NCBI GenBank assembly: GCA_007118145.1
Contig: SKSD01000010.1
Span: 69,896-133,895 of the forward strand
Direction: 5' to 3'
Origin: Halobacteriales archaeon
GTDB taxonomy: Archaea; Halobacteriota; Halobacteria; Halobacteriales; SKSH01
DNA: 64,000 nucleotides
Shown: one piece after another, positions 1 through 64,000 of the stretch
How the letters are laid out: each line of letters begins with the position of its first letter
Numbering within the stretch: position 1 is the first letter of the stretch
The notes under the pieces: model-generated
What the model saw: the letters and a program-made list of their open reading frames with translations, nothing else
What the model was told of the DNA's origin: nothing
Database searches by the model: none
Made by a program: the position numbers and the translations under genes

Positions 1-335
1 CGGCAAGACTCATCGAGAACGATCCCACCACACCCATCGGACTCGAATTCACGAGAAACGATGCAGGTGCGCTGTTCAACGTGGCTGGTGTGGCTGTGAC
101 CGATGCTGCGGGCAACGCGTCACTCGCGAATGAAACCGTCAAACACCTTCTCGCTGCGGAGGGTCAACACTTCTTCGTCCGGGTCAATGGCGAGTATCCG
201 GTCATCGATGGTATCGAGTACGTCGGTGACCTCCCCAACCCGGATGCATTGGAGTCACCGAGGTATAATCTCAGCCAGCTCATCGATTTCGATGAAGTGA
301 ACCAGATACTCACAACGTACAACATGCGGGTGTGA
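1..335 (+). CDS. ABC transporter substrate-binding protein, C-terminal part (5-prime end lies outside window)
   Basis: Frame 3 is open from the window edge to TGA at 333-335. It lies directly upstream of a co-directional permease/ATPase pair. The tail resembles iron(III)/thiamine-type binding proteins, from recollection only. Confidence 0.6.
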   Translation, partial: ARLIENDPTTPIGLEFTRNDAGALFNVAGVAVTDAAGNASLANETVKHLLAAEGQHFFVRVNGEYPVIDGIEYVGDLPNPDALESPRYNLSQLIDFDEVNQILTTYNMRV

Positions 336-395
336 ACCCACTCGTATTGCGTCCCTACCGTTTTAGGAAGCCCTAAAAAAACACAGCTCCAAGAG

Positions 396-1988
396 TTGGG
401 TGACGAATCCGTGTCAACCTCAGCTCGACCGACCCTCGAGATACCCGATGATCACTGGAGCATCGGCCTTTTACTTATCTGCGCAGCCATCGCGGCGGCG
501 GTGATCTCTCCGCTCGTGTGGGTCTTCTGGCAGGCATCACAGGTGGACCTCGAGCAGGCGATCGAGCTGACCACGATGTCACAGACCCTCGGGATTATCC
601 CGAGATCGATCGCACTCATGGTGAGTGTGACAATCCTCTCGATGATCATCGGAGGTCCCCTCGCATTTCTCACCGGGCGGACGGATCTGCCAGCGAGTCG
701 ATTCTGGACGATAACCGCTGCGCTTCCACTGGTCATCCCGAGCTATATCGGGGCGTTCGCGTTCGTCTCTGCATTTGGACCACATGGCGAGTTCACCGAC
801 CTCCTCGGCATCGATGTGCCGACCATCGCTGGTTTCTGGGGTGCTGTATTGGTCATCACACTGTACACCTATCCGTATGTGTTCTTGACCACCCGGGCGG
901 CGTTACTCTCGATGGATGCCAGCCACGTCGATGCAGCACGCACCCTCAATGCGACCAGACTCGAGGCGTTCAGACGGATCACGATGCCGCGTATTCGGCC
1001 AGCGATAGCCGCTGGTGCCCTTCTCGTCGCTCTCTATGCGTTGGCAGATTTCGGTACGCCAGCGTTCATGCGTCTCGAGGTGTTCACCTCTGCGATCTAC
1101 TGGGAATGGGGTTTCGGTAACATCGAGTTCACCGCGCTCCTTGCGATACAGTTGCTCACAGTCGCCGCTGTCGTACTTGCGATCGAGGCACGTGTCGGTC
1201 GTGAGGTCAAACCCGGTGCGTCCGGTACGGGCACCCGTTTCAGGTTGGGTTGGCTCAGGTGGCCAGCGACCATTGCCCTGGCGTTTCTGGCCTTTCTCAC
1301 GCTCGTCGTTCCGGTCGTGATCTTCGGTATCTGGTTGACCAGAGACCCGTCGGTCGGTGCCGGTGTCGCGTTCAGACCAACATTCGCCATCAATTCACTC
1401 TATCTGGCTGCCGCGGCAGCGTTGGTCGCCGTGATCATGGCCGTTCCGGTGGCATATTACGCAGCCCGCGATGGGGGCATCCTCTCACGACTGTTCGAGC
1501 GAGCGACGTACGTCGGCTTTGCCGTCCCGGGGATTGTCATCGGTATCGCGCTGGTCTACTTCGGTGCGAACCTCATGCCTGCATTGTACCCGACCATACC
1601 ATTGCTGATCTTCGCATATGTGGTGCGCTTTCTCCCACAGGCCGTGGGCATCACCAGAAGTGCCGTCCTCCAGGTCGACGAACGGTACAGCGAGGCTGCA
1701 CGGACGCTCAACGCCAGTCGGTTTGGCTCGTTCAGACGGGTGATGCTCCCGTTGATCGTGCCCGGGGTCGTCGCTGGGGGCGGTCTCGTCTTCTTGACGA
1801 CCATCAAGGAGCTACCGGCAACGCTCATGTTGCAACCAGCTGGGCTCGAGACGCTTGTCACGGTCATCTGGCATGCCAACGAAACCCTGAGTTACGCGCA
1901 GGCTGCGATACCTGCACTCGTCCTCATCATCGTGTCGGGGCTTTCGATGTTGATCATCATCCGCCAGGAGCGATATCATGTTACGTGA
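396..1988 (+). CDS. ABC transporter permease with duplicated transmembrane domain (iron(III)/thiamine FbpB/ThiP type)
   Basis: 530 aa, polytopic. Two EAA-loop-like motifs (DAARTLNATRLEAFRRITMPRIRPAI and EAARTLNASRFGSFRRVMLPLIVPGV) indicate an internal duplication. TTG start, overlaps the ATPase gene by 11 nt. Confidence 0.85.
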   Translation: MGDESVSTSARPTLEIPDDHWSIGLLLICAAIAAAVISPLVWVFWQASQVDLEQAIELTTMSQTLGIIPRSIALMVSVTILSMIIGGPLAFLTGRTDLPASRFWTITAALPLVIPSYIGAFAFVSAFGPHGEFTDLLGIDVPTIAGFWGAVLVITLYTYPYVFLTTRAALLSMDASHVDAARTLNATRLEAFRRITMPRIRPAIAAGALLVALYALADFGTPAFMRLEVFTSAIYWEWGFGNIEFTALLAIQLLTVAAVVLAIEARVGREVKPGASGTGTRFRLGWLRWPATIALAFLAFLTLVVPVVIFGIWLTRDPSVGAGVAFRPTFAINSLYLAAAAALVAVIMAVPVAYYAARDGGILSRLFERATYVGFAVPGIVIGIALVYFGANLMPALYPTIPLLIFAYVVRFLPQAVGITRSAVLQVDERYSEAARTLNASRFGSFRRVMLPLIVPGVVAGGGLVFLTTIKELPATLMLQPAGLETLVTVIWHANETLSYAQAAIPALVLIIVSGLSMLIIIRQERYHVT

Positions 1989-3138
1989 GCATGCCCCACC
2001 GAACGGTTCATCTGAGGAGGCGAGGGCTACCCTCGAACATCCGCTGCTACGCCTCGAGGGCGTTCGCCGTGACTTTGGGAACGACTGCGCACTACAGGAG
2101 CTATCTCTCACCGTGTACGAAGGTGAGTTGCTCACGTTACTCGGGCCGTCGGGGTGTGGCAAGACCACCGCCCTCCGGTGCATTGCCGGCCTTGAAAACC
2201 TCGACGAGGGTCGCATCATCCTGGATGATGAGGTGATCGCGAATGCTGACCATTCGGTTCCACCCGAGCGACGCGATGTCGGCCTGGTCTTTCAGGACTT
2301 CGCCCTCTTCCCACATCTCACCGCTGCTGAGAACATCGCATTCGGAATCGAGGATTGGCCACGCGAGCAACGCCAGGCTCGCGTACACGAGCTGCTCGAA
2401 CTCGTCGACCTCGTCGACCAGGGTTCGAGCAAACCCGGCGAGCTCTCAGGGGGACAACAACAGCGTATCGCACTCGCCCGATCGCTCGCACCGGAGCCAG
2501 CCATCTTGCTACTCGACGAACCATTCTCGAACCTCGATGAGGCACAACGTGTCCGGATGCGTGAGGAGGTACGTCGTATCCTCAAGACCACCGGGACGAC
2601 TGCCATCTCGGTCACGCACGATCAGGAGGAGGCGCTTTCCATCTCTGACCGCCTCGCCGTCATGACCGACGGACACATCGAGCAGGTCGGCCATCCAGAG
2701 GCGGTCTTCCAACAGCCACGCTCACGGTTCGTCGCCGATTTCCTCGGCCATGCCGGCTTCCTCCCCGGACGCGTGATCGACGATGAAGTTGACACCTCGA
2801 TCGGTCGCATTCCACTCACACAGATCCGAGGGCTCACCGAGGACTATCAAGGTACTGACATCGATGTCCTCATCCGACCGGACGATATCACCGCGTTACC
2901 CGCACCGCCTGAGCGGGCTGATGGCCAGGTAATCTACCGACGGTACCTCGGGCCGTCGGTCTTGTATCGCGTGAAGGTCGGTGACGGTGTCTCACTCGAG
3001 ACATTACACAATCACTCAGACCAGATCGACCTCGACGAACCGGTATCGATACACCTCACCGCCGAGCACGAACTCGCATGGTTCCCTCGTGAGGGCGACC
3101 TCGCTGGCTATGCGGATGATCGCGACACATCGAATTGA
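1978..3138 (+). CDS. ABC transporter ATP-binding protein (FbpC/PotA-like)
   Basis: Walker A GPSGCGKTT, signature LSGGQQQRIALARSL, Walker B ILLLDEPFSNLD, plus a C-terminal TOBE-like extension. Confidence 0.9.
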   Translation: MLREHAPPNGSSEEARATLEHPLLRLEGVRRDFGNDCALQELSLTVYEGELLTLLGPSGCGKTTALRCIAGLENLDEGRIILDDEVIANADHSVPPERRDVGLVFQDFALFPHLTAAENIAFGIEDWPREQRQARVHELLELVDLVDQGSSKPGELSGGQQQRIALARSLAPEPAILLLDEPFSNLDEAQRVRMREEVRRILKTTGTTAISVTHDQEEALSISDRLAVMTDGHIEQVGHPEAVFQQPRSRFVADFLGHAGFLPGRVIDDEVDTSIGRIPLTQIRGLTEDYQGTDIDVLIRPDDITALPAPPERADGQVIYRRYLGPSVLYRVKVGDGVSLETLHNHSDQIDLDEPVSIHLTAEHELAWFPREGDLAGYADDRDTSN

Positions 3139-3244
3139 AGGAATTCGGGCAAATCCGAGGGGGCAACTTGTTGCGTGCCACGGCATAACATGTCTCGATT
3201 CAGAGTAATTCTTATCACCTGACCGGGGCCTACCTCATGATATC

Positions 3245-3523
3245 ATGCACAAAGACGAGTTACTCGAACTCCACGAGATGATGGTGACGATCATGGAGCA
3301 CTTCAGAGACCGACCCGATATCGATCCCACCCTCTTCGACCAGTATGACGAACTCGATGTCAAACCGAGCGATGTGCATAAATCAAAGAGTGAGCACAAG
3401 CATGCGGTGTTTGTCCTTGGTAACTCACTGGCGAACGCGATGAGTGATGACGAGTTCTCAAGCGCAGGGCGCATCGGAAAGCGCATGGAGGAACTCGCAG
3501 AGGATACCGAGAAACGACTTTAA
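3245..3523 (+). CDS. small conserved archaeal protein (UPF0058-like)
   Basis: 92 aa acidic ORF starting MHKDELLELHEMMV, which resembles the UPF0058 family as I remember it. A T5 run follows the stop (3534-3538). Confidence 0.55.
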   Translation: MHKDELLELHEMMVTIMEHFRDRPDIDPTLFDQYDELDVKPSDVHKSKSEHKHAVFVLGNSLANAMSDDEFSSAGRIGKRMEELAEDTEKRL

Positions 3524-3565
3524 AGCGAACCTATTTTTCCCTCCCCCACCCAGGGTGCGGCGAGG

Positions 3566-4453
3566 ATGGTTTCCGAACTCTTCGATGAGGAGGTCTGGTC
3601 GGTCGTCGACTGTGTTGAGTACGGCGATATCACCTATCATATCCACGAGGATGGTGAGACCGCCCGGATCGCTTTCGACCGCCCGGCTGTTCGAAACGCG
3701 TTTCGACCCGAGACGGTTGACGAACTCTATGACGCACTCGAGCATGCCAGACAACACGTCGATATCGGCTGCGTCCTGCTCACCGGTAACGGCCCCTCAC
3801 CGAAAGACGGTGGGTGGGCGTTCTCAGCCGGTGGTGACCAGGTGATCAGAGGTCGAGCTGGGTATGACTATCACCGTGATGAGGATCCATCAGCACCGAT
3901 CGGCCGCCTGCATATCCTCGAGGTCCAGCGATTGATCCGGTTCATGCCGAAACCTGTCATCGCGGTTGTCCCTGGGTGGGCTGTCGGTGGGGGTCATAGT
4001 CTGCACGTCACGTGTGACCTCACCATCGCCAGCGAAGAGCATGCCAGGTTCATGCAGACCGATCCCGATGTAGGTAGCTTCGATGGTGGATTCGGTTCAG
4101 CGTATCTCGCCAGGCAGGTCGGCCAGAAGAAGGCACGTGAGATATTCTTCATCGGCAAGGAGTACGATGCTCAATCTGCAGCCGACATGGGGATGGTCAA
4201 CGCCGTCGTCAAACATGATCACCTCGAGGAGATTGCTCTCGAGTGGGCACACGAGATCAACACGAAGAGTCCAACAGCCATCAAGATGCTCAAGTTCGCG
4301 TTCAATCTCGATAGCGACGGACTCATCGGCCAGCAGGTGTTCGCCGGCGAGGCGACGAGGCTGTTCTACATGACCGAGGAGGCACAAGAGGGGCGGGACG
4401 CATTCGTCGAGAACAGACGACCTCGGTTCGAGGAGTATCCCTGGCGCTACTGA
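3566..4453 (+). CDS. menB: 1,4-dihydroxy-2-naphthoyl-CoA synthase
   Basis: Crotonase fold with MenB-type motifs GGWAFSAGGDQ and VPGWAVGGGHSLHVTCDLTIAS. Sits in a men gene neighbourhood. Confidence 0.9.
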   Translation: MVSELFDEEVWSVVDCVEYGDITYHIHEDGETARIAFDRPAVRNAFRPETVDELYDALEHARQHVDIGCVLLTGNGPSPKDGGWAFSAGGDQVIRGRAGYDYHRDEDPSAPIGRLHILEVQRLIRFMPKPVIAVVPGWAVGGGHSLHVTCDLTIASEEHARFMQTDPDVGSFDGGFGSAYLARQVGQKKAREIFFIGKEYDAQSAADMGMVNAVVKHDHLEEIALEWAHEINTKSPTAIKMLKFAFNLDSDGLIGQQVFAGEATRLFYMTEEAQEGRDAFVENRRPRFEEYPWRY

Positions 4454-4644
4454 GCAATTCACGAAAGGCTTTTCACGCCAGCTCACACGAGCAATGCTAG
4501 AGGCCGATGGAGACCCGTATTTTCTGACCGGATCGGTCGCACCTCGATGAGTGTTGCCTGCATCAGTGCCGAGGGCTGTCGCTAGCGATCGATCATACCA
4601 GACAGAGATCGCCGAGTGAACACGCCGTTACCCACCACAACACC

Positions 4645-5928
4645 ATGCAACATTCAAATACAACGATGCAACAGAAGGATGCGCTCGTCGCCAAACGGCG
4701 CAGCGAATCACCAGTCGACACCGACGAGATCGTCGCATTGGCCACTGCTGCGGGATACACAGTGGCCGATACCGTGACCCAGGTCCGTCATGAGGATCCC
4801 GGACTGTACTTCGGTGCCGGGAAGGTAGATGCGATCGCGGCAATGGTCGGATCGAACGAGATATCGACCGTCATCGTCGACGGTGAACTCACCCCGGCAC
4901 AGCATCGAAACATCGCCGAACGATTGCCCGACGAGACCCGACTGATCGACCGTATCCGGCTCATTCTCGATATCTTCGCCGACCAGGCAACCGACACCCG
5001 TGCTAAGTTACAGGTCGAGCGGGAACAGCTTCGATACGAGCTATCGAGATATGAGGCGGCTCCAGATGAGGGTTGGTTCAACCGACGCACAGAGAAGGGC
5101 TCGCCCCGTTATGACCTACTCGACCGTATCGACCGCCTCAAACAAAAGCTCGAGGAGACACCACATCCCGGTGTGCGGATGCGACGCCAGCGTCGCGAGC
5201 AGGGGTTCGATCTCGTCACGATAGCCGGTTACACGAACGCCGGAAAGTCGACGTTGTTACATCGACTGGCTGACGATCTCGAGCTCTCCGCTCACGACGA
5301 CCATCATCAGGATACCTCGGCCACAGCTGCCATCGAGGATCGGCTCTTCAAGACGCTCGAGACGACCACACGTCGGGTCACCATCCGTGGTCGACCGGTA
5401 CTGTGTACCGACACCGTTGGGTATGTCGAAGCGCTCCCCCATCGTCTGATCGCATCATTCAGTGAGACACTCTCAGAGGCTGCCTCCGCAGATGTCGTGT
5501 TGTTGGTCACCGATGGGTCGGACGAACCCGACAGGTACCGTGATAAATTACAGGTCTCGATCGACGTGCTCGACGAACAGGGTGTCGACCGATCACGAGT
5601 CATCCCGGTCATCAACAAGATCGATCGCATCGATGAGCGAACGCTGCGAGAGCGCAAAGCACTCACCACCGGAGCGCTTTGCGAACCCGTGGCGATCAGT
5701 GCACGTGACGGTCGACACATCGATCGACTCCTCCAGCGTATCTACGAACACCTCCCGGTCGATCGCCGAGTCCTTGAGTTGCCGAATGAGGCAGCCGCGA
5801 TGTCACTCGTCTCTGAGGCATACGAGACCATGGATGTCAACGATGTCACCTATGAGGGTGATACGATACGCCTCGATGTCGAAGGTCGACCATCGGTCAT
5901 CGATACCTTCGAGGCACGCGTCCAGTAG
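4645..5928 (+). CDS. hflX: GTPase HflX
   Basis: G1 GYTNAGKST, G3 DTVGY, G4 NKID, with an HflX-type N-terminal domain. An alternative ATG exists at 4666. Confidence 0.85.
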   Translation: MQHSNTTMQQKDALVAKRRSESPVDTDEIVALATAAGYTVADTVTQVRHEDPGLYFGAGKVDAIAAMVGSNEISTVIVDGELTPAQHRNIAERLPDETRLIDRIRLILDIFADQATDTRAKLQVEREQLRYELSRYEAAPDEGWFNRRTEKGSPRYDLLDRIDRLKQKLEETPHPGVRMRRQRREQGFDLVTIAGYTNAGKSTLLHRLADDLELSAHDDHHQDTSATAAIEDRLFKTLETTTRRVTIRGRPVLCTDTVGYVEALPHRLIASFSETLSEAASADVVLLVTDGSDEPDRYRDKLQVSIDVLDEQGVDRSRVIPVINKIDRIDERTLRERKALTTGALCEPVAISARDGRHIDRLLQRIYEHLPVDRRVLELPNEAAAMSLVSEAYETMDVNDVTYEGDTIRLDVEGRPSVIDTFEARVQ

Positions 5929-5998
5929 AGTTCTGACTCGAACTGATGGTGGGGACGTTTGGCAACGTTTTCACCCCTCGGGGTGCGAGGGTCGCTCG

Positions 5999-6934
5999 AT
6001 GGAGGAGACCGGTACTGGTGACCGCCTTCGGGCATGGTGGACTGCAGCCAGGGTACACACACTCCCGGCAGGTGCAGCACCGGTCATCGTCGGTATCGGT
6101 ATCGCCCTCGAGCAGGAGATGTTCGCCCCCTGGCCTGCATTGGCAGCGCTGGTAGGGGCGTTGCTCATCCAGATCGGCACCAACTTCGCCAACGACTATT
6201 ACGATGCGATCAAGGGTGTCGATACACCTGACCGAGAGGGCTTTACGAGGGTGACCGCAGCCGGACTGCTTCGCCCAGCAGCGGTTCGTGATGCGATGAT
6301 TCTCACATTTACCGCATCGATCGTCCTCGGTGCGTACTTGGTCTATGTTGGTGGCATACCGATCCTGGTGATCGGGTTACTCAGCGTGGCTGCGGGTATT
6401 GCCTACACGGGCGGGCCGATGCCGTTTGGTTACCGTGGTCTCGGTGACCTCTTCGTGTTCGTCTTCTTCGGGCTGATAGCCGTGGTCGGCACGTTCTACG
6501 TTCAGGCCGCATCGATCGTCGCCGACCCACTCACACGGACAGTCCCTGCGGGGACGGTCGTCCTCGAATCTGGCCTCGCTGGTGTGGCGATGGGTGGACT
6601 CATCACAGCCATCCTCATCATCAACAACATCCGCGATATCGAAGAAGATCGCCAGGCTGGTAAACGGACATTGGCGGTCATCATCGGTCGTCGATGGAGC
6701 CGTGTGGAATTTTTACTTATGGTCTCCGTCGCCTACATCGTCCCGCTGTGGTTCATCATCGAGGGAGAGATGATCGGTGCTGGACTTGTCTTCCTGAGCC
6801 TCCCACTCGCGGGTTTGGTTGGTCGCGCAGTGCTCAGCGGGGTCGATGGGGCGACGTTGAACCCAGCCTTGACCAACATGGGAAGAGTCGTCCTTAGCTA
6901 TGCGCTGTTGTTCGCCATCGGGGTGAACCTGTGA
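5999..6934 (+). CDS. menA: 1,4-dihydroxy-2-naphthoate polyprenyltransferase
   Basis: UbiA-family polytopic protein with NFANDYYD motif. The ORF-track ORF 5462-6934 was trimmed to the ATG at 5999, because the upstream part overlaps hflX in another frame. Confidence 0.85.
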   Translation: MEETGTGDRLRAWWTAARVHTLPAGAAPVIVGIGIALEQEMFAPWPALAALVGALLIQIGTNFANDYYDAIKGVDTPDREGFTRVTAAGLLRPAAVRDAMILTFTASIVLGAYLVYVGGIPILVIGLLSVAAGIAYTGGPMPFGYRGLGDLFVFVFFGLIAVVGTFYVQAASIVADPLTRTVPAGTVVLESGLAGVAMGGLITAILIINNIRDIEEDRQAGKRTLAVIIGRRWSRVEFLLMVSVAYIVPLWFIIEGEMIGAGLVFLSLPLAGLVGRAVLSGVDGATLNPALTNMGRVVLSYALLFAIGVNL

Positions 6935-7956
6935 CGGACCTATCATACACCTCGTTCGAGATACCACTCGCCGACCCACTCCAGACGGCCTCTGGGAGTA
7001 TCGATACACGACGTGGATTCGTGGTTCGATACGGAGATGGTCTCGGTGAGGCGACACCGCTCAGTGGTTGGACGGAGACACCGAAAGCGACCGAGGAGGC
7101 ACTCGAAGCGGCCGGTGAGCATGTGCCCGGTGCTCCCTCGCGTGGGTTACTTGCATGTGATGATGCCCCAGCTGCACGGCATGGGCTCAGTCAGGCGATG
7201 CTTGATCACCACGCCAGACGACGTGGCCTCCCTCTGTACCGATATCTCGGGGCGTCGGAACCCATCCATACGGTCACCGTCAATGCGATACTGGATGAGA
7301 CACCCGTCGATGCGCTCACGACGCAGGCGAGTCAGGCGATCGCAGACGGGTTTCGCACCCTCAAGCTCAAGGTCGGCCGAGGACCGATCGATCACGATAT
7401 CGAGCGCCTCAGGCAGCTTCGCCGCACAGTGGGTGATGAGATCGAGCTCCGTGCAGATGCCAATGGTAGCTGGTCGACAGCAAACGCGGTCGGTGTGTGT
7501 AGGCAGGTTCGCGAGCTCGACCTTGCGTATCTCGAACAGCCCACCTCGGTGCACGACACAGCAAACCTCGGGGTGCTGGCTGAGACTGGCGTACCCATCG
7601 CACTCGATGAGACCATCGCGGCTGGTGAGGTACTGACCGCACTCCGTTCGCCGGTCACGGCAATCATCATCAAACCGATGGCTGTCGGCGGGATCGACCG
7701 CGCACTTGCGATTGCAAAGGCGACACGGCAGTGTGGGAAGCTCCCCGTGATCAGCGACCTTATCACCGGTGCGGTGGGGCGGGCAGGTGCGATCCACCTG
7801 GCTGCGGTGGTGAACGCGGCAACAGCACACGGGCTGGCGACCGGTTCGCGCCTCGATGGCGATCTCGTCGAGGGTGTCGGTGCGGTGACGAACGGGTGTG
7901 TGTCCGTCCCATCGGGTCTCGGTATCGGTCTCGACACCGAGGTGTTCAGACGGTGA
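6931..7956 (+). CDS. menC: o-succinylbenzoate synthase (enolase superfamily)
   Basis: Motifs KLKVG, LRADANGSW, LEQP, IALDET. GTG start in a GTGA overlap with the menA stop. Confidence 0.8.
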   Translation: MTDLSYTSFEIPLADPLQTASGSIDTRRGFVVRYGDGLGEATPLSGWTETPKATEEALEAAGEHVPGAPSRGLLACDDAPAARHGLSQAMLDHHARRRGLPLYRYLGASEPIHTVTVNAILDETPVDALTTQASQAIADGFRTLKLKVGRGPIDHDIERLRQLRRTVGDEIELRADANGSWSTANAVGVCRQVRELDLAYLEQPTSVHDTANLGVLAETGVPIALDETIAAGEVLTALRSPVTAIIIKPMAVGGIDRALAIAKATRQCGKLPVISDLITGAVGRAGAIHLAAVVNAATAHGLATGSRLDGDLVEGVGAVTNGCVSVPSGLGIGLDTEVFRR

Positions 7957-9389
7957 TCGGCCACCCCATACCCGACCTGCTCGCAAGCAGGAGTCGGTCA
8001 ACACCGGATGATGAGGTGCTCGTCATCGAGGGTGGTCGCCGGTACACCGCCAGCCAGCTTGACACCGCTGTCGCCTACCGTGCGGGTGCCATCGCCGAGC
8101 AACTGGAGGGTGACCACCAGCGTATTGGTATCAGCACCCCATCCCGTCATGAGGCACTCCTCGATGTACTGGCGACGATTCGAGCAGGTGGTGTCGCCAC
8201 GCCTGTTGACCCGGGTCTCGCCCGTGGGGATTACCTCGAACGCATCGAGTCAGGCGGTCTTGACGGCCTCATCATCGATGACGACCTCGCCGACGAGATC
8301 GGCGTGTCAGAACGTGATATCGCGCGAGTACAGACCACAGCATCAGCCGCACCGATACATGAGCGCTCGTTCGACCCACACAGTCCGTGCACCATGTTGT
8401 TCACCTCCGGGACACAGGGTGTGCCCAAATCGATAGTCCATACATGGTGGAATCACGTCGCCGCAGCGATCGCATCGGCTAAACGGCTCGGTGTCGAGCC
8501 CGACGATCGCTGGTACGACCCTCTCGCGCTCTACCACATGGGTGGGCTCGCCCCGATATCGCGCTGTCTGGTCGCAGGCATCCCGTTGGTGATCTCGCGA
8601 TCGGTGACCGCTAACAGGTTGCTCCAGCGGATCGATACCGCAGATGCATCAATCGCGTCGGTCGTACCCACCATGGTCCACGCCATCCTCGAGACCAATG
8701 GGCACACTCCAGACGCACTTCGATGTCTACTGGTCGGTGGTGCGCCACTGCGTGAGAGCCTGTTCGATCGTGCACGTTCTCGTGGTATCCCGATATGGTC
8801 GAGCTATGGACACACCGAGACCGTCGGGCAAGTGACGACCGCCACACCAGCCGAACGATCACGCCATCCAGGGACCGTCGGCACACCACTGCTCGGTATG
8901 TCAGTTCGGGTCGTCGAAGGGGGCGAACCATGTCCACCGGAGCGTATCGGGACGATCGAGATAACGGGTGAGATGGTGACACCGACAGCTGGTGACGGGG
9001 ATGGAGGGCATACAGCCACACTGGTGACGAACGATCTTGGCTACCGTGACGCGTTCGGACGCCTCTGGGTGGTCGGCCGTGTCGATGACGTCATCCAGAC
9101 AGGTGGGAAACTCGTACACCCGTTTCGTATCCAACAGGTGTTAGAGTCACATCCCGGTGTGAGCGAGGCTGCCGTTGTCGGTCTCCCTGACGACAGGTGG
9201 GGTGAGCTTGTATCGGCTGCGGTGATACCGTCCGATGTTGAGGTGACCATCGATGAACTCCTCGATAGGTGTCGCCAGGCGCTCCCATCGCATGCGATAC
9301 CACGACACATCGAACACGTCGATACACTGCCTCGAACACCCTCCGGGACGGTGGATAGAACCGCCCTGCGTGAACGTCTCTCACGATGA
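7953..9389 (+). CDS. menE: o-succinylbenzoate-CoA ligase (AMP-binding enzyme)
   Basis: AMP-binding motifs FTSGTQGVPKS and YGHTET. Trimmed to the GTG at 7953, in a GTGA overlap with the menC stop. Confidence 0.8.
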   Translation: MIGHPIPDLLASRSRSTPDDEVLVIEGGRRYTASQLDTAVAYRAGAIAEQLEGDHQRIGISTPSRHEALLDVLATIRAGGVATPVDPGLARGDYLERIESGGLDGLIIDDDLADEIGVSERDIARVQTTASAAPIHERSFDPHSPCTMLFTSGTQGVPKSIVHTWWNHVAAAIASAKRLGVEPDDRWYDPLALYHMGGLAPISRCLVAGIPLVISRSVTANRLLQRIDTADASIASVVPTMVHAILETNGHTPDALRCLLVGGAPLRESLFDRARSRGIPIWSSYGHTETVGQVTTATPAERSRHPGTVGTPLLGMSVRVVEGGEPCPPERIGTIEITGEMVTPTAGDGDGGHTATLVTNDLGYRDAFGRLWVVGRVDDVIQTGGKLVHPFRIQQVLESHPGVSEAAVVGLPDDRWGELVSAAVIPSDVEVTIDELLDRCRQALPSHAIPRHIEHVDTLPRTPSGTVDRTALRERLSR

Positions 9390-9438
9390 GCGAAGACCCG
9401 CGAGGTTTATGGTCAAATGGTGTGGAGATTCAACCCCA

Positions 9439-10146
9439 GTGTGTAGCTTGTTATTGGCTTGGCAACTGCTCTCTGATACACCGGTCGCACTCGCGGCCAA
9501 CCGCGATGAGCGATATGACCGACCGGCGAACGGTCCACGATTACTCTCTGCCGACCCGAGGGTACTCGCCCCGATCGATCATACCGCAGGGGGAACCTGG
9601 ATCGGCGTGAACGAACATGGCCTCGTCGTTGCCCTTGCCAACCGACGCGATGGGCCCGAGGGTGAGCGTTCTCGTGGACAGCTCGTCCGTGATCTCCTCG
9701 GGACCGATACGAGCGACGAGGCACGTACGTTCCTCGCCTCGTTACTCGCTGAGCACCAGTACGCAGGTTTTCATCTCCTGCTTGTCGACCCGTTCGACGC
9801 ATTTTACGCGACCTGGGACGGCACGCTCGATGGCATCGAGTTACACCCAGGTGTGCACGTGCTCGATAACGAGGGTCTTGATGAGGATGCATCTATCTCA
9901 CGCGATGTCCGCGGGCGCCTCGAACCCTCGGTCGGAGAGAGCGCTGATGAGTGGCTTAAGCGGGCCACGGCGATGCTCGCTGATCACGACCTCGGCCTGT
10001 GCAGGCATGGAGATGATTTCGGTACCGTATCAGCCACCCGGATCGCCGTCCACGACAAGAGCGACGCGTTCATCTCGTTCGATTATGCGGGTGGACCCCC
10101 ATGTACGACCGCATTCGAGGATGTGACACCGGAAGGCCACATTTAA
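9439..10146 (+). CDS. NRDE family protein (TANGO2/DUF833-like)
   Basis: LAANRDE motif near the N-terminus. The family usually starts M-C-x-L-L, which fits the GTG at 9439 (VCSLLLAW). An alternative ATG lies at 9409. Confidence 0.7.
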   Translation: MCSLLLAWQLLSDTPVALAANRDERYDRPANGPRLLSADPRVLAPIDHTAGGTWIGVNEHGLVVALANRRDGPEGERSRGQLVRDLLGTDTSDEARTFLASLLAEHQYAGFHLLLVDPFDAFYATWDGTLDGIELHPGVHVLDNEGLDEDASISRDVRGRLEPSVGESADEWLKRATAMLADHDLGLCRHGDDFGTVSATRIAVHDKSDAFISFDYAGGPPCTTAFEDVTPEGHI

Positions 10147-10220
10147 GCCACACCATCACGTCGATTCGCCCGAGACTGAAGACACGTCTGGCATCGACGC
10201 CACATACCTCGAATCCACCC

Positions 10221-10580
10221 ATGTCAACCACCGCCTCAGCACGTGAAGATGACCTCTCTGAGGAAGAGCTCGCCGGGCTCGAACTCATCCGCGAAACCAA
10301 GGGTATCCACCAGAGTGACTTTTGGAAGGAACTTGATATCTCATCACGCCAGGGGAGTCGTGTTGTCGACACCCTGCTGGAAGAGGAGTTGATCGAGCGA
10401 TTTGAGACCGTCTACAAGGGAAATCGGACGTATTTCCTGCGCCCGATCTCGAGAGATCTGGATTTCTCCCTGTTGATGGCTGGTGATATGCTCTCACCAC
10501 TCATCGGTGAGGAATCGGTCGATGAGACAAGCGATCGGTTCTCGCAGTGGGTGATGCAACTCGCGTTTGAAAACAGGTAG
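10221..10580 (+). CDS. winged-helix DNA-binding protein
   Basis: 119 aa acidic protein. The segment IHQSDFWKELDISSRQGSRVVDTLLEEELIER looks like a wHTH recognition unit. Trimmed to the ATG at 10221. Confidence 0.6.
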   Translation: MSTTASAREDDLSEEELAGLELIRETKGIHQSDFWKELDISSRQGSRVVDTLLEEELIERFETVYKGNRTYFLRPISRDLDFSLLMAGDMLSPLIGEESVDETSDRFSQWVMQLAFENR

Positions 10581-10632
10581 ACCGTCACACTGGTGACTGT
10601 GTTGGTGAATGCGAATCAGCAGACGATACCGT

Positions 10633-11898
10633 TCAGAAGGTACTCGCAACTCGGATGAGTTGGTCCTCGGAAAACGCCGGAGCGATCAGTTGAATCCCGA
10701 CCGGTAACCCTCGGGGTGACTCTGTCGGGACACTTATCGCAGGTAGGTTCGCCAGATTGACCGGGACGGTATTGCGGTCGGCTTTGTACAGCCTCATCGG
10801 GTCGTCGATCGTCTCTCCGAGTGGAAATGGTTCGGTCGGCATCGTTGGACTCGCCAGCAGATCGACCTCATCGAAGAGCGCGTCGAAGCTGGCAATCAGC
10901 CATCTGCGGGCGTCTTGTGCCTGCTTGTAGTACCGCTCTTGATAGCCAGCTGAGAGGGCGAAGGTGCCGAGCAGGATGCGGCGCTTGACCTCCTCACCGA
11001 ATCCCACCGACCGGCGGTCAGCGAAGACGCTGTTCCAGTCACCTGTCTCATCGCCTGCGTGGCCGTATCTGACACCATCGTACCGGGCGAGATTCGATGA
11101 AGCCTCACACATCGCGATCACGTAGTATGCCTGGACGGCCACCTCGAGGGCTGGTAACGATACCTCGGTGACGGTCGCCCCGACCGCCTCGAGGTGTGTC
11201 ATGGCCTCGTCGAATGCCGTTGCCACCGGTTCGTCGACCCCCTCGAGCAGTTCAGTGGGGATACCGATCGTCGGGCTGTCGAGCTCACCAGTCACAGTCG
11301 ACGAATCCGAAACAGCCTCCGGTGGATCGACCGTGGTGGCGTCACGAGTATCTCGGCCACAAATCACCTCAAAGAGTGTGGCCAGCCCCTCGATATCTGC
11401 CGCCATGGGTCCGATCTGTTCGAGGCTGTTCGCGTAGGCGACGAGGCCGTACCTCGAGACACGTCCGTACGTTGGTTTCAACCCATAGACACCACAATAG
11501 GCCGCGGGACACCGTATCGAGCCACCGGTATCGCTCCCGAGGGCGATACGAACATCTCCCGAAGCGACCGCGGCCGCACTCCCGCCTGAAGAGCCCCCCG
11601 GTACCCGACCAGGTGCGTTCGGGTTCTCCGTCGGGCCAAACGCGGAGGTCTCCGTCGTCGTGCCCATACCGAATTCGTCCATGTTCGTCTTGCCGGTAAC
11701 CGTCCCACCCGCCTCTTTGATACGTTCAATGACGGTCGCATCGTATGGTGGGACGTACCCTTCAAGCATCGCCGAACCACAGGTCGTCTCGATTCCAGCC
11801 GTCGAGATATTGTCCTTCACTGCCACGGAAATGCCATCGAGCTTGCCAGATCCGGTGGGTGCTGCCTGCTGTCTCGAGATGAAGGCATTGTGCGTCAT
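10633..11898 (-). CDS. gatA: Glu-tRNA(Gln)/Asp-tRNA(Asn) amidotransferase subunit A
   Basis: Amidase signature GGSSGGSAAAVA. ATGA overlap with the upstream gatC. Confidence 0.9.
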   Translation of the reverse strand: MTHNAFISRQQAAPTGSGKLDGISVAVKDNISTAGIETTCGSAMLEGYVPPYDATVIERIKEAGGTVTGKTNMDEFGMGTTTETSAFGPTENPNAPGRVPGGSSGGSAAAVASGDVRIALGSDTGGSIRCPAAYCGVYGLKPTYGRVSRYGLVAYANSLEQIGPMAADIEGLATLFEVICGRDTRDATTVDPPEAVSDSSTVTGELDSPTIGIPTELLEGVDEPVATAFDEAMTHLEAVGATVTEVSLPALEVAVQAYYVIAMCEASSNLARYDGVRYGHAGDETGDWNSVFADRRSVGFGEEVKRRILLGTFALSAGYQERYYKQAQDARRWLIASFDALFDEVDLLASPTMPTEPFPLGETIDDPMRLYKADRNTVPVNLANLPAISVPTESPRGLPVGIQLIAPAFSEDQLIRVASTF

Positions 11899-12173
11899 CC
11901 GACAGGTGGCCCCCTGAAGTACCCATCTTCGGCATCGGACGCGTTCGAGAGCGCCTCATCCTGTGTCAGACTTGCCTCGACCGTATCCGAACGGAGGACG
12001 TTCTCCACGTCGACCGCTTCGTCCACGTCCGGCACGGTATCGAGCATCTCGAACCAGGAGAGTATCTCCGCGAACTGGTCTGCGAACCTTGCAAGCTCGT
12101 CCTCATCGAGTTCGATATGTGCCAGACTCGCCATGTGGCGGACATCATCCTCCTCAACCGAAGGGTCGCTCAT
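11895..12173 (-). CDS. gatC: Glu-tRNA(Gln)/Asp-tRNA(Asn) amidotransferase subunit C
   Basis: 92 aa, MSDPSVEEDDVRHMASLAHIELDEDEL is a typical GatC N-terminus. The ATG at 12173 is preferred to the TTG at 12185. Confidence 0.85.
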   Translation of the reverse strand: MSDPSVEEDDVRHMASLAHIELDEDELARFADQFAEILSWFEMLDTVPDVDEAVDVENVLRSDTVEASLTQDEALSNASDAEDGYFRGPPVG

Positions 12174-12317
12174 ATACGATGCCAACAGAGGAACCTGCCT
12201 GAGCGTTTCGATACCATTGTTGAACCGGACCGGCGAAGCGTTTAAGTCGTTTTGATTACAACAGAAAAACGGTACGTCGCCCTGTGGCGGCGAGCCGCTG
12301 CCAGGTCCCCCACATCC

Positions 12318-13289
12318 ATGACGAATCCCACGCCAAACGAAGGCGAGCGAACCCGCGTTCGCGAGCAGACCACCGAATCAGCGTCAGTTGTCAATGAATG
12401 TCCCGAGTGTGGCGGTAACATCGTGACAGATGAGGTGCGCGGAGAGACGGTATGTGACGAGTGCGGTCTCGTTGTCCGAGAGGAAACCGTCGACCCCGGT
12501 CCCGAATGGCGTGCCTTCGATGCATCCGAGCGAGGCCAAAAGAGTCGCGTCGGTGCACCGCGGACGAAGTTGATGCACGACGAAGGCATGTCGACGAATA
12601 TCAGCTGGCAGGACAAGGACGCCTATGGACGAGCGCTCAGTCCACGCCAGCGCCAGAAGATGCAGCGACTTCGCACATGGAACGAGCGATTTCGTACCCG
12701 AGACTCGAGAGACCGTAACCTCAAGCAGGCGCTCGGCGAGATCGACCGGATGGCCAGTGCACTCGGACTGCCACGAAACGTACGTGAGACTGCAAGTGTC
12801 ATCTATCGACGCGCACTGGAGGAAGATCTCCTACCGGGTCGGTCCATCGAGGGTGTCGCCACATCGGTCCTTTATGCCGCCGCCCGGCTTGGCGGGACAC
12901 CTCGAAGTCTCGATGAGATGGCGGCGGTCAGTCGAGTTGAGAAGGATGAGATAGCCAGAACCTACCGGTACGTCGTCAGACAACTCAAACTCGAGATAGA
13001 GCCGGCCGATCCACAGAGCTTCCTCCCCAGGTTCTCTTCCGAGCTCGGTCTCTCAGAGGAGGCAGAACACAGAGCCCATCAGCTCCTGCAGACGGCGAAG
13101 GATCAGGAGATCCACAGCGGAAAGTCACCTGTCGGTCTCGCAGCTGCTGCGGTCTACGCAGCGTCGTTACTCACGAACGAGAAGGTGACACAAAGCGAGG
13201 TGAGCGATGTGGCCAATATCAGCGAGGTGACCATCCGGAACCGGTATCATGAGCTACTTGAGGCCGAGGGTAACATCGCCTCAGCCTGA
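12318..13289 (+). CDS. tfb: transcription initiation factor IIB
   Basis: N-terminal zinc ribbon CPECGGNIVTDEVRGETVCDECG followed by two cyclin-like repeats. Trimmed to the ATG at 12318. Confidence 0.9.
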   Translation: MTNPTPNEGERTRVREQTTESASVVNECPECGGNIVTDEVRGETVCDECGLVVREETVDPGPEWRAFDASERGQKSRVGAPRTKLMHDEGMSTNISWQDKDAYGRALSPRQRQKMQRLRTWNERFRTRDSRDRNLKQALGEIDRMASALGLPRNVRETASVIYRRALEEDLLPGRSIEGVATSVLYAAARLGGTPRSLDEMAAVSRVEKDEIARTYRYVVRQLKLEIEPADPQSFLPRFSSELGLSEEAEHRAHQLLQTAKDQEIHSGKSPVGLAAAAVYAASLLTNEKVTQSEVSDVANISEVTIRNRYHELLEAEGNIASA

Positions 13290-13411
13290 CATCCCCCCAC
13301 CCTGAAACACGTGTATCGGTCAGTTCACCTCAATATCACCGAGAACTCCTCTTCGAAGCGACCTCCCCTCCACAGCGCCAGATACGTTGTCACAATCGAC
13401 AGACACAACCA

Positions 13412-14587
13412 TCACAGCCCGAAGATGGGGACGAATCGGAAGGTGACGAACGATCCGATCGTCGCGACCAGTGGTACGAGGTTCTGCACAAAGATAACGC
13501 GACCTGTCGTCGCTGGATCGAACAGTTCAGAGGATCTCGGCAGATCTCTGGCATCCTCCACTCCAATCGCGGGTAACGCCTCACCCTCGGTATCCGCGGT
13601 GAGTGCACCGGTCGAGACACCCGGTTCCTCACCGTGTTTGACCGCATCGGCGAGTCTCGTGGTCCTGGTTGCACGCCCCCAGCCGAGGCCGACGATGCTC
13701 ATGGTCGCGACGATCACCAGTTGCACAGGGATACCAATGGCAGACAGGAGTGTCACGATCGTGGCTGATACCGTCATCACGACGATCGCTGCGGTCAACG
13801 GAAGTGCCGTGATATCGTTGGCCATCGTCTCGAGCGTCCGTCTGGCGATGGTGAATGCACCGATGGTGACCGCCACACCTGCTAGCACGACACCGGCACT
13901 CATCGAGATTTCCCCGCTGCCCACGAGTGGGGCGACGGCGTTCGCCACGTTCGAGGCACCCGAACTGAAGGCCATATAACAGCCGATCGCAAGCACGACG
14001 ACGGCACCACTTATCTCACGGCGATCAACGTCATCCTTGATCCCAAGGTGCGGTCGGATCCCCGAACGGTGGATATCCCAGACAGTCTGGTCACGGGGTG
14101 ATATCGCGATGGCGCGGTTGATCATCGGGTAGAAGTACCGACCGATGACGGCACTCACCCAGAACGCGACCACAGGCGCCACGATCCACCAGCCAACGAT
14201 CTCACCCATCGTCGACCAGTCGAGTGAGCCGCTGGCCATGCCCAGACCGGCTATCGATCCGACCGCCGTCATCGAGGTAGAAGCTGGAACGGAGAACAGA
14301 TTTCCGAGGTACAACGCGATCCCGATGAAGAACATCACACCGATACCGGTCTCGAGTGTGAGTACAGTCGATGGTACCAGTTCGTCACCGAGGGTACGTA
14401 CCACCGCCGGGCCGACTATCCACCCACCCAGGAAGAAGAACAACGACATCAACGCTGCAGCACCGACCTTGGTCACGACGTTCGCACCGACTGCTGGCCC
14501 GAACGACACACCGGTGGTCGCACCGCCGATATTGTAGCCGACGAAGATGGCAACAAGGATGCCAAAGACCAGCAGGATTTCGAGCAC
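13412..14587 (-). CDS. inorganic phosphate transporter, PiT family
   Basis: Polytopic protein with paired PiT signature regions (GYNIGGATTGVSFGPAVG and SSGASNVANAVAPLVG). GTG start. Confidence 0.85.
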   Translation of the reverse strand: MLEILLVFGILVAIFVGYNIGGATTGVSFGPAVGANVVTKVGAAALMSLFFFLGGWIVGPAVVRTLGDELVPSTVLTLETGIGVMFFIGIALYLGNLFSVPASTSMTAVGSIAGLGMASGSLDWSTMGEIVGWWIVAPVVAFWVSAVIGRYFYPMINRAIAISPRDQTVWDIHRSGIRPHLGIKDDVDRREISGAVVVLAIGCYMAFSSGASNVANAVAPLVGSGEISMSAGVVLAGVAVTIGAFTIARRTLETMANDITALPLTAAIVVMTVSATIVTLLSAIGIPVQLVIVATMSIVGLGWGRATRTTRLADAVKHGEEPGVSTGALTADTEGEALPAIGVEDARDLPRSSELFDPATTGRVIFVQNLVPLVATIGSFVTFRFVPIFGL

Positions 14588-14664
14588 GCAAATTCACCTA
14601 TAACCGACCATGGTATAACTCTTACAACCCGGACACTCCATGCGTCACTACGGGTGGAGACTAC

Positions 14665-15345
14665 TCACCGCATGAGGCGTCGTTGTACCCGACGTTTGAC
14701 GCCCCCTCCGGCCTGTTTGAAACTGATCCGCCACGGTGTACGTTTACCTTCGATGGCCGTACGACCCGCTGCGATTGCCTCGATGATGGCTTCGACGGAG
14801 ACCTCATCCGTGTCGATGAGGGTGATCGCCTGGCCAACCATCTCCCCGATATGCGCATCGCTTCCGGCGGTCTTCGGTAAGCCGTGTGCGGTGGCGAATC
14901 GGTCTGCCTTCCTATTCGAGCGTCCCGTCAGTAGCCGAGAGTTATAGACTTCAATCGCATCAGCATGTTCGATGACGGTCGCTTTGCTTGCCTTGGTCAA
15001 CACACCCTGACGGGAGCTTTGAAACGGATGGGGTACCACCGCAATCCCACCCGCATCGTGAATCATGTCCACCGTCGTCGCGAAGTCGTGACCTCGTGGT
15101 ATCACCTCGCGCACCCCGAGCCCGATCACGTGACCATCAGCACTGGATACCTCGATGCCGGGTAACCCGACGAGCCCGTACTCAGGTGCCATCGACGCCG
15201 CATCAAGGCTCGCCTCTATTTGATCGTGGTCGGTGATGGCGATCACGTCGAGGCCGATCGCCTTCGCCTGCTCGAGGAGGAAATCGACCGGGTCTCGTCC
15301 ATCATGCGAAAGCGACGAGTGGGTGTGCAACTCGGCCGTAAGCAC
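14665..15345 (-). CDS. PHP-domain metal-dependent phosphoesterase
   Basis: Motifs ELHTHSSLSHDG and AITDHD. The ORF-track start 15477 would overlap the divergent purL start. The GTG at 15345 (VLTAELHTHS) leaves a 91-nt divergent promoter region. The start remains uncertain. Confidence 0.7.
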   Translation of the reverse strand: MLTAELHTHSSLSHDGRDPVDFLLEQAKAIGLDVIAITDHDQIEASLDAASMAPEYGLVGLPGIEVSSADGHVIGLGVREVIPRGHDFATTVDMIHDAGGIAVVPHPFQSSRQGVLTKASKATVIEHADAIEVYNSRLLTGRSNRKADRFATAHGLPKTAGSDAHIGEMVGQAITLIDTDEVSVEAIIEAIAAGRTAIEGKRTPWRISFKQAGGGVKRRVQRRLMR

Positions 15346-15436
15346 GATACGCTGTATGACAAGCTGACTGTTAAGCACGGCGATACGCCACCCACATGGA
15401 AAGCCATATTGCCAAACTTGAGGTACCATCCAATGA

Positions 15437-17572
15437 ATGGCGCTTGCCCCTGCTGATTTCGACCTCATCGTCGACAACCTCGGTCGTGAGCCGACACCGA
15501 CCGAGGCTGCGCTCTTTGAGAACCTCTGGAGCGAACACTGTGCGTATCGTTCGTCACGGCCAGTACTGACGGCATTCGAGACCGATGGTGAACAGGTCGT
15601 CGTCGGACCTGGAGATGATGCCGGCGTCGTTGCACTCGACGAGGAGACGTTGCTCGTCCTCGGGATCGAGAGCCATAATCACCCATCGTATGTCGATCCT
15701 TACGACGGTGCAGCGACCGGAGTCGGCGGTATCGTCCGAGACATCATGTCCATGGGAGCGTACCCGATCGCGCTCATCGACTCGCTCTATTTCGGCCCGT
15801 TCGACCGTGAACACAGTCGATATCTGTTCGAAGGGGTGGTCGACGGTATCGCAGATTACGGAAACGCAATCGGCGTCCCGACCGTCGGTGGGAGTGTCTC
15901 GTTTCACCCGGGATACCGTGGTAACCCTCTCGTCAACGTGGGGTGTGTCGGTATTACACATGTCGACCGACTACTCAGAGGGGTGGCACAGACCGTCGGT
16001 AACAAGTTGGTGATCGTGGGGAACGCCACCGGACGAGACGGACTGGGAGGGGCGAGCTTTGCCAGTGAGGATCTCGATGAGGATGCAGCGGTCGAGGATC
16101 GACCTGCGGTCCAGGTCGGCGACCCATACACGGAAAAGCTGCTGATCGAGGCGAATGAGGAGTTGCTCGACCGTGAACTCGTCCAGGCAGCCAGAGACCT
16201 GGGTGCGGCTGGCTTGGGTGGTGCAACAAGCGAGATGGTCGCCCAGGGTGGCCTCGGTGCTGAGATCAACCTCGATAGCCTCCATCAGCGCGAGCCGAAC
16301 ATGAATGCGACTGAGCTCTTGCTGGCTGAGTCGCAAGAGCGGATGGCCTATGAGGTGCGGCCCGATGATGTCGATGCAGTCCTCGCCATCGCAGAGCGAT
16401 ACGACCTCGGGGCTTCGGTCATCGGTGAGATCACAGAAGACCGGTATCAGTGCCGCTTTGACGGAGAGATCGTCGTCGATGTCCCTGCCACGTTCGTCGC
16501 CGATGGCGCACCTGTCGAGGAACGAACTGGTGCGACCGCCGGTGAACCAGTTCGCGAGCGACCTTCGATCGAATTCGATGCAGCGGTCGAACTCGTACTC
16601 ACCTCGCCGAATACCGTCAGCCGGCGATGGGTGTACCGACAGTACGATCACGAGGTAGGAGCCAGAACGGCCATCCGCCCGGGTGACGATGCAGCCGTAC
16701 TGGCTATCCGTGAATCAGACCGGGATCTGGCACTCGCCGCGGGTGCGGAACCCAACTGGACTGCGGTCAACCCACACCGCGGTGGTGCCGCTGTCGCGCT
16801 GGAGCAGGCAGCCAATCTCGCCGTCAAGGGTGCGACCCCGTTGGCTGGCGTCGATTGCCTGAACGGAGGTAACCCGGAGAAGGCCTCGGTGTTTGGTGGG
16901 TTCCGCGGTGTGACACAAGGCATGGCCTCGATGCTCGCTGCGTTGCAGGTACCCATCGTCGGTGGGAACGTGTCGTTGTACAATGACTCAGAGTATGGAC
17001 CGATCCCGCCGACACCGACACTGTTCATGCTCGGTGTCACCGCTGATGTCGAGGTTCCTCGCATGGCGTCAATCCCTGATGCGACGCTCATGCTCCTCGG
17101 CGAGCCGGTGCTCGACGGGCAACGTGCTAACCTCGGTGGTTCTGAGTTGTTCACCCGGCTCGATGCGACGGACCGCCTCCATGCACTACCTGAATCACCT
17201 GTATCGACCATCGATGCACTCATCGACGCAGCCACCCACGAGGCGACCCTCGCGACACACGACATCGCCCATGGCGGCCTCATCACGGCACTTGCTGAGA
17301 TGGTCACTGCCGACAGCGGGCTCAGTGTGGCGATCGAGGCGTCGGTCGATCCGCTCGAACTCGGGTTCCATGAGCAACCTGGTCGCGCCTTGGTCATGAC
17401 GGACGACCCCGAGGGTCTCGAGCAAGTCATCGATGGCCGACTTCCGACCGCCCATATCGGCCACGGAATCGACGAGGGCATGCTCACCGGGTCGATCGCT
17501 GGTGAGAGCATCGAGTTGGACGTAGACACCATCGCAAAGTGGCGTGCATTGTTCGACCGGACGCTCGATTGA
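15437..17572 (+). CDS. purL: phosphoribosylformylglycinamidine synthase subunit PurL
   Basis: 711 aa with motifs SEHCAYRSS and GIESHNHPS and a duplicated AIR-synthase-like fold. Confidence 0.92.
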
Positions 17573-17584
17573 TACGATATCTGA

Positions 17585-17650
17585 GGACATCGGATCCCCC
17601 CCAAGGCAAAGCCGTGGGCTTCCTCCCTCCATCTTCGTGAGGCTCATCAT
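17585..17650 (-). repeat. solo IS1341/IS605-type right-end tail (hairpin plus terminal G-rich motif), remnant
   Basis: The minus strand reads ATGGAGGGAGGAAGCCCACGGCTTTGCCTTGGGGGGGATCCGATGTCC (peptide MEGGSPRLCLGG). It is nearly identical in layout to 41438-41477 and has the same hairpin-plus-tail architecture as the 3-prime ends of the elements at 32089-32115, 41344-41368 and 51729-51760. Confidence 0.45.
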
Positions 17651-17707
17651 GGTAATTTTTGCCGGTAATACGAGAGATTTGTAAACCCAGCTACTCTCAA
17701 GATATCT

Positions 17708-18358
17708 ATGAGCGTCCTCGTTATCCTGTCCTCCTCGAATCACGAATCCCCAGACTCGACACCTCGTCGGATTTTCGAAGAGCTGCCAGAGTTGACCATC
17801 GAGGTGGTTCATTTCGAGCAATCTGGAGAGCTGGCCATCTCGTACCTGTGGGTCCGTGACGTGGAGACGGCTGCAATCGAAGCAACGTTCGAGGGAGATT
17901 CGGCGATCGTATCGGCCGACCGGCTAGATGCCAACGAGGATGGCACCTTTTACAAGGTGCTCTGGGAGGTCGATAGCCCGTTCATCCACTGTGTCGTGAT
18001 GAACGGTGGCAAGGTAATGGAGGCGACCGGTAACACTGACGAATGGACACTTACCCTCTGGTTCGAGAGTGACACACAGGTATCGAACTTCCAACAGTGC
18101 TGCCATCGAGACGACATTCCGATCGAGATTCACCGCCTGACATCGGTGGCTGGGATGCTCTCCTCAGAGGGTGAGGTGGTGCTGAGTGAACAACAGCGTG
18201 AGGCGTTGATACTGGCGATGGAAAGCGGATACTTCGATGAGCCGAGGAACGCGACACAGAGCGATATCGGTGATGAACTGGGGATCTCCTCATCCGCTGT
18301 GGGGAGACTACTCAGGCGCGGTACCCGCAATCTGGTGCTAGCCCACCTCAGTTCGTGA
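17708..18358 (+). CDS. HTH-10 (bacterio-opsin activator-like) transcriptional regulator
   Basis: C-terminal LSEQQREALILAMESGYFDEPRNATQSDIGDELGISSSAVGRLLRRGTRNLV is the HTH_10 signature. The N-terminal part is BAT-like. Confidence 0.75.
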   Translation: MSVLVILSSSNHESPDSTPRRIFEELPELTIEVVHFEQSGELAISYLWVRDVETAAIEATFEGDSAIVSADRLDANEDGTFYKVLWEVDSPFIHCVVMNGGKVMEATGNTDEWTLTLWFESDTQVSNFQQCCHRDDIPIEIHRLTSVAGMLSSEGEVVLSEQQREALILAMESGYFDEPRNATQSDIGDELGISSSAVGRLLRRGTRNLVLAHLSS

Positions 18359-18482
18359 TGTCCGGGCTGCCATGTGATCATGGAATCTGGAATCGAGTAT
18401 TCCTCAGTGGCAAGGGTACCCCCTTGAACACGTATAGCATTGAACGACCAATGGTATTGCGCCCGAGAAACTCCTTGATAGC

Positions 18483-18734
18483 ATGAGCTATATCGAGGAA
18501 TCGACACCGATACAAAGTACCGCTGACCTCACTCAGGCGGTTCTTGATGCTGTTGCCGAAGCTGAAGGTACCAACCCGAGAGAACTTGATCCGCCTCTTT
18601 ACGAAGCGATCAACCCAGAAGCACTGAACGAGCTCTTCGCGGGGAAAGCTGGAGACCGTGGCTGGGTCGGATTCGACTATCATGGCTATCACGTGGTCGT
18701 CTACCGGGACGGGAGAGTCGATATTGAGCGATAA
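18483..18734 (+). CDS. HalOD1 (halobacterial output domain 1) protein
   Basis: 83 aa. The pattern AVLDAVAEAEGTNPRELDPPLYEAINPEALNELF ... V.F.Y.G..V.V matches the HalOD1 family as I remember it. Confidence 0.65.
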   Translation: MSYIEESTPIQSTADLTQAVLDAVAEAEGTNPRELDPPLYEAINPEALNELFAGKAGDRGWVGFDYHGYHVVVYRDGRVDIER

Positions 18735-18877
18735 TCCGTGGATTCTTCGATATATCGAGCTACAAGTGGGCTGGTTGCGCTCGACATCCTGATCGCACCG
18801 CATGATGGAAGTCGCCTCCGGCACATTATTTGCCAGGTTCGACACGCACTTGTTACCCCTCATTTTAACCTCTACCT

Positions 18878-19438
18878 ATGGTAGAAATGGAATCGAAACC
18901 ATACCTCAGGATGGGTGATCCGATCCCACCGTTTGAACTTGTCGGGACCGACGGTGAACGACACGCACTGTTGGATGTAGATACCGAACTTGCATTGGTC
19001 GTGTTCACGTGCAATCACTGCCCGTATGCCAAGGCAAAACATCAGTTGTTGAACCGTATCGCGGCTGAGTATGACGACGTCACCGTGATCGGTATCAACC
19101 CGAACGATGAGGAGGAGTACCCTGATGATAGCTTCGAACGGATGGTCGAGGAGGTCGAGCAAGGCGTGATCGCCTATGACCACTACCTACGAGATGCATC
19201 GCAGGATGTCGTCAGGGCATATCAGGGCGTATGCACGCCCGATCCGTTTCTGGCGCGCAAGGAGGATGGTCGCTTCATCCTCCACTATCAGGGAAGACTC
19301 GATGATGCACCCAATCCCGATGATGAGCCATCTGAGTTCTTCATCGAACAGGCCATCGATACACTGCTCGATGGGGGCTCTGTAGCGCTCGAGTGGGCCC
19401 CCTCGAGAGGCTGTTCGATTAAGTGGAAGGATAACTGA
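18878..19438 (+). CDS. thioredoxin-fold thiol-disulfide oxidoreductase (AhpC/TSA-like)
   Basis: CxxC centre FTCNHCPYAKA in a thioredoxin-like context. 186 aa. Confidence 0.7.
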   Translation: MVEMESKPYLRMGDPIPPFELVGTDGERHALLDVDTELALVVFTCNHCPYAKAKHQLLNRIAAEYDDVTVIGINPNDEEEYPDDSFERMVEEVEQGVIAYDHYLRDASQDVVRAYQGVCTPDPFLARKEDGRFILHYQGRLDDAPNPDDEPSEFFIEQAIDTLLDGGSVALEWAPSRGCSIKWKDN

Positions 19439-19575
19439 CATCCACAACCCCAACAAAGGCCCGGTTTGAGCCGCTTTTCACCGGCGACTAATCGATACGT
19501 CGTAGACGACACGCGGGAGTGTGTCACAGAGTGTGAGATAGCGTTACGAAACCGTACGACCCGGTAGACCGGTGC

Positions 19576-21549
19576 TCACTTCCCTTCAAACTCGGGTTCG
19601 CGATCACCCATGAAGGCAGTGAAACCCTCCATCAGGTCATCAGTACTCATCAGTTGACCGAACGCCTGGGATTCAATCTCGAGACCGGCGGCGGTGCTTT
19701 CCCTACCCCGGTGCATCGCCCGCTTGGTATACCGCTGAGCGATCGGAGGGCCCGCGGCGAGATCTGCGGCAAACTCTCTGGTTCGCTCGGCCAGATCGCT
19801 CGAATCGACAACCTCGTTGATAAACCCATAATCCTGCATCGTCTTCGCGTTGTAATGCTCTGCGGTGAAGATGATCTCCTTCGCCCGACCGAGCCCGACG
19901 ATATGTTGCAACCGCTGCGTGCCGCCCCAACCAGGGAGCAATCCGAGGTTGTGCTCGGGCTGACCGAGTGTCGAGCGCTCACTGGCGAGTCGGAAATCCG
20001 CACCAGTAGCGAGTTCCATACCTCCGCCGAGGCAGTATCCATCGATCTGGGCGACCACCGGTACGTCAATCGCCTCGAGCTTGCCAAATACACGCTGTCC
20101 GAGGCGTGAGAGTTCAACAGCAGCGATCGGGTCGGCACCAGATCCGGCCATGCTCTGTATGTCAGCACCGGCAGAGAACGCCCGGTCACCAGCACCGCGG
20201 AGAATGATCGCACGGACAGACGTCTCACCGTCCAATCTGTCAAGTGCGTCATCGAGTTCATGTAGCAACTCTTCACTGATCGAGTTCATCCGGTGTGGAC
20301 GGTCGAGCACGATCTCAGCGACGCCATCATCGCCTGGACCTTCGATGCGGATCGTCTCATAGGAGGTGGTCTGTTGGTCAGTCTCGACACGGAACCCCCC
20401 AGCCTGTGCTGCAGATGCAAGCCGAGGTGATGGCTCGAATCTCGGGTGACCGGTCGATTCGAACTGCTCCTGGAGATGTGCGAAGAGCCTGTCGACGCCA
20501 AACTCGTCTGCAATCCTGGTTGGGCCGTCTGGGAAACCTGCACCGAGCATCATGGCATCGTCGATATCACCGAGATCTGCCACGTCTTCTTGCAACAACT
20601 TGGCGACCTCGTTGGCCATCACTGCGAGCATCCTGGTGGCAACCATGTCATCAGTCTTATCGGCTGGGATCTCGACGCTACGACTCTCCTCATACGAGTA
20701 AAAACCCTGCCCGGACTTCTGCCCGAGTTCGCCAGCCTCTACCTTCTCCAATAATAGCGGACACGGTTCGTACGCACCACCGAGGTTGTCGTGGATGTAT
20801 TCGAGCACATCGATAATCACATCGAGACCGACGACATCGGCGAGTTGAAAGGCGGCCATCGGCATGCCTACCTCGTACTTCATCGTACTGTCGACCGTCT
20901 CGATATCTGCCTCAGCGTCATGTATCAACCAGGAAGCCTCGTTCATCGCCGGGACGAGGATGCGATTGACGATGAAACCCGGGCTATCCTTCCGGACACG
21001 AACAGGAGTCTTGTTCATCGATGAGGCGAGTGCCTCGATGACATCCAGTACAGCTGCATCAGTATGATCACCGGCGATCACCTCGACGAGCGGCATGCGG
21101 ATGGGTGGATTGAAAAAGTGCATCCCACAGAACCGCTCTGGCCGGTCGGTCACCTCTGAGAGGTCTGTGATGGAGATGCTCGAGGTGTTCGTGGCGATGA
21201 TTGCCTCAGGTGGTGCGAACTCGTCGACGGTGGTGAAGACCTCCTCTTTGATATCAAAGCGCTCAGGTACGGCCTCGATGATGACATCGGCGTCCTCGAC
21301 GGCAGACTCCAAATCGACCAGTGGTTCGACCAGGTCGAGTGCCTCATCAGCCTCTTCCTCAGACAGCCTCCCCTGTTCAACGAGCTTTCCGAGGCTCCAC
21401 TCAATCTGCTCGTATCCATCCATCACATACTCCTCCTCGATGTCTCGGATGGTGACGTTGTACCCAGCCATGGCAGCCAGTTCAGCAATACCGTGACCCA
21501 TCGTTCCTGCGCCAAGCACCGCTACAGTTTCGATATCATCGATGTCCAT
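19576..21549 (-). CDS. fused 3-hydroxyacyl-CoA dehydrogenase / enoyl-CoA hydratase (FadB-like)
   Basis: N-terminal NAD fold VAVLGAGTMGHGIA and C-terminal crotonase motif AFSAGADI. Trimmed to the ATG at 21549 (MDIDDIETVAVLGAG). Confidence 0.85.
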   Translation of the reverse strand: MDIDDIETVAVLGAGTMGHGIAELAAMAGYNVTIRDIEEEYVMDGYEQIEWSLGKLVEQGRLSEEEADEALDLVEPLVDLESAVEDADVIIEAVPERFDIKEEVFTTVDEFAPPEAIIATNTSSISITDLSEVTDRPERFCGMHFFNPPIRMPLVEVIAGDHTDAAVLDVIEALASSMNKTPVRVRKDSPGFIVNRILVPAMNEASWLIHDAEADIETVDSTMKYEVGMPMAAFQLADVVGLDVIIDVLEYIHDNLGGAYEPCPLLLEKVEAGELGQKSGQGFYSYEESRSVEIPADKTDDMVATRMLAVMANEVAKLLQEDVADLGDIDDAMMLGAGFPDGPTRIADEFGVDRLFAHLQEQFESTGHPRFEPSPRLASAAQAGGFRVETDQQTTSYETIRIEGPGDDGVAEIVLDRPHRMNSISEELLHELDDALDRLDGETSVRAIILRGAGDRAFSAGADIQSMAGSGADPIAAVELSRLGQRVFGKLEAIDVPVVAQIDGYCLGGGMELATGADFRLASERSTLGQPEHNLGLLPGWGGTQRLQHIVGLGRAKEIIFTAEHYNAKTMQDYGFINEVVDSSDLAERTREFAADLAAGPPIAQRYTKRAMHRGRESTAAGLEIESQAFGQLMSTDDLMEGFTAFMGDREPEFEGK

Positions 21550-21646
21550 AGATGTAGCTCCTCGGAGCAGCACATTCAACGTTTTCATCACTCTCAATCC
21601 GGGGCAAGCCCATCCCCACCTCGTAGGAGCCTCCAACAACATCTAA

Positions 21647-21663
21647 GGTAACGCCCCGTTACC
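21647..21663. promoter_or_regulatory. perfect inverted repeat GGTAAC-N5-GTTACC, 9 nt upstream of the acyl-CoA dehydrogenase ATG
   Basis: Read directly: ggtaac gcccc gttacc, in the 122-nt divergent spacer between the two beta-oxidation genes. Confidence 0.25.
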
Positions 21664-21671
21664 GATGCAAC

Positions 21672-22829
21672 ATGGACTTCGCGCTTTCTGACGAGCAGGT
21701 ATCCCTCCGTGATGAGGTTCGGCGCTTCGCAGAGAACGAGATCGAGCCAGTTGCCACGGAGTACGACGAGGAGGAGGCCTACCCCCAGGAGGTCATGGAT
21801 AAGGCAGCGCAGATGGGGCTGACAGGTGCACACATCCCCATCGAGTATGGTGGTGCTGGATACTCCGTCCTCGATGTGGCCATCATCATCGAGGAGCTTT
21901 TCTCAGTCGACCCGGGTATCGCACTGAGCGTCACGAGTGCTGCGTTCGGTGCAGATGCGATCATGGCCTTTGGCACTGAAGAACAAAAGGATCGATACCT
22001 GACGCAGATCGCCAGTGGCGAGGCGGTGATGGGTACCGCCGTGTCCGAGCCGGATGTTGGCTCGGACGTATCTGCCGTGTCGACACGTGCTGAACGAGAT
22101 GGGGATGAGTGGGTCATCAACGGGAACAAGATGTGGATCACCAACGGGAGTGTTGGTGACTTCTTCGTCGTGATGTGTCGGACTGACCCCGATGCGAGCG
22201 ATCGATACTCGGGGTTCTCACAGATACTCATCGAATCCGACCGAGACGGATTCACCGCAGAGAAGATCACCGGTAAGCTGGGTATCCGAGCCAGTGATAC
22301 CGCCGAGTTAATATTCGACGATGTCCGTGTCCCTGAGGAGAACCTCATCGGCACGGAGGGTGCTGGCTTCTTACAGATGATGCAATTTTTCGACGATACC
22401 CGGACGATGGTGGCTGCCCAGGCGGTGGGGATAGCCAAGGGGGCGACCGACCGTGCGATCGAGTATGCCAAGGAACGCGAGCAGTTTGGGCGCCCGATCT
22501 CTGAGTTCCAGGCGATCCAACACAAGCTCGCTGAGATGGCGATGAAGACCGAGGCAGCGCGACAGCTGACGTACAAGTCAGCATGGGCGGTCGACCAGCG
22601 TGATCAGCAACTGACCGCACTCGCATCGATGGCAAAGGCGTTCGCCTCACGTGTCGCCGTCGAGGTGGCCGATGACGCCGTTCAAGTTCACGGCGGCGCC
22701 GGGTACGTGAACGATTTCGATGTGGAACGGTTCTATCGAGACGCGAAGATCACTGAGATCTACGAGGGGACGACACAGATCCAAAAGAACATCATCGCGA
22801 GAGAACTCCTTGGCAAGAGTTTCGTCTGA
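21672..22829 (+). CDS. acyl-CoA dehydrogenase
   Basis: 385 aa. C-terminal GGAGYVNDFDVERFYRDAKITEIYEGTTQIQ is typical of ACADs. Confidence 0.9.
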   Translation: MDFALSDEQVSLRDEVRRFAENEIEPVATEYDEEEAYPQEVMDKAAQMGLTGAHIPIEYGGAGYSVLDVAIIIEELFSVDPGIALSVTSAAFGADAIMAFGTEEQKDRYLTQIASGEAVMGTAVSEPDVGSDVSAVSTRAERDGDEWVINGNKMWITNGSVGDFFVVMCRTDPDASDRYSGFSQILIESDRDGFTAEKITGKLGIRASDTAELIFDDVRVPEENLIGTEGAGFLQMMQFFDDTRTMVAAQAVGIAKGATDRAIEYAKEREQFGRPISEFQAIQHKLAEMAMKTEAARQLTYKSAWAVDQRDQQLTALASMAKAFASRVAVEVADDAVQVHGGAGYVNDFDVERFYRDAKITEIYEGTTQIQKNIIARELLGKSFV

Positions 22830-22935
22830 ATTAACCCATCGACAGTATGCTGCCAGCATAACCACACGACCGCCGATCGCCGAGGCATGTGGTTGCGATA
22901 CGACCTTGTTGGTGGCTCACCACGTTTCCACAACG

Positions 22936-23511
22936 ATGGATGAGCGAGCGATTGACCTCCTGAAGGGAGATACTGTGATTGGACCGCTTATCGATACGTA
23001 CGGACCGCTTGAGCTCCAGGTAGCAGACGATCCATTTGAACGACTCGTCCAGTCGATACTCAGACAGCAGGTATCGATGGAAGCCGCTGATGCGATTGCT
23101 GAGCGCTTCTTCGGTGCCATCGACGTATCACCACCTGCCCTGGCAGCTGCCAACCCAGAGGATTTGACCGAATATGGACTATCTCGACAGAAAGCAACCT
23201 ATGTCCGAGAGGTAGCTCGTGCCTTTCACGATAACCGGTATACGAAACGTTACTTCGTGGGGTTGGATGATGAGACGGTGATCGACGAGCTCACCGCCAT
23301 CCGTGGTGTAGGCCCCTGGACCGCGAAAATGTTCCTCATGTTCGCCCTCGGTCGTGCCGACATCTTTCCCGTAGAAGACCTCGGGATACGTCGGGCGATG
23401 ACCCTGCACGTCGATGCTGAGCTGACCCGTGGTGAGATGGCCGAGTACGCTGAAAGATGGCGACCTGTCAGGTCTTACGCCTCTCTCTATCTATGGCGAA
23501 GCATCGATTGA
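22936..23511 (+). CDS. HhH-GPD DNA glycosylase (3-methyladenine DNA glycosylase II, AlkA-like)
   Basis: Helix-hairpin-helix IRGVGPWTAKMFLMFALGRADIFPVEDLGIRRAM with a catalytic Asp. Trimmed to the ATG at 22936. Confidence 0.75.
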   Translation: MDERAIDLLKGDTVIGPLIDTYGPLELQVADDPFERLVQSILRQQVSMEAADAIAERFFGAIDVSPPALAAANPEDLTEYGLSRQKATYVREVARAFHDNRYTKRYFVGLDDETVIDELTAIRGVGPWTAKMFLMFALGRADIFPVEDLGIRRAMTLHVDAELTRGEMAEYAERWRPVRSYASLYLWRSID

Positions 23512-23714
23512 TAGAATCAACTTGGTATACGTTGATTCACGCTCCCAAAGGTAACCGATTCCTCATGGCGACTGAATACGTGTAGCTGGGAGGCCTCGCC
23601 ACATGTGCGTCGTTTGTGATCACCAAATCCCCAATAATCTACATGAATAGGATGTACTGTGATACCGCGTTAGAAACGCATATACCAACCCCGTTCGGAC
23701 CATCCACTTGCGAC

Positions 23715-24110
23715 ATGAGTGAACCGTACGACCGCGGCCTCGTCGAGGATTATGGCCGCTGGCGGGAGTTCGCCCCAGGCATGTGGGCATGGATTCTTCA
23801 CAAGTTCACCGGATGGGTGCTCATCGGCTATCTATTCACGCACATCGCTGTGTTGAGCACTGCACTCGACGGGGGTGCAACCTATACTGCGACCATCCAG
23901 GGACTCGAGGCATTGTTCGTGGTCAGGGTGATGGAAATCGGCCTCCTCGCAGTCGCTGTCTTCCATATCCTCAACGGCATCAGACTGCTCATGATCGACC
24001 TCGGTATCGGTCTCGAGCGACAGGCGGCGAGTTTTTACATCTCGTTGATCATCACTGCACTGATCGTCATCGCCTCCGTACCGACCTTCCTTGGCGAGGT
24101 GGGGGTCTGA
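23715..24110 (+). CDS. sdhC: succinate dehydrogenase membrane subunit C
   Basis: Three-TM small subunit directly upstream of sdhD/B/A. Trimmed to the ATG at 23715. Confidence 0.75.
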
Positions 24111-24111
24111 C

Positions 24112-24486
24112 ATGAGCACCCCATATCGATCATCGTTCACCCGTGGGTCGACACTGTGGGTGCTCCAGCGCGTCACCGCAGCGTTCCTGATCGTCCTCCT
24201 GGCGTTTCACTTCTTCCAGCTACACTTTGTCAATCATGCGTGGGAGATAGATTTCGCCGGGACACAGGCACGCATGAGCAACCTGCTTTACTTCACGACG
24301 ATGGTGCTCTTTCTCATCACCGCCACCTTCCACGGTGTCAATGGTGTCTACAATGCACTCGTCAATCAGGGGCTCACCGGTCAGCCCCGGAGGGTCCTCA
24401 AGTGGGTCCTCATCATCGCTGGGCTCGGACTCATCGTACAGGGTGTCCGGGTCGCGTTCGTCATGGCCGGGATCGACCTCCTATGA
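24112..24486 (+). CDS. sdhD: succinate dehydrogenase membrane subunit D
   Basis: 124 aa three-TM protein. Starts 1 nt after the sdhC stop and ends in an ATGA overlap with sdhB. Confidence 0.7.
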   Translation: MSTPYRSSFTRGSTLWVLQRVTAAFLIVLLAFHFFQLHFVNHAWEIDFAGTQARMSNLLYFTTMVLFLITATFHGVNGVYNALVNQGLTGQPRRVLKWVLIIAGLGLIVQGVRVAFVMAGIDLL

Positions 24487-25262
24487 GCACTGAACACACC
24501 TCCCCTGAGCCAGAAGAATCGACGACGGTGAGCGACGATACCGTGACCATCCGCGTCTTCCGGTACCAACCTGAAAAAGAGGATGACGCGGAACCGTACT
24601 ATGAGGAGTTCGCCGTCCCACGTGTAGACGGTATAACGGTCCTCGACGCGCTCATGTGGGCGCGAGATCACGAGGACGGCACACTCACCTTCCGACACTC
24701 CTGCCGCCAGGGTGTCTGTGGGAGCGACGCCATGTTCGTTAACGGTCGGCAGCGCCTTTGTTGCACGACGCAAATCTCCGATCTTGCCGAACCGGTGCAG
24801 ATCGATCCGCTCCCCCATCAGGGCGTGCTCAAGGACCTCGTCGTCGATATGGATCATTTCTATGACCAGATGCATGCGGTCGACCCGTTTTTCGACCCAG
24901 ATGAACTACCGGATGACCCCCTCGAGGAACAGCGCCAGTCACCGGAGAATCGCGAGCATATCAAACTCAGCACCAGATGTATCTGGTGTGGAGCATGCAT
25001 GTCCTCATGCAATATTGCCGCAGGTGACAACCAGTACCTCGGTCCCGCATCGATCAACAAGGCATATCGGTTCATCAAGGACGAACGCGAGGGTGAACAA
25101 CGCCGTGACGAACGCATCGAACAGATGGCCGATGATCATGCGGTATGGAGGTGTCAGACACAGTTCTCCTGCACCGAGGTCTGCCCGAAGGACATCCCGT
25201 TGACCGAGCATATCCAGACACTCAAACGCGATGCAGCGAAACGTGACCTCTCACTCTGGTGA
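24483..25262 (+). CDS. sdhB: succinate dehydrogenase iron-sulfur subunit
   Basis: Cluster motifs CRQGVCGSDAM, CIWCGACMSSC, CTEVCPKDIP. Trimmed to the ATG at 24483. Confidence 0.9.
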   Translation: MSTEHTSPEPEESTTVSDDTVTIRVFRYQPEKEDDAEPYYEEFAVPRVDGITVLDALMWARDHEDGTLTFRHSCRQGVCGSDAMFVNGRQRLCCTTQISDLAEPVQIDPLPHQGVLKDLVVDMDHFYDQMHAVDPFFDPDELPDDPLEEQRQSPENREHIKLSTRCIWCGACMSSCNIAAGDNQYLGPASINKAYRFIKDEREGEQRRDERIEQMADDHAVWRCQTQFSCTEVCPKDIPLTEHIQTLKRDAAKRDLSLW

Positions 25263-25268
25263 TCGACC

Positions 25269-27095
25269 ATGACCATACTCTCACATGACGTCATCGTCGT
25301 CGGTGGTGGTGGTGCTGGGCTTCGTGCGGCGATAGCCGCTCACGAGGCTGGTGCCGATACGGCGATCGTGACGAAGCTCCACCCAGTCCGTAGCCATACC
25401 GGTGCCGCTGAGGGTGGTATCAATGCCGCCCTCAGGGATGGTGACTCCTGGGAGTTACACGCCGATGATACGATGAAGGGATCTGACTACCTCGGCGATG
25501 CACCTGCCATCGAGACGCTCGCCAGGGACGCACCTGAGAACGTGATCCAACTCGAGCACTGGGGCATGCCCTTTTCGCGTGATGATGATGGCAGGGTATC
25601 ACAGCGCCCGTTCGGCGGACTCTCCTTCCCGCGTACGACCTACGCTGGTGCAGAGACGGGTCATCATATGCTGCACACGATGTACGAGCAGGTCGTCAAA
25701 CGGGGTATCGAGGTCTATGACGAGTTCTACGTCTCTCGACTGGCTGTCTCCGATGAACCAGATCCGACCGACCGACAGTGTCACGGTGTCGTCGCGATCA
25801 ACCTCCGCCGTGGTGAACTCTGGGGATTCCATGCCCGCAACGGAGTGATCCTGGCAACTGGTGGACCTGGGCAAGTGTATGACCATACCACGAACGCCGT
25901 GACCTGTACCGGTGATGGCCACGCCATGGCGTACCGGGTCGGTGTTCTCCTCGAGGACATGGAGTTCGTCCAGTTCCACCCGACAACGCTCCCCTCCACA
26001 GGGGTGCTCATCTCCGAGGGTGTCAGGGGCGAGGGCGGCAAGTTGTTCAACGCACACGGTGAGCGCTTCATGTACGAACGTGGTTACGCGACGACCGCTG
26101 GTGAGCTCGCCAGTCGTGACGTCGTCTCGCGGGCTGAGCTGACCGAGATAGCCGAGGGGAGGGGGTTCGAGGATGAGTACGTCTACCTCGATATGCGTCA
26201 CCTCGGTCCAGAGCGGATTGAGGATCGACTCGAGAATATCCTCCATCTCGCCCGTGACTTCGAGGGCGTCGATGGGCTCACCGAACCGATGCCGGTCAAA
26301 CCTGGACAACACTACGTCATGGGTGGTATCGAGACGAACGAGCATGGTCAGACCTGTATCGACGGACTGTATGCAGCCGGTGAATGTGCCTGTGTGAGTG
26401 TCCACGGTGCCAACCGTCTCGGAGGGAACGCGCTGCCTGAGTTGATCGTCTTCGGGAGACGTGCAGGCTTGCATGCCGCAGGTGCAGACCTCGGGGATGC
26501 GATCATCTCGACCGGGCGTGACGATACAACCGAGCCCTGGGACGGTACATTCGACACACCCATCGGCTCGATCGAGACTGATACTGCCGTGACCGATGGT
26601 GGTTCAGCAGAGCCTGAGGAGGTGGTCAGTGCGGCCCTCGATGACGAACAACGGCGTATCGATGCACTCTTCGAGCGAGACGATGGCATCCGCCATGCCG
26701 AGGTTCGTCACAATGTTCAACAGACGATGACGGCTCACGTGAACGTCTTCCGTGAACCCGAGGGGATGCAACAGGCGCTCGCTGATATCCGTCAGGCACG
26801 CGTCGACTATCAGGATATCTTCGTCGAGGATACCTCAAAGACGTTCAATACAGACCTGATCCAGGCGATAGAGACACGCAACGTGATCGACGTGGCGGAG
26901 ACGATCGTGATGAGTGCGATCGCCCGGACGGAGTTCCGAGGGGCACACTGGCGAGAGGATTTTCAGTCACGTCGTGATGATGTCTGGCTGAAACACACAT
27001 TCGTCTCCTGGGACGACGGCCAGCCATCGCTCTGGTTCAAGCCAGTCTTGCTCGATGGAGAGCGAACGTACGAACCGAAGGAACGGAGTTACTGA
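25269..27095 (+). CDS. sdhA: succinate dehydrogenase flavoprotein subunit
   Basis: FAD fold VVGGGGAGLRAA and covalent-FAD histidine region RSHTGAAEGGINA. 608 aa. Confidence 0.92.
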   Translation: MTILSHDVIVVGGGGAGLRAAIAAHEAGADTAIVTKLHPVRSHTGAAEGGINAALRDGDSWELHADDTMKGSDYLGDAPAIETLARDAPENVIQLEHWGMPFSRDDDGRVSQRPFGGLSFPRTTYAGAETGHHMLHTMYEQVVKRGIEVYDEFYVSRLAVSDEPDPTDRQCHGVVAINLRRGELWGFHARNGVILATGGPGQVYDHTTNAVTCTGDGHAMAYRVGVLLEDMEFVQFHPTTLPSTGVLISEGVRGEGGKLFNAHGERFMYERGYATTAGELASRDVVSRAELTEIAEGRGFEDEYVYLDMRHLGPERIEDRLENILHLARDFEGVDGLTEPMPVKPGQHYVMGGIETNEHGQTCIDGLYAAGECACVSVHGANRLGGNALPELIVFGRRAGLHAAGADLGDAIISTGRDDTTEPWDGTFDTPIGSIETDTAVTDGGSAEPEEVVSAALDDEQRRIDALFERDDGIRHAEVRHNVQQTMTAHVNVFREPEGMQQALADIRQARVDYQDIFVEDTSKTFNTDLIQAIETRNVIDVAETIVMSAIARTEFRGAHWREDFQSRRDDVWLKHTFVSWDDGQPSLWFKPVLLDGERTYEPKERSY

Positions 27096-27185
27096 GATAT
27101 TCGATCACGGTTGGAATTCGAGTAAACAAGGCGGTCATCCAGTGTGTCCCGAGAGAGGTGTCTCAGGTCGTGTACCTATCTCACG

Positions 27186-27692
27186 TCACTCGGCGGTGAA
27201 TCGGATATAATCGAGATCATCGACATCATCGTTACCAAGCGTCTCGAACGTCATCCCGATATCAACATGTTCCTGAGGGGCGAGCTCTCCGAGTATGCCA
27301 GGGTTATCCGTGGCACCGAAGATAATCACATCTTCGACAGGCTCATCGTTCTCGTTCATGCCACGTGCTTCAAGCGAGATCGTATTCGACCCCTGATTGG
27401 TTGCCCGAATCAGGTTTGAAAACGTCGTCTGACCCTCATCGTTGATATCAGCATCTGTGAAATCGAGGTACAACAGCCCATCCGCATCGTAATCAACCTC
27501 TGGCGGATATGGACTATCCTCGCGATCAGGATGGGGTGCGAGCATCAGATACCCGCTTGCATCACCACCGACACTGACGTCAACGTCCCTGTGAAGCTCG
27601 ATGCGATCGAATGCTCCACTCGCTCCGACGGTCCCGTATCCAATGGCGATACCTCCCAAGATGGTCAAGGCAGTTCTGCGTGTCACCGGCAT
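27186..27692 (-). CDS. secreted protein with RR-containing signal peptide (archaeal DUF1102/TasA-camelysin-like candidate)
   Basis: N-terminus MPVTRRTALTILGGIAIGYGTVGASGAFDRIELHRDVDVSVGGDASGYLMLAP. The signal plus GAF...V.V..D....L.L pattern recalls archaeal SipW-dependent secreted proteins. It is the last gene of a signal-peptidase operon. Confidence 0.65.
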   Translation of the reverse strand: MPVTRRTALTILGGIAIGYGTVGASGAFDRIELHRDVDVSVGGDASGYLMLAPHPDREDSPYPPEVDYDADGLLYLDFTDADINDEGQTTFSNLIRATNQGSNTISLEARGMNENDEPVEDVIIFGATDNPGILGELAPQEHVDIGMTFETLGNDDVDDLDYIRFTAE

Positions 27693-27724
27693 GGTGGACC
27701 GTACCCTCTAGGCGGAATCGTATA

Positions 27725-28723
27725 TCAATCACCGGCTGGAGTGTGATGCATATACCATGTGCCATCGATCACCACCGCCGCAGTCCCACGGTTGTCGAGC
27801 AAGATCGGCGTTCGATGGGTACGTGCCAAGGTGTGTAACTCAGCATGTTCGTCGACGACGATACCGTGACGAATACTGATCGGTGTGCTGACCTCAACAT
27901 ATCGGGAGGGATGTCTCGTGTGTAACCACCGCATCCGATGTCTCGACCGAGCAGCAGATGACATGGGGAGGACACCGGTGAGACGTAGCCCGACCAGTCC
28001 GAGGAGGATACCGGTACCGAGGGCGACCGTGAGCACCCATGTCTGTGAGCCTGTCGACCCACCGGTCACCGCCTCATAGTGACGGATGCCATCGTGCTCG
28101 ACCACGATCACCTCCTCGTCGAACGCAATCGAAAGCTCTGCCGTGTGAACGTGTACCCGTGCATCGGTGACCTGAACCGACGCAAGAACGCTCACCTCGA
28201 GGGTGCCAGCCGTCGTCCCGTAGCGATCATCGAGGCGCTCTGCCAACCGTTCGATACGGTCGATATCGAGATGCACTGGTGAGGTGTGGACGTGAGTGTG
28301 TCCAGGTGCCGTGATAGAATCATTCACCAGCGGGGTTTCATACCGCCACAGCGTGGTACCGCCGTAGGTGCGCTCTACCTGTAGATCAACCATAAGCAAG
28401 ACACGATCTACGGTATCGAGTGTCCGGTCATACTCATAGGTGAACGTGGCAGGTATCGTCGACTGATACGCTCTGACGAACGCACCATCACCCCCGAGCG
28501 TCACAGTGCCATCATCACCGATCGTCTCAACCGTCATCGCCTGGGTGAGTTCGAATCCAACGCGTTCGATCACCACCTGTTCGTCGTCATGACCGTCGAT
28601 ATCAGCCAGGAACAGGGTCGAACCCCCGTAAAGCACGAGGCTGACACCGATGAACAAACAGAGGAGAAATCGGTTATCGACGAGGAGAAGCAACCCACTC
28701 GTGAGACCATCTAGACGTGTCAT
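27725..28723 (-). CDS. bitopic membrane protein (DUF5305-like), signal-peptidase operon member
   Basis: N-terminal TM (LLCLFIGVSLVLYGG), a long beta-rich ectodomain and a C-terminal TM (TWVLTVALGTGILLGLVGL). ATGA overlap with the upstream peptidase gene. Confidence 0.55.
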   Translation of the reverse strand: MTRLDGLTSGLLLLVDNRFLLCLFIGVSLVLYGGSTLFLADIDGHDDEQVVIERVGFELTQAMTVETIGDDGTVTLGGDGAFVRAYQSTIPATFTYEYDRTLDTVDRVLLMVDLQVERTYGGTTLWRYETPLVNDSITAPGHTHVHTSPVHLDIDRIERLAERLDDRYGTTAGTLEVSVLASVQVTDARVHVHTAELSIAFDEEVIVVEHDGIRHYEAVTGGSTGSQTWVLTVALGTGILLGLVGLRLTGVLPMSSAARSRHRMRWLHTRHPSRYVEVSTPISIRHGIVVDEHAELHTLARTHRTPILLDNRGTAAVVIDGTWYMHHTPAGD

Positions 28724-29637
28724 CGTCGAGGTGGTGCCGGGGGGAGGATGGTCGCTGTGATGTGGGCGATGGCGTACATAAACAATCCTGTCGAGGAAGA
28801 AACCATGATGATCCCCAAGAGTGGATCGAGTTGGGTGAGTCGCTCGACGAGCCCTGGATGTCCAACCCCGACCAGGAGTTCGTATCCGATGTACTCAGTG
28901 AGATCAACCCGCTGTCTCGGCCAGAGTATGACGACATCAGGCGATGTCACCTCCCGATGTAACACAGCCATGATCGGGACGAGACCAGCGTTGACGAGTT
29001 CAGTATCTGCCTGGGGTGGTGATCGTACCCCACCAAGTAGCCAGCCGAGCACTGGAATACTGGCAGCGAGTGCACCGATCGAACGAGGTGATGGTGCTCG
29101 AACCGATCGCCCTGTGTCCACACTCAGTATGAGAGTGATGACACCGACGCTGATGATAGCCGTCATCGTGAGATCATCTTGGACGGGAAGCCCGGAGAGG
29201 GCGAGTGGCCTCCCACCCCACTCCGGTATCGAGGCGACCACCCCATGGTGAGGGACTGGTGGATCACCTGTTGCCTGATCGGTGAACGGGTTCGCATCAC
29301 CCTTCGTGAGATACCCCTCTGGTGTCGATTCGACCACCCTGTGGACCGTCCATCCATCCTCACCCTCGAACACGATAATGTCGCCAGTTGTTACGTCAGA
29401 CAACATCGGCGGGATCCCAAGGTAGATGTCACCTTGAGTAAGAGTCGGCGACATACTGTCAGAGGTGACAACGCCGAATGGTACAGGCTGACCGATGCTC
29501 ATGAGCAGACCGACGCAAAATCCGATGAAGATGATCGTCACGAATGTCGACACACGGTTCATCTCAGCATACTTCCACACAGACTGCGTGATCGATATCG
29601 TCCCATAGCGTCGAGTATTAGCCCCCTTCTCAGGCAT
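28720..29637 (-). CDS. signal peptidase I, archaeal/SipW (S26B) type, with polytopic C-terminal extension
   Basis: Catalytic Ser box SDSMSPTL and the conserved box TKGDANPFTD after an N-terminal TM. About 150 aa of extra C-terminal TM segments. Trimmed to the ATG at 29637. Confidence 0.75.
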   Translation of the reverse strand: MPEKGANTRRYGTISITQSVWKYAEMNRVSTFVTIIFIGFCVGLLMSIGQPVPFGVVTSDSMSPTLTQGDIYLGIPPMLSDVTTGDIIVFEGEDGWTVHRVVESTPEGYLTKGDANPFTDQATGDPPVPHHGVVASIPEWGGRPLALSGLPVQDDLTMTAIISVGVITLILSVDTGRSVRAPSPRSIGALAASIPVLGWLLGGVRSPPQADTELVNAGLVPIMAVLHREVTSPDVVILWPRQRVDLTEYIGYELLVGVGHPGLVERLTQLDPLLGIIMVSSSTGLFMYAIAHITATILPPAPPRR

Positions 29638-29768
29638 AAAGCAAAGGGCGGTCTCGACATCCGATGAGAAGACAGATGTGGTGAACCTACACACGCTAAC
29701 GGGTGGATACATATCGCTTCACGTTCTCGTTGGACGTGGAACGAACCACCTACCCACACCACCATATT

Positions 29769-31157
29769 ATGAGTGAACTTGACCGCATTTCGTTCGGAAC
29801 AGACGGCTGGCGAGACCATCGATCGGCATTCACCGACACACGGGTTCGAGCGGTTGCATCAGCGTTTGCTGATCATCTCCACGAGCTTGATGTGGGGACT
29901 GACCGGGTTGCCATAGGGTATGATGCTCGACGTGATTCACCAGATATCGCACGGACGATCGCCGAGACGATCACTGCCTATGGATTCGATGTGTGGTTGG
30001 CATCACGTGACTGCCCCACCCCTGCCATCGCATCGGTGATCGATGAGTTCGATCTTGTCGGTGGTGTGATGGTCACCGCTTCGCACAACCCACCAGCATA
30101 TAACGGCATCAAACTGATCCCATATGGAGGTGCGCCTGCACTACCAGAGCTGACTGACGCCATCGAGGCAAACCTTGGGAGGGAGACCGAACCCGAGGGG
30201 TATCCCAGTGGTTCGACGACAAGCTTCGACTTCGTCGAACACCACGTCGAGACGGTGTTGAGCCGAGTCGACACCGCGTTGCACGATCTCACGGTCGCAT
30301 ATGATGCGATGTACGGGAGTGGCCGTGGCGTGACCGATACCGCGCTCGAACGGGCAGGTGCGAATGTCCGCCGGTTGCGGTGTGATCGAAAGGAGGACTT
30401 CGGTGGAGACGCACCGGAACCTGACGAACACCGTCTCAAGACATTGATCGAGGTGGTGACGAGCGGAGAGGCAGACCTCGGTATCGCTAATGATGGTGAT
30501 GCTGACCGCGTTGCGATCGTCACCCCCTCGGGGTTCGTCAATGCCCATCTACTGTTCGCACTGATGTATGAGGATTTACTCAAAGATGCGTCCGGTCCCG
30601 CCGTTCGCACCGTCTCGACGACGTTCCTGATCGATCGCATCGCGGAGGCACATCACGAGCAGGTCATCGAGACAGCCGTTGGGTTCAAATGGGTGGCTGC
30701 AGCAATGGCACAACACGACGCGCTCATCGGTGGTGAGGAGAGTGGTGGATTTACTGTCCGCGGCCATGTACGTGAAAAGGACGGCCCACTTGCTGCATTA
30801 CTCCTCGCTGATGCACACCATCGACGCTCGATCGATGAACGGGTAGACGATCTGTTGGATCAGTACGGTCAGATTTTCCAGGTCACAGAGAGTGTCGATT
30901 GCCCTGATGAGGAGAAAGCAACCGTGTTACACGACCTCAACGAGCAACAACCGACGCAACTCGCAGGGCGCTCGGTCGAGGCGATAAACGATACCGATGG
31001 TCTGAAATTCCTCCTCGAAGACGGGTCGTGGGTCTTGATCCGACCAAGCGGCACGGAACCGAAACTACGTGTATATGCCGAGGCAGCGAGCGAATCGTCT
31101 CTGAGGGCACTGATCGATGCAGCGACGAGTATCCTCGATAAAATCAGAGATAGTTGA
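29769..31157 (+). CDS. phosphoglucomutase/phosphomannomutase (alpha-D-phosphohexomutase)
   Basis: Active-site TASHNPPAYNGIK and metal loop ANDGDADR. Trimmed to the ATG at 29769. Confidence 0.85.
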   Translation: MSELDRISFGTDGWRDHRSAFTDTRVRAVASAFADHLHELDVGTDRVAIGYDARRDSPDIARTIAETITAYGFDVWLASRDCPTPAIASVIDEFDLVGGVMVTASHNPPAYNGIKLIPYGGAPALPELTDAIEANLGRETEPEGYPSGSTTSFDFVEHHVETVLSRVDTALHDLTVAYDAMYGSGRGVTDTALERAGANVRRLRCDRKEDFGGDAPEPDEHRLKTLIEVVTSGEADLGIANDGDADRVAIVTPSGFVNAHLLFALMYEDLLKDASGPAVRTVSTTFLIDRIAEAHHEQVIETAVGFKWVAAAMAQHDALIGGEESGGFTVRGHVREKDGPLAALLLADAHHRRSIDERVDDLLDQYGQIFQVTESVDCPDEEKATVLHDLNEQQPTQLAGRSVEAINDTDGLKFLLEDGSWVLIRPSGTEPKLRVYAEAASESSLRALIDAATSILDKIRDS

Positions 31158-31250
31158 GCTTGTTTTATTAGATACCGATGGTTATTGACGAAATCAAATA
31201 TTGCTTTTATCGAAAATTTATTAACCTATGATAGTACTAGATGAAGTAAG

Positions 31251-31754
31251 ATGGTTGTTGAAATTTCATACAACGGTTCCGGAAATAGCTTAATCGTCGG
31301 ATTAGAAGGGGACTATTCAATCGATGATGTACGGACCGTCGTCAATCAACTCGAGGGTGAGATGTCCATCGAGTATCTCGAACTCGTCTTACAGGTCGAT
31401 GAGGGTGTCTCACTTGCCCTCCCGGAAGAGGGTGGCGATATCGGCCTCCCGCTCGCACCGACTTCGATCTCTCGCACTGCATCGAACCTGCAGATAGATA
31501 GCGTCCCTTACCACATCGTCGAACTCCTTGCTAACTCAGATGAACCACTCCGGACAGAGGAGATCACTGACCTGCTTGATGGTATTGACCTTGAGCAGAA
31601 CGAGATTGCCTCTCGGTTATGGAACCTCTCTGAACGAGGTCTCGTCGAGAAACACCCGTATCCGGAGGACAAGAGACAGAAGGTGTACCGACTCACGACA
31701 CTTGGACAGACAGCTCTCGAACAGGCAAAGGAACGGCGAGCTGAAGAGGCATAA
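31251..31754 (+). CDS. MarR/PadR-like winged-helix regulator with unknown N-terminal domain
   Basis: C-terminal half HIVELLANSDEPLRTEEITDLLDGIDLEQNEIASRLWNLSERGLVEKHPYPEDKRQKVYRLTTLG is a wHTH with wing. The gene and its upstream spacer are visibly more AT-rich than their neighbours. Confidence 0.6.
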   Translation: MVVEISYNGSGNSLIVGLEGDYSIDDVRTVVNQLEGEMSIEYLELVLQVDEGVSLALPEEGGDIGLPLAPTSISRTASNLQIDSVPYHIVELLANSDEPLRTEEITDLLDGIDLEQNEIASRLWNLSERGLVEKHPYPEDKRQKVYRLTTLGQTALEQAKERRAEEA

Positions 31755-31793
31755 ACTATCGTACCGTGTTCTGCTTTTCTCGCTAACGTCACT

Positions 31794-32115
31794 TTACGGA
31801 ATTTCGAGAAGGAAAACCCGTACTTTGAGCGGGGATGCATCCGACGGCAGGGACGGTGACTACAGGGTTAGCTTGCCTGACGGTAGGTCGTGTCGTACGC
31901 ACATCCTGCGGATATTGGAGTTGGAGTGGGGTCTCCGTCAACAAAAGGCAACCCTGCGTAGGATGTTCTACTCGCCCAACGTGGGTGAGTCGGGTCGATG
32001 GCACGGCCTTGTGAGGTGAACGCGGATACCTCAGCACACCACGCCTCAAACGAGGCCCGACGGGCTTGCTGTCTTACGAAAGAATCCTCGACATTCAGGT
32101 CGGAGAGGATGTCAA
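31794..32115 (+). mobile_element. tnpB-less IS200/IS605 (IS1341-type) tail element with omega-RNA-like scaffold, copy 1
   Basis: About 320 nt, non-coding and co-linear with 40985-41368. Shared blocks are GGATGCATCCG, CAGGGACG, ATTGGAGTTGG, AACCCTGCGT, an identical 18-mer GGGTGAGTCGGGTCGATG, and TGTGAGGTGAACG. A long-range helix pairs 31848-31862 with 31952-31965. A terminal hairpin lies at 32089-32102, followed by GAGAGGATGTCAA. The decayed peptide PCEVNADTSAHHASNEARRACCLTKESSTFRSE resembles haloarchaeal TnpB C-termini as I remember them. Confidence 0.55.
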
Positions 32116-32143
32116 ATAGCGGACCAACCGCCCTACCGATCTC

Positions 32144-32884
32144 TCACTCTGGCTTCGGTGAGGTGATGTCACCCTGCTCGGTCAGGCGGCGCTCTGCCTC
32201 ATCTCGATCTTCGGGGAAGCCAACGTCGATTCGCCACCCCTCCATCCGGATGGCATCGATCGTCCGTCCTGAGTGGATCAGCAGATCGATTGCCTCAGAG
32301 ATCTCGTACTCACCACGGTTCGATGGCTGCACCAGATGACAGGCGTGAAATATCGCTGGGGTGAACGTGTAAAAGCCGGTCATGACGAGGTTCGTAGGTG
32401 GATCAGCCGGTTTTTCGATCACCTCAACAATCTCACCATATTCGTTCGTGTCACATACACCATACCGCGATGCCTCCTCATACGGCACCTCTTCGACGAG
32501 GAAGGCTGCATCGGCGCGATCCTCTTGCTGACGGTTGATCACATCACCCAGGTTTGCCTGGAAGATGTTGTCACCAAGCATGAGCATGAAATCGTCATCG
32601 ATGTGTTCTTCCACGGTCAACAGTGCGTGAGCCAGTCCGAGCTGATCACGTTGATGTGTGTATGTGATCGGAACGTCGTTGTAGCTATCTCCGAACCGAC
32701 TGATGATCTGTTCCTTCTCGTAACCGACGACCACGTAGATATGCTCAGCACCGAGGTCGACGATATTGTCGAAACAATAGGACAGAAGTGGTCGACCTGC
32801 CACCTCTACTAATCCTTTGGGAGTATCCGCAGTGAGTGGACGTAACCGAGTGCCCTCACCGGCAGCTAGTACCACTGCATCCAT
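32144..32884 (-). CDS. sugar-1-phosphate nucleotidyltransferase (glucose-1-phosphate uridylyl/thymidylyltransferase, AglF-like)
   Basis: N-terminal LAAGEGTRLRPLT motif, 246 aa. Divergent from a UDP-glucose dehydrogenase gene. Confidence 0.85.
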   Translation of the reverse strand: MDAVVLAAGEGTRLRPLTADTPKGLVEVAGRPLLSYCFDNIVDLGAEHIYVVVGYEKEQIISRFGDSYNDVPITYTHQRDQLGLAHALLTVEEHIDDDFMLMLGDNIFQANLGDVINRQQEDRADAAFLVEEVPYEEASRYGVCDTNEYGEIVEVIEKPADPPTNLVMTGFYTFTPAIFHACHLVQPSNRGEYEISEAIDLLIHSGRTIDAIRMEGWRIDVGFPEDRDEAERRLTEQGDITSPKPE

Positions 32885-33065
32885 GCGTAGACGGTCGGTT
32901 TCAATCTACATATGTCTGTGGCTTGTGGGGTCGATGAGGTCTCACTTCACGAGTTGCTCTGAAGATATTGGATGACAGAACGCCGCAGGGTTGTCTGATG
33001 AGCATCTCAGTGACAACGAACCTATAGTGTGTGAGAACTTTGAGAGTGATATGGGTAGTGGGTCG

Positions 33066-34367
33066 ATGCACATATCGGTCGTTGGAAGTGGCTATGTCGG
33101 GACCACACTGGCTGCCTGTCTGGCCGACCTCGGTCATGAGTCGGTCGCCATTGACATCGATGAGACTACCGTCTCGCGACTAAACGCTGGCGAGTCAACG
33201 ATACATGAACCCGGGCTGGATGAGCTGTTAACCAGGCATGCCGGTGACAGGCTTCGCGCAACGGTCGATCACACAGCGGTGGTCGATACAGCGATGACAT
33301 TCTTGGCCGTCGGTACGCCGGCGAACCCTGATGGGACGATCGATGAGCGGGCATTGGTACAGGCAGCACGTGATGTCGGTGAGGCACTCCGTGCGAAGGA
33401 AACATATCACCTTGTCGTCATCAAATCGACGGTCCCACCCGACGTTATCGAGGAACAGGTTATCCCCGAACTCACCGACGCAGCGGGTAGGTCACTCGGC
33501 GAACACCTCGGTCTCGCGGTCAATCCAGAGTTCCTCAGAGAGGGTTCGGCCGTGGAAGATTTTCTCAATCCGGACAAGATCGTCCTCGGCACGACGAACG
33601 ATCCCCAGGCCACCCGTCTATTAGAGACACTCTTTCGCCCAATCGCCGAGCGCAGTGGTGCCACCATCGTCTCGACCGGGCGGGCTGAGGCCTGTCTCAT
33701 CAAATACGCCAACAATGCGTTTCTCGCAGTGAAACTCAGTTTCATCAACGATCTCGGGAACGTCTGCAAGGCATATGGGGTCGATACCTACGAGATCGCC
33801 GAGGCGATTGGTCTCGATCACCGGATCAGTCCATCGTACCTCCGATCAGGTCTTGGATGGGGTGGGTCGTGCCTCCCTAAGGATACAACAGCCCTACTGC
33901 AGGCGGCACGATCACATGGATACAACCCGCCGCTCATCGAGGCGGCGATCGAGGTGAACGAGCTTCAACCCCAGCGGATGCTCGCACTCCTTGAGCGTGA
34001 GCTCTCGATACCTGGAAAACGTATCGCTGTGTTGGGTCTCGCGTTCAAACCAGGTACGGACGATATCCGTGAAACACGTGCCATCCCGGTGATCGAAGGC
34101 CTCCTTGAACGCGATGCTGAGGTCATCGCATATGATCCAAATGCGGATGCAGTCGATGCCATGCGATCACAGTTCCCAGAGATCTCGTACGCTGATTCTG
34201 CCGAAGATGCACTGACCGGAGCTCAGGCAGCCTGCATCGTCACCGATTGGCCAGAGTTTGCTGAACTCGACTGGGCTTTTGCTGGGATGTCCCGACCGTT
34301 GGTGATCGATGGAAGGAGAATCATCGAACCCAGTGATGAGATCGAGTATCACGGTCTGACGTGGTAG
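33066..34367 (+). CDS. UDP-glucose 6-dehydrogenase (AglM-like)
   Basis: Rossmann VVGSGYVGTTLA and catalytic Cys region GWGGSCLPKD. Start at the ATG at 33066 (MHISVVGSG), with an alternative ATG at 33051. Confidence 0.85.
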   Translation: MHISVVGSGYVGTTLAACLADLGHESVAIDIDETTVSRLNAGESTIHEPGLDELLTRHAGDRLRATVDHTAVVDTAMTFLAVGTPANPDGTIDERALVQAARDVGEALRAKETYHLVVIKSTVPPDVIEEQVIPELTDAAGRSLGEHLGLAVNPEFLREGSAVEDFLNPDKIVLGTTNDPQATRLLETLFRPIAERSGATIVSTGRAEACLIKYANNAFLAVKLSFINDLGNVCKAYGVDTYEIAEAIGLDHRISPSYLRSGLGWGGSCLPKDTTALLQAARSHGYNPPLIEAAIEVNELQPQRMLALLERELSIPGKRIAVLGLAFKPGTDDIRETRAIPVIEGLLERDAEVIAYDPNADAVDAMRSQFPEISYADSAEDALTGAQAACIVTDWPEFAELDWAFAGMSRPLVIDGRRIIEPSDEIEYHGLTW

Positions 34368-34390
34368 GCAGGTGACTCACCGAACTCCAT

Positions 34391-34780
34391 TCAGTATACC
34401 CTGTCTGGACTGACGAAGAATAACACTCGCTCTGAGGTGATCTGCTCCTCCTCGAACGGTTTGTCGAAATAGCGTTGTGAGAGTCGGTCGATGTGCTTAC
34501 GGGCACCTTTTGCCGTGATCTCGGTCACAGTCCCAGTCACAGCCAGGCGACGGTATGGATCGTCTGGGTCAAGCATACTGATCCCGATCTTCGGATGACG
34601 CTCAACATTTCGTGTCTTGCGGCGATGTCGCTCTGTGTTCACCAGTATCTGGTGTGAGTCGTGGTCGAAATCGATCCACACGGGCGTCACATGTGGGGCA
34701 CCATCGGGGTCGATAGTGGCAACATGAGCGAATGTTCGTCGGTCGAAAAGGTCCAGGTAATCATCCGGTATACGCGCCAT
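34391..34780 (-). CDS. pyridoxamine 5-phosphate oxidase family protein
   Basis: About 129 aa split-barrel pattern (FAHVATIDPDGAPHVTPVW ... LVNTERHRRKTRNVERHPKIGISMLD). Trimmed to the ATG at 34780. Confidence 0.65.
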   Translation of the reverse strand: MARIPDDYLDLFDRRTFAHVATIDPDGAPHVTPVWIDFDHDSHQILVNTERHRRKTRNVERHPKIGISMLDPDDPYRRLAVTGTVTEITAKGARKHIDRLSQRYFDKPFEEEQITSERVLFFVSPDRVY

Positions 34781-34828
34781 ACCTGAGGTGTGCGTGTTCC
34801 CGGCTTTGAGGTACCGATATATCACCCG

Positions 34829-35881
34829 TTACCCCAGTGTCGCTAGCCAGCGACACAGCGCAGGCCATGCCTCACCAAACGCGACGTTGTCAGTTGCCAG
34901 ACCCAGGTGACCGGTGTCACACCGAATGAGGTTGGTCTCATCGGTCCCGACCGCGTCCAAGAGCGCACGTGTTGAATCGTTCGGGACGAAACGGTCTTGC
35001 TGACCGACCATAGCGGCGACAGGTATGTCGATCGCTGAGAGATCGACAGCCGTCCCATCGATATGGAACGTCCCCGTGACAAGCTCATCACCTCTGAATA
35101 TCTCGACCAGGGTCGCCATGGCTGTACTCGGGACGTCGACCGAGTCGCGAGACCACGATATTCGCGACCCACGTGCAGTAAATTGGGTGGTGTCAAGCAT
35201 GACATCATACAGTCTCAGGTATCGCCCAAGGAGGAACTCCGGTGGATCGACCAGTGAGAAGCCTAGCGATAGCATCGGACCTTGCAACACACCCGAGCGA
35301 GCGACCAGGTCCTCCGGTAATATCGAACTATCAATCACATCGAAGAGCCCACCCGAGGTATCGAACCCGATTGGTGCAGCCACGACCGATAACGAACCGA
35401 CCCCCCGATCTGTGACAGCAGCGTACATCGCTGCCAACGTCCCTCCTGTGCTATAGCCGATGAGGTGAACGTTCGCATGACCTGCATCCCTCGAGATAGC
35501 TCGTATCGCATTAGCCAAGAAACGATGGACGTAATCATCGATATCAAGCGATCCATCGAGTCGGGTGGGACTACCCCACTCGACGACGTACACGGGTGAG
35601 TCCCGATCAAGTAACGTTCTGATCACACTTCGGTCTGGTGTGAGGTCGAGTATCTCCGGGCGATTAAACAGTGCATAGACCAGAACGAACGGTGGTGTGT
35701 CATCGTCCGTCGGAGCACCATATCGCCGCACCTGCATCGGATGTTCCTTGTAAATCACCTCGTACGGTGTCTCTCCCGGGGTGGCAGCGACGAATTGATT
35801 GACCCGGTTCGGTAAGACTATCGACCTTGTGAGCGAGTCAGTAAGACCGGCGTGTAACTGCCAAACTGGCGACTGAACCAT
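34829..35881 (-). CDS. alpha/beta hydrolase related to class III PHA synthase PhaC, with Ser nucleophile
   Basis: Nucleophile elbow GYSTGG in a PhaC-like context (VLVYALFNRPEILDL ... VYVVEWG). Confidence 0.7.
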   Translation of the reverse strand: MVQSPVWQLHAGLTDSLTRSIVLPNRVNQFVAATPGETPYEVIYKEHPMQVRRYGAPTDDDTPPFVLVYALFNRPEILDLTPDRSVIRTLLDRDSPVYVVEWGSPTRLDGSLDIDDYVHRFLANAIRAISRDAGHANVHLIGYSTGGTLAAMYAAVTDRGVGSLSVVAAPIGFDTSGGLFDVIDSSILPEDLVARSGVLQGPMLSLGFSLVDPPEFLLGRYLRLYDVMLDTTQFTARGSRISWSRDSVDVPSTAMATLVEIFRGDELVTGTFHIDGTAVDLSAIDIPVAAMVGQQDRFVPNDSTRALLDAVGTDETNLIRCDTGHLGLATDNVAFGEAWPALCRWLATLG

Positions 35882-36000
35882 CTAGCTAATCGACGGGACC
35901 GATGTGAGATTTACCTTGCGTATTCCGCTGATGGTGTCCTGGATTTCCCACATATCAGTCCTGCGTTCAAACTGAGCTTCACATGTGTACACGACTCGAA

Positions 36001-36636
36001 TCACTCTGGTGGTGATCGCGACTCTGAGGTAAGTGAGTCCCGAATGCGCTTGACGCCAGCTTTGAAATCATCGACAATCTTCCAGCCGCCCTCATCACGA
36101 GCCGCCGATCGCAATGTCTCTTCATCGACGGTGCCTGCACGTGCGACCGTGAGCACATTGCCACCACCAGGGTCGATTACGATGGCACGCTCACCAACCT
36201 CCAGTATCTCACCCGATGTTCGACATCGATAATGTGGATCGAATCCCCCACCATCGAGCTTGATCTCACCACCATGTGTATCGACCTGTTTCGTGATTCG
36301 TCCCTCCGAGCCTCGTAGGCTGGCGACACTGCTGGTTTGCTCAGGCCGTTCAGACCCGGGGAACTCCATGTATCGGAAAATGTAGTAGATCAAGAACCCC
36401 AGCAGTGGGATGAGTGAACCGATCACCAGCGGGGTTGAGTACGGACCGATGACCATCCCGATGATACCTGCGATGGTGACCACGATACCGACGATGACGA
36501 GATTGGGATCACCGAATGCACCCGTCATGGTCAACAAAATGCCCAGCACCAACACGATGAACCCGATATCGTAGATGGTGATCTGCGCGATTGCCGTCAG
36601 GGCAACCACAGGGAGACCGATACCGGGGAGCATCAC
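36001..36636 (-). CDS. NfeD family membrane protein
   Basis: N-terminal multi-TM region plus a C-terminal OB-like segment GRITKQVDTHGGEIKLDGGGFDPHYRCRTSGEILEVGERAIVIDPGGGNVLTV. Confidence 0.65.
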   Translation of the reverse strand: MMLPGIGLPVVALTAIAQITIYDIGFIVLVLGILLTMTGAFGDPNLVIVGIVVTIAGIIGMVIGPYSTPLVIGSLIPLLGFLIYYIFRYMEFPGSERPEQTSSVASLRGSEGRITKQVDTHGGEIKLDGGGFDPHYRCRTSGEILEVGERAIVIDPGGGNVLTVARAGTVDEETLRSAARDEGGWKIVDDFKAGVKRIRDSLTSESRSPPE

Positions 36637-36753
36637 CTAGTGGTAACGGTTCGGCGTACTTGAGCGCTTCCTGCAGTCACTGATTATTATCAATATTGTT
36701 ACCAAAACTGACTTCCGCTAACGTTTACGTATCAGCCGATACAACGAACTCGC

Positions 36754-37650
36754 ATGAGTAAGACCGAGGTCCCCGGGAGTCTTGAACACGCCCTCGATCG
36801 TGTCGATCGGATCAGTCCAGCAGAGGCGTTCAAGCTCATCGGCAACGAGACGCGCCTCGATATCCTCAAGGCACTCGCCGAGGCAGACGAGCGACCAGTA
36901 TCGTTCTCAACACTCAGGAGTATGGTCGGTATGCGTGATTCAGCACAGTTCAATTACCATCTTCAGCGACTAGTCGGTCACTTCATCGAGCATACCGACG
37001 AGGGATATGACTTCAAACACGCTGGTGAGAAGGTGATACGGGCGATCGTCGCAGGGTCGTTCACCGATGACCCACGTATCGAGCCATTCGAGGTCTCGGG
37101 TGGATGTGCATCTTGTGGCGGAACACTGACCGGTGTCTATGAAGACGAGCATATCACGATCGTCTGTGACGACTGTGCTCACCGACACGGACGGTACTCG
37201 TTCCCTCCGGGGGGACTGAATGACCGTACCCTCGAGGAGATAGCCGTCGCCTTCGACAATCGGGTCAGACACCTGCACTGTCTCGCTGCAGATGGTGTCT
37301 GTCCTGAGTGTGGTGGGAGGATGCATACGAGCATTATCGAGGATACGTCGTGTTGTCTCGGCGTCTCGCTTCACGTCGATCATGAGTGTGGTCAATGTGG
37401 ACACGACATCTGCTCGGCACCGGGTTTACGTCTTCTCGACCAGTCCACCGTGGTGGCGTTTTACAAGCAACACGGAATCAAGCTGGACGAACGCCCGTAC
37501 TGGACGTTACCATGGTGTGTCTCGGATGAATACCATCGAATCGTATCACGCGATCCATTCCGTGTCGAGGTTCGTATGCCCATCGGTGGAGACGAACTCA
37601 CCGTCCTCTTGGATGAACAGTTGCACGTGATCGAGACCGACGAAGCCTAG
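36754..37650 (+). CDS. ArsR-like wHTH regulator with C-terminal double zinc-ribbon domain
   Basis: wHTH segment FKLIGNETRLDILKALAEADERPVSFSTLRSMVGMRDSAQFNYHLQRL. Four Cys pairs follow: CASCGG...CDDCAH and CPECGG...CGQCGH. Confidence 0.6.
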   Translation: MSKTEVPGSLEHALDRVDRISPAEAFKLIGNETRLDILKALAEADERPVSFSTLRSMVGMRDSAQFNYHLQRLVGHFIEHTDEGYDFKHAGEKVIRAIVAGSFTDDPRIEPFEVSGGCASCGGTLTGVYEDEHITIVCDDCAHRHGRYSFPPGGLNDRTLEEIAVAFDNRVRHLHCLAADGVCPECGGRMHTSIIEDTSCCLGVSLHVDHECGQCGHDICSAPGLRLLDQSTVVAFYKQHGIKLDERPYWTLPWCVSDEYHRIVSRDPFRVEVRMPIGGDELTVLLDEQLHVIETDEA

Positions 37651-37688
37651 GTCACAGAGAGGATGGATCCGTAGGTATCGCGCTCAGT

Positions 37689-37994
37689 TCAGTCACCACG
37701 TGATGTGCGCACCACTCCGAAGATCGCATCGGCGATACGATGACCCTCGTCACTCAACCGATAACCTGTATCGACTTTCTCGACGAGTTGTCCTTGGAGT
37801 CTCTTGAGATGATAGTTGAACCGACCGGGGTCATCCGCCTCGATACGGCGTGAGAGATCTGAGAAACGGACAGAATGATCCGTCGTTTGATAGAGCTCAT
37901 CGACGATACGAAACCTGGTCTCATCGCTGAGGAGGTCGAACAGTTGAACCGTCCAGTCTGGCTCCCTGTGTGACTGCGCGAGATCAGTCCTCAT
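37689..37994 (-). CDS. small ArsR-like wHTH protein
   Basis: FDLLSDETRFRIVDELYQTTDHSVRFSDLSRRIEADDPGRFNYHLKRL. Overlaps the upstream gene by 11 nt, so the two form an operon. Confidence 0.6.
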   Translation of the reverse strand: MRTDLAQSHREPDWTVQLFDLLSDETRFRIVDELYQTTDHSVRFSDLSRRIEADDPGRFNYHLKRLQGQLVEKVDTGYRLSDEGHRIADAIFGVVRTSRGD

Positions 37995-38721
37995 CGAGAA
38001 CGACCTCCTCGATACTCACGTGATCCACTACCGGCATGCCTCGGTCATTTCGCGACCAGGTGAGTGTAGGAACGACCGGATACTCCTCAACACCTGCCTC
38101 GAGTTGGAGTACAGCCGACCCTTCCTTGGCGAGTCCTTTGATCAGGTGCTGTCTGACACCTCGGTCGAACTCATTCATGCCGGAGACGCCCTTGCCCGAG
38201 CGTACGGTCACCACCTCGATATCGAGACCCTCACCGGTCACACGAAGTTGGACGCGTAATGGGACCTGGTTGGCCGGATCCTTCGCCACACTGCCAAGAA
38301 ACGGGAAGATGAGGGCGGCATCCTCAGCCTCGGTGACACGTTCGATCTCCTCATCCCAGTCGGTATCATCCAGCCATCCGGTCGATCGACGGACGGTCTC
38401 GGTGACGAACTCCTCGATAGAGGCTGGATCGAACGGGTCGAACGATGGCGAGCCGGGTCGTTCTTCTCGGTCTCGACTGATATCTCGACGGAAGCGCTTG
38501 ATATCTTCAACGGCATTCTTGAGGTCCTGTTTGGCTGCTGCCACCTCTTCTCGGGGGTCGCTCGGCTCGTACCCTCGGCCCCGATCACGTCGATCTGTCT
38601 CCGGTGGCCGGAGCCCTCGATGGAGTACCTCCTCCCAGGATAAATCAAGGGCTTGCTTGCGTCGTTTCATCCGTTCGAATAACTCGTCGTCATCGATGGT
38701 GATCCGAACCTCTCGTGCCAT
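37984..38721 (-). CDS. hypothetical protein with N-terminal ribbon-helix-helix-like segment
   Basis: MAREVRITIDDDELFERMKRRKQALDLSWEEVLHRGL looks like an RHH (CopG/Arc-type) unit. It is followed by a charged linker and a roughly 110 aa domain I cannot assign. Confidence 0.55.
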   Translation of the reverse strand: MAREVRITIDDDELFERMKRRKQALDLSWEEVLHRGLRPPETDRRDRGRGYEPSDPREEVAAAKQDLKNAVEDIKRFRRDISRDREERPGSPSFDPFDPASIEEFVTETVRRSTGWLDDTDWDEEIERVTEAEDAALIFPFLGSVAKDPANQVPLRVQLRVTGEGLDIEVVTVRSGKGVSGMNEFDRGVRQHLIKGLAKEGSAVLQLEAGVEEYPVVPTLTWSRNDRGMPVVDHVSIEEVVLDED

Positions 38722-38722
38722 G

Positions 38723-38785
38723 ATGTGAGTTATAATGTTAATAGTATATAAAAATACGCACTACTAACTCACATAGAACTCACAT
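38723..38785 (-). promoter_or_regulatory. leaderless-type promoter with three copies of a 9-mer operator-like repeat
   Basis: On the minus strand, ATGTGAGTT occurs twice in direct repeat 11 bp apart (38766-38774 and 38777-38785). Then comes TTTTTATATA (about 38743-38752). The inverted copy AACTCACAT (38723-38731) ends 1 nt before the ATG at 38721. The TATA box sits about 24 nt upstream of the ATG. Confidence 0.45.
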
Positions 38786-38927
38786 TATATGGCATCCAAA
38801 GTCACAAGTTGTTCAAGGGCACCGAGACTTTGGAGTCCATTCGGACTTGCTCAAAGTGTTCAGGTGGGTGCCCGGTCGCATACGCTCATTACCCAATCGT
38901 CTGGCCGGTGCACCTCCCGAAGACGTG

Positions 38928-40343
38928 TCAGAATACGATGGTCTCGAGGATGATGACCAGCATGATCATCCCGAGGAAGATATTCGAGGTATGGAAGGTG
39001 ACCAGCGCTGCAGGTCGCGTCTGACGACGGTATAGGTTCACCACAGCTGTGAGGAAGACGCCTGCGAAGATCACCGAAATGACAGCGAATATCCACCCAA
39101 GGGAGACGGTCGCTGCGAGGAAACCCACCGCTGTGAGCGTCGCTGCAAGGTAGAGGACGATATGTCGATGGGTGACACCTTCTCCATGCACAATCGGCAA
39201 CATCGGGAAGCCACCAGCCTGGTAGTCTCGTTGGTAGACCAACGCAAGATTGTAAAAATGAGCTGGAGTCCAGAGGAACACAATCGCACCGAGGACGAGG
39301 GCTGGTACGCCGATCGACCCGGTCACCGCAGCCCAACCTATCAGCGCCGGAAGTGCACCGACCGCCCCACCGATGACGATATTCTGCGTCGTGTTCGGTT
39401 TGAGAACCACCGTGTACACGATGCTGTAGAACACGATCGCCAGTAAAGCGAGCAACGTTGCGACGAGGTTGACGAGACTGATGAACACGATCATCGACGA
39501 AAGCGCGAGACCGACACCGAATAATAGTGCGCGTCGTGGTGGTACCTCTCCGGCCGGGACTGGTCGCCGAGCGGTGCGGTCCATCTGTTGATCGACATCA
39601 CGCTCGATCACGTGATTGAACGTCCCTGATGCACCGATGGCTAACACCCCACCGACGAGCGTCCCGGTCACCATCTGCCACGTGATCGCCACCCCTGAAC
39701 TGACGGTCGCGAGTCCGATCCCTGCCAGTGCGACAACACAGAGCAGCCACATCAGTCGCGGCTTGGTGAGTTGTACATAAGCCCACAGTGATGGTGTCGA
39801 TGTGGCAACCGAAGTGGCATCTTCGTCGCCATCCAGAGTTGGTTCCTGACGAACTGATGAGACGTACTCAGACTGCACTGCACGTGTCTCCCACTCGAGC
39901 CAAAAGAGGAGTGCGACCATAGTTCCCATGAAGATCGCGATGGCTATCCCGAGGTGGATGCCCGAGATAGCGGTGCTCCCTCCGTGAATCGCTGTCAACG
40001 CACCCACCGCCACTTGAAGTGGATAGATGAGGACGACACCGGTGAGCGTCAGGCGTACCTTGCGTGGTACCGCGTTGAGCCATGACCATATCGTCGCGGA
40101 TACGAGGCCAATACCGACGATGACTGACAGTAATCGGTGGCCCATCGCGATAAGCACGTCCGTATCGCTGACGTTCACCATCCATGAGCCATCACACGTC
40201 GGCCACGTGGTGCATGCGCTGACCGCCTCGACGTACGACACGGTGACACCTGAGATGAGCAACGCATACACGGCGAGGGCGAGTCCTACGAGAACGGTGG
40301 TGAACCCGTTTTTGAACACCTCTGTACGTAGATCTGATGACAT
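38928..40343 (-). CDS. ctaB: heme o synthase (protoheme IX farnesyltransferase) with N-terminal CtaA/COX15-like domain
   Basis: UbiA-type C-terminal part (LTKPRLMWLLCVVALAG ...) and an N-terminal part with CTTWPTC, typical of CtaA-like domains. 471 aa. Confidence 0.85.
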   Translation of the reverse strand: MSSDLRTEVFKNGFTTVLVGLALAVYALLISGVTVSYVEAVSACTTWPTCDGSWMVNVSDTDVLIAMGHRLLSVIVGIGLVSATIWSWLNAVPRKVRLTLTGVVLIYPLQVAVGALTAIHGGSTAISGIHLGIAIAIFMGTMVALLFWLEWETRAVQSEYVSSVRQEPTLDGDEDATSVATSTPSLWAYVQLTKPRLMWLLCVVALAGIGLATVSSGVAITWQMVTGTLVGGVLAIGASGTFNHVIERDVDQQMDRTARRPVPAGEVPPRRALLFGVGLALSSMIVFISLVNLVATLLALLAIVFYSIVYTVVLKPNTTQNIVIGGAVGALPALIGWAAVTGSIGVPALVLGAIVFLWTPAHFYNLALVYQRDYQAGGFPMLPIVHGEGVTHRHIVLYLAATLTAVGFLAATVSLGWIFAVISVIFAGVFLTAVVNLYRRQTRPAALVTFHTSNIFLGMIMLVIILETIVF

Positions 40344-40564
40344 CGAATGGTTGATTGGTGTATGGTCGGCAGCGGGATAACAAATACACTACGATACGGT
40401 GAATCCGTCACACCTGGTCTTGATCTGATTGTACACCCTGCCACAAGTCCAAGGGTGGATCTTCAACTCCAAGGGATTTCGAATCACGATTGATTATGGG
40501 TATCACTTCTCACCCACTGGAAGCAACCGACCGGCTTTTACACGACTGAAACGAAGCTGTGAGT

Positions 40565-40957
40565 ATGCAACGAGAAATTCATGTGAGCCGCCGACAGATG
40601 CTCGGAGCAGTCAGCGGAACGCTCACCGTGGGATTGGCTGGATGTGTGGGTGATGATGACAACAACAATGACGTCGACAACCTCGTCTACGCAGGGACGG
40701 ATGACGCACCGTTCCAGTTCGTCCCCGATACGATTGAGGTGAGCGTCGGTGAGACGGTCAACTGGCGTTGGGGGACTGACACGCACAACATCGTTGTTGA
40801 ATCTCAACCAGATGGGGCTGACTGGCCAGGCCATCCAGAGATCCAAAACACCAACCACGAATACTCCTATACCTTCGAGGTCCCGGGGACGTACGAATAC
40901 GTCTGTGAACCACACCGAGGAGTGGACATGTACGGTACCGTCATCGTCTCTGACTAA
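40565..40957 (+). CDS. halocyanin (type I blue copper lipoprotein)
   Basis: Tat motif SRRQML, lipobox LAGC, and copper ligands in YVCEPHRGVDMYG (C-x2-H-x4-M). The ATG at 40565 is preferred to the GTG at 40559. Confidence 0.8.
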   Translation: MQREIHVSRRQMLGAVSGTLTVGLAGCVGDDDNNNDVDNLVYAGTDDAPFQFVPDTIEVSVGETVNWRWGTDTHNIVVESQPDGADWPGHPEIQNTNHEYSYTFEVPGTYEYVCEPHRGVDMYGTVIVSD

Positions 40958-40984
40958 CTAACTGAAATCTACCTTAAACAGTTG

Positions 40985-41368
40985 TTACGGGATTTCAAGC
41001 GAAAAGCCCGTGCGCTAGTGGAGGATGCATCCGGCGACAGGGACGCTGATTCCAGGTGTACCATACCGGATAATATATCCTAACGTAAGGATATCGGGCG
41101 AAAATTGGAGTTGGGTAGGAGTTTCCCTCCACTTAAGCGAACCCTGCGTCGGATGGCTACTCGTCCAATGAGGGTGAGTCGGGTCGATGACAATGCCTGT
41201 GAGGTGAACGTGGACACCCAAACGCACCTCGTCTCAAATGAAGTCCGATACACGACTCACGAAACACAGCCAAATCCCCGTGGTCTGGTCGAGGTGCCTA
41301 AGGGAACGGAGATCGGGCTTTGCTGTTTCACAAAGGAATCTGCGCCCGGCAGGGCTTGAGGACATCAA
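40985..41368 (+). mobile_element. tnpB-less IS200/IS605 (IS1341-type) tail element with omega-RNA-like scaffold, copy 2
   Basis: Co-linear with 31794-32115 and begins with the same TTACGG. It has the same conserved blocks, including the identical 18-mer at 41172-41189. A long-range helix pairs 41028-41042 with 41142-41155. It carries an insertion of about 75 nt relative to copy 1, and a terminal hairpin at 41344-41355 followed by TTGAGGACATCAA. Stops occur in all frames. Confidence 0.55.
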
Positions 41369-41437
41369 TCACGTACACATCTCACCCACCGAACAGAGAT
41401 GGCCTTGGTATTTGCATTGAGGGAGCTATGTGCAATT

Positions 41438-41800
41438 GTGACGTCCCCCAACGGCTAAAGCCGTGAGATTTCCTCAGTTACTGTCAGCGATGCCGAGGTC
41501 AGTGTGCAGGTATGCTAGCTCAGAACTCTCGTCAGTACCGTTCGTTCACCGTCCGGAACAGTATCCATCGATTGGCGTGGTTTGACCTGTGTTGCCGGAC
41601 TCGAGGGCGACGTGTTTCATGTCTTGTTAGCGATACGCTACATGTGTGTCTTATCGAAGTGAACGTTTGCTGTGAATATCGTCCATGAACAGCAGTCTCG
41701 CCTGTATGTGCACTCGCGCGGTATGTGACCCCCGAAGGTATGTTCACTGCTGAGCCATGAGAATCACCTAGCCAATTTAGGATGTCGCCTCCGACGATGC
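41438..41800 (-). repeat. possible third, inverted and more decayed copy of the same tail element
   Basis: The right-end hairpin/tail at 41438-41477 is clear: minus strand GAGGAAATCTCACGGCTTTAGCCGTTGGGGGACGTCAC. Similarity further in is weak: GACATCCTAAATTGG versus CACATCCTGCGGATATTGG in copy 1, and a decayed peptide DILNWLGDSHGSAVNI. Confidence 0.35.
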
Positions 41801-41804
41801 TACT

Positions 41805-44504
41805 GTGGCGAATCAATCGAGTCTCTCACCGTCATCGATAGCCGATGTCGATGATTGGCATAGCATCCACTATGAGGAGCTATTGACCCGATTGGAGACC
41901 GATGAGGAGGGACTGAGTCGGTCTGAGGCAGCACATCGGTTGGAGACGTTCGGACCAAACGATATCGAGACAGAAGAGGGTACCTCGCTGTTTCGTATCT
42001 TCCTTGAACAGTATACCTCCGTCCTGATCTGGGTCCTCATAGTAGCTGCCATAGTTATGGCAGCGGTGGGTCACACGATCGATGCCGCGGTCATCGCAGG
42101 TATCGTCGTGTTCATCACCATCTTTGGCTTCCTTCAGGATTACCGTGCCGAGCAAAGTATCCAGGCACTCAAGGAGATGGCCACCACGCACGCGATCGTC
42201 CGCCGTGAGGGATCGAAGCTCGAGATAGATGCACAAAAGGTGGTCCCTGGTGACATCGTTTTCGTCGAATCAGGTGATATCGTTCCGGCAGATGCTCGCT
42301 TACTTGAGGTATCCAACCTCCGTGTCGATGAGGCGATCCTGACAGGAGAGAGTGTCGGGGTCACCAAGGACACCGAACCGGTCGAAACCGACATCTCAGT
42401 CGCTGATCGGACGTGTATGATGTATCGCGATACGACCGTCCTACGAGGCTCTGGTATCGGAATCGTCGTCAACACCGGGCAGCAGACCGAGGTCGGCCAG
42501 ATCGCAACGGCACTCGGCGAGGCAGAGGAGCGAGATACGCCGTTTCAGACGGAGATGGACCGACTCGGCAAGCTCATCGCTATCGGTGTCATCGCCATCG
42601 TGTCGGTCATCGCATTTACCGAGCTCATCATCGGTGACACCGAACCGCTGGATGTATTTCTCACCGCGGTAGGGGTCGCTGTATCGGCCGTTCCCGAGGG
42701 GCTCCCAGCAGTGGTCACCTTGTCACTGGCCCTCGGTGCGCGACGAATGGCCGAGCAGAACGCCCTCGTGCGGAGGTTGCCCATCGTCGAGGCACTCGGC
42801 TCGGTGAACGTCATCTGCACGGACAAGACCGGGACGTTAACCGAGGAGGAGATGACGGTTCAACAGATCGTCTCAGGAGAACAGCATATCGAGGTGACCG
42901 GGAGTGGGTACGATACCGAGGGTGAGTTCCTGGTCGATGGTGAGCCCATTGACATCGAACCACACATCGAGCTGTTCCGTTGTAGTATGTTGTGTAACAA
43001 CGTCGATATCGGAACTCGAGAGGACGCTGAGGGTGAAGATATCGCTTATTTAGGCGACCCCACCGAGATCGCACTTTTCGTCAGTGCTGAGAAGGCAGGG
43101 ATCGACCACGACCGGGTTGATCAGGAGTTCCCACGCACAGGAGAGGTCGAGTTCACCTCAGCTCGAAAACGCATGACGACGGTCCATGAGCATCCAGAGG
43201 GTGGTCACGTTGCATACATGAAGGGTGCACCGGAGGCAGTCCTTGAGCGGTCCTCACACGAGCTGATCGGTGGTGAGATCATCGAGCTCACAGACGACCG
43301 TCGTGCTGAGTTAACACAGACGGTCGAGAGTCTCGCGGAGGATGCCCTCAGGGTCATGGGATTCGCGTATCGACCAGATGCACCTGCTGATGCATCTGAG
43401 GATATCGAGGATGAGATGGTGTTTCTTGGGTTACAGGGTATGCTCGACCCGCCACGACCTGAGGTTCCAGATGCCATCGAGGGATGTCTGAACGCTGGTA
43501 TTCGCGTGATCATGATCACCGGTGATAACGCCATCACGGCGAAGGCTATCTCGAAGGAAATCGGTCTCGACGCTTCCTCCGTTGTGACGGGGAAGGAGAT
43601 CGATGCCATGTCGAGCGATGAACTCAGCGAACGCGTCGAGGATGTCACCATCTTTGCACGCACCTCACCAGAACACAAATCGACGATCCTCCGCCGATTA
43701 CAAGATAACGGCCACGTCGTCGCGATGACAGGCGACGGCGTGAACGATGCACCGGCGGTGAAGAACGCCGATGTCGGTGTGGCGATGGGTATCCGTGGGA
43801 CCGATGTGACTGAACAGGCATCGGATATCATCCTCCTCGATGATAACTTTGCAACCATCCGTGATGCGGTGAGAGGTGGCAGACGGATCTTCGACAACGT
43901 TCGTAAATTCGTCAATTACCTGCTCTCTGGGAATGGTGGCGAGGTGACGATGATCTTCACTGGGTCGATGGTGGGGTTCGGGCTGGTAATCACACCGATT
44001 CAGATCCTGTGGATCAACGTGGTGACCGATGGTATCCCAGCGCTATCCATGGGGGTAGACCCAGCTGCTGACGATATCATGGATCGCCCACCACGACCGC
44101 GTGATGAGGGGGTCATCACGCGACGGATCGTCACGTCGATCATCGGTATCGCCCTGTTTATGACAGCGTGTCTCTTGCCAGTGTTCTACATCCATCGTGA
44201 CGACATCGTCCTCGCCCAGACGATGATCTTCACCGGGTTCGTCCTCATGGAGATCGTCCGCATTCAGGCGATCAGGTATCGTTACGGACTCGGTCTCTTC
44301 TCGAATCGATGGCTCGTCATCGCCGTCGCGGTGGCGTTCATCTTGCAACTATTGGTCCTATACACCCCCATCGGGCAGACCTTGTTCAGCGTCGAACCAT
44401 TGACGCTCACACACTGGGGTCAGTTACTCATCGCCGCAGGCGCCTTCGTCGTGCTGATGGCCATCTTCGTCAAGGTACAAGACCGATACTTCGAGCGCTA
44501 CTGA
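41805..44504 (+). CDS. cation-transporting P-type ATPase (type II, Ca2+/Mg2+-like)
   Basis: Phosphorylation site [24 protein letters not shown]. 899 aa with GTG start, and no in-frame ATG near the conserved N-terminal region. Confidence 0.9.
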
Positions 44505-44551
44505 TAGTTGTCGCCGACGTTATTTTATCGCAGGGCCACCTAGCATAGCAC

Positions 44552-44737
44552 ATGAACCTTCATTGCCTCCTCTATGGTCACATGTGGCGTCATCCAGGGG
44601 AGTTCTCCATCATCCTCTCGAACGAACATGGACCCATCCATCCGTTCGCGTGTGAGCGGTGTGATTCTCCTGGAGCACTCCAATCTATCGACGGGGAATG
44701 GCTTTCTGACCTTGACGTCGATGACTTCAGCATCTGA
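44552..44737 (+). CDS. small zinc-ribbon-like protein (DUF1660-like pattern), tentative
   Basis: MNLHCLLYGHMW ... ACERCD recalls the C-x-L-x-G-H-x-W ... C-x-R-C pattern of DUF1660 proteins. Acidic tail. A fully antisense ORF (44540-44740) competes with it. Confidence 0.35.
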   Translation: MNLHCLLYGHMWRHPGEFSIILSNEHGPIHPFACERCDSPGALQSIDGEWLSDLDVDDFSI

Positions 44738-44752
44738 CAAAGTATGATACCC

Positions 44753-46069
44753 TCACTCCTCCTTGGCTGAGCGGGTGACATCGACGTGATACTTACTGAG
44801 TATATCGCGGCCGATCAGCACCGGATACTCCATATGGCCTCGGTCCTCGACACTCGCGGTGACCGTATGCCAGTGGCCATCGATACCGACGAGGAGATCG
44901 ACAACCGGGCGTGCCTTCGACTGTTGACGGAGCCCAGAGCGCACACGTGTTTGATGCTTGATCGGACCCGCTCCGATCGACGCTGCGAGCTCAAGGTCGA
45001 TACTCGTCCGACGTGCACCCGTGTCTGATTTTGCCAAAACACGTTTCGTACCAGCCGTGCCGGTGACGGTCACCTGCTCGGTATACCCGATGATCGGTCG
45101 TCCATCGGCATCGATCGCTTGTACCTCCGCTGGCAGACACGACGGGACTGAATCGTCGAGCTCGCTGGCGATCGAGGTGACGGATGCATCGTCGACAGAC
45201 TGACCTGCCTTCTCGATGGCGAGTCGGGCGATATATGGCGCTGGACTCACCCCGGTCGCCTTGAACAGACCCCGGAATCCAGCTGTTGGGTTGACCTCGA
45301 GGACGAACCATTCATCGTCACGGTGGATGATGTCGATCCCGGCATAGTCTAGCCCGATGACCTCCGTTGCCTTGTGTGCCATCCGACCGACCGCTGGGGG
45401 GAGTTCGTCGGTTGCATCGGCCACCTCACCACCCTCCGCCACGTTCGTCCTGAACTCGCCCGACCGTGCCGTACGTTTCATCGCACCGACGATCTCATCG
45501 CCAATCACGTAGACACGATAATCGAACGGGTTGGTATCCGATGTCGGGATGAACTCCTGTAAGAATGCCTGGCGGTTGACTGCCATGGGTTCGAGGGGTT
45601 GATCCACATCGACGAGCTGAGTTCCATCACCGTGTGTTCCAATGGCGAACTTGTAGACAGCTCGCTCGTCGAAGTGTGCCCGGGCATCGTCGAGTCTGGC
45701 TGGATCAAGGGCGAGATATGCCTCTGGGACGAGGATGTTCTCCTCGACTAGGGAGGTACCGGTCGCGAACTTATGCATCGCTCGGAGTACCTTACCTGGG
45801 CGGTTGAGGACTGGTACCACATCCTCGAACATACTGGCAAGACCGAGTAACTCAGCAGCCTGATCGGTTCGTGAGAGCAACAGCCGGTTCAATACCACAT
45901 CAACGTCCGGGTCGATCTCAATCCCATCTCGAGTGATATGTATGGCTGTGTTCTCTCGTCTCAACCACTCGGCTTCATGACCGAGGTCCTCGATCGCATT
46001 GAGGATAGCCTTCGTCTCCTTGCTGGTGTGGAGGCTTAACACACCGACGCGCACAGGGGATTCATCCAT
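44753..46069 (-). CDS. RimK-type ATP-grasp ligase fused to a C-terminal retropepsin-like (DUF785) domain
   Basis: ATP-grasp core (VIGLDYAGIDII ... FVLEVNPTAGF). The C-terminal 130 aa, AKSDTGARRTSIDLELAASIG ... YPVLIGRDIL, resemble the ATP-dependent zinc protease/RimB-like domain. Confidence 0.8.
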   Translation of the reverse strand: MDESPVRVGVLSLHTSKETKAILNAIEDLGHEAEWLRRENTAIHITRDGIEIDPDVDVVLNRLLLSRTDQAAELLGLASMFEDVVPVLNRPGKVLRAMHKFATGTSLVEENILVPEAYLALDPARLDDARAHFDERAVYKFAIGTHGDGTQLVDVDQPLEPMAVNRQAFLQEFIPTSDTNPFDYRVYVIGDEIVGAMKRTARSGEFRTNVAEGGEVADATDELPPAVGRMAHKATEVIGLDYAGIDIIHRDDEWFVLEVNPTAGFRGLFKATGVSPAPYIARLAIEKAGQSVDDASVTSIASELDDSVPSCLPAEVQAIDADGRPIIGYTEQVTVTGTAGTKRVLAKSDTGARRTSIDLELAASIGAGPIKHQTRVRSGLRQQSKARPVVDLLVGIDGHWHTVTASVEDRGHMEYPVLIGRDILSKYHVDVTRSAKEE

Positions 46070-46262
46070 CGTTATCGCTCATCCATAGTTTTCTTGATGA
46101 ACCCTCATAGGTTCTCTGGGATGGAGTATACTCACGGCCATCACACTGATGAGTTTCCGCATGCCTGTTGGGTCGGCTATCAGTAGGGGACGACTCAGTG
46201 TTTATCCCCGATGACGAGGCAAGGGTCTGTGCAACCCACGATCGCGGGTTGTGAGAACCCCT

Positions 46263-47183
46263 ATGCACGAATGCACTCACCACCTATCTCGCAGGCAGTT
46301 ACTGAAGCACACCGGAGTGGCGCTCACCACAGTGCCAGTGCTCAGCTACGGCCTTGGCACTGCAGCAGCTAGATCTCACCCATCGATACCACTCCTCGCA
46401 GGACGACATACAGAGGTGGGAACGCTCGATATAGACCTCAGTGGCGAGGAGGTGACCGTGAGCTACGATACCGGTGCCACGGCTTGGTACCTCGATGAGA
46501 CGCACCTCCACATTGGTGCTTCCCTCGAGGATGTCCCTCGGACTCCAACAGGCAATCCGATCATCGGTCAGTTCGATCACACCGGGGAGGAGGTGACTGA
46601 TGGAGGGACCAAGGTCGTCTACCACGGCCTTGGCGTACCTGAGGGTACAGATGAGTTGATCATCGCGGCACATGCAGTCGTCAGCCAATCGGGTGAGCAC
46701 GATACTGCATGGGCAGATGGTGAACCGTTCATACCCTCGGGGAAGGGTAGCTGGGCCACCTATGTCAGCCTCTCAACACGAAAGTGTATCTCACTCAACA
46801 TGCAACGCGAAGCCCAGTATATACAACTTCGAGATCTCGACCTCTGGGACCCGTTCATCCTCGAGATGTATGCTGTGGAAGACGGTGACGTACCGCTCGG
46901 CGGTGAGCGTGATGTCCTGATCAGCGTGACCAATCACCATGGTTCGCTCGACGACGCTCCCACATCGATCGCACATGGGATGGTCGAAGAGCTACCGTTC
47001 ACCGATGGGAGAGCGAACATCTCGATCGGTGGGTACGACACATCCGATCCAGTCGACCTAACCATGCCTTGCTCCGTCGAGCACCTCTGTGAGGTCAATC
47101 ATATCGAGACGATCGACGTACTGATCGACAACGGTGGTGAGGTGACATCGCTGTACGTCTGTCAACGTTCAGCGACTACGTGA
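46263..47183 (+). CDS. secreted hypothetical protein with Tat signal
   Basis: HLSRRQLLKHTGVALTTVPVLSYGLGTAAA is a twin-arginine signal. I recognise no domain in the rest. Confidence 0.55.
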   Translation: MHECTHHLSRRQLLKHTGVALTTVPVLSYGLGTAAARSHPSIPLLAGRHTEVGTLDIDLSGEEVTVSYDTGATAWYLDETHLHIGASLEDVPRTPTGNPIIGQFDHTGEEVTDGGTKVVYHGLGVPEGTDELIIAAHAVVSQSGEHDTAWADGEPFIPSGKGSWATYVSLSTRKCISLNMQREAQYIQLRDLDLWDPFILEMYAVEDGDVPLGGERDVLISVTNHHGSLDDAPTSIAHGMVEELPFTDGRANISIGGYDTSDPVDLTMPCSVEHLCEVNHIETIDVLIDNGGEVTSLYVCQRSATT

Positions 47184-47200
47184 GCAAGTCCGCAGGCAAG

Positions 47201-48349
47201 CTATTCGAACCGATCGAGTATCCGGCGACGTCCACGTTCAAGGAATAAACCCACGGTCAGCAATATCACACCGGTAATCACGAGTGCGATCGATCCCGGG
47301 AGTGCGTCACCGAGTGTTGTGAGAAGGAACGTGAGCACCTGCGCCAGGAAGGCGACCACCACCAGGTTGATCATCGACCTGGTCTTGGAAACGAGCCCAA
47401 CCCCGACGAGGGTGAGAAGTGCCACAAGCAATACTGCGTGGACGAGGAGGAACGAAGCCATCGCAGGGATCGGCGGTGTCAACATGACAAGGCCGAGTCC
47501 GAGGATACTCGCGAATAAAGATACCTCAACCATGAGCATATCTGTCACCGCGAACACGTCACGCGAGTATCCGATCGCCACGACCAACCCGATGACCAGC
47601 CCGCCGAGTAGTAACCCGAGCAGGAGTGGTTCGAAACTTGGTTGTATTGTTTCGACATCACCACGTTGGATACCGATGAACAACAGACCGCCAATCACCG
47701 GGATCACACCCACTAACTGATATACCGCGGCGAGCTGGGATGAGCTTCGTCGAACCGCAAATCCAGCACCGATGATGAGCACACCGGTCATAGCCAGAAC
47801 GTATGTGGCATCCTCAGTCTGACTCGCAACAGCCACAGACGTGAGAAGCACCACGATACCAATCGCGGTCGTGAGGCGTGACCGTACCACGTGACCAGCT
47901 GGGATCGCACAGACAGCCCACAGGAGGAGGGGCACCTCGACACCGAATTCGGGTACGTGCATGTCCATCAACAGTATAAACATCGGCCCGAGTAGCAACA
48001 CTCCGAGGAACCACAACGCGAATCCAACCCGAGGGAAGTGCTTCCGCCTAAGCCAGACTCCAAGTCCACCTACCAACGAGGGCGCGAGGATCACGATGAC
48101 CGAGCGGCTAGCTGTCCCAAGATCACCCCAATACGTCCATAACAGCAACAACGCACCTGCACCAACAAGCGCAGATCCCATCAACGAGATAATCTCGATC
48201 AATCGACGGTCAAGACCAGTTACCTCAGTCGGGTCATCAGGTGTGACCACTCCAGCTTCTATCGCTCGAATCTGGCGAGCTGCCTCATCGTCGATGATCT
48301 CGGCCTCGAGCCACCGATCGATCGCTTTGTCCAATTCATCCCGGTCCAT
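47201..48349 (-). CDS. polytopic membrane protein (DUF2157-like)
   Basis: Soluble N-terminal helix region (MDRDELDKAIDRWLEAEIIDDEAARQIRAIE) followed by about 10 TM segments. Confidence 0.6.
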   Translation of the reverse strand: MDRDELDKAIDRWLEAEIIDDEAARQIRAIEAGVVTPDDPTEVTGLDRRLIEIISLMGSALVGAGALLLLWTYWGDLGTASRSVIVILAPSLVGGLGVWLRRKHFPRVGFALWFLGVLLLGPMFILLMDMHVPEFGVEVPLLLWAVCAIPAGHVVRSRLTTAIGIVVLLTSVAVASQTEDATYVLAMTGVLIIGAGFAVRRSSSQLAAVYQLVGVIPVIGGLLFIGIQRGDVETIQPSFEPLLLGLLLGGLVIGLVVAIGYSRDVFAVTDMLMVEVSLFASILGLGLVMLTPPIPAMASFLLVHAVLLVALLTLVGVGLVSKTRSMINLVVVAFLAQVLTFLLTTLGDALPGSIALVITGVILLTVGLFLERGRRRILDRFE

Positions 48350-48515
48350 CCGTGATACCCTTGCCAGTCGACAAGTTAGTTCACTCAGGATAACTGTCTT
48401 TATCCTTATGTCAGATAATCTTATATAATTTCCTCTGTTACCCCGGCCATGGCACTGTTGAAGTCAGAGTAAACCGCAACAGGCACATCACGCGACGGCA
48501 TACCCAGCGGTATCG

Positions 48516-49193
48516 ATGGGCGTTGCCGAGGAATTCGATGCTTGGGCAGCGGATGGCCGTGATAAAGGGATGGAGGAGCACCATTGGCACACCGCGAAAC
48601 ACGTGCTACGTCGGATGCCAGTCGAACAAGGCGAGCGAATCCTCGATCTCGGGACCGGATCTGGATACGCGCTACGAGCCCTACGTGACACAAAACAGGT
48701 CGGAGCTGGGTATGGACTCGATGGATCTCCCCGGATGCTAGCGAGCGCCGCAGGGTACACGGATGATTCAGCCATCGGGTTCGTCTTGGGCGAATTCGGT
48801 AGCCTCCCATTCCTCCCCGACACCATCGACCATGTCTTCTCGATGGAGGCGTTTTACTACGCATCGGACCCCCACCGAACACTCCAAGAGGTGAGACGGG
48901 TCCTCCGCCCAGGAGGTACCTTCTACTGTGCGGTCAACTTCTTCGAGGAGAGTCGTCACACCCACCACTGGCAAGATTCCATCTCCGTCGAGATGACGCT
49001 ATGGGATCGGAGTACCTACCGACGTGCCTTTCGAGACGCAGGGTTGGTCGTTGCAGAACAAGATCTGATACCAGACAGGGAGATCGAGATCCCACCCGCC
49101 GATGCATTTCCCACCGACAGTTATGCTCAACGCGAGGACATGATCGACCGGTATCGACGATGGGGGACACTTCTCACCGTTGGAGTCGCCTAA
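48516..49193 (+). CDS. class I SAM-dependent methyltransferase
   Basis: Motif I ILDLGTGSGY and post-I/II regions (LRPGGTFYCAVNFF). Confidence 0.75.
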   Translation: MGVAEEFDAWAADGRDKGMEEHHWHTAKHVLRRMPVEQGERILDLGTGSGYALRALRDTKQVGAGYGLDGSPRMLASAAGYTDDSAIGFVLGEFGSLPFLPDTIDHVFSMEAFYYASDPHRTLQEVRRVLRPGGTFYCAVNFFEESRHTHHWQDSISVEMTLWDRSTYRRAFRDAGLVVAEQDLIPDREIEIPPADAFPTDSYAQREDMIDRYRRWGTLLTVGVA

Positions 49194-49215
49194 TTCAGAA
49201 TCGTGACCTCACACG

Positions 49216-49917
49216 TCATTCGGGGATCGACTCGACGATCTCGATGCCTGATGACGTCCCGATCCGGGTCGCACCGGCATCAACCATCTCGAGCGCCTCC
49301 TCAAAGGTTGCGATACCTCCAGATGCCTTGATACCGATCCCCTCACCGACTGCCTCTCTGATCAGTCGGATTTCCCGTGGGGATGTCGGGCCGTCATATC
49401 CGACCGCTGTCTTGACGAAATCAGCACCTGCCTCCTCAACCAATCTAGCGGCAGTTGCTATCTCATCATCTCCTAAGGCTGGGGATTCGATGATACACTT
49501 CACGACTGTCTCCGGTGCTGCCTCCTTCACTCGGCGGATATCGTCGACGACGTACTCGTGATCACCGTTGCGAAAAGCAGTCCGATTCATCACCATATCA
49601 ATCTCGTCAACAGCATCGAGAACGGCCTGTGTTTCTACCACTTTGGCCCGTGTCGTTTGCACACCGTACGGAAAACCGATCACCGTGCCCAGGCGTACCT
49701 GGTCATCGAGAAGTTCTCTGGCCAAGTTGACATGATATGGCACGACGACAACTGAGAAGAATCCATACGAATTGGCGGACGAACAAAGCCTCGAGATGTT
49801 CTCCCTGCTGGATACGGGATCGACGTTCGTCTGGTCCAGGATAGACACGATCTGGGCAGGAGATTCACTGAGTTCGGTGAGCAATGACATACTGAATGGT
49901 GCAGGTGCAACACCCAT
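49216..49917 (-). CDS. deoC: deoxyribose-phosphate aldolase
   Basis: Schiff-base Lys region FVKTAVGY and IKASGGI. The start is ambiguous (GTG 49938, ATG 49917, ATG 49890). Confidence 0.8.
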   Translation of the reverse strand: MGVAPAPFSMSLLTELSESPAQIVSILDQTNVDPVSSRENISRLCSSANSYGFFSVVVVPYHVNLARELLDDQVRLGTVIGFPYGVQTTRAKVVETQAVLDAVDEIDMVMNRTAFRNGDHEYVVDDIRRVKEAAPETVVKCIIESPALGDDEIATAARLVEEAGADFVKTAVGYDGPTSPREIRLIREAVGEGIGIKASGGIATFEEALEMVDAGATRIGTSSGIEIVESIPE

Positions 49918-50133
49918 AATGATGTTGAGAGCGTTCACCGTTTTGAGCAGAGCAATCCACCCAGCGGTACTGTCGAACTAGGACTATGGATCTATGATAT
50001 CCAGTGGTTTGTCAGACCAGATTCCTAAATACATTCTGTTGTTCTGGAACCAATAAAAAGGGTCAACTCGTTACTGGCATGTGGGAATCTACGTAGCACG
50101 TTATTGGTGAGATAACCGCATCTCTAGTCAGTC

Positions 50134-50934
50134 ATGATGGAATCTCCACTGCACCAGCAGGTGCACGACAAGGAAGGGCGTCCCATTCCCCTCGATCTGG
50201 AAGATACGACGTGTGTTGTGACCGGTGCCTCAAGAGGTATTGGAAAGGCAATCGCGACCGAACTCGGACACCGTGGTGCCAATGTCGTAGTCAACTATCA
50301 CTCCTCTGATACAGCTGCGAACACCGTGGTCGATCACATCCAATCGACCAATGGGAAAGCGATGGCCAAAGCAGCGGATGTGAGCGATCACGAGGAGGTG
50401 GCTGCGATGTTCGAACACGTCCGTGAATCGTTCGGTCCGATCGATGTCTTGGTCAATAATGCAGGCATCACTATCGACAGGCGATTCGACCAGCTCACCG
50501 CACATGATTGGTCTCGTGTCATGGAGGTCAACCTCGGTGGGCCGTTCAACTGTACCAAGGCCTGCTACGAGGATATCAGATCAAGCGATCACGGCAGGGT
50601 AATCAACATCTCGAGTGTGATCGGCCAGACTGGTAATTACGGACAGACGAACTACGCTGCATCGAAGAGCGCTCTGTTCGGATTCACCAAATCACTCGCT
50701 CTGGAGCTTGCCCCCCACGGATCTACTGCCAACTGTGTTGCTCCTGGGTACACCAGAACGGACATGGTCGATAATGTCCGTGAAGATATCCAAGATCGCA
50801 TTCGGTCGAAGATACCTCTCGACCGGTTTGCCACACCTGCGGAGATAGCCTCGGTTGTTGGTTTTCTGGCTACCAAGCGCTCCTCATACGTGACTGGTGA
50901 GATCATCAACGTCAACGGTGGCCTCAATGGCTAA
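50134..50934 (+). CDS. short-chain dehydrogenase/reductase (FabG-like 3-oxoacyl reductase)
   Basis: TGASRGIGKAIA cofactor motif and catalytic YAASKSA. Confidence 0.85.
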   Translation: MMESPLHQQVHDKEGRPIPLDLEDTTCVVTGASRGIGKAIATELGHRGANVVVNYHSSDTAANTVVDHIQSTNGKAMAKAADVSDHEEVAAMFEHVRESFGPIDVLVNNAGITIDRRFDQLTAHDWSRVMEVNLGGPFNCTKACYEDIRSSDHGRVINISSVIGQTGNYGQTNYAASKSALFGFTKSLALELAPHGSTANCVAPGYTRTDMVDNVREDIQDRIRSKIPLDRFATPAEIASVVGFLATKRSSYVTGEIINVNGGLNG

Positions 50935-51202
50935 GGAGGAATCGACCAATCTCGCTGGTGACACCATCATCCACCGTGGGATTTCTCCAGAGGATTTCTC
51001 GATCATCAATAGTCTGGATACAGCAACGGCCAAACTGGTCTACCTACACCTGACCATCGTCGAAGAGGCCACACCATACGAACTCAAACACGACCTCGGC
51101 ATCGACCTGCTCACACTCTATCCGATCCTGGAACAGCTACGAGCAATGGAGATATTCGAGCAAGATGGTGCATATTATCGCTGTACGAGCGCAATCAATT
51201 GA
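50927..51202 (+). CDS. small winged-helix protein
   Basis: 91 aa. TATAKLVYLHLTIVEEATPYELKHDLGIDLLTLYPILEQLRAMEIFEQDG looks like a TrmB/MarR-type wHTH. Overlaps the SDR stop by 8 nt. Confidence 0.5.
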   Translation: MAKEESTNLAGDTIIHRGISPEDFSIINSLDTATAKLVYLHLTIVEEATPYELKHDLGIDLLTLYPILEQLRAMEIFEQDGAYYRCTSAIN

Positions 51203-51524
51203 TCCTTCATTCAATCGACGGTGATGATTGACCCTCGAACTGATTCCAGGCGTGAGTCTCCCAGGCGAATGACGATTTTTCTATAGCGATATCCAATTTA
51301 GCTTATAATCGTATCCGCTCAATCGAAATCGGTGACGACACGCAAAAAAAGCAGAAAATTTGTTGTAAAGACTAACCTCAGATAGTGAATATGATACATA
51401 TGAAGACGAATTTGATAGTATATATTCAAAAAGGTATGGCACCGTAATCAGGTATCACCATCAATATCATCGTTGTCTCTCAGCTCTCGATAATCGATGT
51501 AGTACTGATGGTACATCGAGACCA

Positions 51525-51725
51525 ATGTGCAGTATGGCCACGACAACCGTCACAAAAGCAGCAGAATCAGCGATGCGACTGATCGATCTACAACCTGAGG
51601 ATGAACCTCCGATCTCGGAGGAGGTGGACAAGAAATCTCGACGGACGAAGTTGCTTCAGGGCTTTGTGGTATTTGGCATCATGTTCATCGTCCTGTATTG
51701 GGGATTGTCGCGACGCTCTGATTAG
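51525..51725 (+). CDS. small membrane protein, tentative
   Basis: 66 aa with an acidic N-terminal part and one C-terminal TM (LLQGFVVFGIMFIVLYWGL). No family recognised. Confidence 0.3.
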   Translation: MCSMATTTVTKAAESAMRLIDLQPEDEPPISEEVDKKSRRTKLLQGFVVFGIMFIVLYWGLSRRSD

Positions 51726-51728
51726 GTA

Positions 51729-51945
51729 GTTGACATCCTCCCCGCGCTGAAGCGCGAGGCTTTCGCCTCGTTTTCCTCGTAAACGTTTCGATTGGAAAGT
51801 AGTTTTCACCATCCAAGCCAACTCCAGACACCACGATTGTGTACAGTTGAGCAGCGGCTCGTCTCACATAATCAGGGTTGGTCAAGCTGGCGACTACGTG
51901 ATGACCATCATCCTCCGACGTGGGACTCGTCTGCCCAACCACTCT
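51729..51945 (-). pseudogene. 3-prime fragment of an IS1341-type tnpB gene with its right end
   Basis: The minus-strand peptide NPDYVRRAAAQLYTIVVSGVGLDGENYFPIETFTRKTRRKPRASARGG recalls a decayed D-x-D-x-NAA-x-NI ... G-x-G ... P-V-E-T tail. It ends with the hairpin CGCGC-TTCA-GCGCG followed by GGGAGGATGTCAAC at 51729. It also shares GGAGTTGG with the long copies. Confidence 0.45.
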
Positions 51946-52192
51946 GATATTCTAGATTAACTGAGCGGATGATACCGTCTTCATTGTTGGCGAGGCATCA
52001 TTACATCAAACCAATCTCCCAGACTGTCAAGAATTGATAGTGAGATGGTGTGGTAGTTCCACCTCAAATGACACTAGACAAAGGTATTAAGTTCCGTTGA
52101 TTATAACCGTTAGCTAATGGATGCCGCTTGTGGTCCTGCCTACAAACGTGATTCAAACAAACCGGTCACTGACACGATACAACAGGTACCCC

Positions 52193-52510
52193 ATGGAATC
52201 AGATAAACACCAAAGCGTCGATGCATTCGTGGCCGCCATTTCTTCAAAGCACCGACGAGATATCATCAGAACCCTCCGAGATGTAGAAGACAATACCATG
52301 ACCCTCGACGAGATGGTCAGTCAGCTCGCTGTTACATCCTTTGAAAGCCGACCTCATGATGAAATCCGAATCGTCTTGCATCACAAGCACCTGCCAGTAT
52401 TAGCCGAATGTGACCTCATCGAATACGATCATCGGTCGGGTATGATATCGTTACGAAGCGACATTGCACAACCAGGCATCCTTGCGCTCGTCAATACCCT
52501 CGATACGTGA
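52193..52510 (+). CDS. DUF7344-type winged-helix protein (soluble form)
   Basis: SKHRRDIIRTLRDVEDNTMTLDEMVSQLA ... RIVLHHKHLPVLAECDLIEYD matches the haloarchaeal wHTH family with the H-H-x-H-L-P-x-L motif. Trimmed to the ATG at 52193. Confidence 0.6.
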   Translation: MESDKHQSVDAFVAAISSKHRRDIIRTLRDVEDNTMTLDEMVSQLAVTSFESRPHDEIRIVLHHKHLPVLAECDLIEYDHRSGMISLRSDIAQPGILALVNTLDT

Positions 52511-52525
52511 CAACCAATTGCGCAC

Positions 52526-53677
52526 TCAATCCGATGCGCTCGTCATCTCTTCGGGGAATTTCTCAGATAGCATCGTATCAAGCGGATTTCCCTCGATAGA
52601 CAGCGGAAGGTCGACACGTTCCCTTCGACTCGCAGATTCATAACAGGCAAATATGAGTTCTGTTCCTCTGATCACCCGTCTGCCGGAGATGACCGGTTCG
52701 ATCCCATCTCGAATGCCTGAGACCACGTGCTCGATCGCTCGCTCGTAATGGCTCGGCTCACCGATCCAATTCCCGGACATGCCGGGGATGTTCTTGATGA
52801 GCTTATTCGTCGCTGCAGCAGCGAGACTCGATGAAGGGCGATATACCGTCTCTCCGTTGGTATCAACCGTCTGCCAGCCATCACCTGTATCGATGCGCAG
52901 TGGCGGACCATCCGGGTGTTGAATCTCGATGATACCATCCTCGCCGACGATACGAAGGTAGGGATCGACCACTGTCTGGTCGGACGCCTCTGCGGTTGAT
53001 GCCAGACCGAGGACGCCATTCGTGTATCCCCAGGTGGCAATCCCGTGAGCGTCGTTAATCGCTCCAAACCAACGGTTATCAGGGTCGATATCGACAGCGG
53101 CGAGCGCCCACGCAGGAGTGGCACCATCCGTGAAGTGATCACAGAGATCGAAGAGGTGACTTCCCGCATCGAAGAGATTCACCTCGCTCCATTCGAGTCG
53201 GCGGATCGGACCGATCATGCCACCGTCGATGCGAGCCTTGGCCTCCTGTACGGGGATGGAAAGCCGTCGCTGATGGTTGATCGTCAACTGAACATCGTTA
53301 TCATCGCAGGTGTCTACCATCTCACTGCATGCCCCCCAGCTAGTCGCCATCGGTTTCTCACAATGTATCGCCTGGAGATCGCCATGCGTCGCACAATCGA
53401 GCACTAATTCAGCATGTGCTGAGGGTGGCACGCAGATACTGACGATGTCCAAATCGACTCCCTCAAGCATTTTGATGTGACTGTCGAACCAGTCATCAAG
53501 TTCGAAGTGCGAGGCAAAACTGGCTGCATGCTCTGGTATGATATCAGCACAGGCAACGAGTTCACAATCATCTAACCGTCTGTACCCAGGGGCGTGTCGA
53601 TATGCCATCGCATACCCATCTCGGCTTTTCGTCTTGGGATCAACACCTGTCCCGATAATTCCCACACGGTAGACCAT
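52526..53677 (-). CDS. Gfo/Idh/MocA family oxidoreductase
   Basis: N-terminal Rossmann VGIIGTGV ... and the family-typical layout (EKPMA-like CEKPMATS). Confidence 0.85.
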   Translation of the reverse strand: MVYRVGIIGTGVDPKTKSRDGYAMAYRHAPGYRRLDDCELVACADIIPEHAASFASHFELDDWFDSHIKMLEGVDLDIVSICVPPSAHAELVLDCATHGDLQAIHCEKPMATSWGACSEMVDTCDDNDVQLTINHQRRLSIPVQEAKARIDGGMIGPIRRLEWSEVNLFDAGSHLFDLCDHFTDGATPAWALAAVDIDPDNRWFGAINDAHGIATWGYTNGVLGLASTAEASDQTVVDPYLRIVGEDGIIEIQHPDGPPLRIDTGDGWQTVDTNGETVYRPSSSLAAAATNKLIKNIPGMSGNWIGEPSHYERAIEHVVSGIRDGIEPVISGRRVIRGTELIFACYESASRRERVDLPLSIEGNPLDTMLSEKFPEEMTSASD

Positions 53678-53719
53678 CGCTCTAATGAGACGGCAAGTCA
53701 GTCAATTAGTATAGACCGG

Positions 53720-54889
53720 TTAAGTCGTCAGGTCACCGGATGAATCCGTGGTGACATCTCGGTCGATTTCCTCAGTGGGTGATGAGGTATCACTCGAGTG
53801 GACATGCTCACAATCGTATACTTCACGTGTGGAAGCGGCGATATCGTGCCAGTCCATTTGCGCGGCTAATCTCCGATTTTCCTCGCCCATCATACGGAGT
53901 GGTGTTGTCTCATCGAGCGCACGGATGAGTGCATTTTCGAGCCCGGTTTCGCTGTCGTGATCATAGGTTATTCCCCCACGGTCGCTGATGAGTTCTGCTG
54001 GGCAACCGACATCGGGGATCACCAGAGCTCGGCCATACGACATTGCGAGGATAGCACTGCCAGAGGTGAGAATCGAATCGAACGGGAGCACCACGGCATC
54101 CGATGCGAGCAGATATCGAGCCACATCCTCATCAGGAATGAATTCAAGGCGAGTCATCACTCGTGTATCGTCGCCTGCTGCATCCGATACCTGTTGTTGA
54201 AGGTTATCATTCCATGGATTTCCCACGATGAGAAGTTTCGACGACGGATCAGTAACTAGCCGTCTGAAGGTGTGAATCAATCGAGGGACGTTCTTATACG
54301 GTCGAATCAGTCCAAAGTAAAGCAGCACCCGATCATTTGAATGAATACCAAGAGTATCACGCGCAGCATCGGCCGAGGTAACCGTTGGATAACTATCGAT
54401 GAAATGACCGTGGGGGATGACACTGATCCGGTCGACATATGCATCTGAGAGTCGGTATGTTTGACAGACCGCATCGACAGCAGACTCACAATGTACGATC
54501 AAGTGGGTGCTCAATCTAGCCCAACCCATACGGGTCAACAGATCCACCCTCGGCGTGTGTGACTCGTGAGCTCGCAGATTGTGAACTGTCCATACGACAT
54601 CCGTGCCTAGAACCCGTACGATGAGTAACTCAAAAAGCGTGCGTAGCCCAAGCAGTGCTGCCAACAGCCACCGGTCAGTCCCGATGAACGCCGTCACCCA
54701 ATGGAGGTGGATGACATCAGGTCGACTGTTGTGGTACCACGCTCGGAGGATCGGACACATGATATCGGCATCTACCAGATCCACAGCCACGCCTTGCTCA
54801 TCGAGAGCGCGTATCAACCGCTCCTGATAGGGATTCCTCCTGGTATAGTCGGGCAGCATCACCACACTGAGCCGTTTTGAATCGCTCAT
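53720..54889 (-). CDS. glycosyltransferase, GT-B fold (family 4-like)
   Basis: C-terminal half LLYFGLIRPYKNV ... LLIVGNP ... SDAVVLPFDSILTSGSAILAMSYGRALV is typical of GT4. Trimmed to the ATG at 54889. Confidence 0.8.
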   Translation of the reverse strand: MSDSKRLSVVMLPDYTRRNPYQERLIRALDEQGVAVDLVDADIMCPILRAWYHNSRPDVIHLHWVTAFIGTDRWLLAALLGLRTLFELLIVRVLGTDVVWTVHNLRAHESHTPRVDLLTRMGWARLSTHLIVHCESAVDAVCQTYRLSDAYVDRISVIPHGHFIDSYPTVTSADAARDTLGIHSNDRVLLYFGLIRPYKNVPRLIHTFRRLVTDPSSKLLIVGNPWNDNLQQQVSDAAGDDTRVMTRLEFIPDEDVARYLLASDAVVLPFDSILTSGSAILAMSYGRALVIPDVGCPAELISDRGGITYDHDSETGLENALIRALDETTPLRMMGEENRRLAAQMDWHDIAASTREVYDCEHVHSSDTSSPTEEIDRDVTTDSSGDLTT

Positions 54890-55103
54890 CAGTGTACCAT
54901 TATCGACTGATCTGTCCCCAGCCAGGAATGTGACAGACAATCATGGATCAGATGCCGGGATGGAATCACAACTGAGGCGTGGGAATCGATCATGTTCATC
55001 AACTTGTGCCATCCATTCACGTCGTTAAGCAGTGATTACTGCCTGTGCGAACGGTCCTTGCGCAACAACAGACACAGGTTGTCGCCAATATCAGAGCCAC
55101 CTA

Positions 55104-56231
55104 TCACTGTTGAATCCAGGCGTCGACGTGATGGGTCGGGGTGTACGATTTCCCAACGATGTCCAACCGACCATCCCCGTTTAGATCGACAACTTTCGCC
55201 TCATGGGTTGGAATGCCCTGAGAGAGTAACTCGGGATGAAAATCCCCATGACCATCATTTCGGTATAAGAGGTGTCTCGAATCGTGGTTCGTCCCAAGTC
55301 CCATCTCAGCGACGAAAATGTCCGGGACACCTGTGTCGGTGAAATCCGCCAGTTGTAACGTATGGGGATTGTGCAGATCGTCAGCCAGCACCGTTTCATC
55401 TTGATCGACTGGATCGAACACACCCAATCTGCCAAGTTTACCATCGTGATAGGGTCGATCACCCTCAGCAAGGACAATCTCGGGAGTACCATCACCGTTG
55501 AGGTCCCCTACAGCGACACGTGTCCATCGCCACCCTGGGGCGAACGTTTCACGACGCCACGACCCCTGCTCTGAGATGAACACGTTCCCTCCAGCGATGA
55601 GTTCTGGTCGGCCATCCCCGTCAATATCCACGACTTCCACACCTTCGACATCAACTCCATCTGCGATGAGGTGTCGATGGCTGGTCGGCCACGGTGATCG
55701 GGTCGGATCGTCGGGGATGTCATAATAACAGATGGTCTCACTGAGTTGTGAGAGAATGATGACCTCAGGTCGGCCATCTCCATCGATATCTGCGATCTGT
55801 GTGTCGTGATACTTGTGAAAGTCATCGGTGATGAGATATCGTGGCCAGGGTTGGGTAGGATCTGCAGGCTGTTCGAACCAGTAGAGTTCGTTGCCGAGAT
55901 TTTGCCCAACGACCATATCGTTTCGTCCGTTGCCTGTGATATCCCCGAGGGAGGCACCGACGCTCAAATCAGGCGATGTCACCACATCATGTCGAACCCA
56001 GCCAGGGTTCTCATACCAGAACACGTTACTCTCGAGTCGTCGGATAACACGCCCAACAGCTGGAAGATAACGCAGTTTCAGTGTCTTACCGAACAACGAC
56101 AGTGGCCGTTCTGCACCCAATCCACCGACGATGACATCAGGTAGGCCGTTACCGGTGAGATCCTCGGTGAGACAAAAGGCCAATCTTCCACAAGGAGGCT
56201 TGTCATCGATTCGTACATGTGCAAACTCCAT
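55104..56231 (-). CDS. FG-GAP/VCBS repeat beta-propeller protein, no signal peptide
   Basis: Repeated calcium-loop-like motifs DIDGDGRPE (twice), DLNGDGTPE, DLNGDGRLD, DITGNGRND. Confidence 0.8.
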   Translation of the reverse strand: MEFAHVRIDDKPPCGRLAFCLTEDLTGNGLPDVIVGGLGAERPLSLFGKTLKLRYLPAVGRVIRRLESNVFWYENPGWVRHDVVTSPDLSVGASLGDITGNGRNDMVVGQNLGNELYWFEQPADPTQPWPRYLITDDFHKYHDTQIADIDGDGRPEVIILSQLSETICYYDIPDDPTRSPWPTSHRHLIADGVDVEGVEVVDIDGDGRPELIAGGNVFISEQGSWRRETFAPGWRWTRVAVGDLNGDGTPEIVLAEGDRPYHDGKLGRLGVFDPVDQDETVLADDLHNPHTLQLADFTDTGVPDIFVAEMGLGTNHDSRHLLYRNDGHGDFHPELLSQGIPTHEAKVVDLNGDGRLDIVGKSYTPTHHVDAWIQQ

Positions 56232-56328
56232 TCAGGGAATAGTTGGTGAAAAACCTGCATCGTAAGCCTGCCTCTAATGGTACGACAAATGGGAGCAATA
56301 CAGTATCCGAGAATATGATGAGATGGTG

Positions 56329-57279
56329 TTACCGGTGACTGAGGGAGCCGAGTTGTGTTGCATGGTGTGGTATGCCTATGACATTGGACATCACCTGGGC
56401 ACCACGTTCCAGAGCGGTGTATGGATCATCGGGATGATCGTGTTCGTAGATGAGCCACCTAGCATTTGATGCTAACCCGGCGTCGATCGATGCTGGAATG
56501 TCGACCATCCCGGTCCCAGGATCGACGCTTTCGAACCTCGGTGGGATGCGTCGTGTCTTGGCGATATCTGCGATGTGGATGAATTCGAGATTTGAACCGA
56601 TGGCATCCATGAGCATCGGGGGATCGAAGCCAGCGGCGGTGGCGTGTTTGATATCTAGCTCAATCGATATCGACCGATCTTGCATACCGTCGAGAAGACG
56701 GCCGAGTCCGGATCGATAGAACTGATCGATCGATAACGGTCCGCCATTTCGTCTCATAAGTGATGCCATCCCTTCCCACCCACTCGCAGGGGTGCGGTCG
56801 ATCCATGGTAGCCGACTGGATAATATCGTATCCATTGGAGGCAGCAGTGACTCTCGGGTATTGTGAAAGCTCAAGTTGAAACCTCGCTCTTCGAGATCAT
56901 CAGCTAATATCTCGAGATCTTTCCTCAGCCTCTCGATGTCCACCATGGTGATGAAGTGTCGATAGGAAATATGTGGAAGGATGAGGTTTCGACAGCCTAT
57001 CATCTCATAATGTGCTAACAACGAATCATACTCAGATTCCAGGGTCGAGAGTTCGATGTGAGCACCAATCGGAACCAGACCGGTTCGATCAAGTGCCTGT
57101 TTGATCTCCTCTGGATCCTCCTCTCGAACCCGATGGGCGAATTCGACTCCGGCAAAACCTGCAGCGGCGACCCGAGTCAGTATCGAACTCAATGGTTCAT
57201 CGATATCACGCAGTGTATAGAGCTGAATGCCTGCCTCGGCCATATCTGCCCCACCAGACTCCTCTTTGCTCACTGGCAT
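56329..57279 (-). CDS. sugar phosphate isomerase/epimerase (xylose isomerase-like TIM barrel)
   Basis: GIQLYTLRD start region and AP-endonuclease-2/TIM layout. Possible starts are the ATG at 57279 and the ATG at 57243. Confidence 0.8.
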   Translation of the reverse strand: MPVSKEESGGADMAEAGIQLYTLRDIDEPLSSILTRVAAAGFAGVEFAHRVREEDPEEIKQALDRTGLVPIGAHIELSTLESEYDSLLAHYEMIGCRNLILPHISYRHFITMVDIERLRKDLEILADDLEERGFNLSFHNTRESLLPPMDTILSSRLPWIDRTPASGWEGMASLMRRNGGPLSIDQFYRSGLGRLLDGMQDRSISIELDIKHATAAGFDPPMLMDAIGSNLEFIHIADIAKTRRIPPRFESVDPGTGMVDIPASIDAGLASNARWLIYEHDHPDDPYTALERGAQVMSNVIGIPHHATQLGSLSHR

Positions 57280-57407
57280 CAAGCATCCTTACCGCAGATG
57301 AAGTATAGTAATCCTTGCGTTAATCGAAAATTGACATAACGTACCTAACGAATGCAGACCAGCGATACATCTGATACCAGGAACCGAAAACCACTAGACG
57401 GAGTATA

Positions 57408-57713
57408 TCACTCGTAGACGCTGATGAATCCGTTACTCATTATCGAGACAGTCATCCCATCATAATCGAACGAGACCTCAACATCTGTATTACCGTTTTT
57501 TGAGGCCTTTTTGAGGATCGAATTGAGGGCATCGGCATCAACAAATTGTTGGAGGGGCTCCATGTCGATGGGATCGGCCTTGATGACCTCAGAGACTGCT
57601 TCGATTATTCGTACGCTCGGTAGCTCGTCATCTCCCCACGAGGTATCCACGATCTGGATATCTTCGCTTATTTGAGAGGAGATATCAACACTTGAGTGAT
57701 TTTCTCCAGTCAT
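57408..57713 (-). CDS. HalOD1 domain protein
   Basis: SVRIIEAVSEVIKADPIDMEPLQQFVDADALNSIL ... VSFDYDGMTVSIMSNGFISV has the same pattern as the ORF at 18483-18734. Trimmed to the ATG at 57713. Confidence 0.6.
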   Translation of the reverse strand: MTGENHSSVDISSQISEDIQIVDTSWGDDELPSVRIIEAVSEVIKADPIDMEPLQQFVDADALNSILKKASKNGNTDVEVSFDYDGMTVSIMSNGFISVYE

Positions 57714-58384
57714 GTTATACGTATGATGGATATTGTCGAGTACAGTTGGCCATGCAGTTGGCAGTTCGCATGAGACTCCACACATGATTGAATACAAGCT
57801 ATCCTATTTAATCATTATGTGTCGAAAATGTGGATGAAAGTTGATTATATATCAAATAATGATACTTAATATATCTAGCCTCCAAGATTCACAATTCAGG
57901 TGGGCACCGATTGCTACATAATAAAACAGCTTGTACCACTCGACTTGGACCGGAGTTCGGTGAGATCAAAATACAAAGTTCCTATAGCATTTCCTCAACA
58001 CTTTCCATATTATGAGAAGTATATCTTAGTCAGATATACCTTGGAAAATACATGGGGGCGAAGGTAACGTTCGTATCCACATCGACGGGTGACACTCTCA
58101 CGACTGAACAACTTGCTTTAACGTCAGTGACAATACGCTTATCTTCCATTAATGCGTAGGTTAGATCGGTCCTCGGCCGGGGAAATCCAGCTTGCGTGCC
58201 AGCAACTGCTTGCCCGGGGATCTCCGGGGACCGTCTTATATATTAGAATATTGATATATTGCCCAAATAGTCAATATCTGGAGATACTTCCATACGCAAC
58301 CAACCATGTCCAACAGGGAGTCTACGATCTAGCCCAACGGAAGGCTTCTCCTCTTAAAGCGATCTAGACCGTATTTCACGGAGA

Positions 58385-59557
58385 TCATCGAGGTAACAAT
58401 GATGTCGCTGGAGAAGATTTCTGTGTTGTTCCCTTCACGTTCAGACACTCTTTGCCCTCGATAATCACGCGTTCTACGGTTGATGTCGGGTGGGCATCGA
58501 CGATGATGACATCACCACGAAATCCCGGAACAATCTTTCCCCTAGCTGTGAGCCCGACAGCCTCAGCGGGATTGGATGTGACCCGAGCCACCCTCTCTGG
58601 GAGCGATCCCTCAGATCCGATGAAGATGGATGCCAGTAGCGAAGGTGGATGATAATCTGAAGCAAGAATGTCGACGACACCCTCATGTACCGCCCGCTCG
58701 GCGGCAAGATTGTCCCAGAGACTTCCACCACGGACGAAGTTTGGAGCACCCATCACGGTGAACAATCCCTGGTCCCTCGCTGCTGTCGCTGCTTCCATTG
58801 TCGTGGGGAACTCGCAAACTGATATGCCGAAGTCTGCCATGGAAGCGACCTGTTCAGCCGTGTCATCATCATGAGAAGCGAGTGGAATGTCCCTGGCCAA
58901 GGCCTGTGATGCGATCAGGTCAACCACTGAGTCATGCATGCTCGACTGGAGTGATTGACGTCTTGCCACCAGTTGCTCGAGCTTGACCACATCACCTCTA
59001 CCTTGGTATTGAAACCGTTGTGCAAACGAACTTGTATCAGGGTATTGTGCTCCACCTGGTTTGTGGTGCATGAGCGATACAAGATCGGGATCCACCTCAT
59101 TGAACACGGCTTCAACTGTGGCCGAATCCATGCTCGAGAGCTCACAACGTGCATGGACTCGATTGTCAGTAAGCAAGCTCGTCGACGTTCTTATGGCCCG
59201 AGAAAGAGTGAATGCAGAATCGATAGTTCGCTGTTCAGCAGGTGTATCCTCGAACGCGATAGCATGGAATTTGGTGGTGATCCCCTGAAGGATATTCACC
59301 CGATCTGCAGCCGTGACGGCAATCTGAGGATCTACCTCTGCATTTTCTCTTGGATGAATCTCTCGTTCGATATCATCACCGTGGATATCGACAAGCCCTG
59401 GGAGTACATACGAACCTTGAGCATCGATGATGGTATCGTCAGTAAATGGGACTTGCTGACCTACCTGTGTGATGATGCCATCTCTGATAACGACCTCACC
59501 CTGTTGCACGATATCATCCGGGGTGACAACACGCCCATTGACGATCTTCATTGCCAT
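58385..59557 (-). CDS. PhnM-like amidohydrolase (alpha-D-ribose 1-methylphosphonate 5-triphosphate diphosphatase family)
   Basis: Blocks shared with E. coli PhnM as I remember it: GLVDIHGDDIE, VSLMHHKPG, LASHDDD, CEFPTTMEAA, MGAPNFVRGGS, LASDYHPPSLL. Trimmed to the ATG at 59557. Confidence 0.8.
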   Translation of the reverse strand: MAMKIVNGRVVTPDDIVQQGEVVIRDGIITQVGQQVPFTDDTIIDAQGSYVLPGLVDIHGDDIEREIHPRENAEVDPQIAVTAADRVNILQGITTKFHAIAFEDTPAEQRTIDSAFTLSRAIRTSTSLLTDNRVHARCELSSMDSATVEAVFNEVDPDLVSLMHHKPGGAQYPDTSSFAQRFQYQGRGDVVKLEQLVARRQSLQSSMHDSVVDLIASQALARDIPLASHDDDTAEQVASMADFGISVCEFPTTMEAATAARDQGLFTVMGAPNFVRGGSLWDNLAAERAVHEGVVDILASDYHPPSLLASIFIGSEGSLPERVARVTSNPAEAVGLTARGKIVPGFRGDVIIVDAHPTSTVERVIIEGKECLNVKGTTQKSSPATSLLPR

Positions 59558-60229
59558 GCCTACGATCCCCGCTCCTTGCCTGATTCCACAAGAGAGCAAT
59601 GCACATCAACTATCGAAAGCGAACGAGGAGGAGGGATGACGGCTACTGAGCCAACTTGCATACTAACGTGTGAGTCGTGAGCATGGTTTTGTTATTTCAC
59701 ACCTATTAGGGTATTGACTGATCCATCGACACGTAGATGCTCTGCCCCAAGCGTCTTATTTCGGACCCACTCGTCGTCAGTATCATGGGGAGTATCGAGG
59801 AATGAAACGCCCTGAGTAGAGAGATACATTTGGATTCAGCATATACCGAACCGCAGTATTAAATCATACTGACAATTCAATTCACTCGGTAGATATACAA
59901 AGTTCGCGGGATACGTTTGCACCCGGTCAGCAAAATTATATGTAACTATCTGATTATTGATACTAAAACGATGGGACTCTCACGTTCACCGCCAACCAGA
60001 TTCGACTATAATATTATCCTACACCGACAGGTTTCATAGATTTCAATTCAGATTTCTTAGTAATTCGTCGTCTATATCGAGATTATTCGCACATGAAACG
60101 GACTCGATGATCCAATGTAAATTAATCGAATGTTTATATATCAAGATTGTGTGAGGATTGATCGCCATAGCATTCTACCGGTTATCGCCGTTGTAATTAT
60201 ATGAGTTCCAGTCTAGGTTATGTGGTACC

Positions 60230-60877
60230 ATGGCGAGGATGGAGAGCTTACAGGCTACGGGGACGGGGGAAAAAGTGACAAACATATCGACAGGTAAATC
60301 GGTTAATGAAGAGATTCAGCAACCAGATCAGATTCCAAGTGAGATAGCCAAAATCGTCAACGGCAGGAGTGCATCCGAGGAATTGTCACTCGATGAGATA
60401 TTCGAGCTCCTCAAAAATGAACGAAGGCGCGAGGTGATCCGATACTTGCTTGAGGATGTCGACGGACATGCAACACTCAGCGAGCTCGCCGAACACATCG
60501 CTGCACTTGAAAACGAGATAGCAATCAATCAACTCTCATCAGACCAGAGAAAAAGGGTATACATCGGCCTCTACCAGTGTCACCTCCCAAAGATGGACGA
60601 GATGGGGACGATCGACTTCGATAAGAACCGGGGAACCATCGAGATCAATCATTCGTCGGTGTCCCAGCTACTTCCCTACCTTGAACGCCTTGGTCAAGAT
60701 ACAGCTCAGCGTCTACCTGTGCTTGAGCTCGCGATCACAGCTGGGGTGTTACTCGTACTCGTGTTCGCAATCAGTGGGATCGGCCCCTTGGCAGCACTCC
60801 CACCGGCGTCTTGGGCCGCCATCAGCACACTCGGATTGGTCACGGTGGCTCTGTACCAGGTGGTGAAAAGCGAGTGA
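60230..60877 (+). CDS. DUF7344-type wHTH protein with two C-terminal TM helices
   Basis: IFELLKNERRREVIRYLLEDVDGHATLSELAEHIAALE ... RVYIGLYQCHLPKMDEMGTIDFD, then LPVLELAITAGVLLVLVFAISGIG and WAAISTLGLVTVALY. Confidence 0.65.
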   Translation: MARMESLQATGTGEKVTNISTGKSVNEEIQQPDQIPSEIAKIVNGRSASEELSLDEIFELLKNERRREVIRYLLEDVDGHATLSELAEHIAALENEIAINQLSSDQRKRVYIGLYQCHLPKMDEMGTIDFDKNRGTIEINHSSVSQLLPYLERLGQDTAQRLPVLELAITAGVLLVLVFAISGIGPLAALPPASWAAISTLGLVTVALYQVVKSE

Positions 60878-61087
60878 GGGTCAGGCTCATCCCGAACCAC
60901 AGACAATTATTTCATATCATTGATACCAATATGTTATTGGTCATTTGAAGTATCACCCTCTCATCCTCAAGCCTCCAGCTACACATCCACAGACGAAATC
61001 GTCGAATCAAGGGCAATTAAAAAATTTGTAACAAATAGCTCATTCATCCGAGTATGTAGCTACCGGTAGCCATGGAGCACCCACCTA

Positions 61088-61615
61088 ATGTCGTCAAATA
61101 ACCGCCATTTTAACACTGATGAGATATTCGAGGTGTTAAGCAATCAGCGGCGGCGGAGGCTCATATATCTACTTTATGATACCTCAGAGCCGATGCATCT
61201 CGGTGATCTAGCCCGACAAATCGCCACTGCGGAGGAGGGAGCTCCGGTGAATGAAGAACAGTACAAAAGGTTGTACATCTCCCTCTATCAGACACATATA
61301 CCCAAGCTCGAGGAATACGGTATCGTGGAGTACGATCCTGAGAGCAAGCAAGTCCAACTCACCGAACGTGTTGACGAGTTATTCAGTGTATTCCACCAGC
61401 CATCGAACACCACGCGATGGTGGAAGTATTATGTGATCATCGCTGTCGTAAGTGCACTCATCATCGGTGGATATTGGGCCTTATTCACGGTCAATCGTAC
61501 CATCGCCGCCACCGTCTCGCTCATCCCGGTGATCCTGGTCACCATACTTGCACTGTATCATTACTGGAGTTGCCACAGACGAGAAACCTCCCCGCTTGAA
61601 CAGATGATCTCATAA
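61088..61615 (+). CDS. DUF7344-type wHTH protein with two C-terminal TM helices (paralog)
   Basis: IFEVLSNQRRRRLIYLLYDTSEPMHLGDLARQIATAE ... RLYISLYQTHIPKLEEYGIVEYD, then WWKYYVIIAVVSALIIGGYWALF and ATVSLIPVILVTILALY. Confidence 0.65.
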   Translation: MSSNNRHFNTDEIFEVLSNQRRRRLIYLLYDTSEPMHLGDLARQIATAEEGAPVNEEQYKRLYISLYQTHIPKLEEYGIVEYDPESKQVQLTERVDELFSVFHQPSNTTRWWKYYVIIAVVSALIIGGYWALFTVNRTIAATVSLIPVILVTILALYHYWSCHRRETSPLEQMIS

Positions 61616-61766
61616 CGAATCCGTTCGACCTGCGCCCCAGGGTAGTCAATGAATTACCGATGTGTCTATTATGTATTTTCTAACGTTGATAATACCAATA
61701 AACAGATAAGTTTTGATATTCATACTGAAAGGGGTGCCATGATATGTACCTGCCTGATACAGACTC

Positions 61767-62057
61767 ATGGCAGCACTCTTTGACCTCACCGGGTTCCAGC
61801 GTGACGTCTTGTACGTCATCTCGAAGGAGGATCGTCAACACGGTCAGAAGATCAAAGAGGAGCTGGAAAAGGAGATCGGAGAGATATCACGCGGACGTCT
61901 CTATCCGAACCTTGATGCACTCGTCAAAGCCGGTTATGTCTCAAAGGGTCGCATCGATCTCCGAACGAACTATTACAACCTGACTGAGTACGGGCGTGAG
62001 CAGTTGCGAGAACGCCGAAAGTGGGAATCTCAGTACATCAATTTCGACAAGCTGTGA
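61767..62057 (+). CDS. PadR family transcriptional regulator
   Basis: FQRDVLYVISKEDRQHGQKIKEELEKEIGEISRGRLYPNLDALVKAGYV is the PadR wHTH signature. Confidence 0.8.
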   Translation: MAALFDLTGFQRDVLYVISKEDRQHGQKIKEELEKEIGEISRGRLYPNLDALVKAGYVSKGRIDLRTNYYNLTEYGREQLRERRKWESQYINFDKL

Positions 62058-62185
62058 CACGCCGAGGGCTGCAACCAATCCCCTAGAGAGGTATCGAAGC
62101 GGTTGTTAAGCGTGAAGTAACAATCCCTTGTCCAAGCCACGTCTTCCCCGATGGCCAGTCGGAACCATTCCGGGGCAAGAGACTA

Positions 62186-63139
62186 ATGTCCGATTCACAG
62201 ACCGTTACACCATCCTATGACCTCATCCTGGTTGGTGTGTATGCGATTGCATCGTTAGGAATACAGGCATTACCGGAGGGTGCCATCTCACGTGTTCTGA
62301 TAGTGCTCCCACTGTTGTTTTTCATCCCTGGTTATCTCCTCGTGCTAGTGCTGTTTCCAGCGAAACACATCGGATCCACCACACACTGGAATCGCCTCGG
62401 ATTGTCCTCCGATCACTTGGGGCCGACCGAACGAGTCGCCCTTTCGTTCGGGTTCAGCATGATATTTCTCCCATTCTTTGCTATCATCATCTGGGAGATG
62501 GCTGGTGGGATCGATCCATTCGCTCTGAACTACCTTGTGACCAGCATACTCATCCTGTGTCTGATCGCATGGTTCAGACGCACACAGATCCCAGCTGAGC
62601 GACGATATATCCCAAACCCGCTCGGAACACTGAAGCGACTCAATACCCAGGTCGCTTCGAAACCTCGGGTTGAGCAGGTCTTCACTGTCTTACTGGCCTT
62701 GGCCATTGTTCTCGCTGTTGGGACGTTCGCACTCGCGATCGCATCACCGCAAGACGGTGAATCATATACAGAGTTCATTGTTGGAACGGGTGGCGAAGAG
62801 GAATTTACCGTCGCCGGTTACCCCACCACTGTCTCACCAAGTGATGACGTGACTTACAGCATCCTGATCGGGAATCACGAGGGCACAACGGTGGAATATG
62901 ATATCGATATCGAGGTACAGCGGGTCGAGGATGGTGAAGTAGTCGAACGAGTATCGGTCGATGCGTTCACGGTGGAGGTCGAGGCGGATGAGCAAACAAT
63001 CGAAGATCGCACCTTCGAGCCCACGTTGCAAGGAGAGGTGCGTATCATGTTTCAACTGAACATCGTGGACCACGAGTTTGACAGCGCTGACCAAGCACCA
63101 TACCGGTCAGTACATGTGTGGCTCACGGTGACCGATTGA
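62186..63139 (+). CDS. DUF1616-like membrane protein
   Basis: N-terminal TM cluster with LLFFIPGYLLVLVLFP, then a beta-rich C-terminal ectodomain. The family is common in archaeal surface-glycan loci. Confidence 0.65.
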   Translation: MSDSQTVTPSYDLILVGVYAIASLGIQALPEGAISRVLIVLPLLFFIPGYLLVLVLFPAKHIGSTTHWNRLGLSSDHLGPTERVALSFGFSMIFLPFFAIIIWEMAGGIDPFALNYLVTSILILCLIAWFRRTQIPAERRYIPNPLGTLKRLNTQVASKPRVEQVFTVLLALAIVLAVGTFALAIASPQDGESYTEFIVGTGGEEEFTVAGYPTTVSPSDDVTYSILIGNHEGTTVEYDIDIEVQRVEDGEVVERVSVDAFTVEVEADEQTIEDRTFEPTLQGEVRIMFQLNIVDHEFDSADQAPYRSVHVWLTVTD

Positions 63140-63405
63140 GCGTGTGGCGTCCTCCAATCGCTGAGCCGGTCAGCTCTAACGAGTTTGAGCTATGATCAGC
63201 ATGAGGCTATGTGGGAAATCAATGCGGCAATCGATACCCGATTCAACCTTCAGGTATCGAGGACTGTTAGGTTAGTTTGACCCAATACACATCAGGCGCC
63301 ATATAACAAAGGGTGAATCAGGGGTGGTTATCCTCGATTGACCATGTCGGGTGATACCACTGAATGTGACCTCAGGAACGCAGTGTCTCACAACGGTGAC
63401 CGCAC

Positions 63406-63996
63406 ATGACAGAGTACGTCGTCGGGAGCAACTGTCACATCGACGATGGCGTACAACTCGGTCACTCGTATGACCGATTTGGTGAACCAACGGTGATCGG
63501 TGATCGGGCGACTATCCGTTCTGGGACGATCATCTACGCATCGGCGACTGTCGGGGAAAAATTGGTGACCGGACACGGTGTACTCATCAGGGAGCGTACC
63601 TCCATTGGTGACGATGTACTGGTCGGTACATCCACCACCATCGACGGCTACACCACCATCGGTTCGCACGTGAGTCTCCAGACTGGCGTCTACATCCCTG
63701 CTGAAACCGAGATCGGTAACCGTGTCTTCCTCGGTCCGCATGCAGTCTTGACGAACGATCCGTACCCCGTCAGAAACGGCGATGACCGTGAACTGAACGG
63801 TCCAACCATCGAGAATGGGGTAACGGTTGGCGCGAATGCGACGATCCTCCCGGAGGTGACCATCGGGGAGGATGCATTCGTGGCTGCAGGGTCAGTCGTC
63901 ACCGACCATGTCCCCCCACGAACGCTTGCAATCGGCACGCCTGCAAAGCACCTCGCGTTACCACCCGAACTGCAGGGAGGTAATCTGATCGCATGA
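63406..63996 (+). CDS. hexapeptide-repeat (left-handed beta-helix) acyl/acetyltransferase
   Basis: Imperfect hexapeptide periodicity (IGDRATIRSGTIIY, IGDDVLVGTSTTIDG, IGSHVSLQTGVYI, IGNRVFLGPHAVL, VGANATILPEVTIGEDAFV). The next gene starts in an ATGA overlap at 63993 and runs off the window. Confidence 0.8.
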   Translation: MTEYVVGSNCHIDDGVQLGHSYDRFGEPTVIGDRATIRSGTIIYASATVGEKLVTGHGVLIRERTSIGDDVLVGTSTTIDGYTTIGSHVSLQTGVYIPAETEIGNRVFLGPHAVLTNDPYPVRNGDDRELNGPTIENGVTVGANATILPEVTIGEDAFVAAGSVVTDHVPPRTLAIGTPAKHLALPPELQGGNLIA

Positions 63997-64000
63997 TCTC

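Follow-up and report, generated by a model that had tools for sequence, protein, structure and literature searches.

Tat-fimbriae (Tafi) are thin (about 4.5 nm) surface filaments that are built by strand donation and contribute to biofilm formation. As a class of archaeal surface filament they have been recognised only recently, and their assembly is poorly understood, the questions being how pre-folded pilins polymerise, what role DUF5305/TafG plays and what purpose the C-domain of TafD serves. The tafA-G genes have been studied genetically in Haloarcula hispanica, where DUF5305 was identified with TafG and where deletion of tafD abolishes both TafA processing and filaments (PMC11821415), and the structure of the fimbriae has been described from Natrinema sp. 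J7-2, in which the filament shaft is made of TafE alone (PMC12337348).

An earlier note on a 64-kb stretch of haloarchaeal DNA, referred to here as the window, had proposed that three adjacent genes encode a dedicated peptidase and a TasA-like fibre subunit, and had regarded such modules as essentially uncharacterised in haloarchaea. The second statement is outdated since Tafi were described between 2023 and 2025 (PMC11821415, PMC12337348). The first is supported by the finding that an RR-signal, beta-rich TasA/ABP-like substrate is co-encoded with an ER/archaeal-type peptidase. The analysis reported here indicates that the locus is probably a compact Tafi-type (Tat-fimbriae) pilus operon with the gene order tafD-like, tafG-like, tafE-like. 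The trio is a reduced variant of the known haloarchaeal Tat-fimbriae system and not a new type of machine. Thin surface filaments are the probable product of its one small pilin.

Results

The three open reading frames, read directly, are co-directional and lie on the minus strand: gene 1 (28720..29712 when opened at its first ATG), gene 2 (27725..28723) and gene 3 (27186..27692). A 4-nt ATGA at 28720-28723 joins the stop of gene 1 to the start of gene 2, and judged from this overlap gene 2 is translationally coupled to gene 1; gene 3 follows after a spacer of 32 nt. The sequence establishes this gene order and coupling. The shared direction, the overlap and the gap had been pointed out before, as had the motifs SDSMSPTL, GDAN and GASGAF, and all were found again in the sequence or its translations. 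Rfam and tRNA scans of the window gave no matches, a viral fold search gave matches with high rmsd values and was not informative, and a scan for sigma-70 promoters and terminators, which is not applicable to archaea, gave nothing useful.

The three-gene order recurs in at least 6 divergent lineages, and the arrangement is therefore not due to chance. Conserved synteny is also established by the genomic position: in an uncultured haloarchaeal lineage the trio sits beside sdhA and PGM, and both trio and position are kept across proteins that are only 29-63% identical. The flanks consist of sdhCDBA, PGM/PMM, a soluble wHTH protein and sugar-nucleotide enzymes. A scan of the genome collection with the pilin alignment gave no confirmed relative, and a scan with SdhA gave one syntenic MAG, L052. 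Pseudogenisation was considered and rejected because no lineage has a broken frame in any of the three genes and the residues of the catalytic site and the donor strand do not vary.

Gene 1 had previously been started at 29637, but this ATG lies inside a conserved TATA-like box, TTTATG (29635..29640, minus strand), which its position and conservation mark as the putative box of the operon promoter. Counted from the ATG of gene 1, the box is at -78/-79 both in the window and in the related loci L052 and L005/6, and the related GTTTAC/ATTTAC occupies its position in L008 and L092. In a close strain, about 98-99% identical across the three genes, a 1-nt indel shifts the first ATG (29712) out of the reading frame, and six gene 1 homologues begin at the N-terminal transmembrane (TM) helix and are 264-280 aa long. 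For these reasons the start is most likely at 29562, giving a predicted product of 280 aa.

Upstream of this start is a short ORF encoding MGRYRSRSLCGSMLR (29559..29606, minus strand), the stop codon of which overlaps the gene 1 start in another ATGA. In all six of six lineages such a uORF has its ATG at -44 to -47, runs for 12-19 codons and stops somewhere from -6 to +13 relative to the start of gene 1, compared with a background of 9 out of 617 ORF starts. The uORF peptide sequences are not conserved across lineages, and the uORF is probably leaderless. Another short element, the motif GGTCCACC (27693..27700, minus strand), lies within the 32-nt spacer immediately before the ATG of the pilin gene. 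Its sequence does not vary among the window, L003, L005-7, L008 and L091 and has one additional C in L052, whereas the rest of the spacer is divergent among lineages.

Gene 1 (28720..29562, minus strand) encodes a TafD-type dedicated signal peptidase I, the family being established by TIGR02228 (61.9 bits, cut-off 51.85). An N-terminal TM anchor is followed by a Sec11-like catalytic domain with S36, H74, D89 and D95, then by a second and a third TM helix, a small ectodomain of beta structure at about residues 178-232 and one more TM helix; S36, H74, R75, D89 and D95 are invariant among homologues. A polytopic C-terminal extension of about 150 aa had been noted earlier, and it measures about 155 aa and contains another three hydrophobic helices, which brings the predicted total to four, the number found in TafD. 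When gene 1 was compared with TafD-like peptidases of about 380 aa, hhalign gave a probability of 100 and a profile-level identity of 46%, in an alignment confined to residues 21-134. The gene for one such enzyme of about 380 aa in Natrinema halophilum is followed by DUF5305 and adjoins a pilin gene. Generic 242-aa archaeal peptidases gave far lower scores (about 1e-6), and the AF2 model of gene 1 (pLDDT 78) had human SEC11C/A and S. pyogenes SipA as its best Foldseek matches.

These features also bear on a different explanation, that gene 1 is a general housekeeping signal peptidase of the Sec11 type and that the RR protein is adjacent incidentally. Gene 1 does pass the general archaeal signal peptidase I model, and the window contains no other signal peptidase. 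However, its four-helix TafD architecture is not the short Sec11 form, the enzymes most closely related to it are TafD-like and linked to DUF5305, and in all lineages it shows translational coupling to gene 2 and synteny with the pilin gene. In Har. hispanica, moreover, TafD is required for TafA processing and dispensable for growth (PMC11821415). A housekeeping role is extremely improbable.

Some properties of gene 1 count against the Tafi reading. The C-terminal beta domain is shortened to about 55 residues in the AF2 model compared to about 125 in canonical TafD, and hhalign, which aligned the catalytic domain only, did not detect the Ig-like domain of TafD. A MAFFT alignment of gene 1 and TafD brought a V-x-N-x-G-x-x-P strand and the segment before TM4 into register, with large deletions. 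A dN/dS of about 1.1 against the close strain, a value derived from just 12 substitutions, was also counted on this side.

Gene 2 (27725..28723, minus strand; 332 aa) is a DUF5305/TafG-type peptidase-accessory membrane protein. It matched Pfam PF17231 (DUF5305), a family that had been suggested for the locus, with an E-value of 9.3e-12 and 45.3 bits against a cut-off of 29, which establishes its family. Gene 2 had been described as bitopic, but it has two TM segments, at about 12-37 and about 230-251, which flank an ectodomain of about 190 aa, and a basic cytoplasmic tail of about 80 aa. This is the topology of the DUF5305 family, reported as an SPase I accessory in the AbpX preprint of 2026 (10.64898/2026.01.04.697558). 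Pairwise BLAST with a canonical 467-aa TafG-like protein gave no match, so TafG membership rests on the HMM. A word-index homologue search returned gene 2 alone, and a profile of gene 2 orthologues had no match in the PDB. Those orthologues come after the peptidase gene in every related locus.

The N-terminus of gene 3, MPVTRRTALT, has RR at residues 5-6 followed by 22 uncharged residues, as read directly, and the RR motif and TafE alignment identify residues 1-27 as a twin-arginine (Tat) signal peptide, MPVTRRTALTILGGIAIGYGTVGASGA (27612..27692, minus strand). The Tat motif is established by a gapless alignment with the Tat signal of Natrinema TafE, in which RR stands opposite RRNVL, by its near invariance in the gene 3 subclade and by the presence of RR near the N-terminus in 130 of the 154 family members. 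This suggests that export of gene 3 would be Tat dependent. The signal peptide had been said to end in GASGAF, but the cut is predicted after A27, between GASGA and F (S at -3, A at -1), a junction at which the cleavage motif itself is plain. F28 is opposite F28 of 9p0a, the first modelled residue of Natrinema TafE (188 of 215 residues modelled), and the first residue of mature TafA is Phe30 by mass spectrometry (PMC11821415). Because of these two correspondences F28 is the predicted +1 residue of the mature pilin, and gene 1 would be the enzyme that exposes it.

The mature product (27186..27611 including the stop codon, minus strand) is a TafE-superfamily pilin of 141 aa with a mass of 15.5 kDa and a pI of 4.05, in which a candidate N-terminal donor strand, FDRIELHRDVDVSV, leads into a beta-sandwich core. 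Gene 3 matched a single PDB sequence, that of the Tafi pilin of Natrinema solved by cryo-EM (9p0a; E 4.9e-9). Its best NCBIfam match was TafE (NF052522; E 1.5e-14, 54 bits vs an equivalog cut-off of 155), and TafA (NF052520) gave an E-value of 6.5e-6 and 26 bits vs a cut-off of 190. By these scores homology to TafE and TafA is clear at the superfamily level, which establishes the family, and gene 3 belongs to a divergent TafE-superfamily subclade, being an orthologue of neither. That the TafE score is far below the equivalog cut-off was counted against the Tafi reading, as were the length of the pilin, 47 residues less than that of Natrinema TafE, and its alignment to TafE through the N-terminal 110 or so residues alone. 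An exhaustive HMM search gave 1571 representative proteins (one per 50%-identity cluster) at E <= 1e-3. Gene 3 matches every conserved position of the family motif F-x-x-V-x-A-x-R-x-V-x-V-x-V-x-x-D-x-x-x-Y-L, agreeing with the 145-sequence consensus at F1, I4, L6, R8, V10, V12, V14, D17, Y21 and L22, and the donor-strand signature is established by this match. The clade of short pilins to which it belongs (about 168-174 aa) comes so far from uncultured haloarchaea only, and the 168-aa gene 3 and the other shortest members are too short to pass the length filter of 170 aa that the published survey applied (PMC12337348).

In the AF2 model of gene 3 residues 45-168 form an all-beta core (pLDDT 70-88) and residues 1-44 are disordered. 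The core and the low pI agree with the beta-rich acidic domain described in the earlier note. The overall quality of the model is moderate (pLDDT 66, TM about 0.4), which was counted against the Tafi reading. When the model was searched against the PDB with Foldseek, AbpA (7ueg) ranked first, 9p0a fourth and 7pnb fifth, giving moderate support for a beta-sandwich fold as in donor-strand archaeal pilins. The top matches are archaeal bundling pili, in line with the TasA-like fold anticipated earlier. Two family models named at the same time did not apply: gene 3 had no Pfam hit to DUF1102 (PF06510) even at E <= 10, and TIGR04088 was not reported at E <= 1. A Natrinema halophilum pilin related to gene 3 (BLASTP E 8e-9) carries a weak DUF1102 hit.

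It could also be argued that gene 3 is a Tat-exported surface or secreted protein that is matured by a private peptidase and does not polymerise into a filament. Some TafE homologues are predicted not to form filaments (PMC12337348), and this pilin is unusually small, with the N-terminal two-thirds alone aligning to 9p0a. On the other hand, every conserved position of the donor-strand signature is kept, a signature for which a monomer has no use, the N-terminal 44 residues are not packed on the core in the AF2 model, and the best structural matches are filament subunits, which makes a non-polymerising protein quite improbable.

Genes for a tip (TafC), an anchor (TafF) and a TM regulator (TafB) are absent from the window and from the related loci L052 and L005, which was counted against the Tafi reading of the trio. 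The window also contains no second RR/GAF pilin-like ORF and no hit to the A1 profile. The neighbouring 167-aa wHTH protein was considered as a TafB equivalent and rejected, since it has no TM helix, travels with PGM and shows no similarity to the DUF7344 regulator of a canonical locus.

These absences could mean that the trio is not self-sufficient, and that gene 3 is a minor or adapter pilin or the trio a second processing unit feeding a larger Tafi locus elsewhere. The best NCBIfam model for gene 3 is named 'TafE family fimbrial adapter', TafE is a minor/adapter pilin in Haloarcula hispanica, no tip, anchor or regulator gene is local within the 64 kb of genome covered, and some Natrinema genomes have duplicated tafD/tafG pairs (PMC11821415). 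However, the TafE-type protein of Natrinema is the major pilin and forms the shaft by itself (PMC12337348), the isolated trio is kept at one chromosomal site in several lineages, and no second pilin lies within the 64 kb. An accessory role of this kind is unlikely.

Discussion

The data are consistent with the following model for a compact Tafi-type operon. Transcription would start from a promoter that also serves the PGM/PMM gene in the opposite direction, and the short leaderless uORF would hand ribosomes to gene 1, with gene 2 translated through the ATGA coupling and the pilin gene following after 32 nt. The folded pilin would be exported through the Tat translocon by its RR signal and held in the membrane by the uncleaved h-region until it is cut after A27 by the TafD-like Ser/His peptidase (S36/H74), to which the DUF5305 protein would belong as an accessory subunit. 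Cleavage would release the amphipathic N-terminal strand, which may then enter the open beta-sandwich of the adjacent subunit by donor-strand complementation. The product would be a thin, acidic homopolymeric filament for adhesion or biofilm formation.

In a bolder version of this model the three genes would suffice by themselves as a complete, minimal machine for donor-strand pili. Processing and assembly would share one platform, formed jointly by the TafD-like peptidase and the DUF5305 protein, and the last-added uncleaved pilin would anchor the filament by its Tat signal peptide, so that a tip, an usher and an anchor protein would not be needed. Stoichiometry would be set by the leaderless uORF, through termination-reinitiation onto the peptidase gene, and by GGTCCACC at the pilin start. 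As a joint claim, with its proposals on platform, anchoring and stoichiometry, this version is tentative and rather doubtful. If it is true, these three genes are the minimum needed for Tat-dependent archaeal pili, and DUF5305 acquires a role that can be tested. Because the system is pared down to a peptidase with a short C-domain, a DUF5305 protein and one 141-residue pilin, fewer parts can be essential, and the trio could serve as a small reconstitution construct in a host that lacks taf genes, such as Haloferax volcanii (PMC11821415). With the short pilins a further clade is added to the TafE superfamily.

Among known systems, the Tafi of Natrinema sp. J7-2 (9p0a; PMC12337348) likewise has an RR signal, a G-x-G-A motif cut before F and F28 as first mature residue, and its donor strand, FSSVEADRTVSV, is conserved in the strand found here. 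Both systems combine an acidic beta-sandwich pilin with TafD-type peptidase and DUF5305/TafG genes, and a TafE-type protein is the only shaft subunit in Natrinema and the predicted one here. However, the mature pilin has 141 aa here and 188 in Natrinema, the structural alignment by Foldseek gives about 22% identity and the sequence alignment covers only residues 2-109, and equivalents of the Natrinema tip (NJ7G_2827), TafF1/F2 and TafB are missing here. Unlike in Natrinema, the pilin gene lies directly downstream of the D-G pair in one operon and the C-domain of the peptidase is shortened.

The tafA-tafG locus of Haloarcula hispanica (PMC11821415) has the same processing parts, with a 4-TM TafD for pilin maturation and TafG as DUF5305. 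Its pilins are also Tat substrates, and mature TafA starts at a Phe equivalent to F28 here. That locus has seven genes compared to three here, with TafA, TafB, TafC and TafF missing from the trio, and the Ig-like domain of its TafD is about 125 aa vs about 55 aa here.

A parallel with tapA-sipW-tasA of Bacillus subtilis had been drawn earlier, and it holds for the logic of a dedicated ER-type (Ser/His) peptidase beside a donor-strand fibre subunit, with a G-x-x-A-x-F-like motif at the signal-peptide junction similar to that of the trio. It does not extend to the SipW model NF046067 (23.8 bits for gene 1, cut-off 190) or to TIGR04088, and no sequence-level homology between gene 3 and TasA was detected. 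TasA also travels via Sec and not Tat and has no DUF5305 partner, and the trio has no TapA-like nucleator.

The parallel drawn with the bundling pili of Pyrobaculum fared better at the level of structure, as AbpA of Pyrobaculum calidifontis (7ueg) is the best match of the pilin model (Foldseek E 6e-5). AbpA and AbpX pilins, however, have Sec signals, come from hyperthermophilic Thermoproteota and show no sequence similarity to gene 3, and the AbpX-linked peptidase has ten TM helices, unlike the four in gene 1. AbpX and SPase I of Pyrodictium abyssi nevertheless demonstrate that a pilin and its dedicated peptidase can be a minimal locus, and many abpX loci include DUF5305 as an SPase accessory (10.64898/2026.01.04.697558). 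Apart from its compactness and its short-pilin clade, the trio is an ordinary member of the described Tat-fimbriae system.

Results

The three co-directional genes proposed in the earlier note are real, and were recovered as minus-strand open reading frames spanning 27186-29712 with the predicted ATGA overlap at 28720-28723 (gene 1 stop and gene 2 start), the stated 32 nt between the gene 2 stop and the gene 3 start, and all of the SDSMSPTL, GDAN and GASGAF motifs. Gene identities, motifs and synteny were established in the analysis, and the best-supported reading of the trio is a minimal module of the Tat-fimbriae (Tafi) system of haloarchaea. The signal peptidase, DUF5305 and TafE/TafA-type pilin families, represented here by genes 1, 2 and 3 respectively, together define that system.

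The start of gene 1 was placed differently from the earlier proposal of 29637, as that ATG lies inside a conserved TATA-like box (29635-29640, minus strand). In a strain sharing ~98-99% identity over these genes, a 1-nt indel shifts the first ATG (29712) out of frame, and the homologues of six other lineages, with lengths of 264-280 aa, begin at the N-terminal membrane helix. For these reasons the start is most likely 29562, giving a predicted product of 280 aa. Against TIGR02228, the NCBIfam model for archaeal signal peptidase I, this product scored 61.9 bits (cut-off 51.85); it has four predicted helices and carries the invariant residues S36, H74, R75, D89 and D95. The best matches of its AF2 model (pLDDT 78) were human SEC11C/A and S. 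pyogenes SipA, a peptidase associated with pili. Beyond the small clade to which gene 1 belongs, its nearest relatives are peptidases of ~350-390 aa from haloarchaea and Thermococcales, the Natrinema halophilum representative being followed by a DUF5305 gene and having a pilin gene alongside. That gene 1 is a housekeeping peptidase is an unlikely alternative. In profile-profile comparison with canonical TafD-like enzymes the catalytic domain alone aligns. Multiple alignment showed large deletions in the C-terminal ectodomain, which still has in common with these enzymes a V-x-N-x-G-x-x-P strand and the stretch that precedes the final helix, and AF2 predicts a beta domain of ~55 residues in place of the canonical ectodomain.

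Upstream of gene 1 is a short open reading frame (uORF; 29559-29606, minus strand) that ends at the peptidase start codon. Its ATG falls ~33 nt beyond the TATA-like box and precedes the gene 1 start by 44-47 nt in 6/6 lineages (the window, the MAG L052, and the contigs L005/6, L008, L090 and L092), compared with a background of 9/617 ORF starts (1.5%). These uORFs are 12-19 codons long and end between -6 and +13 relative to the gene 1 start. The encoded peptides show no conservation, suggesting that the uORF is leaderless and coupled to gene 1 by termination-reinitiation. A 16-codon uORF also precedes the canonical TafD-like gene of Natrinema halophilum (L089, 9942-9995), ending 5 nt upstream of its start, and the annotated start of that gene coincides with an A/T-rich, TATA-like run.

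Gene 2 scored above the Pfam DUF5305 cut-off (45.3 bits vs 29). It had been described as bitopic, but two hydrophobic segments were found (residues ~12-37 and ~230-251). The predicted topology is the one given in a 2026 preprint, which presents DUF5305 proteins as putative SPase I accessory subunits that combine a beta-sandwich outside the cell with two TM helices and a domain in the cytoplasm (10.64898/2026.01.04.697558).

The gene 3 precursor has an RR motif, 22 uncharged residues and then an A-S-G-A|F junction. The whole of GASGAF had been taken as the end of the signal peptide; however, F28 aligns with the first mature TafE residue, which points to Phe28 as residue +1 of the mature protein. 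Pfam returned no match for gene 3. The best NCBIfam matches were TafE (E 1.5e-14) and TafA, both under the curated cut-offs, and among all PDB sequences gene 3 matched only the 'Pilin' of 9p0a, the Tafi pilus from Natrinema sp. J7-2 (E 4.9e-9 over residues 2-109). An exhaustive search with the pilin profile gave 1571 proteins at E <= 1e-3, counting a single representative for each 50%-identity cluster, and as just 10 of these were below 1e-30, gene 3 appears to belong to a small subclade within a large superfamily; the subclade members come from metagenome-derived data only. After the cleavage site, 145 family members follow the pattern F-x-x-V-x-A-x-R-x-V-x-V-x-V-x-x-D-x-x-x-[LYF]-L, with strict hydrophobic/polar alternation, and the window segment FDRIELHRDVDVSVGGDASGYL matches all of its conserved positions. 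The AF2 model has an all-beta core (pLDDT 70-88) and an unstructured stretch at residues 1-44, as a subunit donating its N-terminal strand would be expected to show. Its top PDB structural matches were the AbpA bundling pili (7ueg), the Natrinema Tafi pilus (9p0a) and the Sulfolobus thread (7pnb). Less probably, gene 3 is a protein that is secreted and does not polymerise; the post-cleavage pattern and the structural matches are consistent with a pilin. The mature pilin would have 141 aa, 15.5 kDa and a pI of 4.05, with no N-glycosylation sequon (N-X-S/T).

Directly 5' of the pilin ATG, the octamer GGTCCACC (27693-27700, minus strand) is invariant at the same position in L003, L005-7, L008, L091 and L052, whereas the remainder of the 16-32 nt spacer is divergent. 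The octamer is non-coding, as an in-frame TAG precedes it by 5 codons, and it lacks complementarity to the anti-Shine-Dalgarno sequence. In the L003 lineage, an IS605-family TnpB gene (OrfB_IS605 / Cas12f1-like_TNB, 417 aa; L003 1058-2311, L002 812-2065) is inserted between the DUF5305 and pilin genes, adjoining TTGA(T/A) at the gene 2 stop and leaving the pilin spacer intact. In L002 the sequence upstream of the IS contains no homologue of gene 2, perhaps through a rearrangement or an assembly variant.

The trio occurs in the same order in the metagenomic contigs L005-7, L008, L090 and L092 (partial in the last two) and in L052, with protein identities to the window of 31-41% for gene 1, 22-36% for gene 2 and 38-63% for gene 3. 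Its placement between sdhA and the PGM/PMM gene is exactly the same in L052 and the close strain L091, and the module was not found adjoining sdhA in any of the other 79 sdhA loci of named haloarchaeal and other genomes. Between the window (27186-29562) and L091 (4076-6452), dN/dS was 1.08, 0.55 and 0.40 for genes 1, 2 and 3, compared with 0.11 for sdhA, 0.16 for the wHTH gene and 0 for the NTP-transferase gene, on small counts of 7-26 substitutions per gene and mostly conservative changes. The marker SdhA (25269-27095) shares 81-83% identity with MAGs of uncultured Halobacteriales and Haloarculaceae and no more than ~73% with cultured genera, which places the window, on this marker, in an uncultured haloarchaeal lineage.

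The divergent PGM/PMM gene (29703-31157, plus strand) probably starts at ATG 29769 (MSELDRISFG...) and not at GTG 29703; the MSELD start and the reverse complement CACTCAT are conserved across related loci. Sugar-nucleotide genes for PGM/PMM, an NTP transferase and a UDP-glucose dehydrogenase (29769-34367) flank the module. The GC content falls to 0.48-0.50 at 50000-62000, compared with 0.55-0.61 elsewhere, and this stretch carries a GT1 glycosyltransferase, a GFO/IDH/MocA oxidoreductase and an FG-GAP repeat protein. Together these may form a surface-glycan or envelope island.

Discussion

The functional logic of the earlier note, a dedicated peptidase with its fibre-type substrate, was right, though such modules are not essentially uncharacterised in haloarchaea, as it had stated, since the system has been described since 2023-2025. 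By homology, the folded pilin would be exported by Tat, the TafD-like peptidase and DUF5305 protein would cleave it after A27, and the mature pilin would polymerise by donor strand into a thin acidic filament; filament anchoring is likewise inferred by homology. The 64-kb window yielded neither a second pilin nor a tip, anchor or membrane-bound regulator, and the nearby soluble wHTH protein was rejected as a Tafi regulator, showing no relationship to that of a canonical locus. A less likely reading is that the trio is an accessory module serving a larger taf locus at another site in the genome; its recurrence in the same order is consistent with a self-contained minimal module. The interest of the locus is modest, and lies chiefly in its use as a naturally reduced construct with which Tafi assembly could be worked out.

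In the tafA-tafG locus of Haloarcula hispanica, TafA, TafC and TafE are pilins with a Tat signal, TafG is a DUF5305 protein, and TafD is a four-helix signal peptidase whose deletion abolishes TafA processing and filaments; mass spectrometry identified Phe30 as the first residue of mature TafA (PMC11821415). In Natrinema sp. J7-2, the TafE-type pilin forms the shaft via strand donation, and the pili bundle and promote biofilm formation (PMC12337348). The window locus is a reduced variant of this system in an uncultured haloarchaeal lineage. Its mature pilin is clearly smaller than that of Natrinema TafE (188 aa), and, in contrast to published Tafi loci, the peptidase and DUF5305 genes are immediately followed by the pilin gene, apparently as a single operon.

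Follow-up and report, generated by a model that had tools for sequence, protein, structure and literature searches.

We found that a stretch of 384 unannotated nucleotides downstream of a halocyanin gene in a Halobacteriales archaeon is most likely a degenerate IS1341-type PATE that carries both element ends and an omega-RNA gene and lacks tnpB, and that this element and a second, diverged copy nearby are in all likelihood inactive relics. Both lie in the window, the 64-kb (64,000-nt) piece of contig SKSD01000010.1 that we analysed, and are referred to here as copy 2 and copy 1. Such elements have been on record for some time: PATEs themselves since 2011, transcription of a PATE-derived RNA since 2015, and PATEs that bear an omega-RNA since 2023. 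Our verdict is that copy 2 belongs to this known class and has eroded into a relic, and that it is not a functional RNA kept by retention.

Copy 2 occupies window positions 40985-41368 (+), 384 nt including the TTAC and 380 nt as the element proper, with a halocyanin gene (40559-40957, Pfam Copper-bind) on its 5' side and a P-type cation ATPase gene (41805-44504) on its 3' side. Its limits coincide exactly with TTAC and TCAA; the sequence reads ...GTTG TTAC up to the left boundary and TCACGT after the right one, and target duplication is absent. Copy 1 is homologous to it, as the first-pass annotation had proposed from their common architecture: the main blastn block pairs the first 264 nt of copy 2 with the first 267 nt of copy 1 (73.9% identity over 268 columns), a separate 3' block covers the last 55-56 nt at about 70% identity, and the identity in a MAFFT alignment is 77%. 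The divergence is therefore about one quarter, and not the one third estimated by eye. The 18-mer that had been reported as common to both copies is indeed identical, recurring at 31983-32000 in copy 1. The terminal GCCC/GGGC hairpin of copy 2 is likewise present, followed by the tail ...GAGGACATCAA. Copy 2 had been described as having an insertion of a variable module of about 75 nt (roughly 41245-41320). By blastn the extra segment is 65 nt, and since it is found in all other aligned family members, it is copy 1 that has suffered a deletion and copy 2 that has kept the ancestral state. The features of both copies, and of a third, much shorter element in the window, are collected in Table 1. 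The short element has the exact right-end motif of the family, an nhmmer match to the family right end and a weak match to HgcC (29.6 bits).

Table 1. Positions in the window of the parts of copy 2, of copy 1 and of the terminal-only element
Feature	Position	Strand	Description
TTAC	40985-40988	+	Target tetranucleotide directly 5' of the element; precedes all 16 full-length genome and plasmid copies, whose upstream flanks are unrelated
Left end	40989-41060	+	18-nt leader, degraded subterminal hairpin (about 41007-41024) and conserved segment GGATG.ATCCG.C..CAGGGACG
A+T-rich spacer	41061-41095	+	CATACCGGATAATATATCC...; may be the internal archaeal promoter region for the RNA
Omega-RNA-like scaffold	41096-41368	+	Predicted helices H1-H11, from the consensus of 36 members excluding copy 2
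H4	41159-41166/41172-41179	+	Predicted helix
H5	41181-41186/41193-41198	+	Predicted helix
H6	41199-41203/41256-41260	+	Predicted helix
H7	41204-41213/41245-41253	+	Predicted helix
H10	41298-41312/41318-41335	+	Predicted helix
H11	41339-41348/41351-41359	+	Predicted helix
18-mer GGGTGAGTCGGGTCGATG	41172-41189	+	Within the near-invariant family core GAGTCGGGNCGATRRCA...CC.GT
65-nt segment absent from copy 1	41249-41313	+	3' strands of H6 and of part of H7, variable hairpin region, 5' strand of H10; ancestral
Right-end subterminal hairpin remnant	41344-41355	+	GCCC GGCA GGGC, 4 bp; loop GGCA where the family has TTCA
TCAA	41365-41368	+	Right-end terminal tetranucleotide, end of the element
3' flank TCACGTACACATCTCACCCA	41369-41388	+	Would be the guide portion if the RNA read through, by analogy with the IS200/IS605 homing model (PMC10055086)
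Copy 1	31794-32115	+	Same family, 318 nt after TTAC, 65-nt internal deletion
Mini-PATE	51730-51782	-	53 nt, terminal-only: TTAC, left-end-type leader GAGGAAAACGAGGCGAAAGCC, hairpin TCGCGC TTCA GCGCGG, GGAGGATGTCAA

The two copies belong to a family that is widespread among haloarchaea. A blastn search against plasmids returned full-length relatives in Natrinema zhouii, N. thermotolerans and Halomontanus rarus and partial relatives in Haladaptatus, Natribaculum, Natronosalvus and Natrononativus, all of them sitting in unannotated gaps with differing neighbours. Scanning for the core pattern GAGTCGGGNCGATRRCANNNCCNGT gave 24 stretches in reference genomes, 31 in metagenomes and no matches in viral contigs; the metagenome matches L032, L033, L039, L041 and L044 were discarded as chance occurrences in unrelated sequence. 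We count about 47 tnpB-less members, from hypersaline metagenomes and from 15 or more genera of haloarchaea. Intact elements are carried by Natrinema zhouii YPL30, Halobellus salinus JCM 14359 and Salinirubellus litoreus SYNS196, among others, and the complete genomes CP147841 and CP100756 also have the element. The typical size is about 380-400 nt (368-403 nt in the 15 full-length copies measured besides copy 1). Members are bounded by TTAC on the left and ...GGAGGATGTCAA on the right, with flanks that are unrelated between copies, and every full-length genome and plasmid copy (16/16) begins directly after TTAC and finishes with ...GGAGGATGTCAA; one left-end-less subfamily ends in ...TCAT rather than TCAA. 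The left end of copy 2 aligns to the left ends of all family members. There are no terminal inverted repeats, and related imperfect palindromes lie on the same strand in subterminal position at both ends; the hairpins that they form (8-9 bp) co-vary between subfamilies (..GCGCGGGG vs ..GTCGTGGG). The palindromes of some members carry secondary insertions. A highly conserved 5' domain, UUGGAGUUGGAUUGGGGUCUCC...CAAAAAGCAACCCUG (41096-41150 in copy 2), is specific to the family and is not evident in the tnpB-linked relative described below.

Other members of this family have moved recently. The copies in N. thermotolerans strains A29 and DSM 11552 are 99.7% identical and lie at different loci, and two copies at different loci on the J07HQX50 scaffold are 99.3% identical; in each case the similarity reaches precisely to TTAC and TCAA and no further, the flanks being unrelated. 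In A29, TTAC directly precedes what is the right flank of the DSM 11552 copy, with the element absent, and the left side of this A29 site differs by a deletion of about 1.27 kb. The window copies themselves give no such sign of movement, being only 74-77% identical to each other. An empty site for copy 2, with the flanks joined as ...CAGTTGTTAC directly followed by TCACGTACAC..., had no match in the plasmid collection, and a look-up with the 132-aa halocyanin ORF of the window was also without a match. The locus of an identical 130-aa halocyanin (P0001) was not found, a 65% identical halocyanin was found but in a non-syntenic context, and both assemblies that share the copy 2 locus (L066 and L067) carry the element.

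The exact, transposon-like TTAC and TCAA boundaries also bear on whether copy 2 could be a cis-regulatory element, acting either on the halocyanin gene, as its 3' UTR or terminator, or on the P-type ATPase gene, as a 5' leader or riboswitch. Its placement is suggestive, as it begins 27 nt past the stop codon of the co-oriented halocyanin gene, with 436 nt between it and the ATPase start, and about five of the eight copies inspected follow a gene of matching orientation at a distance of 27-100 nt. However, the neighbouring genes change from copy to copy, even near-identical copies have unrelated flanks, and there were no Rfam riboswitch or leader matches. The unrelated contexts already largely refute the cis-regulatory reading, which we regard as very improbable.

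The assignment of copy 2 to the IS200/IS605 family as a PATE with an omega-RNA follows from its homology to the 3' end of tnpB and the adjoining right end, together with a covariation-supported fold. Two of the core-motif matches, L015 (Halosimplex carlsbadense) and L058 (a metagenome contig), are accompanied by tnpB, and their proteins share 83.6% amino-acid identity. The L015 ORF matches Pfam OrfB_IS605 (1.1e-25) and Cas12f1-like_TNB (5.9e-13). In both L015 and L058 the core lies within the 3' coding end of tnpB; in L015 it is about 130 nt before the stop codon, where it codes for ELGVGSMARPV just past the RuvC-III HAD motif; downstream of the core is the right end GGAATCCCACGGCTTCAGCCGTGGGAGGATGTCAA, and upstream of tnpB is a left end like that of the family, which the left end of copy 2 resembles. 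The 3' 270 nt of the element are thus homologous to the tnpB 3' end and right end of a Halosimplex TnpB-encoding IS. From the core to the right end, L015 and L058 are 59-65% identical to the family and keep the pairs of H5 (6/6), H6 (5/5) and H7 (7-8/8). The first-pass annotation had proposed a tnpB-less IS200/IS605 (IS1341-type) derivative with an omega-RNA-like scaffold, and this identification is borne out by the TTAC and TCAA boundaries, the position of the core in tnpB, the covariation and the lack of a conserved ORF.

The similarity of these nearest tnpB-bearing relatives to the family RNA is confined to its 3' two thirds and amounts to about 60-65% identity, and among the core-motif matches we found no tnpB-bearing element that is close in sequence to the family. 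Because such a close parent was not found, the deletion junction can be placed no more precisely than 5' of the codons after the RuvC-III HAD motif. The junction had been suggested to be mappable against both the RuvC and the zinc-finger codons; the first part can be answered in this way, and for the second a resemblance to the tnpB-linked sequence extends, tentatively, to the second CxxC of the zinc finger. A further derivative, L009, is an independent internal deletion of an L015-type IS that keeps the first 45 nt or so and about the last 150 nt of tnpB, and it shows how tnpB-less elements arise.

We found no tnpB adjacent to the element in the approximately 47 family loci or in the window, and tblastn with the L015 TnpB likewise detected no tnpB in the 64-kb window, which covers only part of the source genome. 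Among the core-motif matches, the ratio of tnpB-less members to relatives with tnpB is about 47 to 2. The ORFs considered as possible tnpB genes upstream of the left-end-less members L006, L024, L028, L029, L020 and L005 all proved to be something other than TnpB; the one at L006:1418-2734 is a rhodanese/metallo-beta-lactamase protein. A search of the whole window with Rfam at gathering thresholds returned nothing, and in E-value mode (E up to 10) copy 2 gave neither HgcC nor sot0042, its sole match being at chance level on the opposite strand. Sub-threshold similarity to these RNAs was seen elsewhere in the family, with copy 1 scoring 20.1 bits against HgcC (gathering threshold 50) and the intact member L001 giving correctly placed, sub-threshold matches to HgcC (31.5 bits, E=1.5e-5, gathering threshold 50) and to sot0042 (21 bits, E=0.002, gathering threshold 88).

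The predicted fold was examined for its pattern of substitutions. A consensus structure was derived from the RNA portions of 36 family members, leaving out copy 2, and tested on an alignment of 37 sequences with 85 pairs. In this alignment 89.5% of cells were paired compared with 81.3% in shuffled alignments (0 of 500 shuffles reached 89.5%), double-change cells numbered 229 vs 75, and the covariation score was 0.25 vs 0.126. Controls in which the structure was slid along the alignment had about 42% of cells paired and covariation scores of 0.05-0.08. Changes on both sides occurred in 33 of the 85 consensus pairs, and the compensatory changes lay mostly in H4, H6, H7, H8, H10 and H11; H6, for example, occurs as GUGAG/CUCAC, GUGCG/CGCAC, GUGUG/CACAC, GUAGG/CCUAC and GUGGG/CCCAC. 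The fold is thus backed by covariation, and structural selection clearly acts on the family taken as a whole. The first-pass annotation had noted that the stem of the terminal hairpin changes in sequence while keeping its position and pairing; two-sided changes in five of ten stem pairs across the family agree with this, and the same behaviour extends family-wide beyond the terminal hairpin. A hairpin within the 65-nt segment varies in both length and sequence between subfamilies.

Two other structural proposals fared less well. A long-range helix between 41028-41042 and 41142-41155 does form perfectly in copy 2, with 14 pairs, but across 16 members 65.9% of cells pair compared with 64.4% in shuffles, without convincing covariation, and 41142-41150 is predicted to pair instead with 41287-41297 (H3). 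A hairpin at 41451-41464 had been counted as the terminal hairpin of another copy, and its membership in the family could not be shown.

The probability that the conserved blocks reflect a small protein-coding gene is negligible. There are open stretches that such a gene might use, namely an 84-aa ORF with a TTG start in copy 2 (41105-41359) and open stretches of 90-128 aa on the + strand of several members. However, the longest open stretch differs among members in strand and extent, most members have stops in every + strand frame, and a TGA directly precedes the core in the tnpB frame. Frames are further disrupted by 1-2 nt indels in the hairpin loops, and the substitutions are compensatory at the RNA level. 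All three + frames of copy 2 contain stops and no ORF is conserved, in keeping with the original judgement that a protein was unlikely.

With the family under structural selection, copy 2 itself might be a functional, selectively retained stand-alone omega-RNA gene that supplies the guide for a TnpB, or a nuclease-dead TnpB relative, encoded elsewhere. This was the interpretation of the first-pass annotation, and several observations are consistent with it. The two window copies have the same core 18-mer, and 68 of the 85 consensus pairs (80%) still form in copy 2. The element is also present at the same site in a related assembly, L066, which is 98.4% identical to the window over 6.4 kb; the other assembly, L067, is identical to the window.

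Against this interpretation, no other member of the subgroup is as eroded as copy 2. Its 17 broken pairs leave it with the lowest count in the main subgroup, where the others form 73-84, and two of the six pairs of H5, which adjoins the core, are among those broken. Both end hairpins are degraded. As DNA, the left-end hairpin region has a folding energy of -0.5 kcal/mol (z = +1.3) and forms no hairpin, compared with 8 bp and -4.8 to -8.8 kcal/mol in intact members. The right-end, guide-adjacent hairpin keeps four of nine pairs (-4.0 kcal/mol, z = -0.16), compared with 9 bp and -6.0 to -8.5 kcal/mol in intact members, and its loop has changed from TTCA to GGCA. The terminal motif TGAGGACATCAA is three changes away from the family consensus GGAGGATGTCAA, the TATA-like stretch is altered, and the window contains no tnpB. 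Copy 1 is in a worse state, forming 46 of the 85 consensus pairs; its deletion has cost it four of the 11 helices (H3, H6, H9 and H10).

The comparison with L066 gives a direct view of how copy 2 is changing. The whole element differs at 12 of 384 nt (3.1 per 100 nt), which is indistinguishable from the other intergenic DNA (35 differences in 884 nt, 4.0 per 100 nt; p=0.52) and three times the rate in coding DNA (50 in 4707 nt, 1.06 per 100 nt; p=0.002). The RNA part taken separately has four differences in 273 nt (1.5 per 100 nt), borderline below the other intergenic DNA (p=0.053), and because of this low count some residual constraint is possible. However, in all four of these differences it is the window copy that departs from the family consensus. 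We take the pattern between strains to mean that decay is continuing, and leave a small probability that the RNA part is still constrained. The degraded hairpins, the position of copy 2 as the most eroded of its subgroup and its divergence at the intergenic rate all run counter to the earlier conclusion that the element has been retained, and we consider a selectively maintained RNA gene at this locus unlikely.

The first-pass annotation had suggested testing whether the 20 nt following the right end match a sequence elsewhere that is preceded by a TTAC-like motif. Besides itself, the flank of copy 2 matches the window once, with two mismatches, at 28278-28295 (-) within an ORF; we take it to be a chance match because it is preceded by ACAC and not TTAC, with 0.08 matches expected. 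The flank of copy 1 matched only itself in the window.

A mechanism for the intact members can be proposed by analogy with better-known elements. IS608 of Helicobacter pylori has TTAC as its left target and TCAA as its right cleavage tetranucleotide, the same as in the family, and the spacing is similar, the hairpin foot lying about 18 nt after TTAC and TCAA ending 10 nt past the right-end hairpin. Unlike the family, IS608 carries both tnpA and tnpB, and there is no sequence similarity between them. On the IS608 paradigm, a Y1 TnpA acting in trans would excise and insert the intact elements as single-stranded DNA, recognising the subterminal hairpins, the TTAC target and the TCAA end. An internal promoter would produce an RNA of about 275 nt, with a predicted start near the UUGGAGUUGG motif, whose scaffold would end at the right end and which would read into the 3' flank as its guide. 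The A+T-rich spacer is a candidate for this promoter; at the aligned position, family members have TTTTAT- or TATAAG-like strings, about 25-45 nt upstream of where homology to the left-end-less subfamilies starts. In the manner proposed for related elements (PMC10055086), a TnpB encoded elsewhere, loaded with the element RNA, would then cut the emptied donor site, consisting of TTAC and the flank, and the element would be restored. The TTAC 5' of copy 2 would double as the TAM for a TnpB guided by the copy 2 RNA.

Taken further, the intact members could be free-living guide-RNA genes that spread without tnpB by exploiting the TnpB and TnpA of other IS1341-type elements, in which case copy 2 may still supply RNA. 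On this view the 5' domain might equip the RNA with a promoter or processing of its own, or with a function independent of TnpB. We hold this extended reading to be rather doubtful, and continue to prefer inactive relics for the two window copies.

The family resembles described elements in many respects. PATEs were defined in Haloquadratum as transposase-free derivatives of IS605/IS1341-type elements with near-terminal palindromes, a 5' targeting oligonucleotide and a conserved 3' terminal oligonucleotide; those of the HqIRS71 type keep a disrupted C-terminal segment of tnpB, and 52-bp terminal-only PATEs also occur (Dyall-Smith et al., 2011, PMC3119063). Like PATEs, the family has no terminal inverted repeats or target duplication, has palindromes near both ends with oligonucleotides on the TTAC side and at the 3' terminus, is too short to encode a transposase, and consists of heterogeneous, diverged copies. 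In form, the mini-PATE of the window corresponds to the 52-bp terminal-only versions known from Haloquadratum (PMC3119063). Unlike the Haloquadratum PATEs, which are expanded within one genome, the ~385-nt family is spread over many genera at low copy. It is not named in the PATE and omega-RNA literature that we compared, and we set it apart on that literature rather than on ISfinder or HaloLex entries.

Transcription of PATE-derived sequence is known from the noncoding RNA VNG_R0052 of Halobacterium salinarum, reported together with the sotRNAs and with a UUCA tetraloop that HgcC also has (Gomes-Filho et al., 2015, PMC4615843), and sotRNAs were later equated with omega-RNAs (PMC12558985). The family has in common with omega-RNAs and sotRNAs (Rfam sot0042 RF02656, RF02657 and HgcC RF00062) its right-end position, homology to the tnpB 3' end and a multi-helix scaffold; as in these RNAs and VNG_R0052, its right-end hairpin carries a UUCA loop and has GGAGGAUGUCAA after it. 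It differs from them in having no tnpB in cis, in Rfam scores that are all below gathering, and in its own conserved 5' domain. Meers et al. (2023, PMC10055086) noted that PATEs "often encode omega-RNAs", for which TnpB must come from elsewhere, and the IS605-family PATE-like elements of Geobacillus stearothermophilus are gene-less, have conserved left and right ends and bear omega-RNAs (PMC10055086). The same mechanism is proposed for these, namely mobilisation by TnpA and homing by TnpB in trans; the present family, known here from sequence alone, is archaeal and unrelated to them in sequence.

For the window, the identification of copy 2 explains the unannotated intergenic DNA downstream of the halocyanin gene and has little wider importance. 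The family is of modest specialist interest, being widespread, having strong covariation, outnumbering its tnpB-bearing relatives and possessing a conserved 5' domain. As a structure-conserved, omega-RNA-carrying PATE that is absent from Rfam, it could enter annotation resources, and its intact members could show whether a guide RNA can spread by itself, as a selfish element that relies on TnpB borrowed in trans.

Besides the full-length copies, the window carries a terminal-only mini-PATE of the copy-2 family, 53 nt long and consisting of TTAC, a left-end-type leader, a single hairpin whose loop is TTCA, and an exact GGAGGATGTCAA. On the strand that carries this mini-PATE, some 50 nt upstream of it, lies a TGGAGTTGGCTTGG motif resembling the family 5' domain. 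A second stretch, on the strand opposite copy 2 (window 40985-41368) and a short distance downstream of that copy, reads TAAC TGAGGAAATCTC ACGGC TTTA GCCGT TGGGGGACGTCACAA, and its hairpin is the ACGGC/GCCGT stem that the first-pass annotation had listed among the terminal hairpins. This stretch is a possible second mini relic, with only a putative placement in the copy-2 family; the sister strain differs from the window at 6 positions in about 35 nt.

Features in the window and at other loci carrying family members or relatives
Feature	Location	Strand	Score
Terminal-only mini-PATE	window 51730-51782	(-)	
Candidate second mini relic	window ~41425-41476	(-)	
sR44 (Rfam, archaeal C/D-box sRNA), weak sub-threshold match	window 30035-30084	(+)	28.2 bits, E=0.0025
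sR32 (Rfam, archaeal C/D-box sRNA), weak sub-threshold match	window 49419-49473	(-)	23.2 bits, E=0.018
J07HQX50-type copy with GTTGAGT expansion	L008 ~5041-5447	(-)	
J07HQX50-type copy with GTTGAGT expansion	L031 848-1254	(-)	
J07HQX50-type copy with GTTGAGT expansion	L056		
Palindrome insertion	L003/L010 ~4380-4436		
Palindrome insertion	L005 ~3170-3305		
Palindrome insertion	L011 352-650		
Palindrome insertion	L019 1-4305		

The long-range helix that the first-pass annotation described as shared architecture (41028-41042 with 41142-41155) is a perfect 14-bp complementarity found in copy 2 alone, where it arises from three copy-specific substitutions and joins the segment adjoining the left end to the 5' strand of consensus helix H3; it may be due to chance. 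With 2 mismatches, the 18 nt at 28278-28295 (-) match the copy-2 3' flank; this match lies within an ORF, is preceded by ACAC, not TTAC, and is probably fortuitous. In J07HQX50-type copies, a GTTGAGT heptamer has been expanded in tandem to 3-4 units within H4, adjoining the invariant core.

At L050 (2018-2767), a full family member has pieces of tnpB downstream of it, within about 40 nt. They correspond to residues 54-87 and 360-434 of the TnpB type of the Halosimplex carlsbadense IS, and the locus resembles a set of IS1341 relics nested in one another. The left flank of the Natrinema thermotolerans DSM 11552 element matches strain A29 DNA 1.27 kb from the right flank (L030 ~4350-4587 against L063 1-1504), so a deletion or rearrangement abuts the left end of this element. 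In several family members, the palindrome at the left or the right end is the precise site of a secondary insertion, with insert ends GTGGGTAAGAGACA.../...TGTCTCTTACCCA in both L011 and L019. These inserts within end palindromes recall the palindrome-targeting SMR-A elements that have been reported from Haloquadratum.
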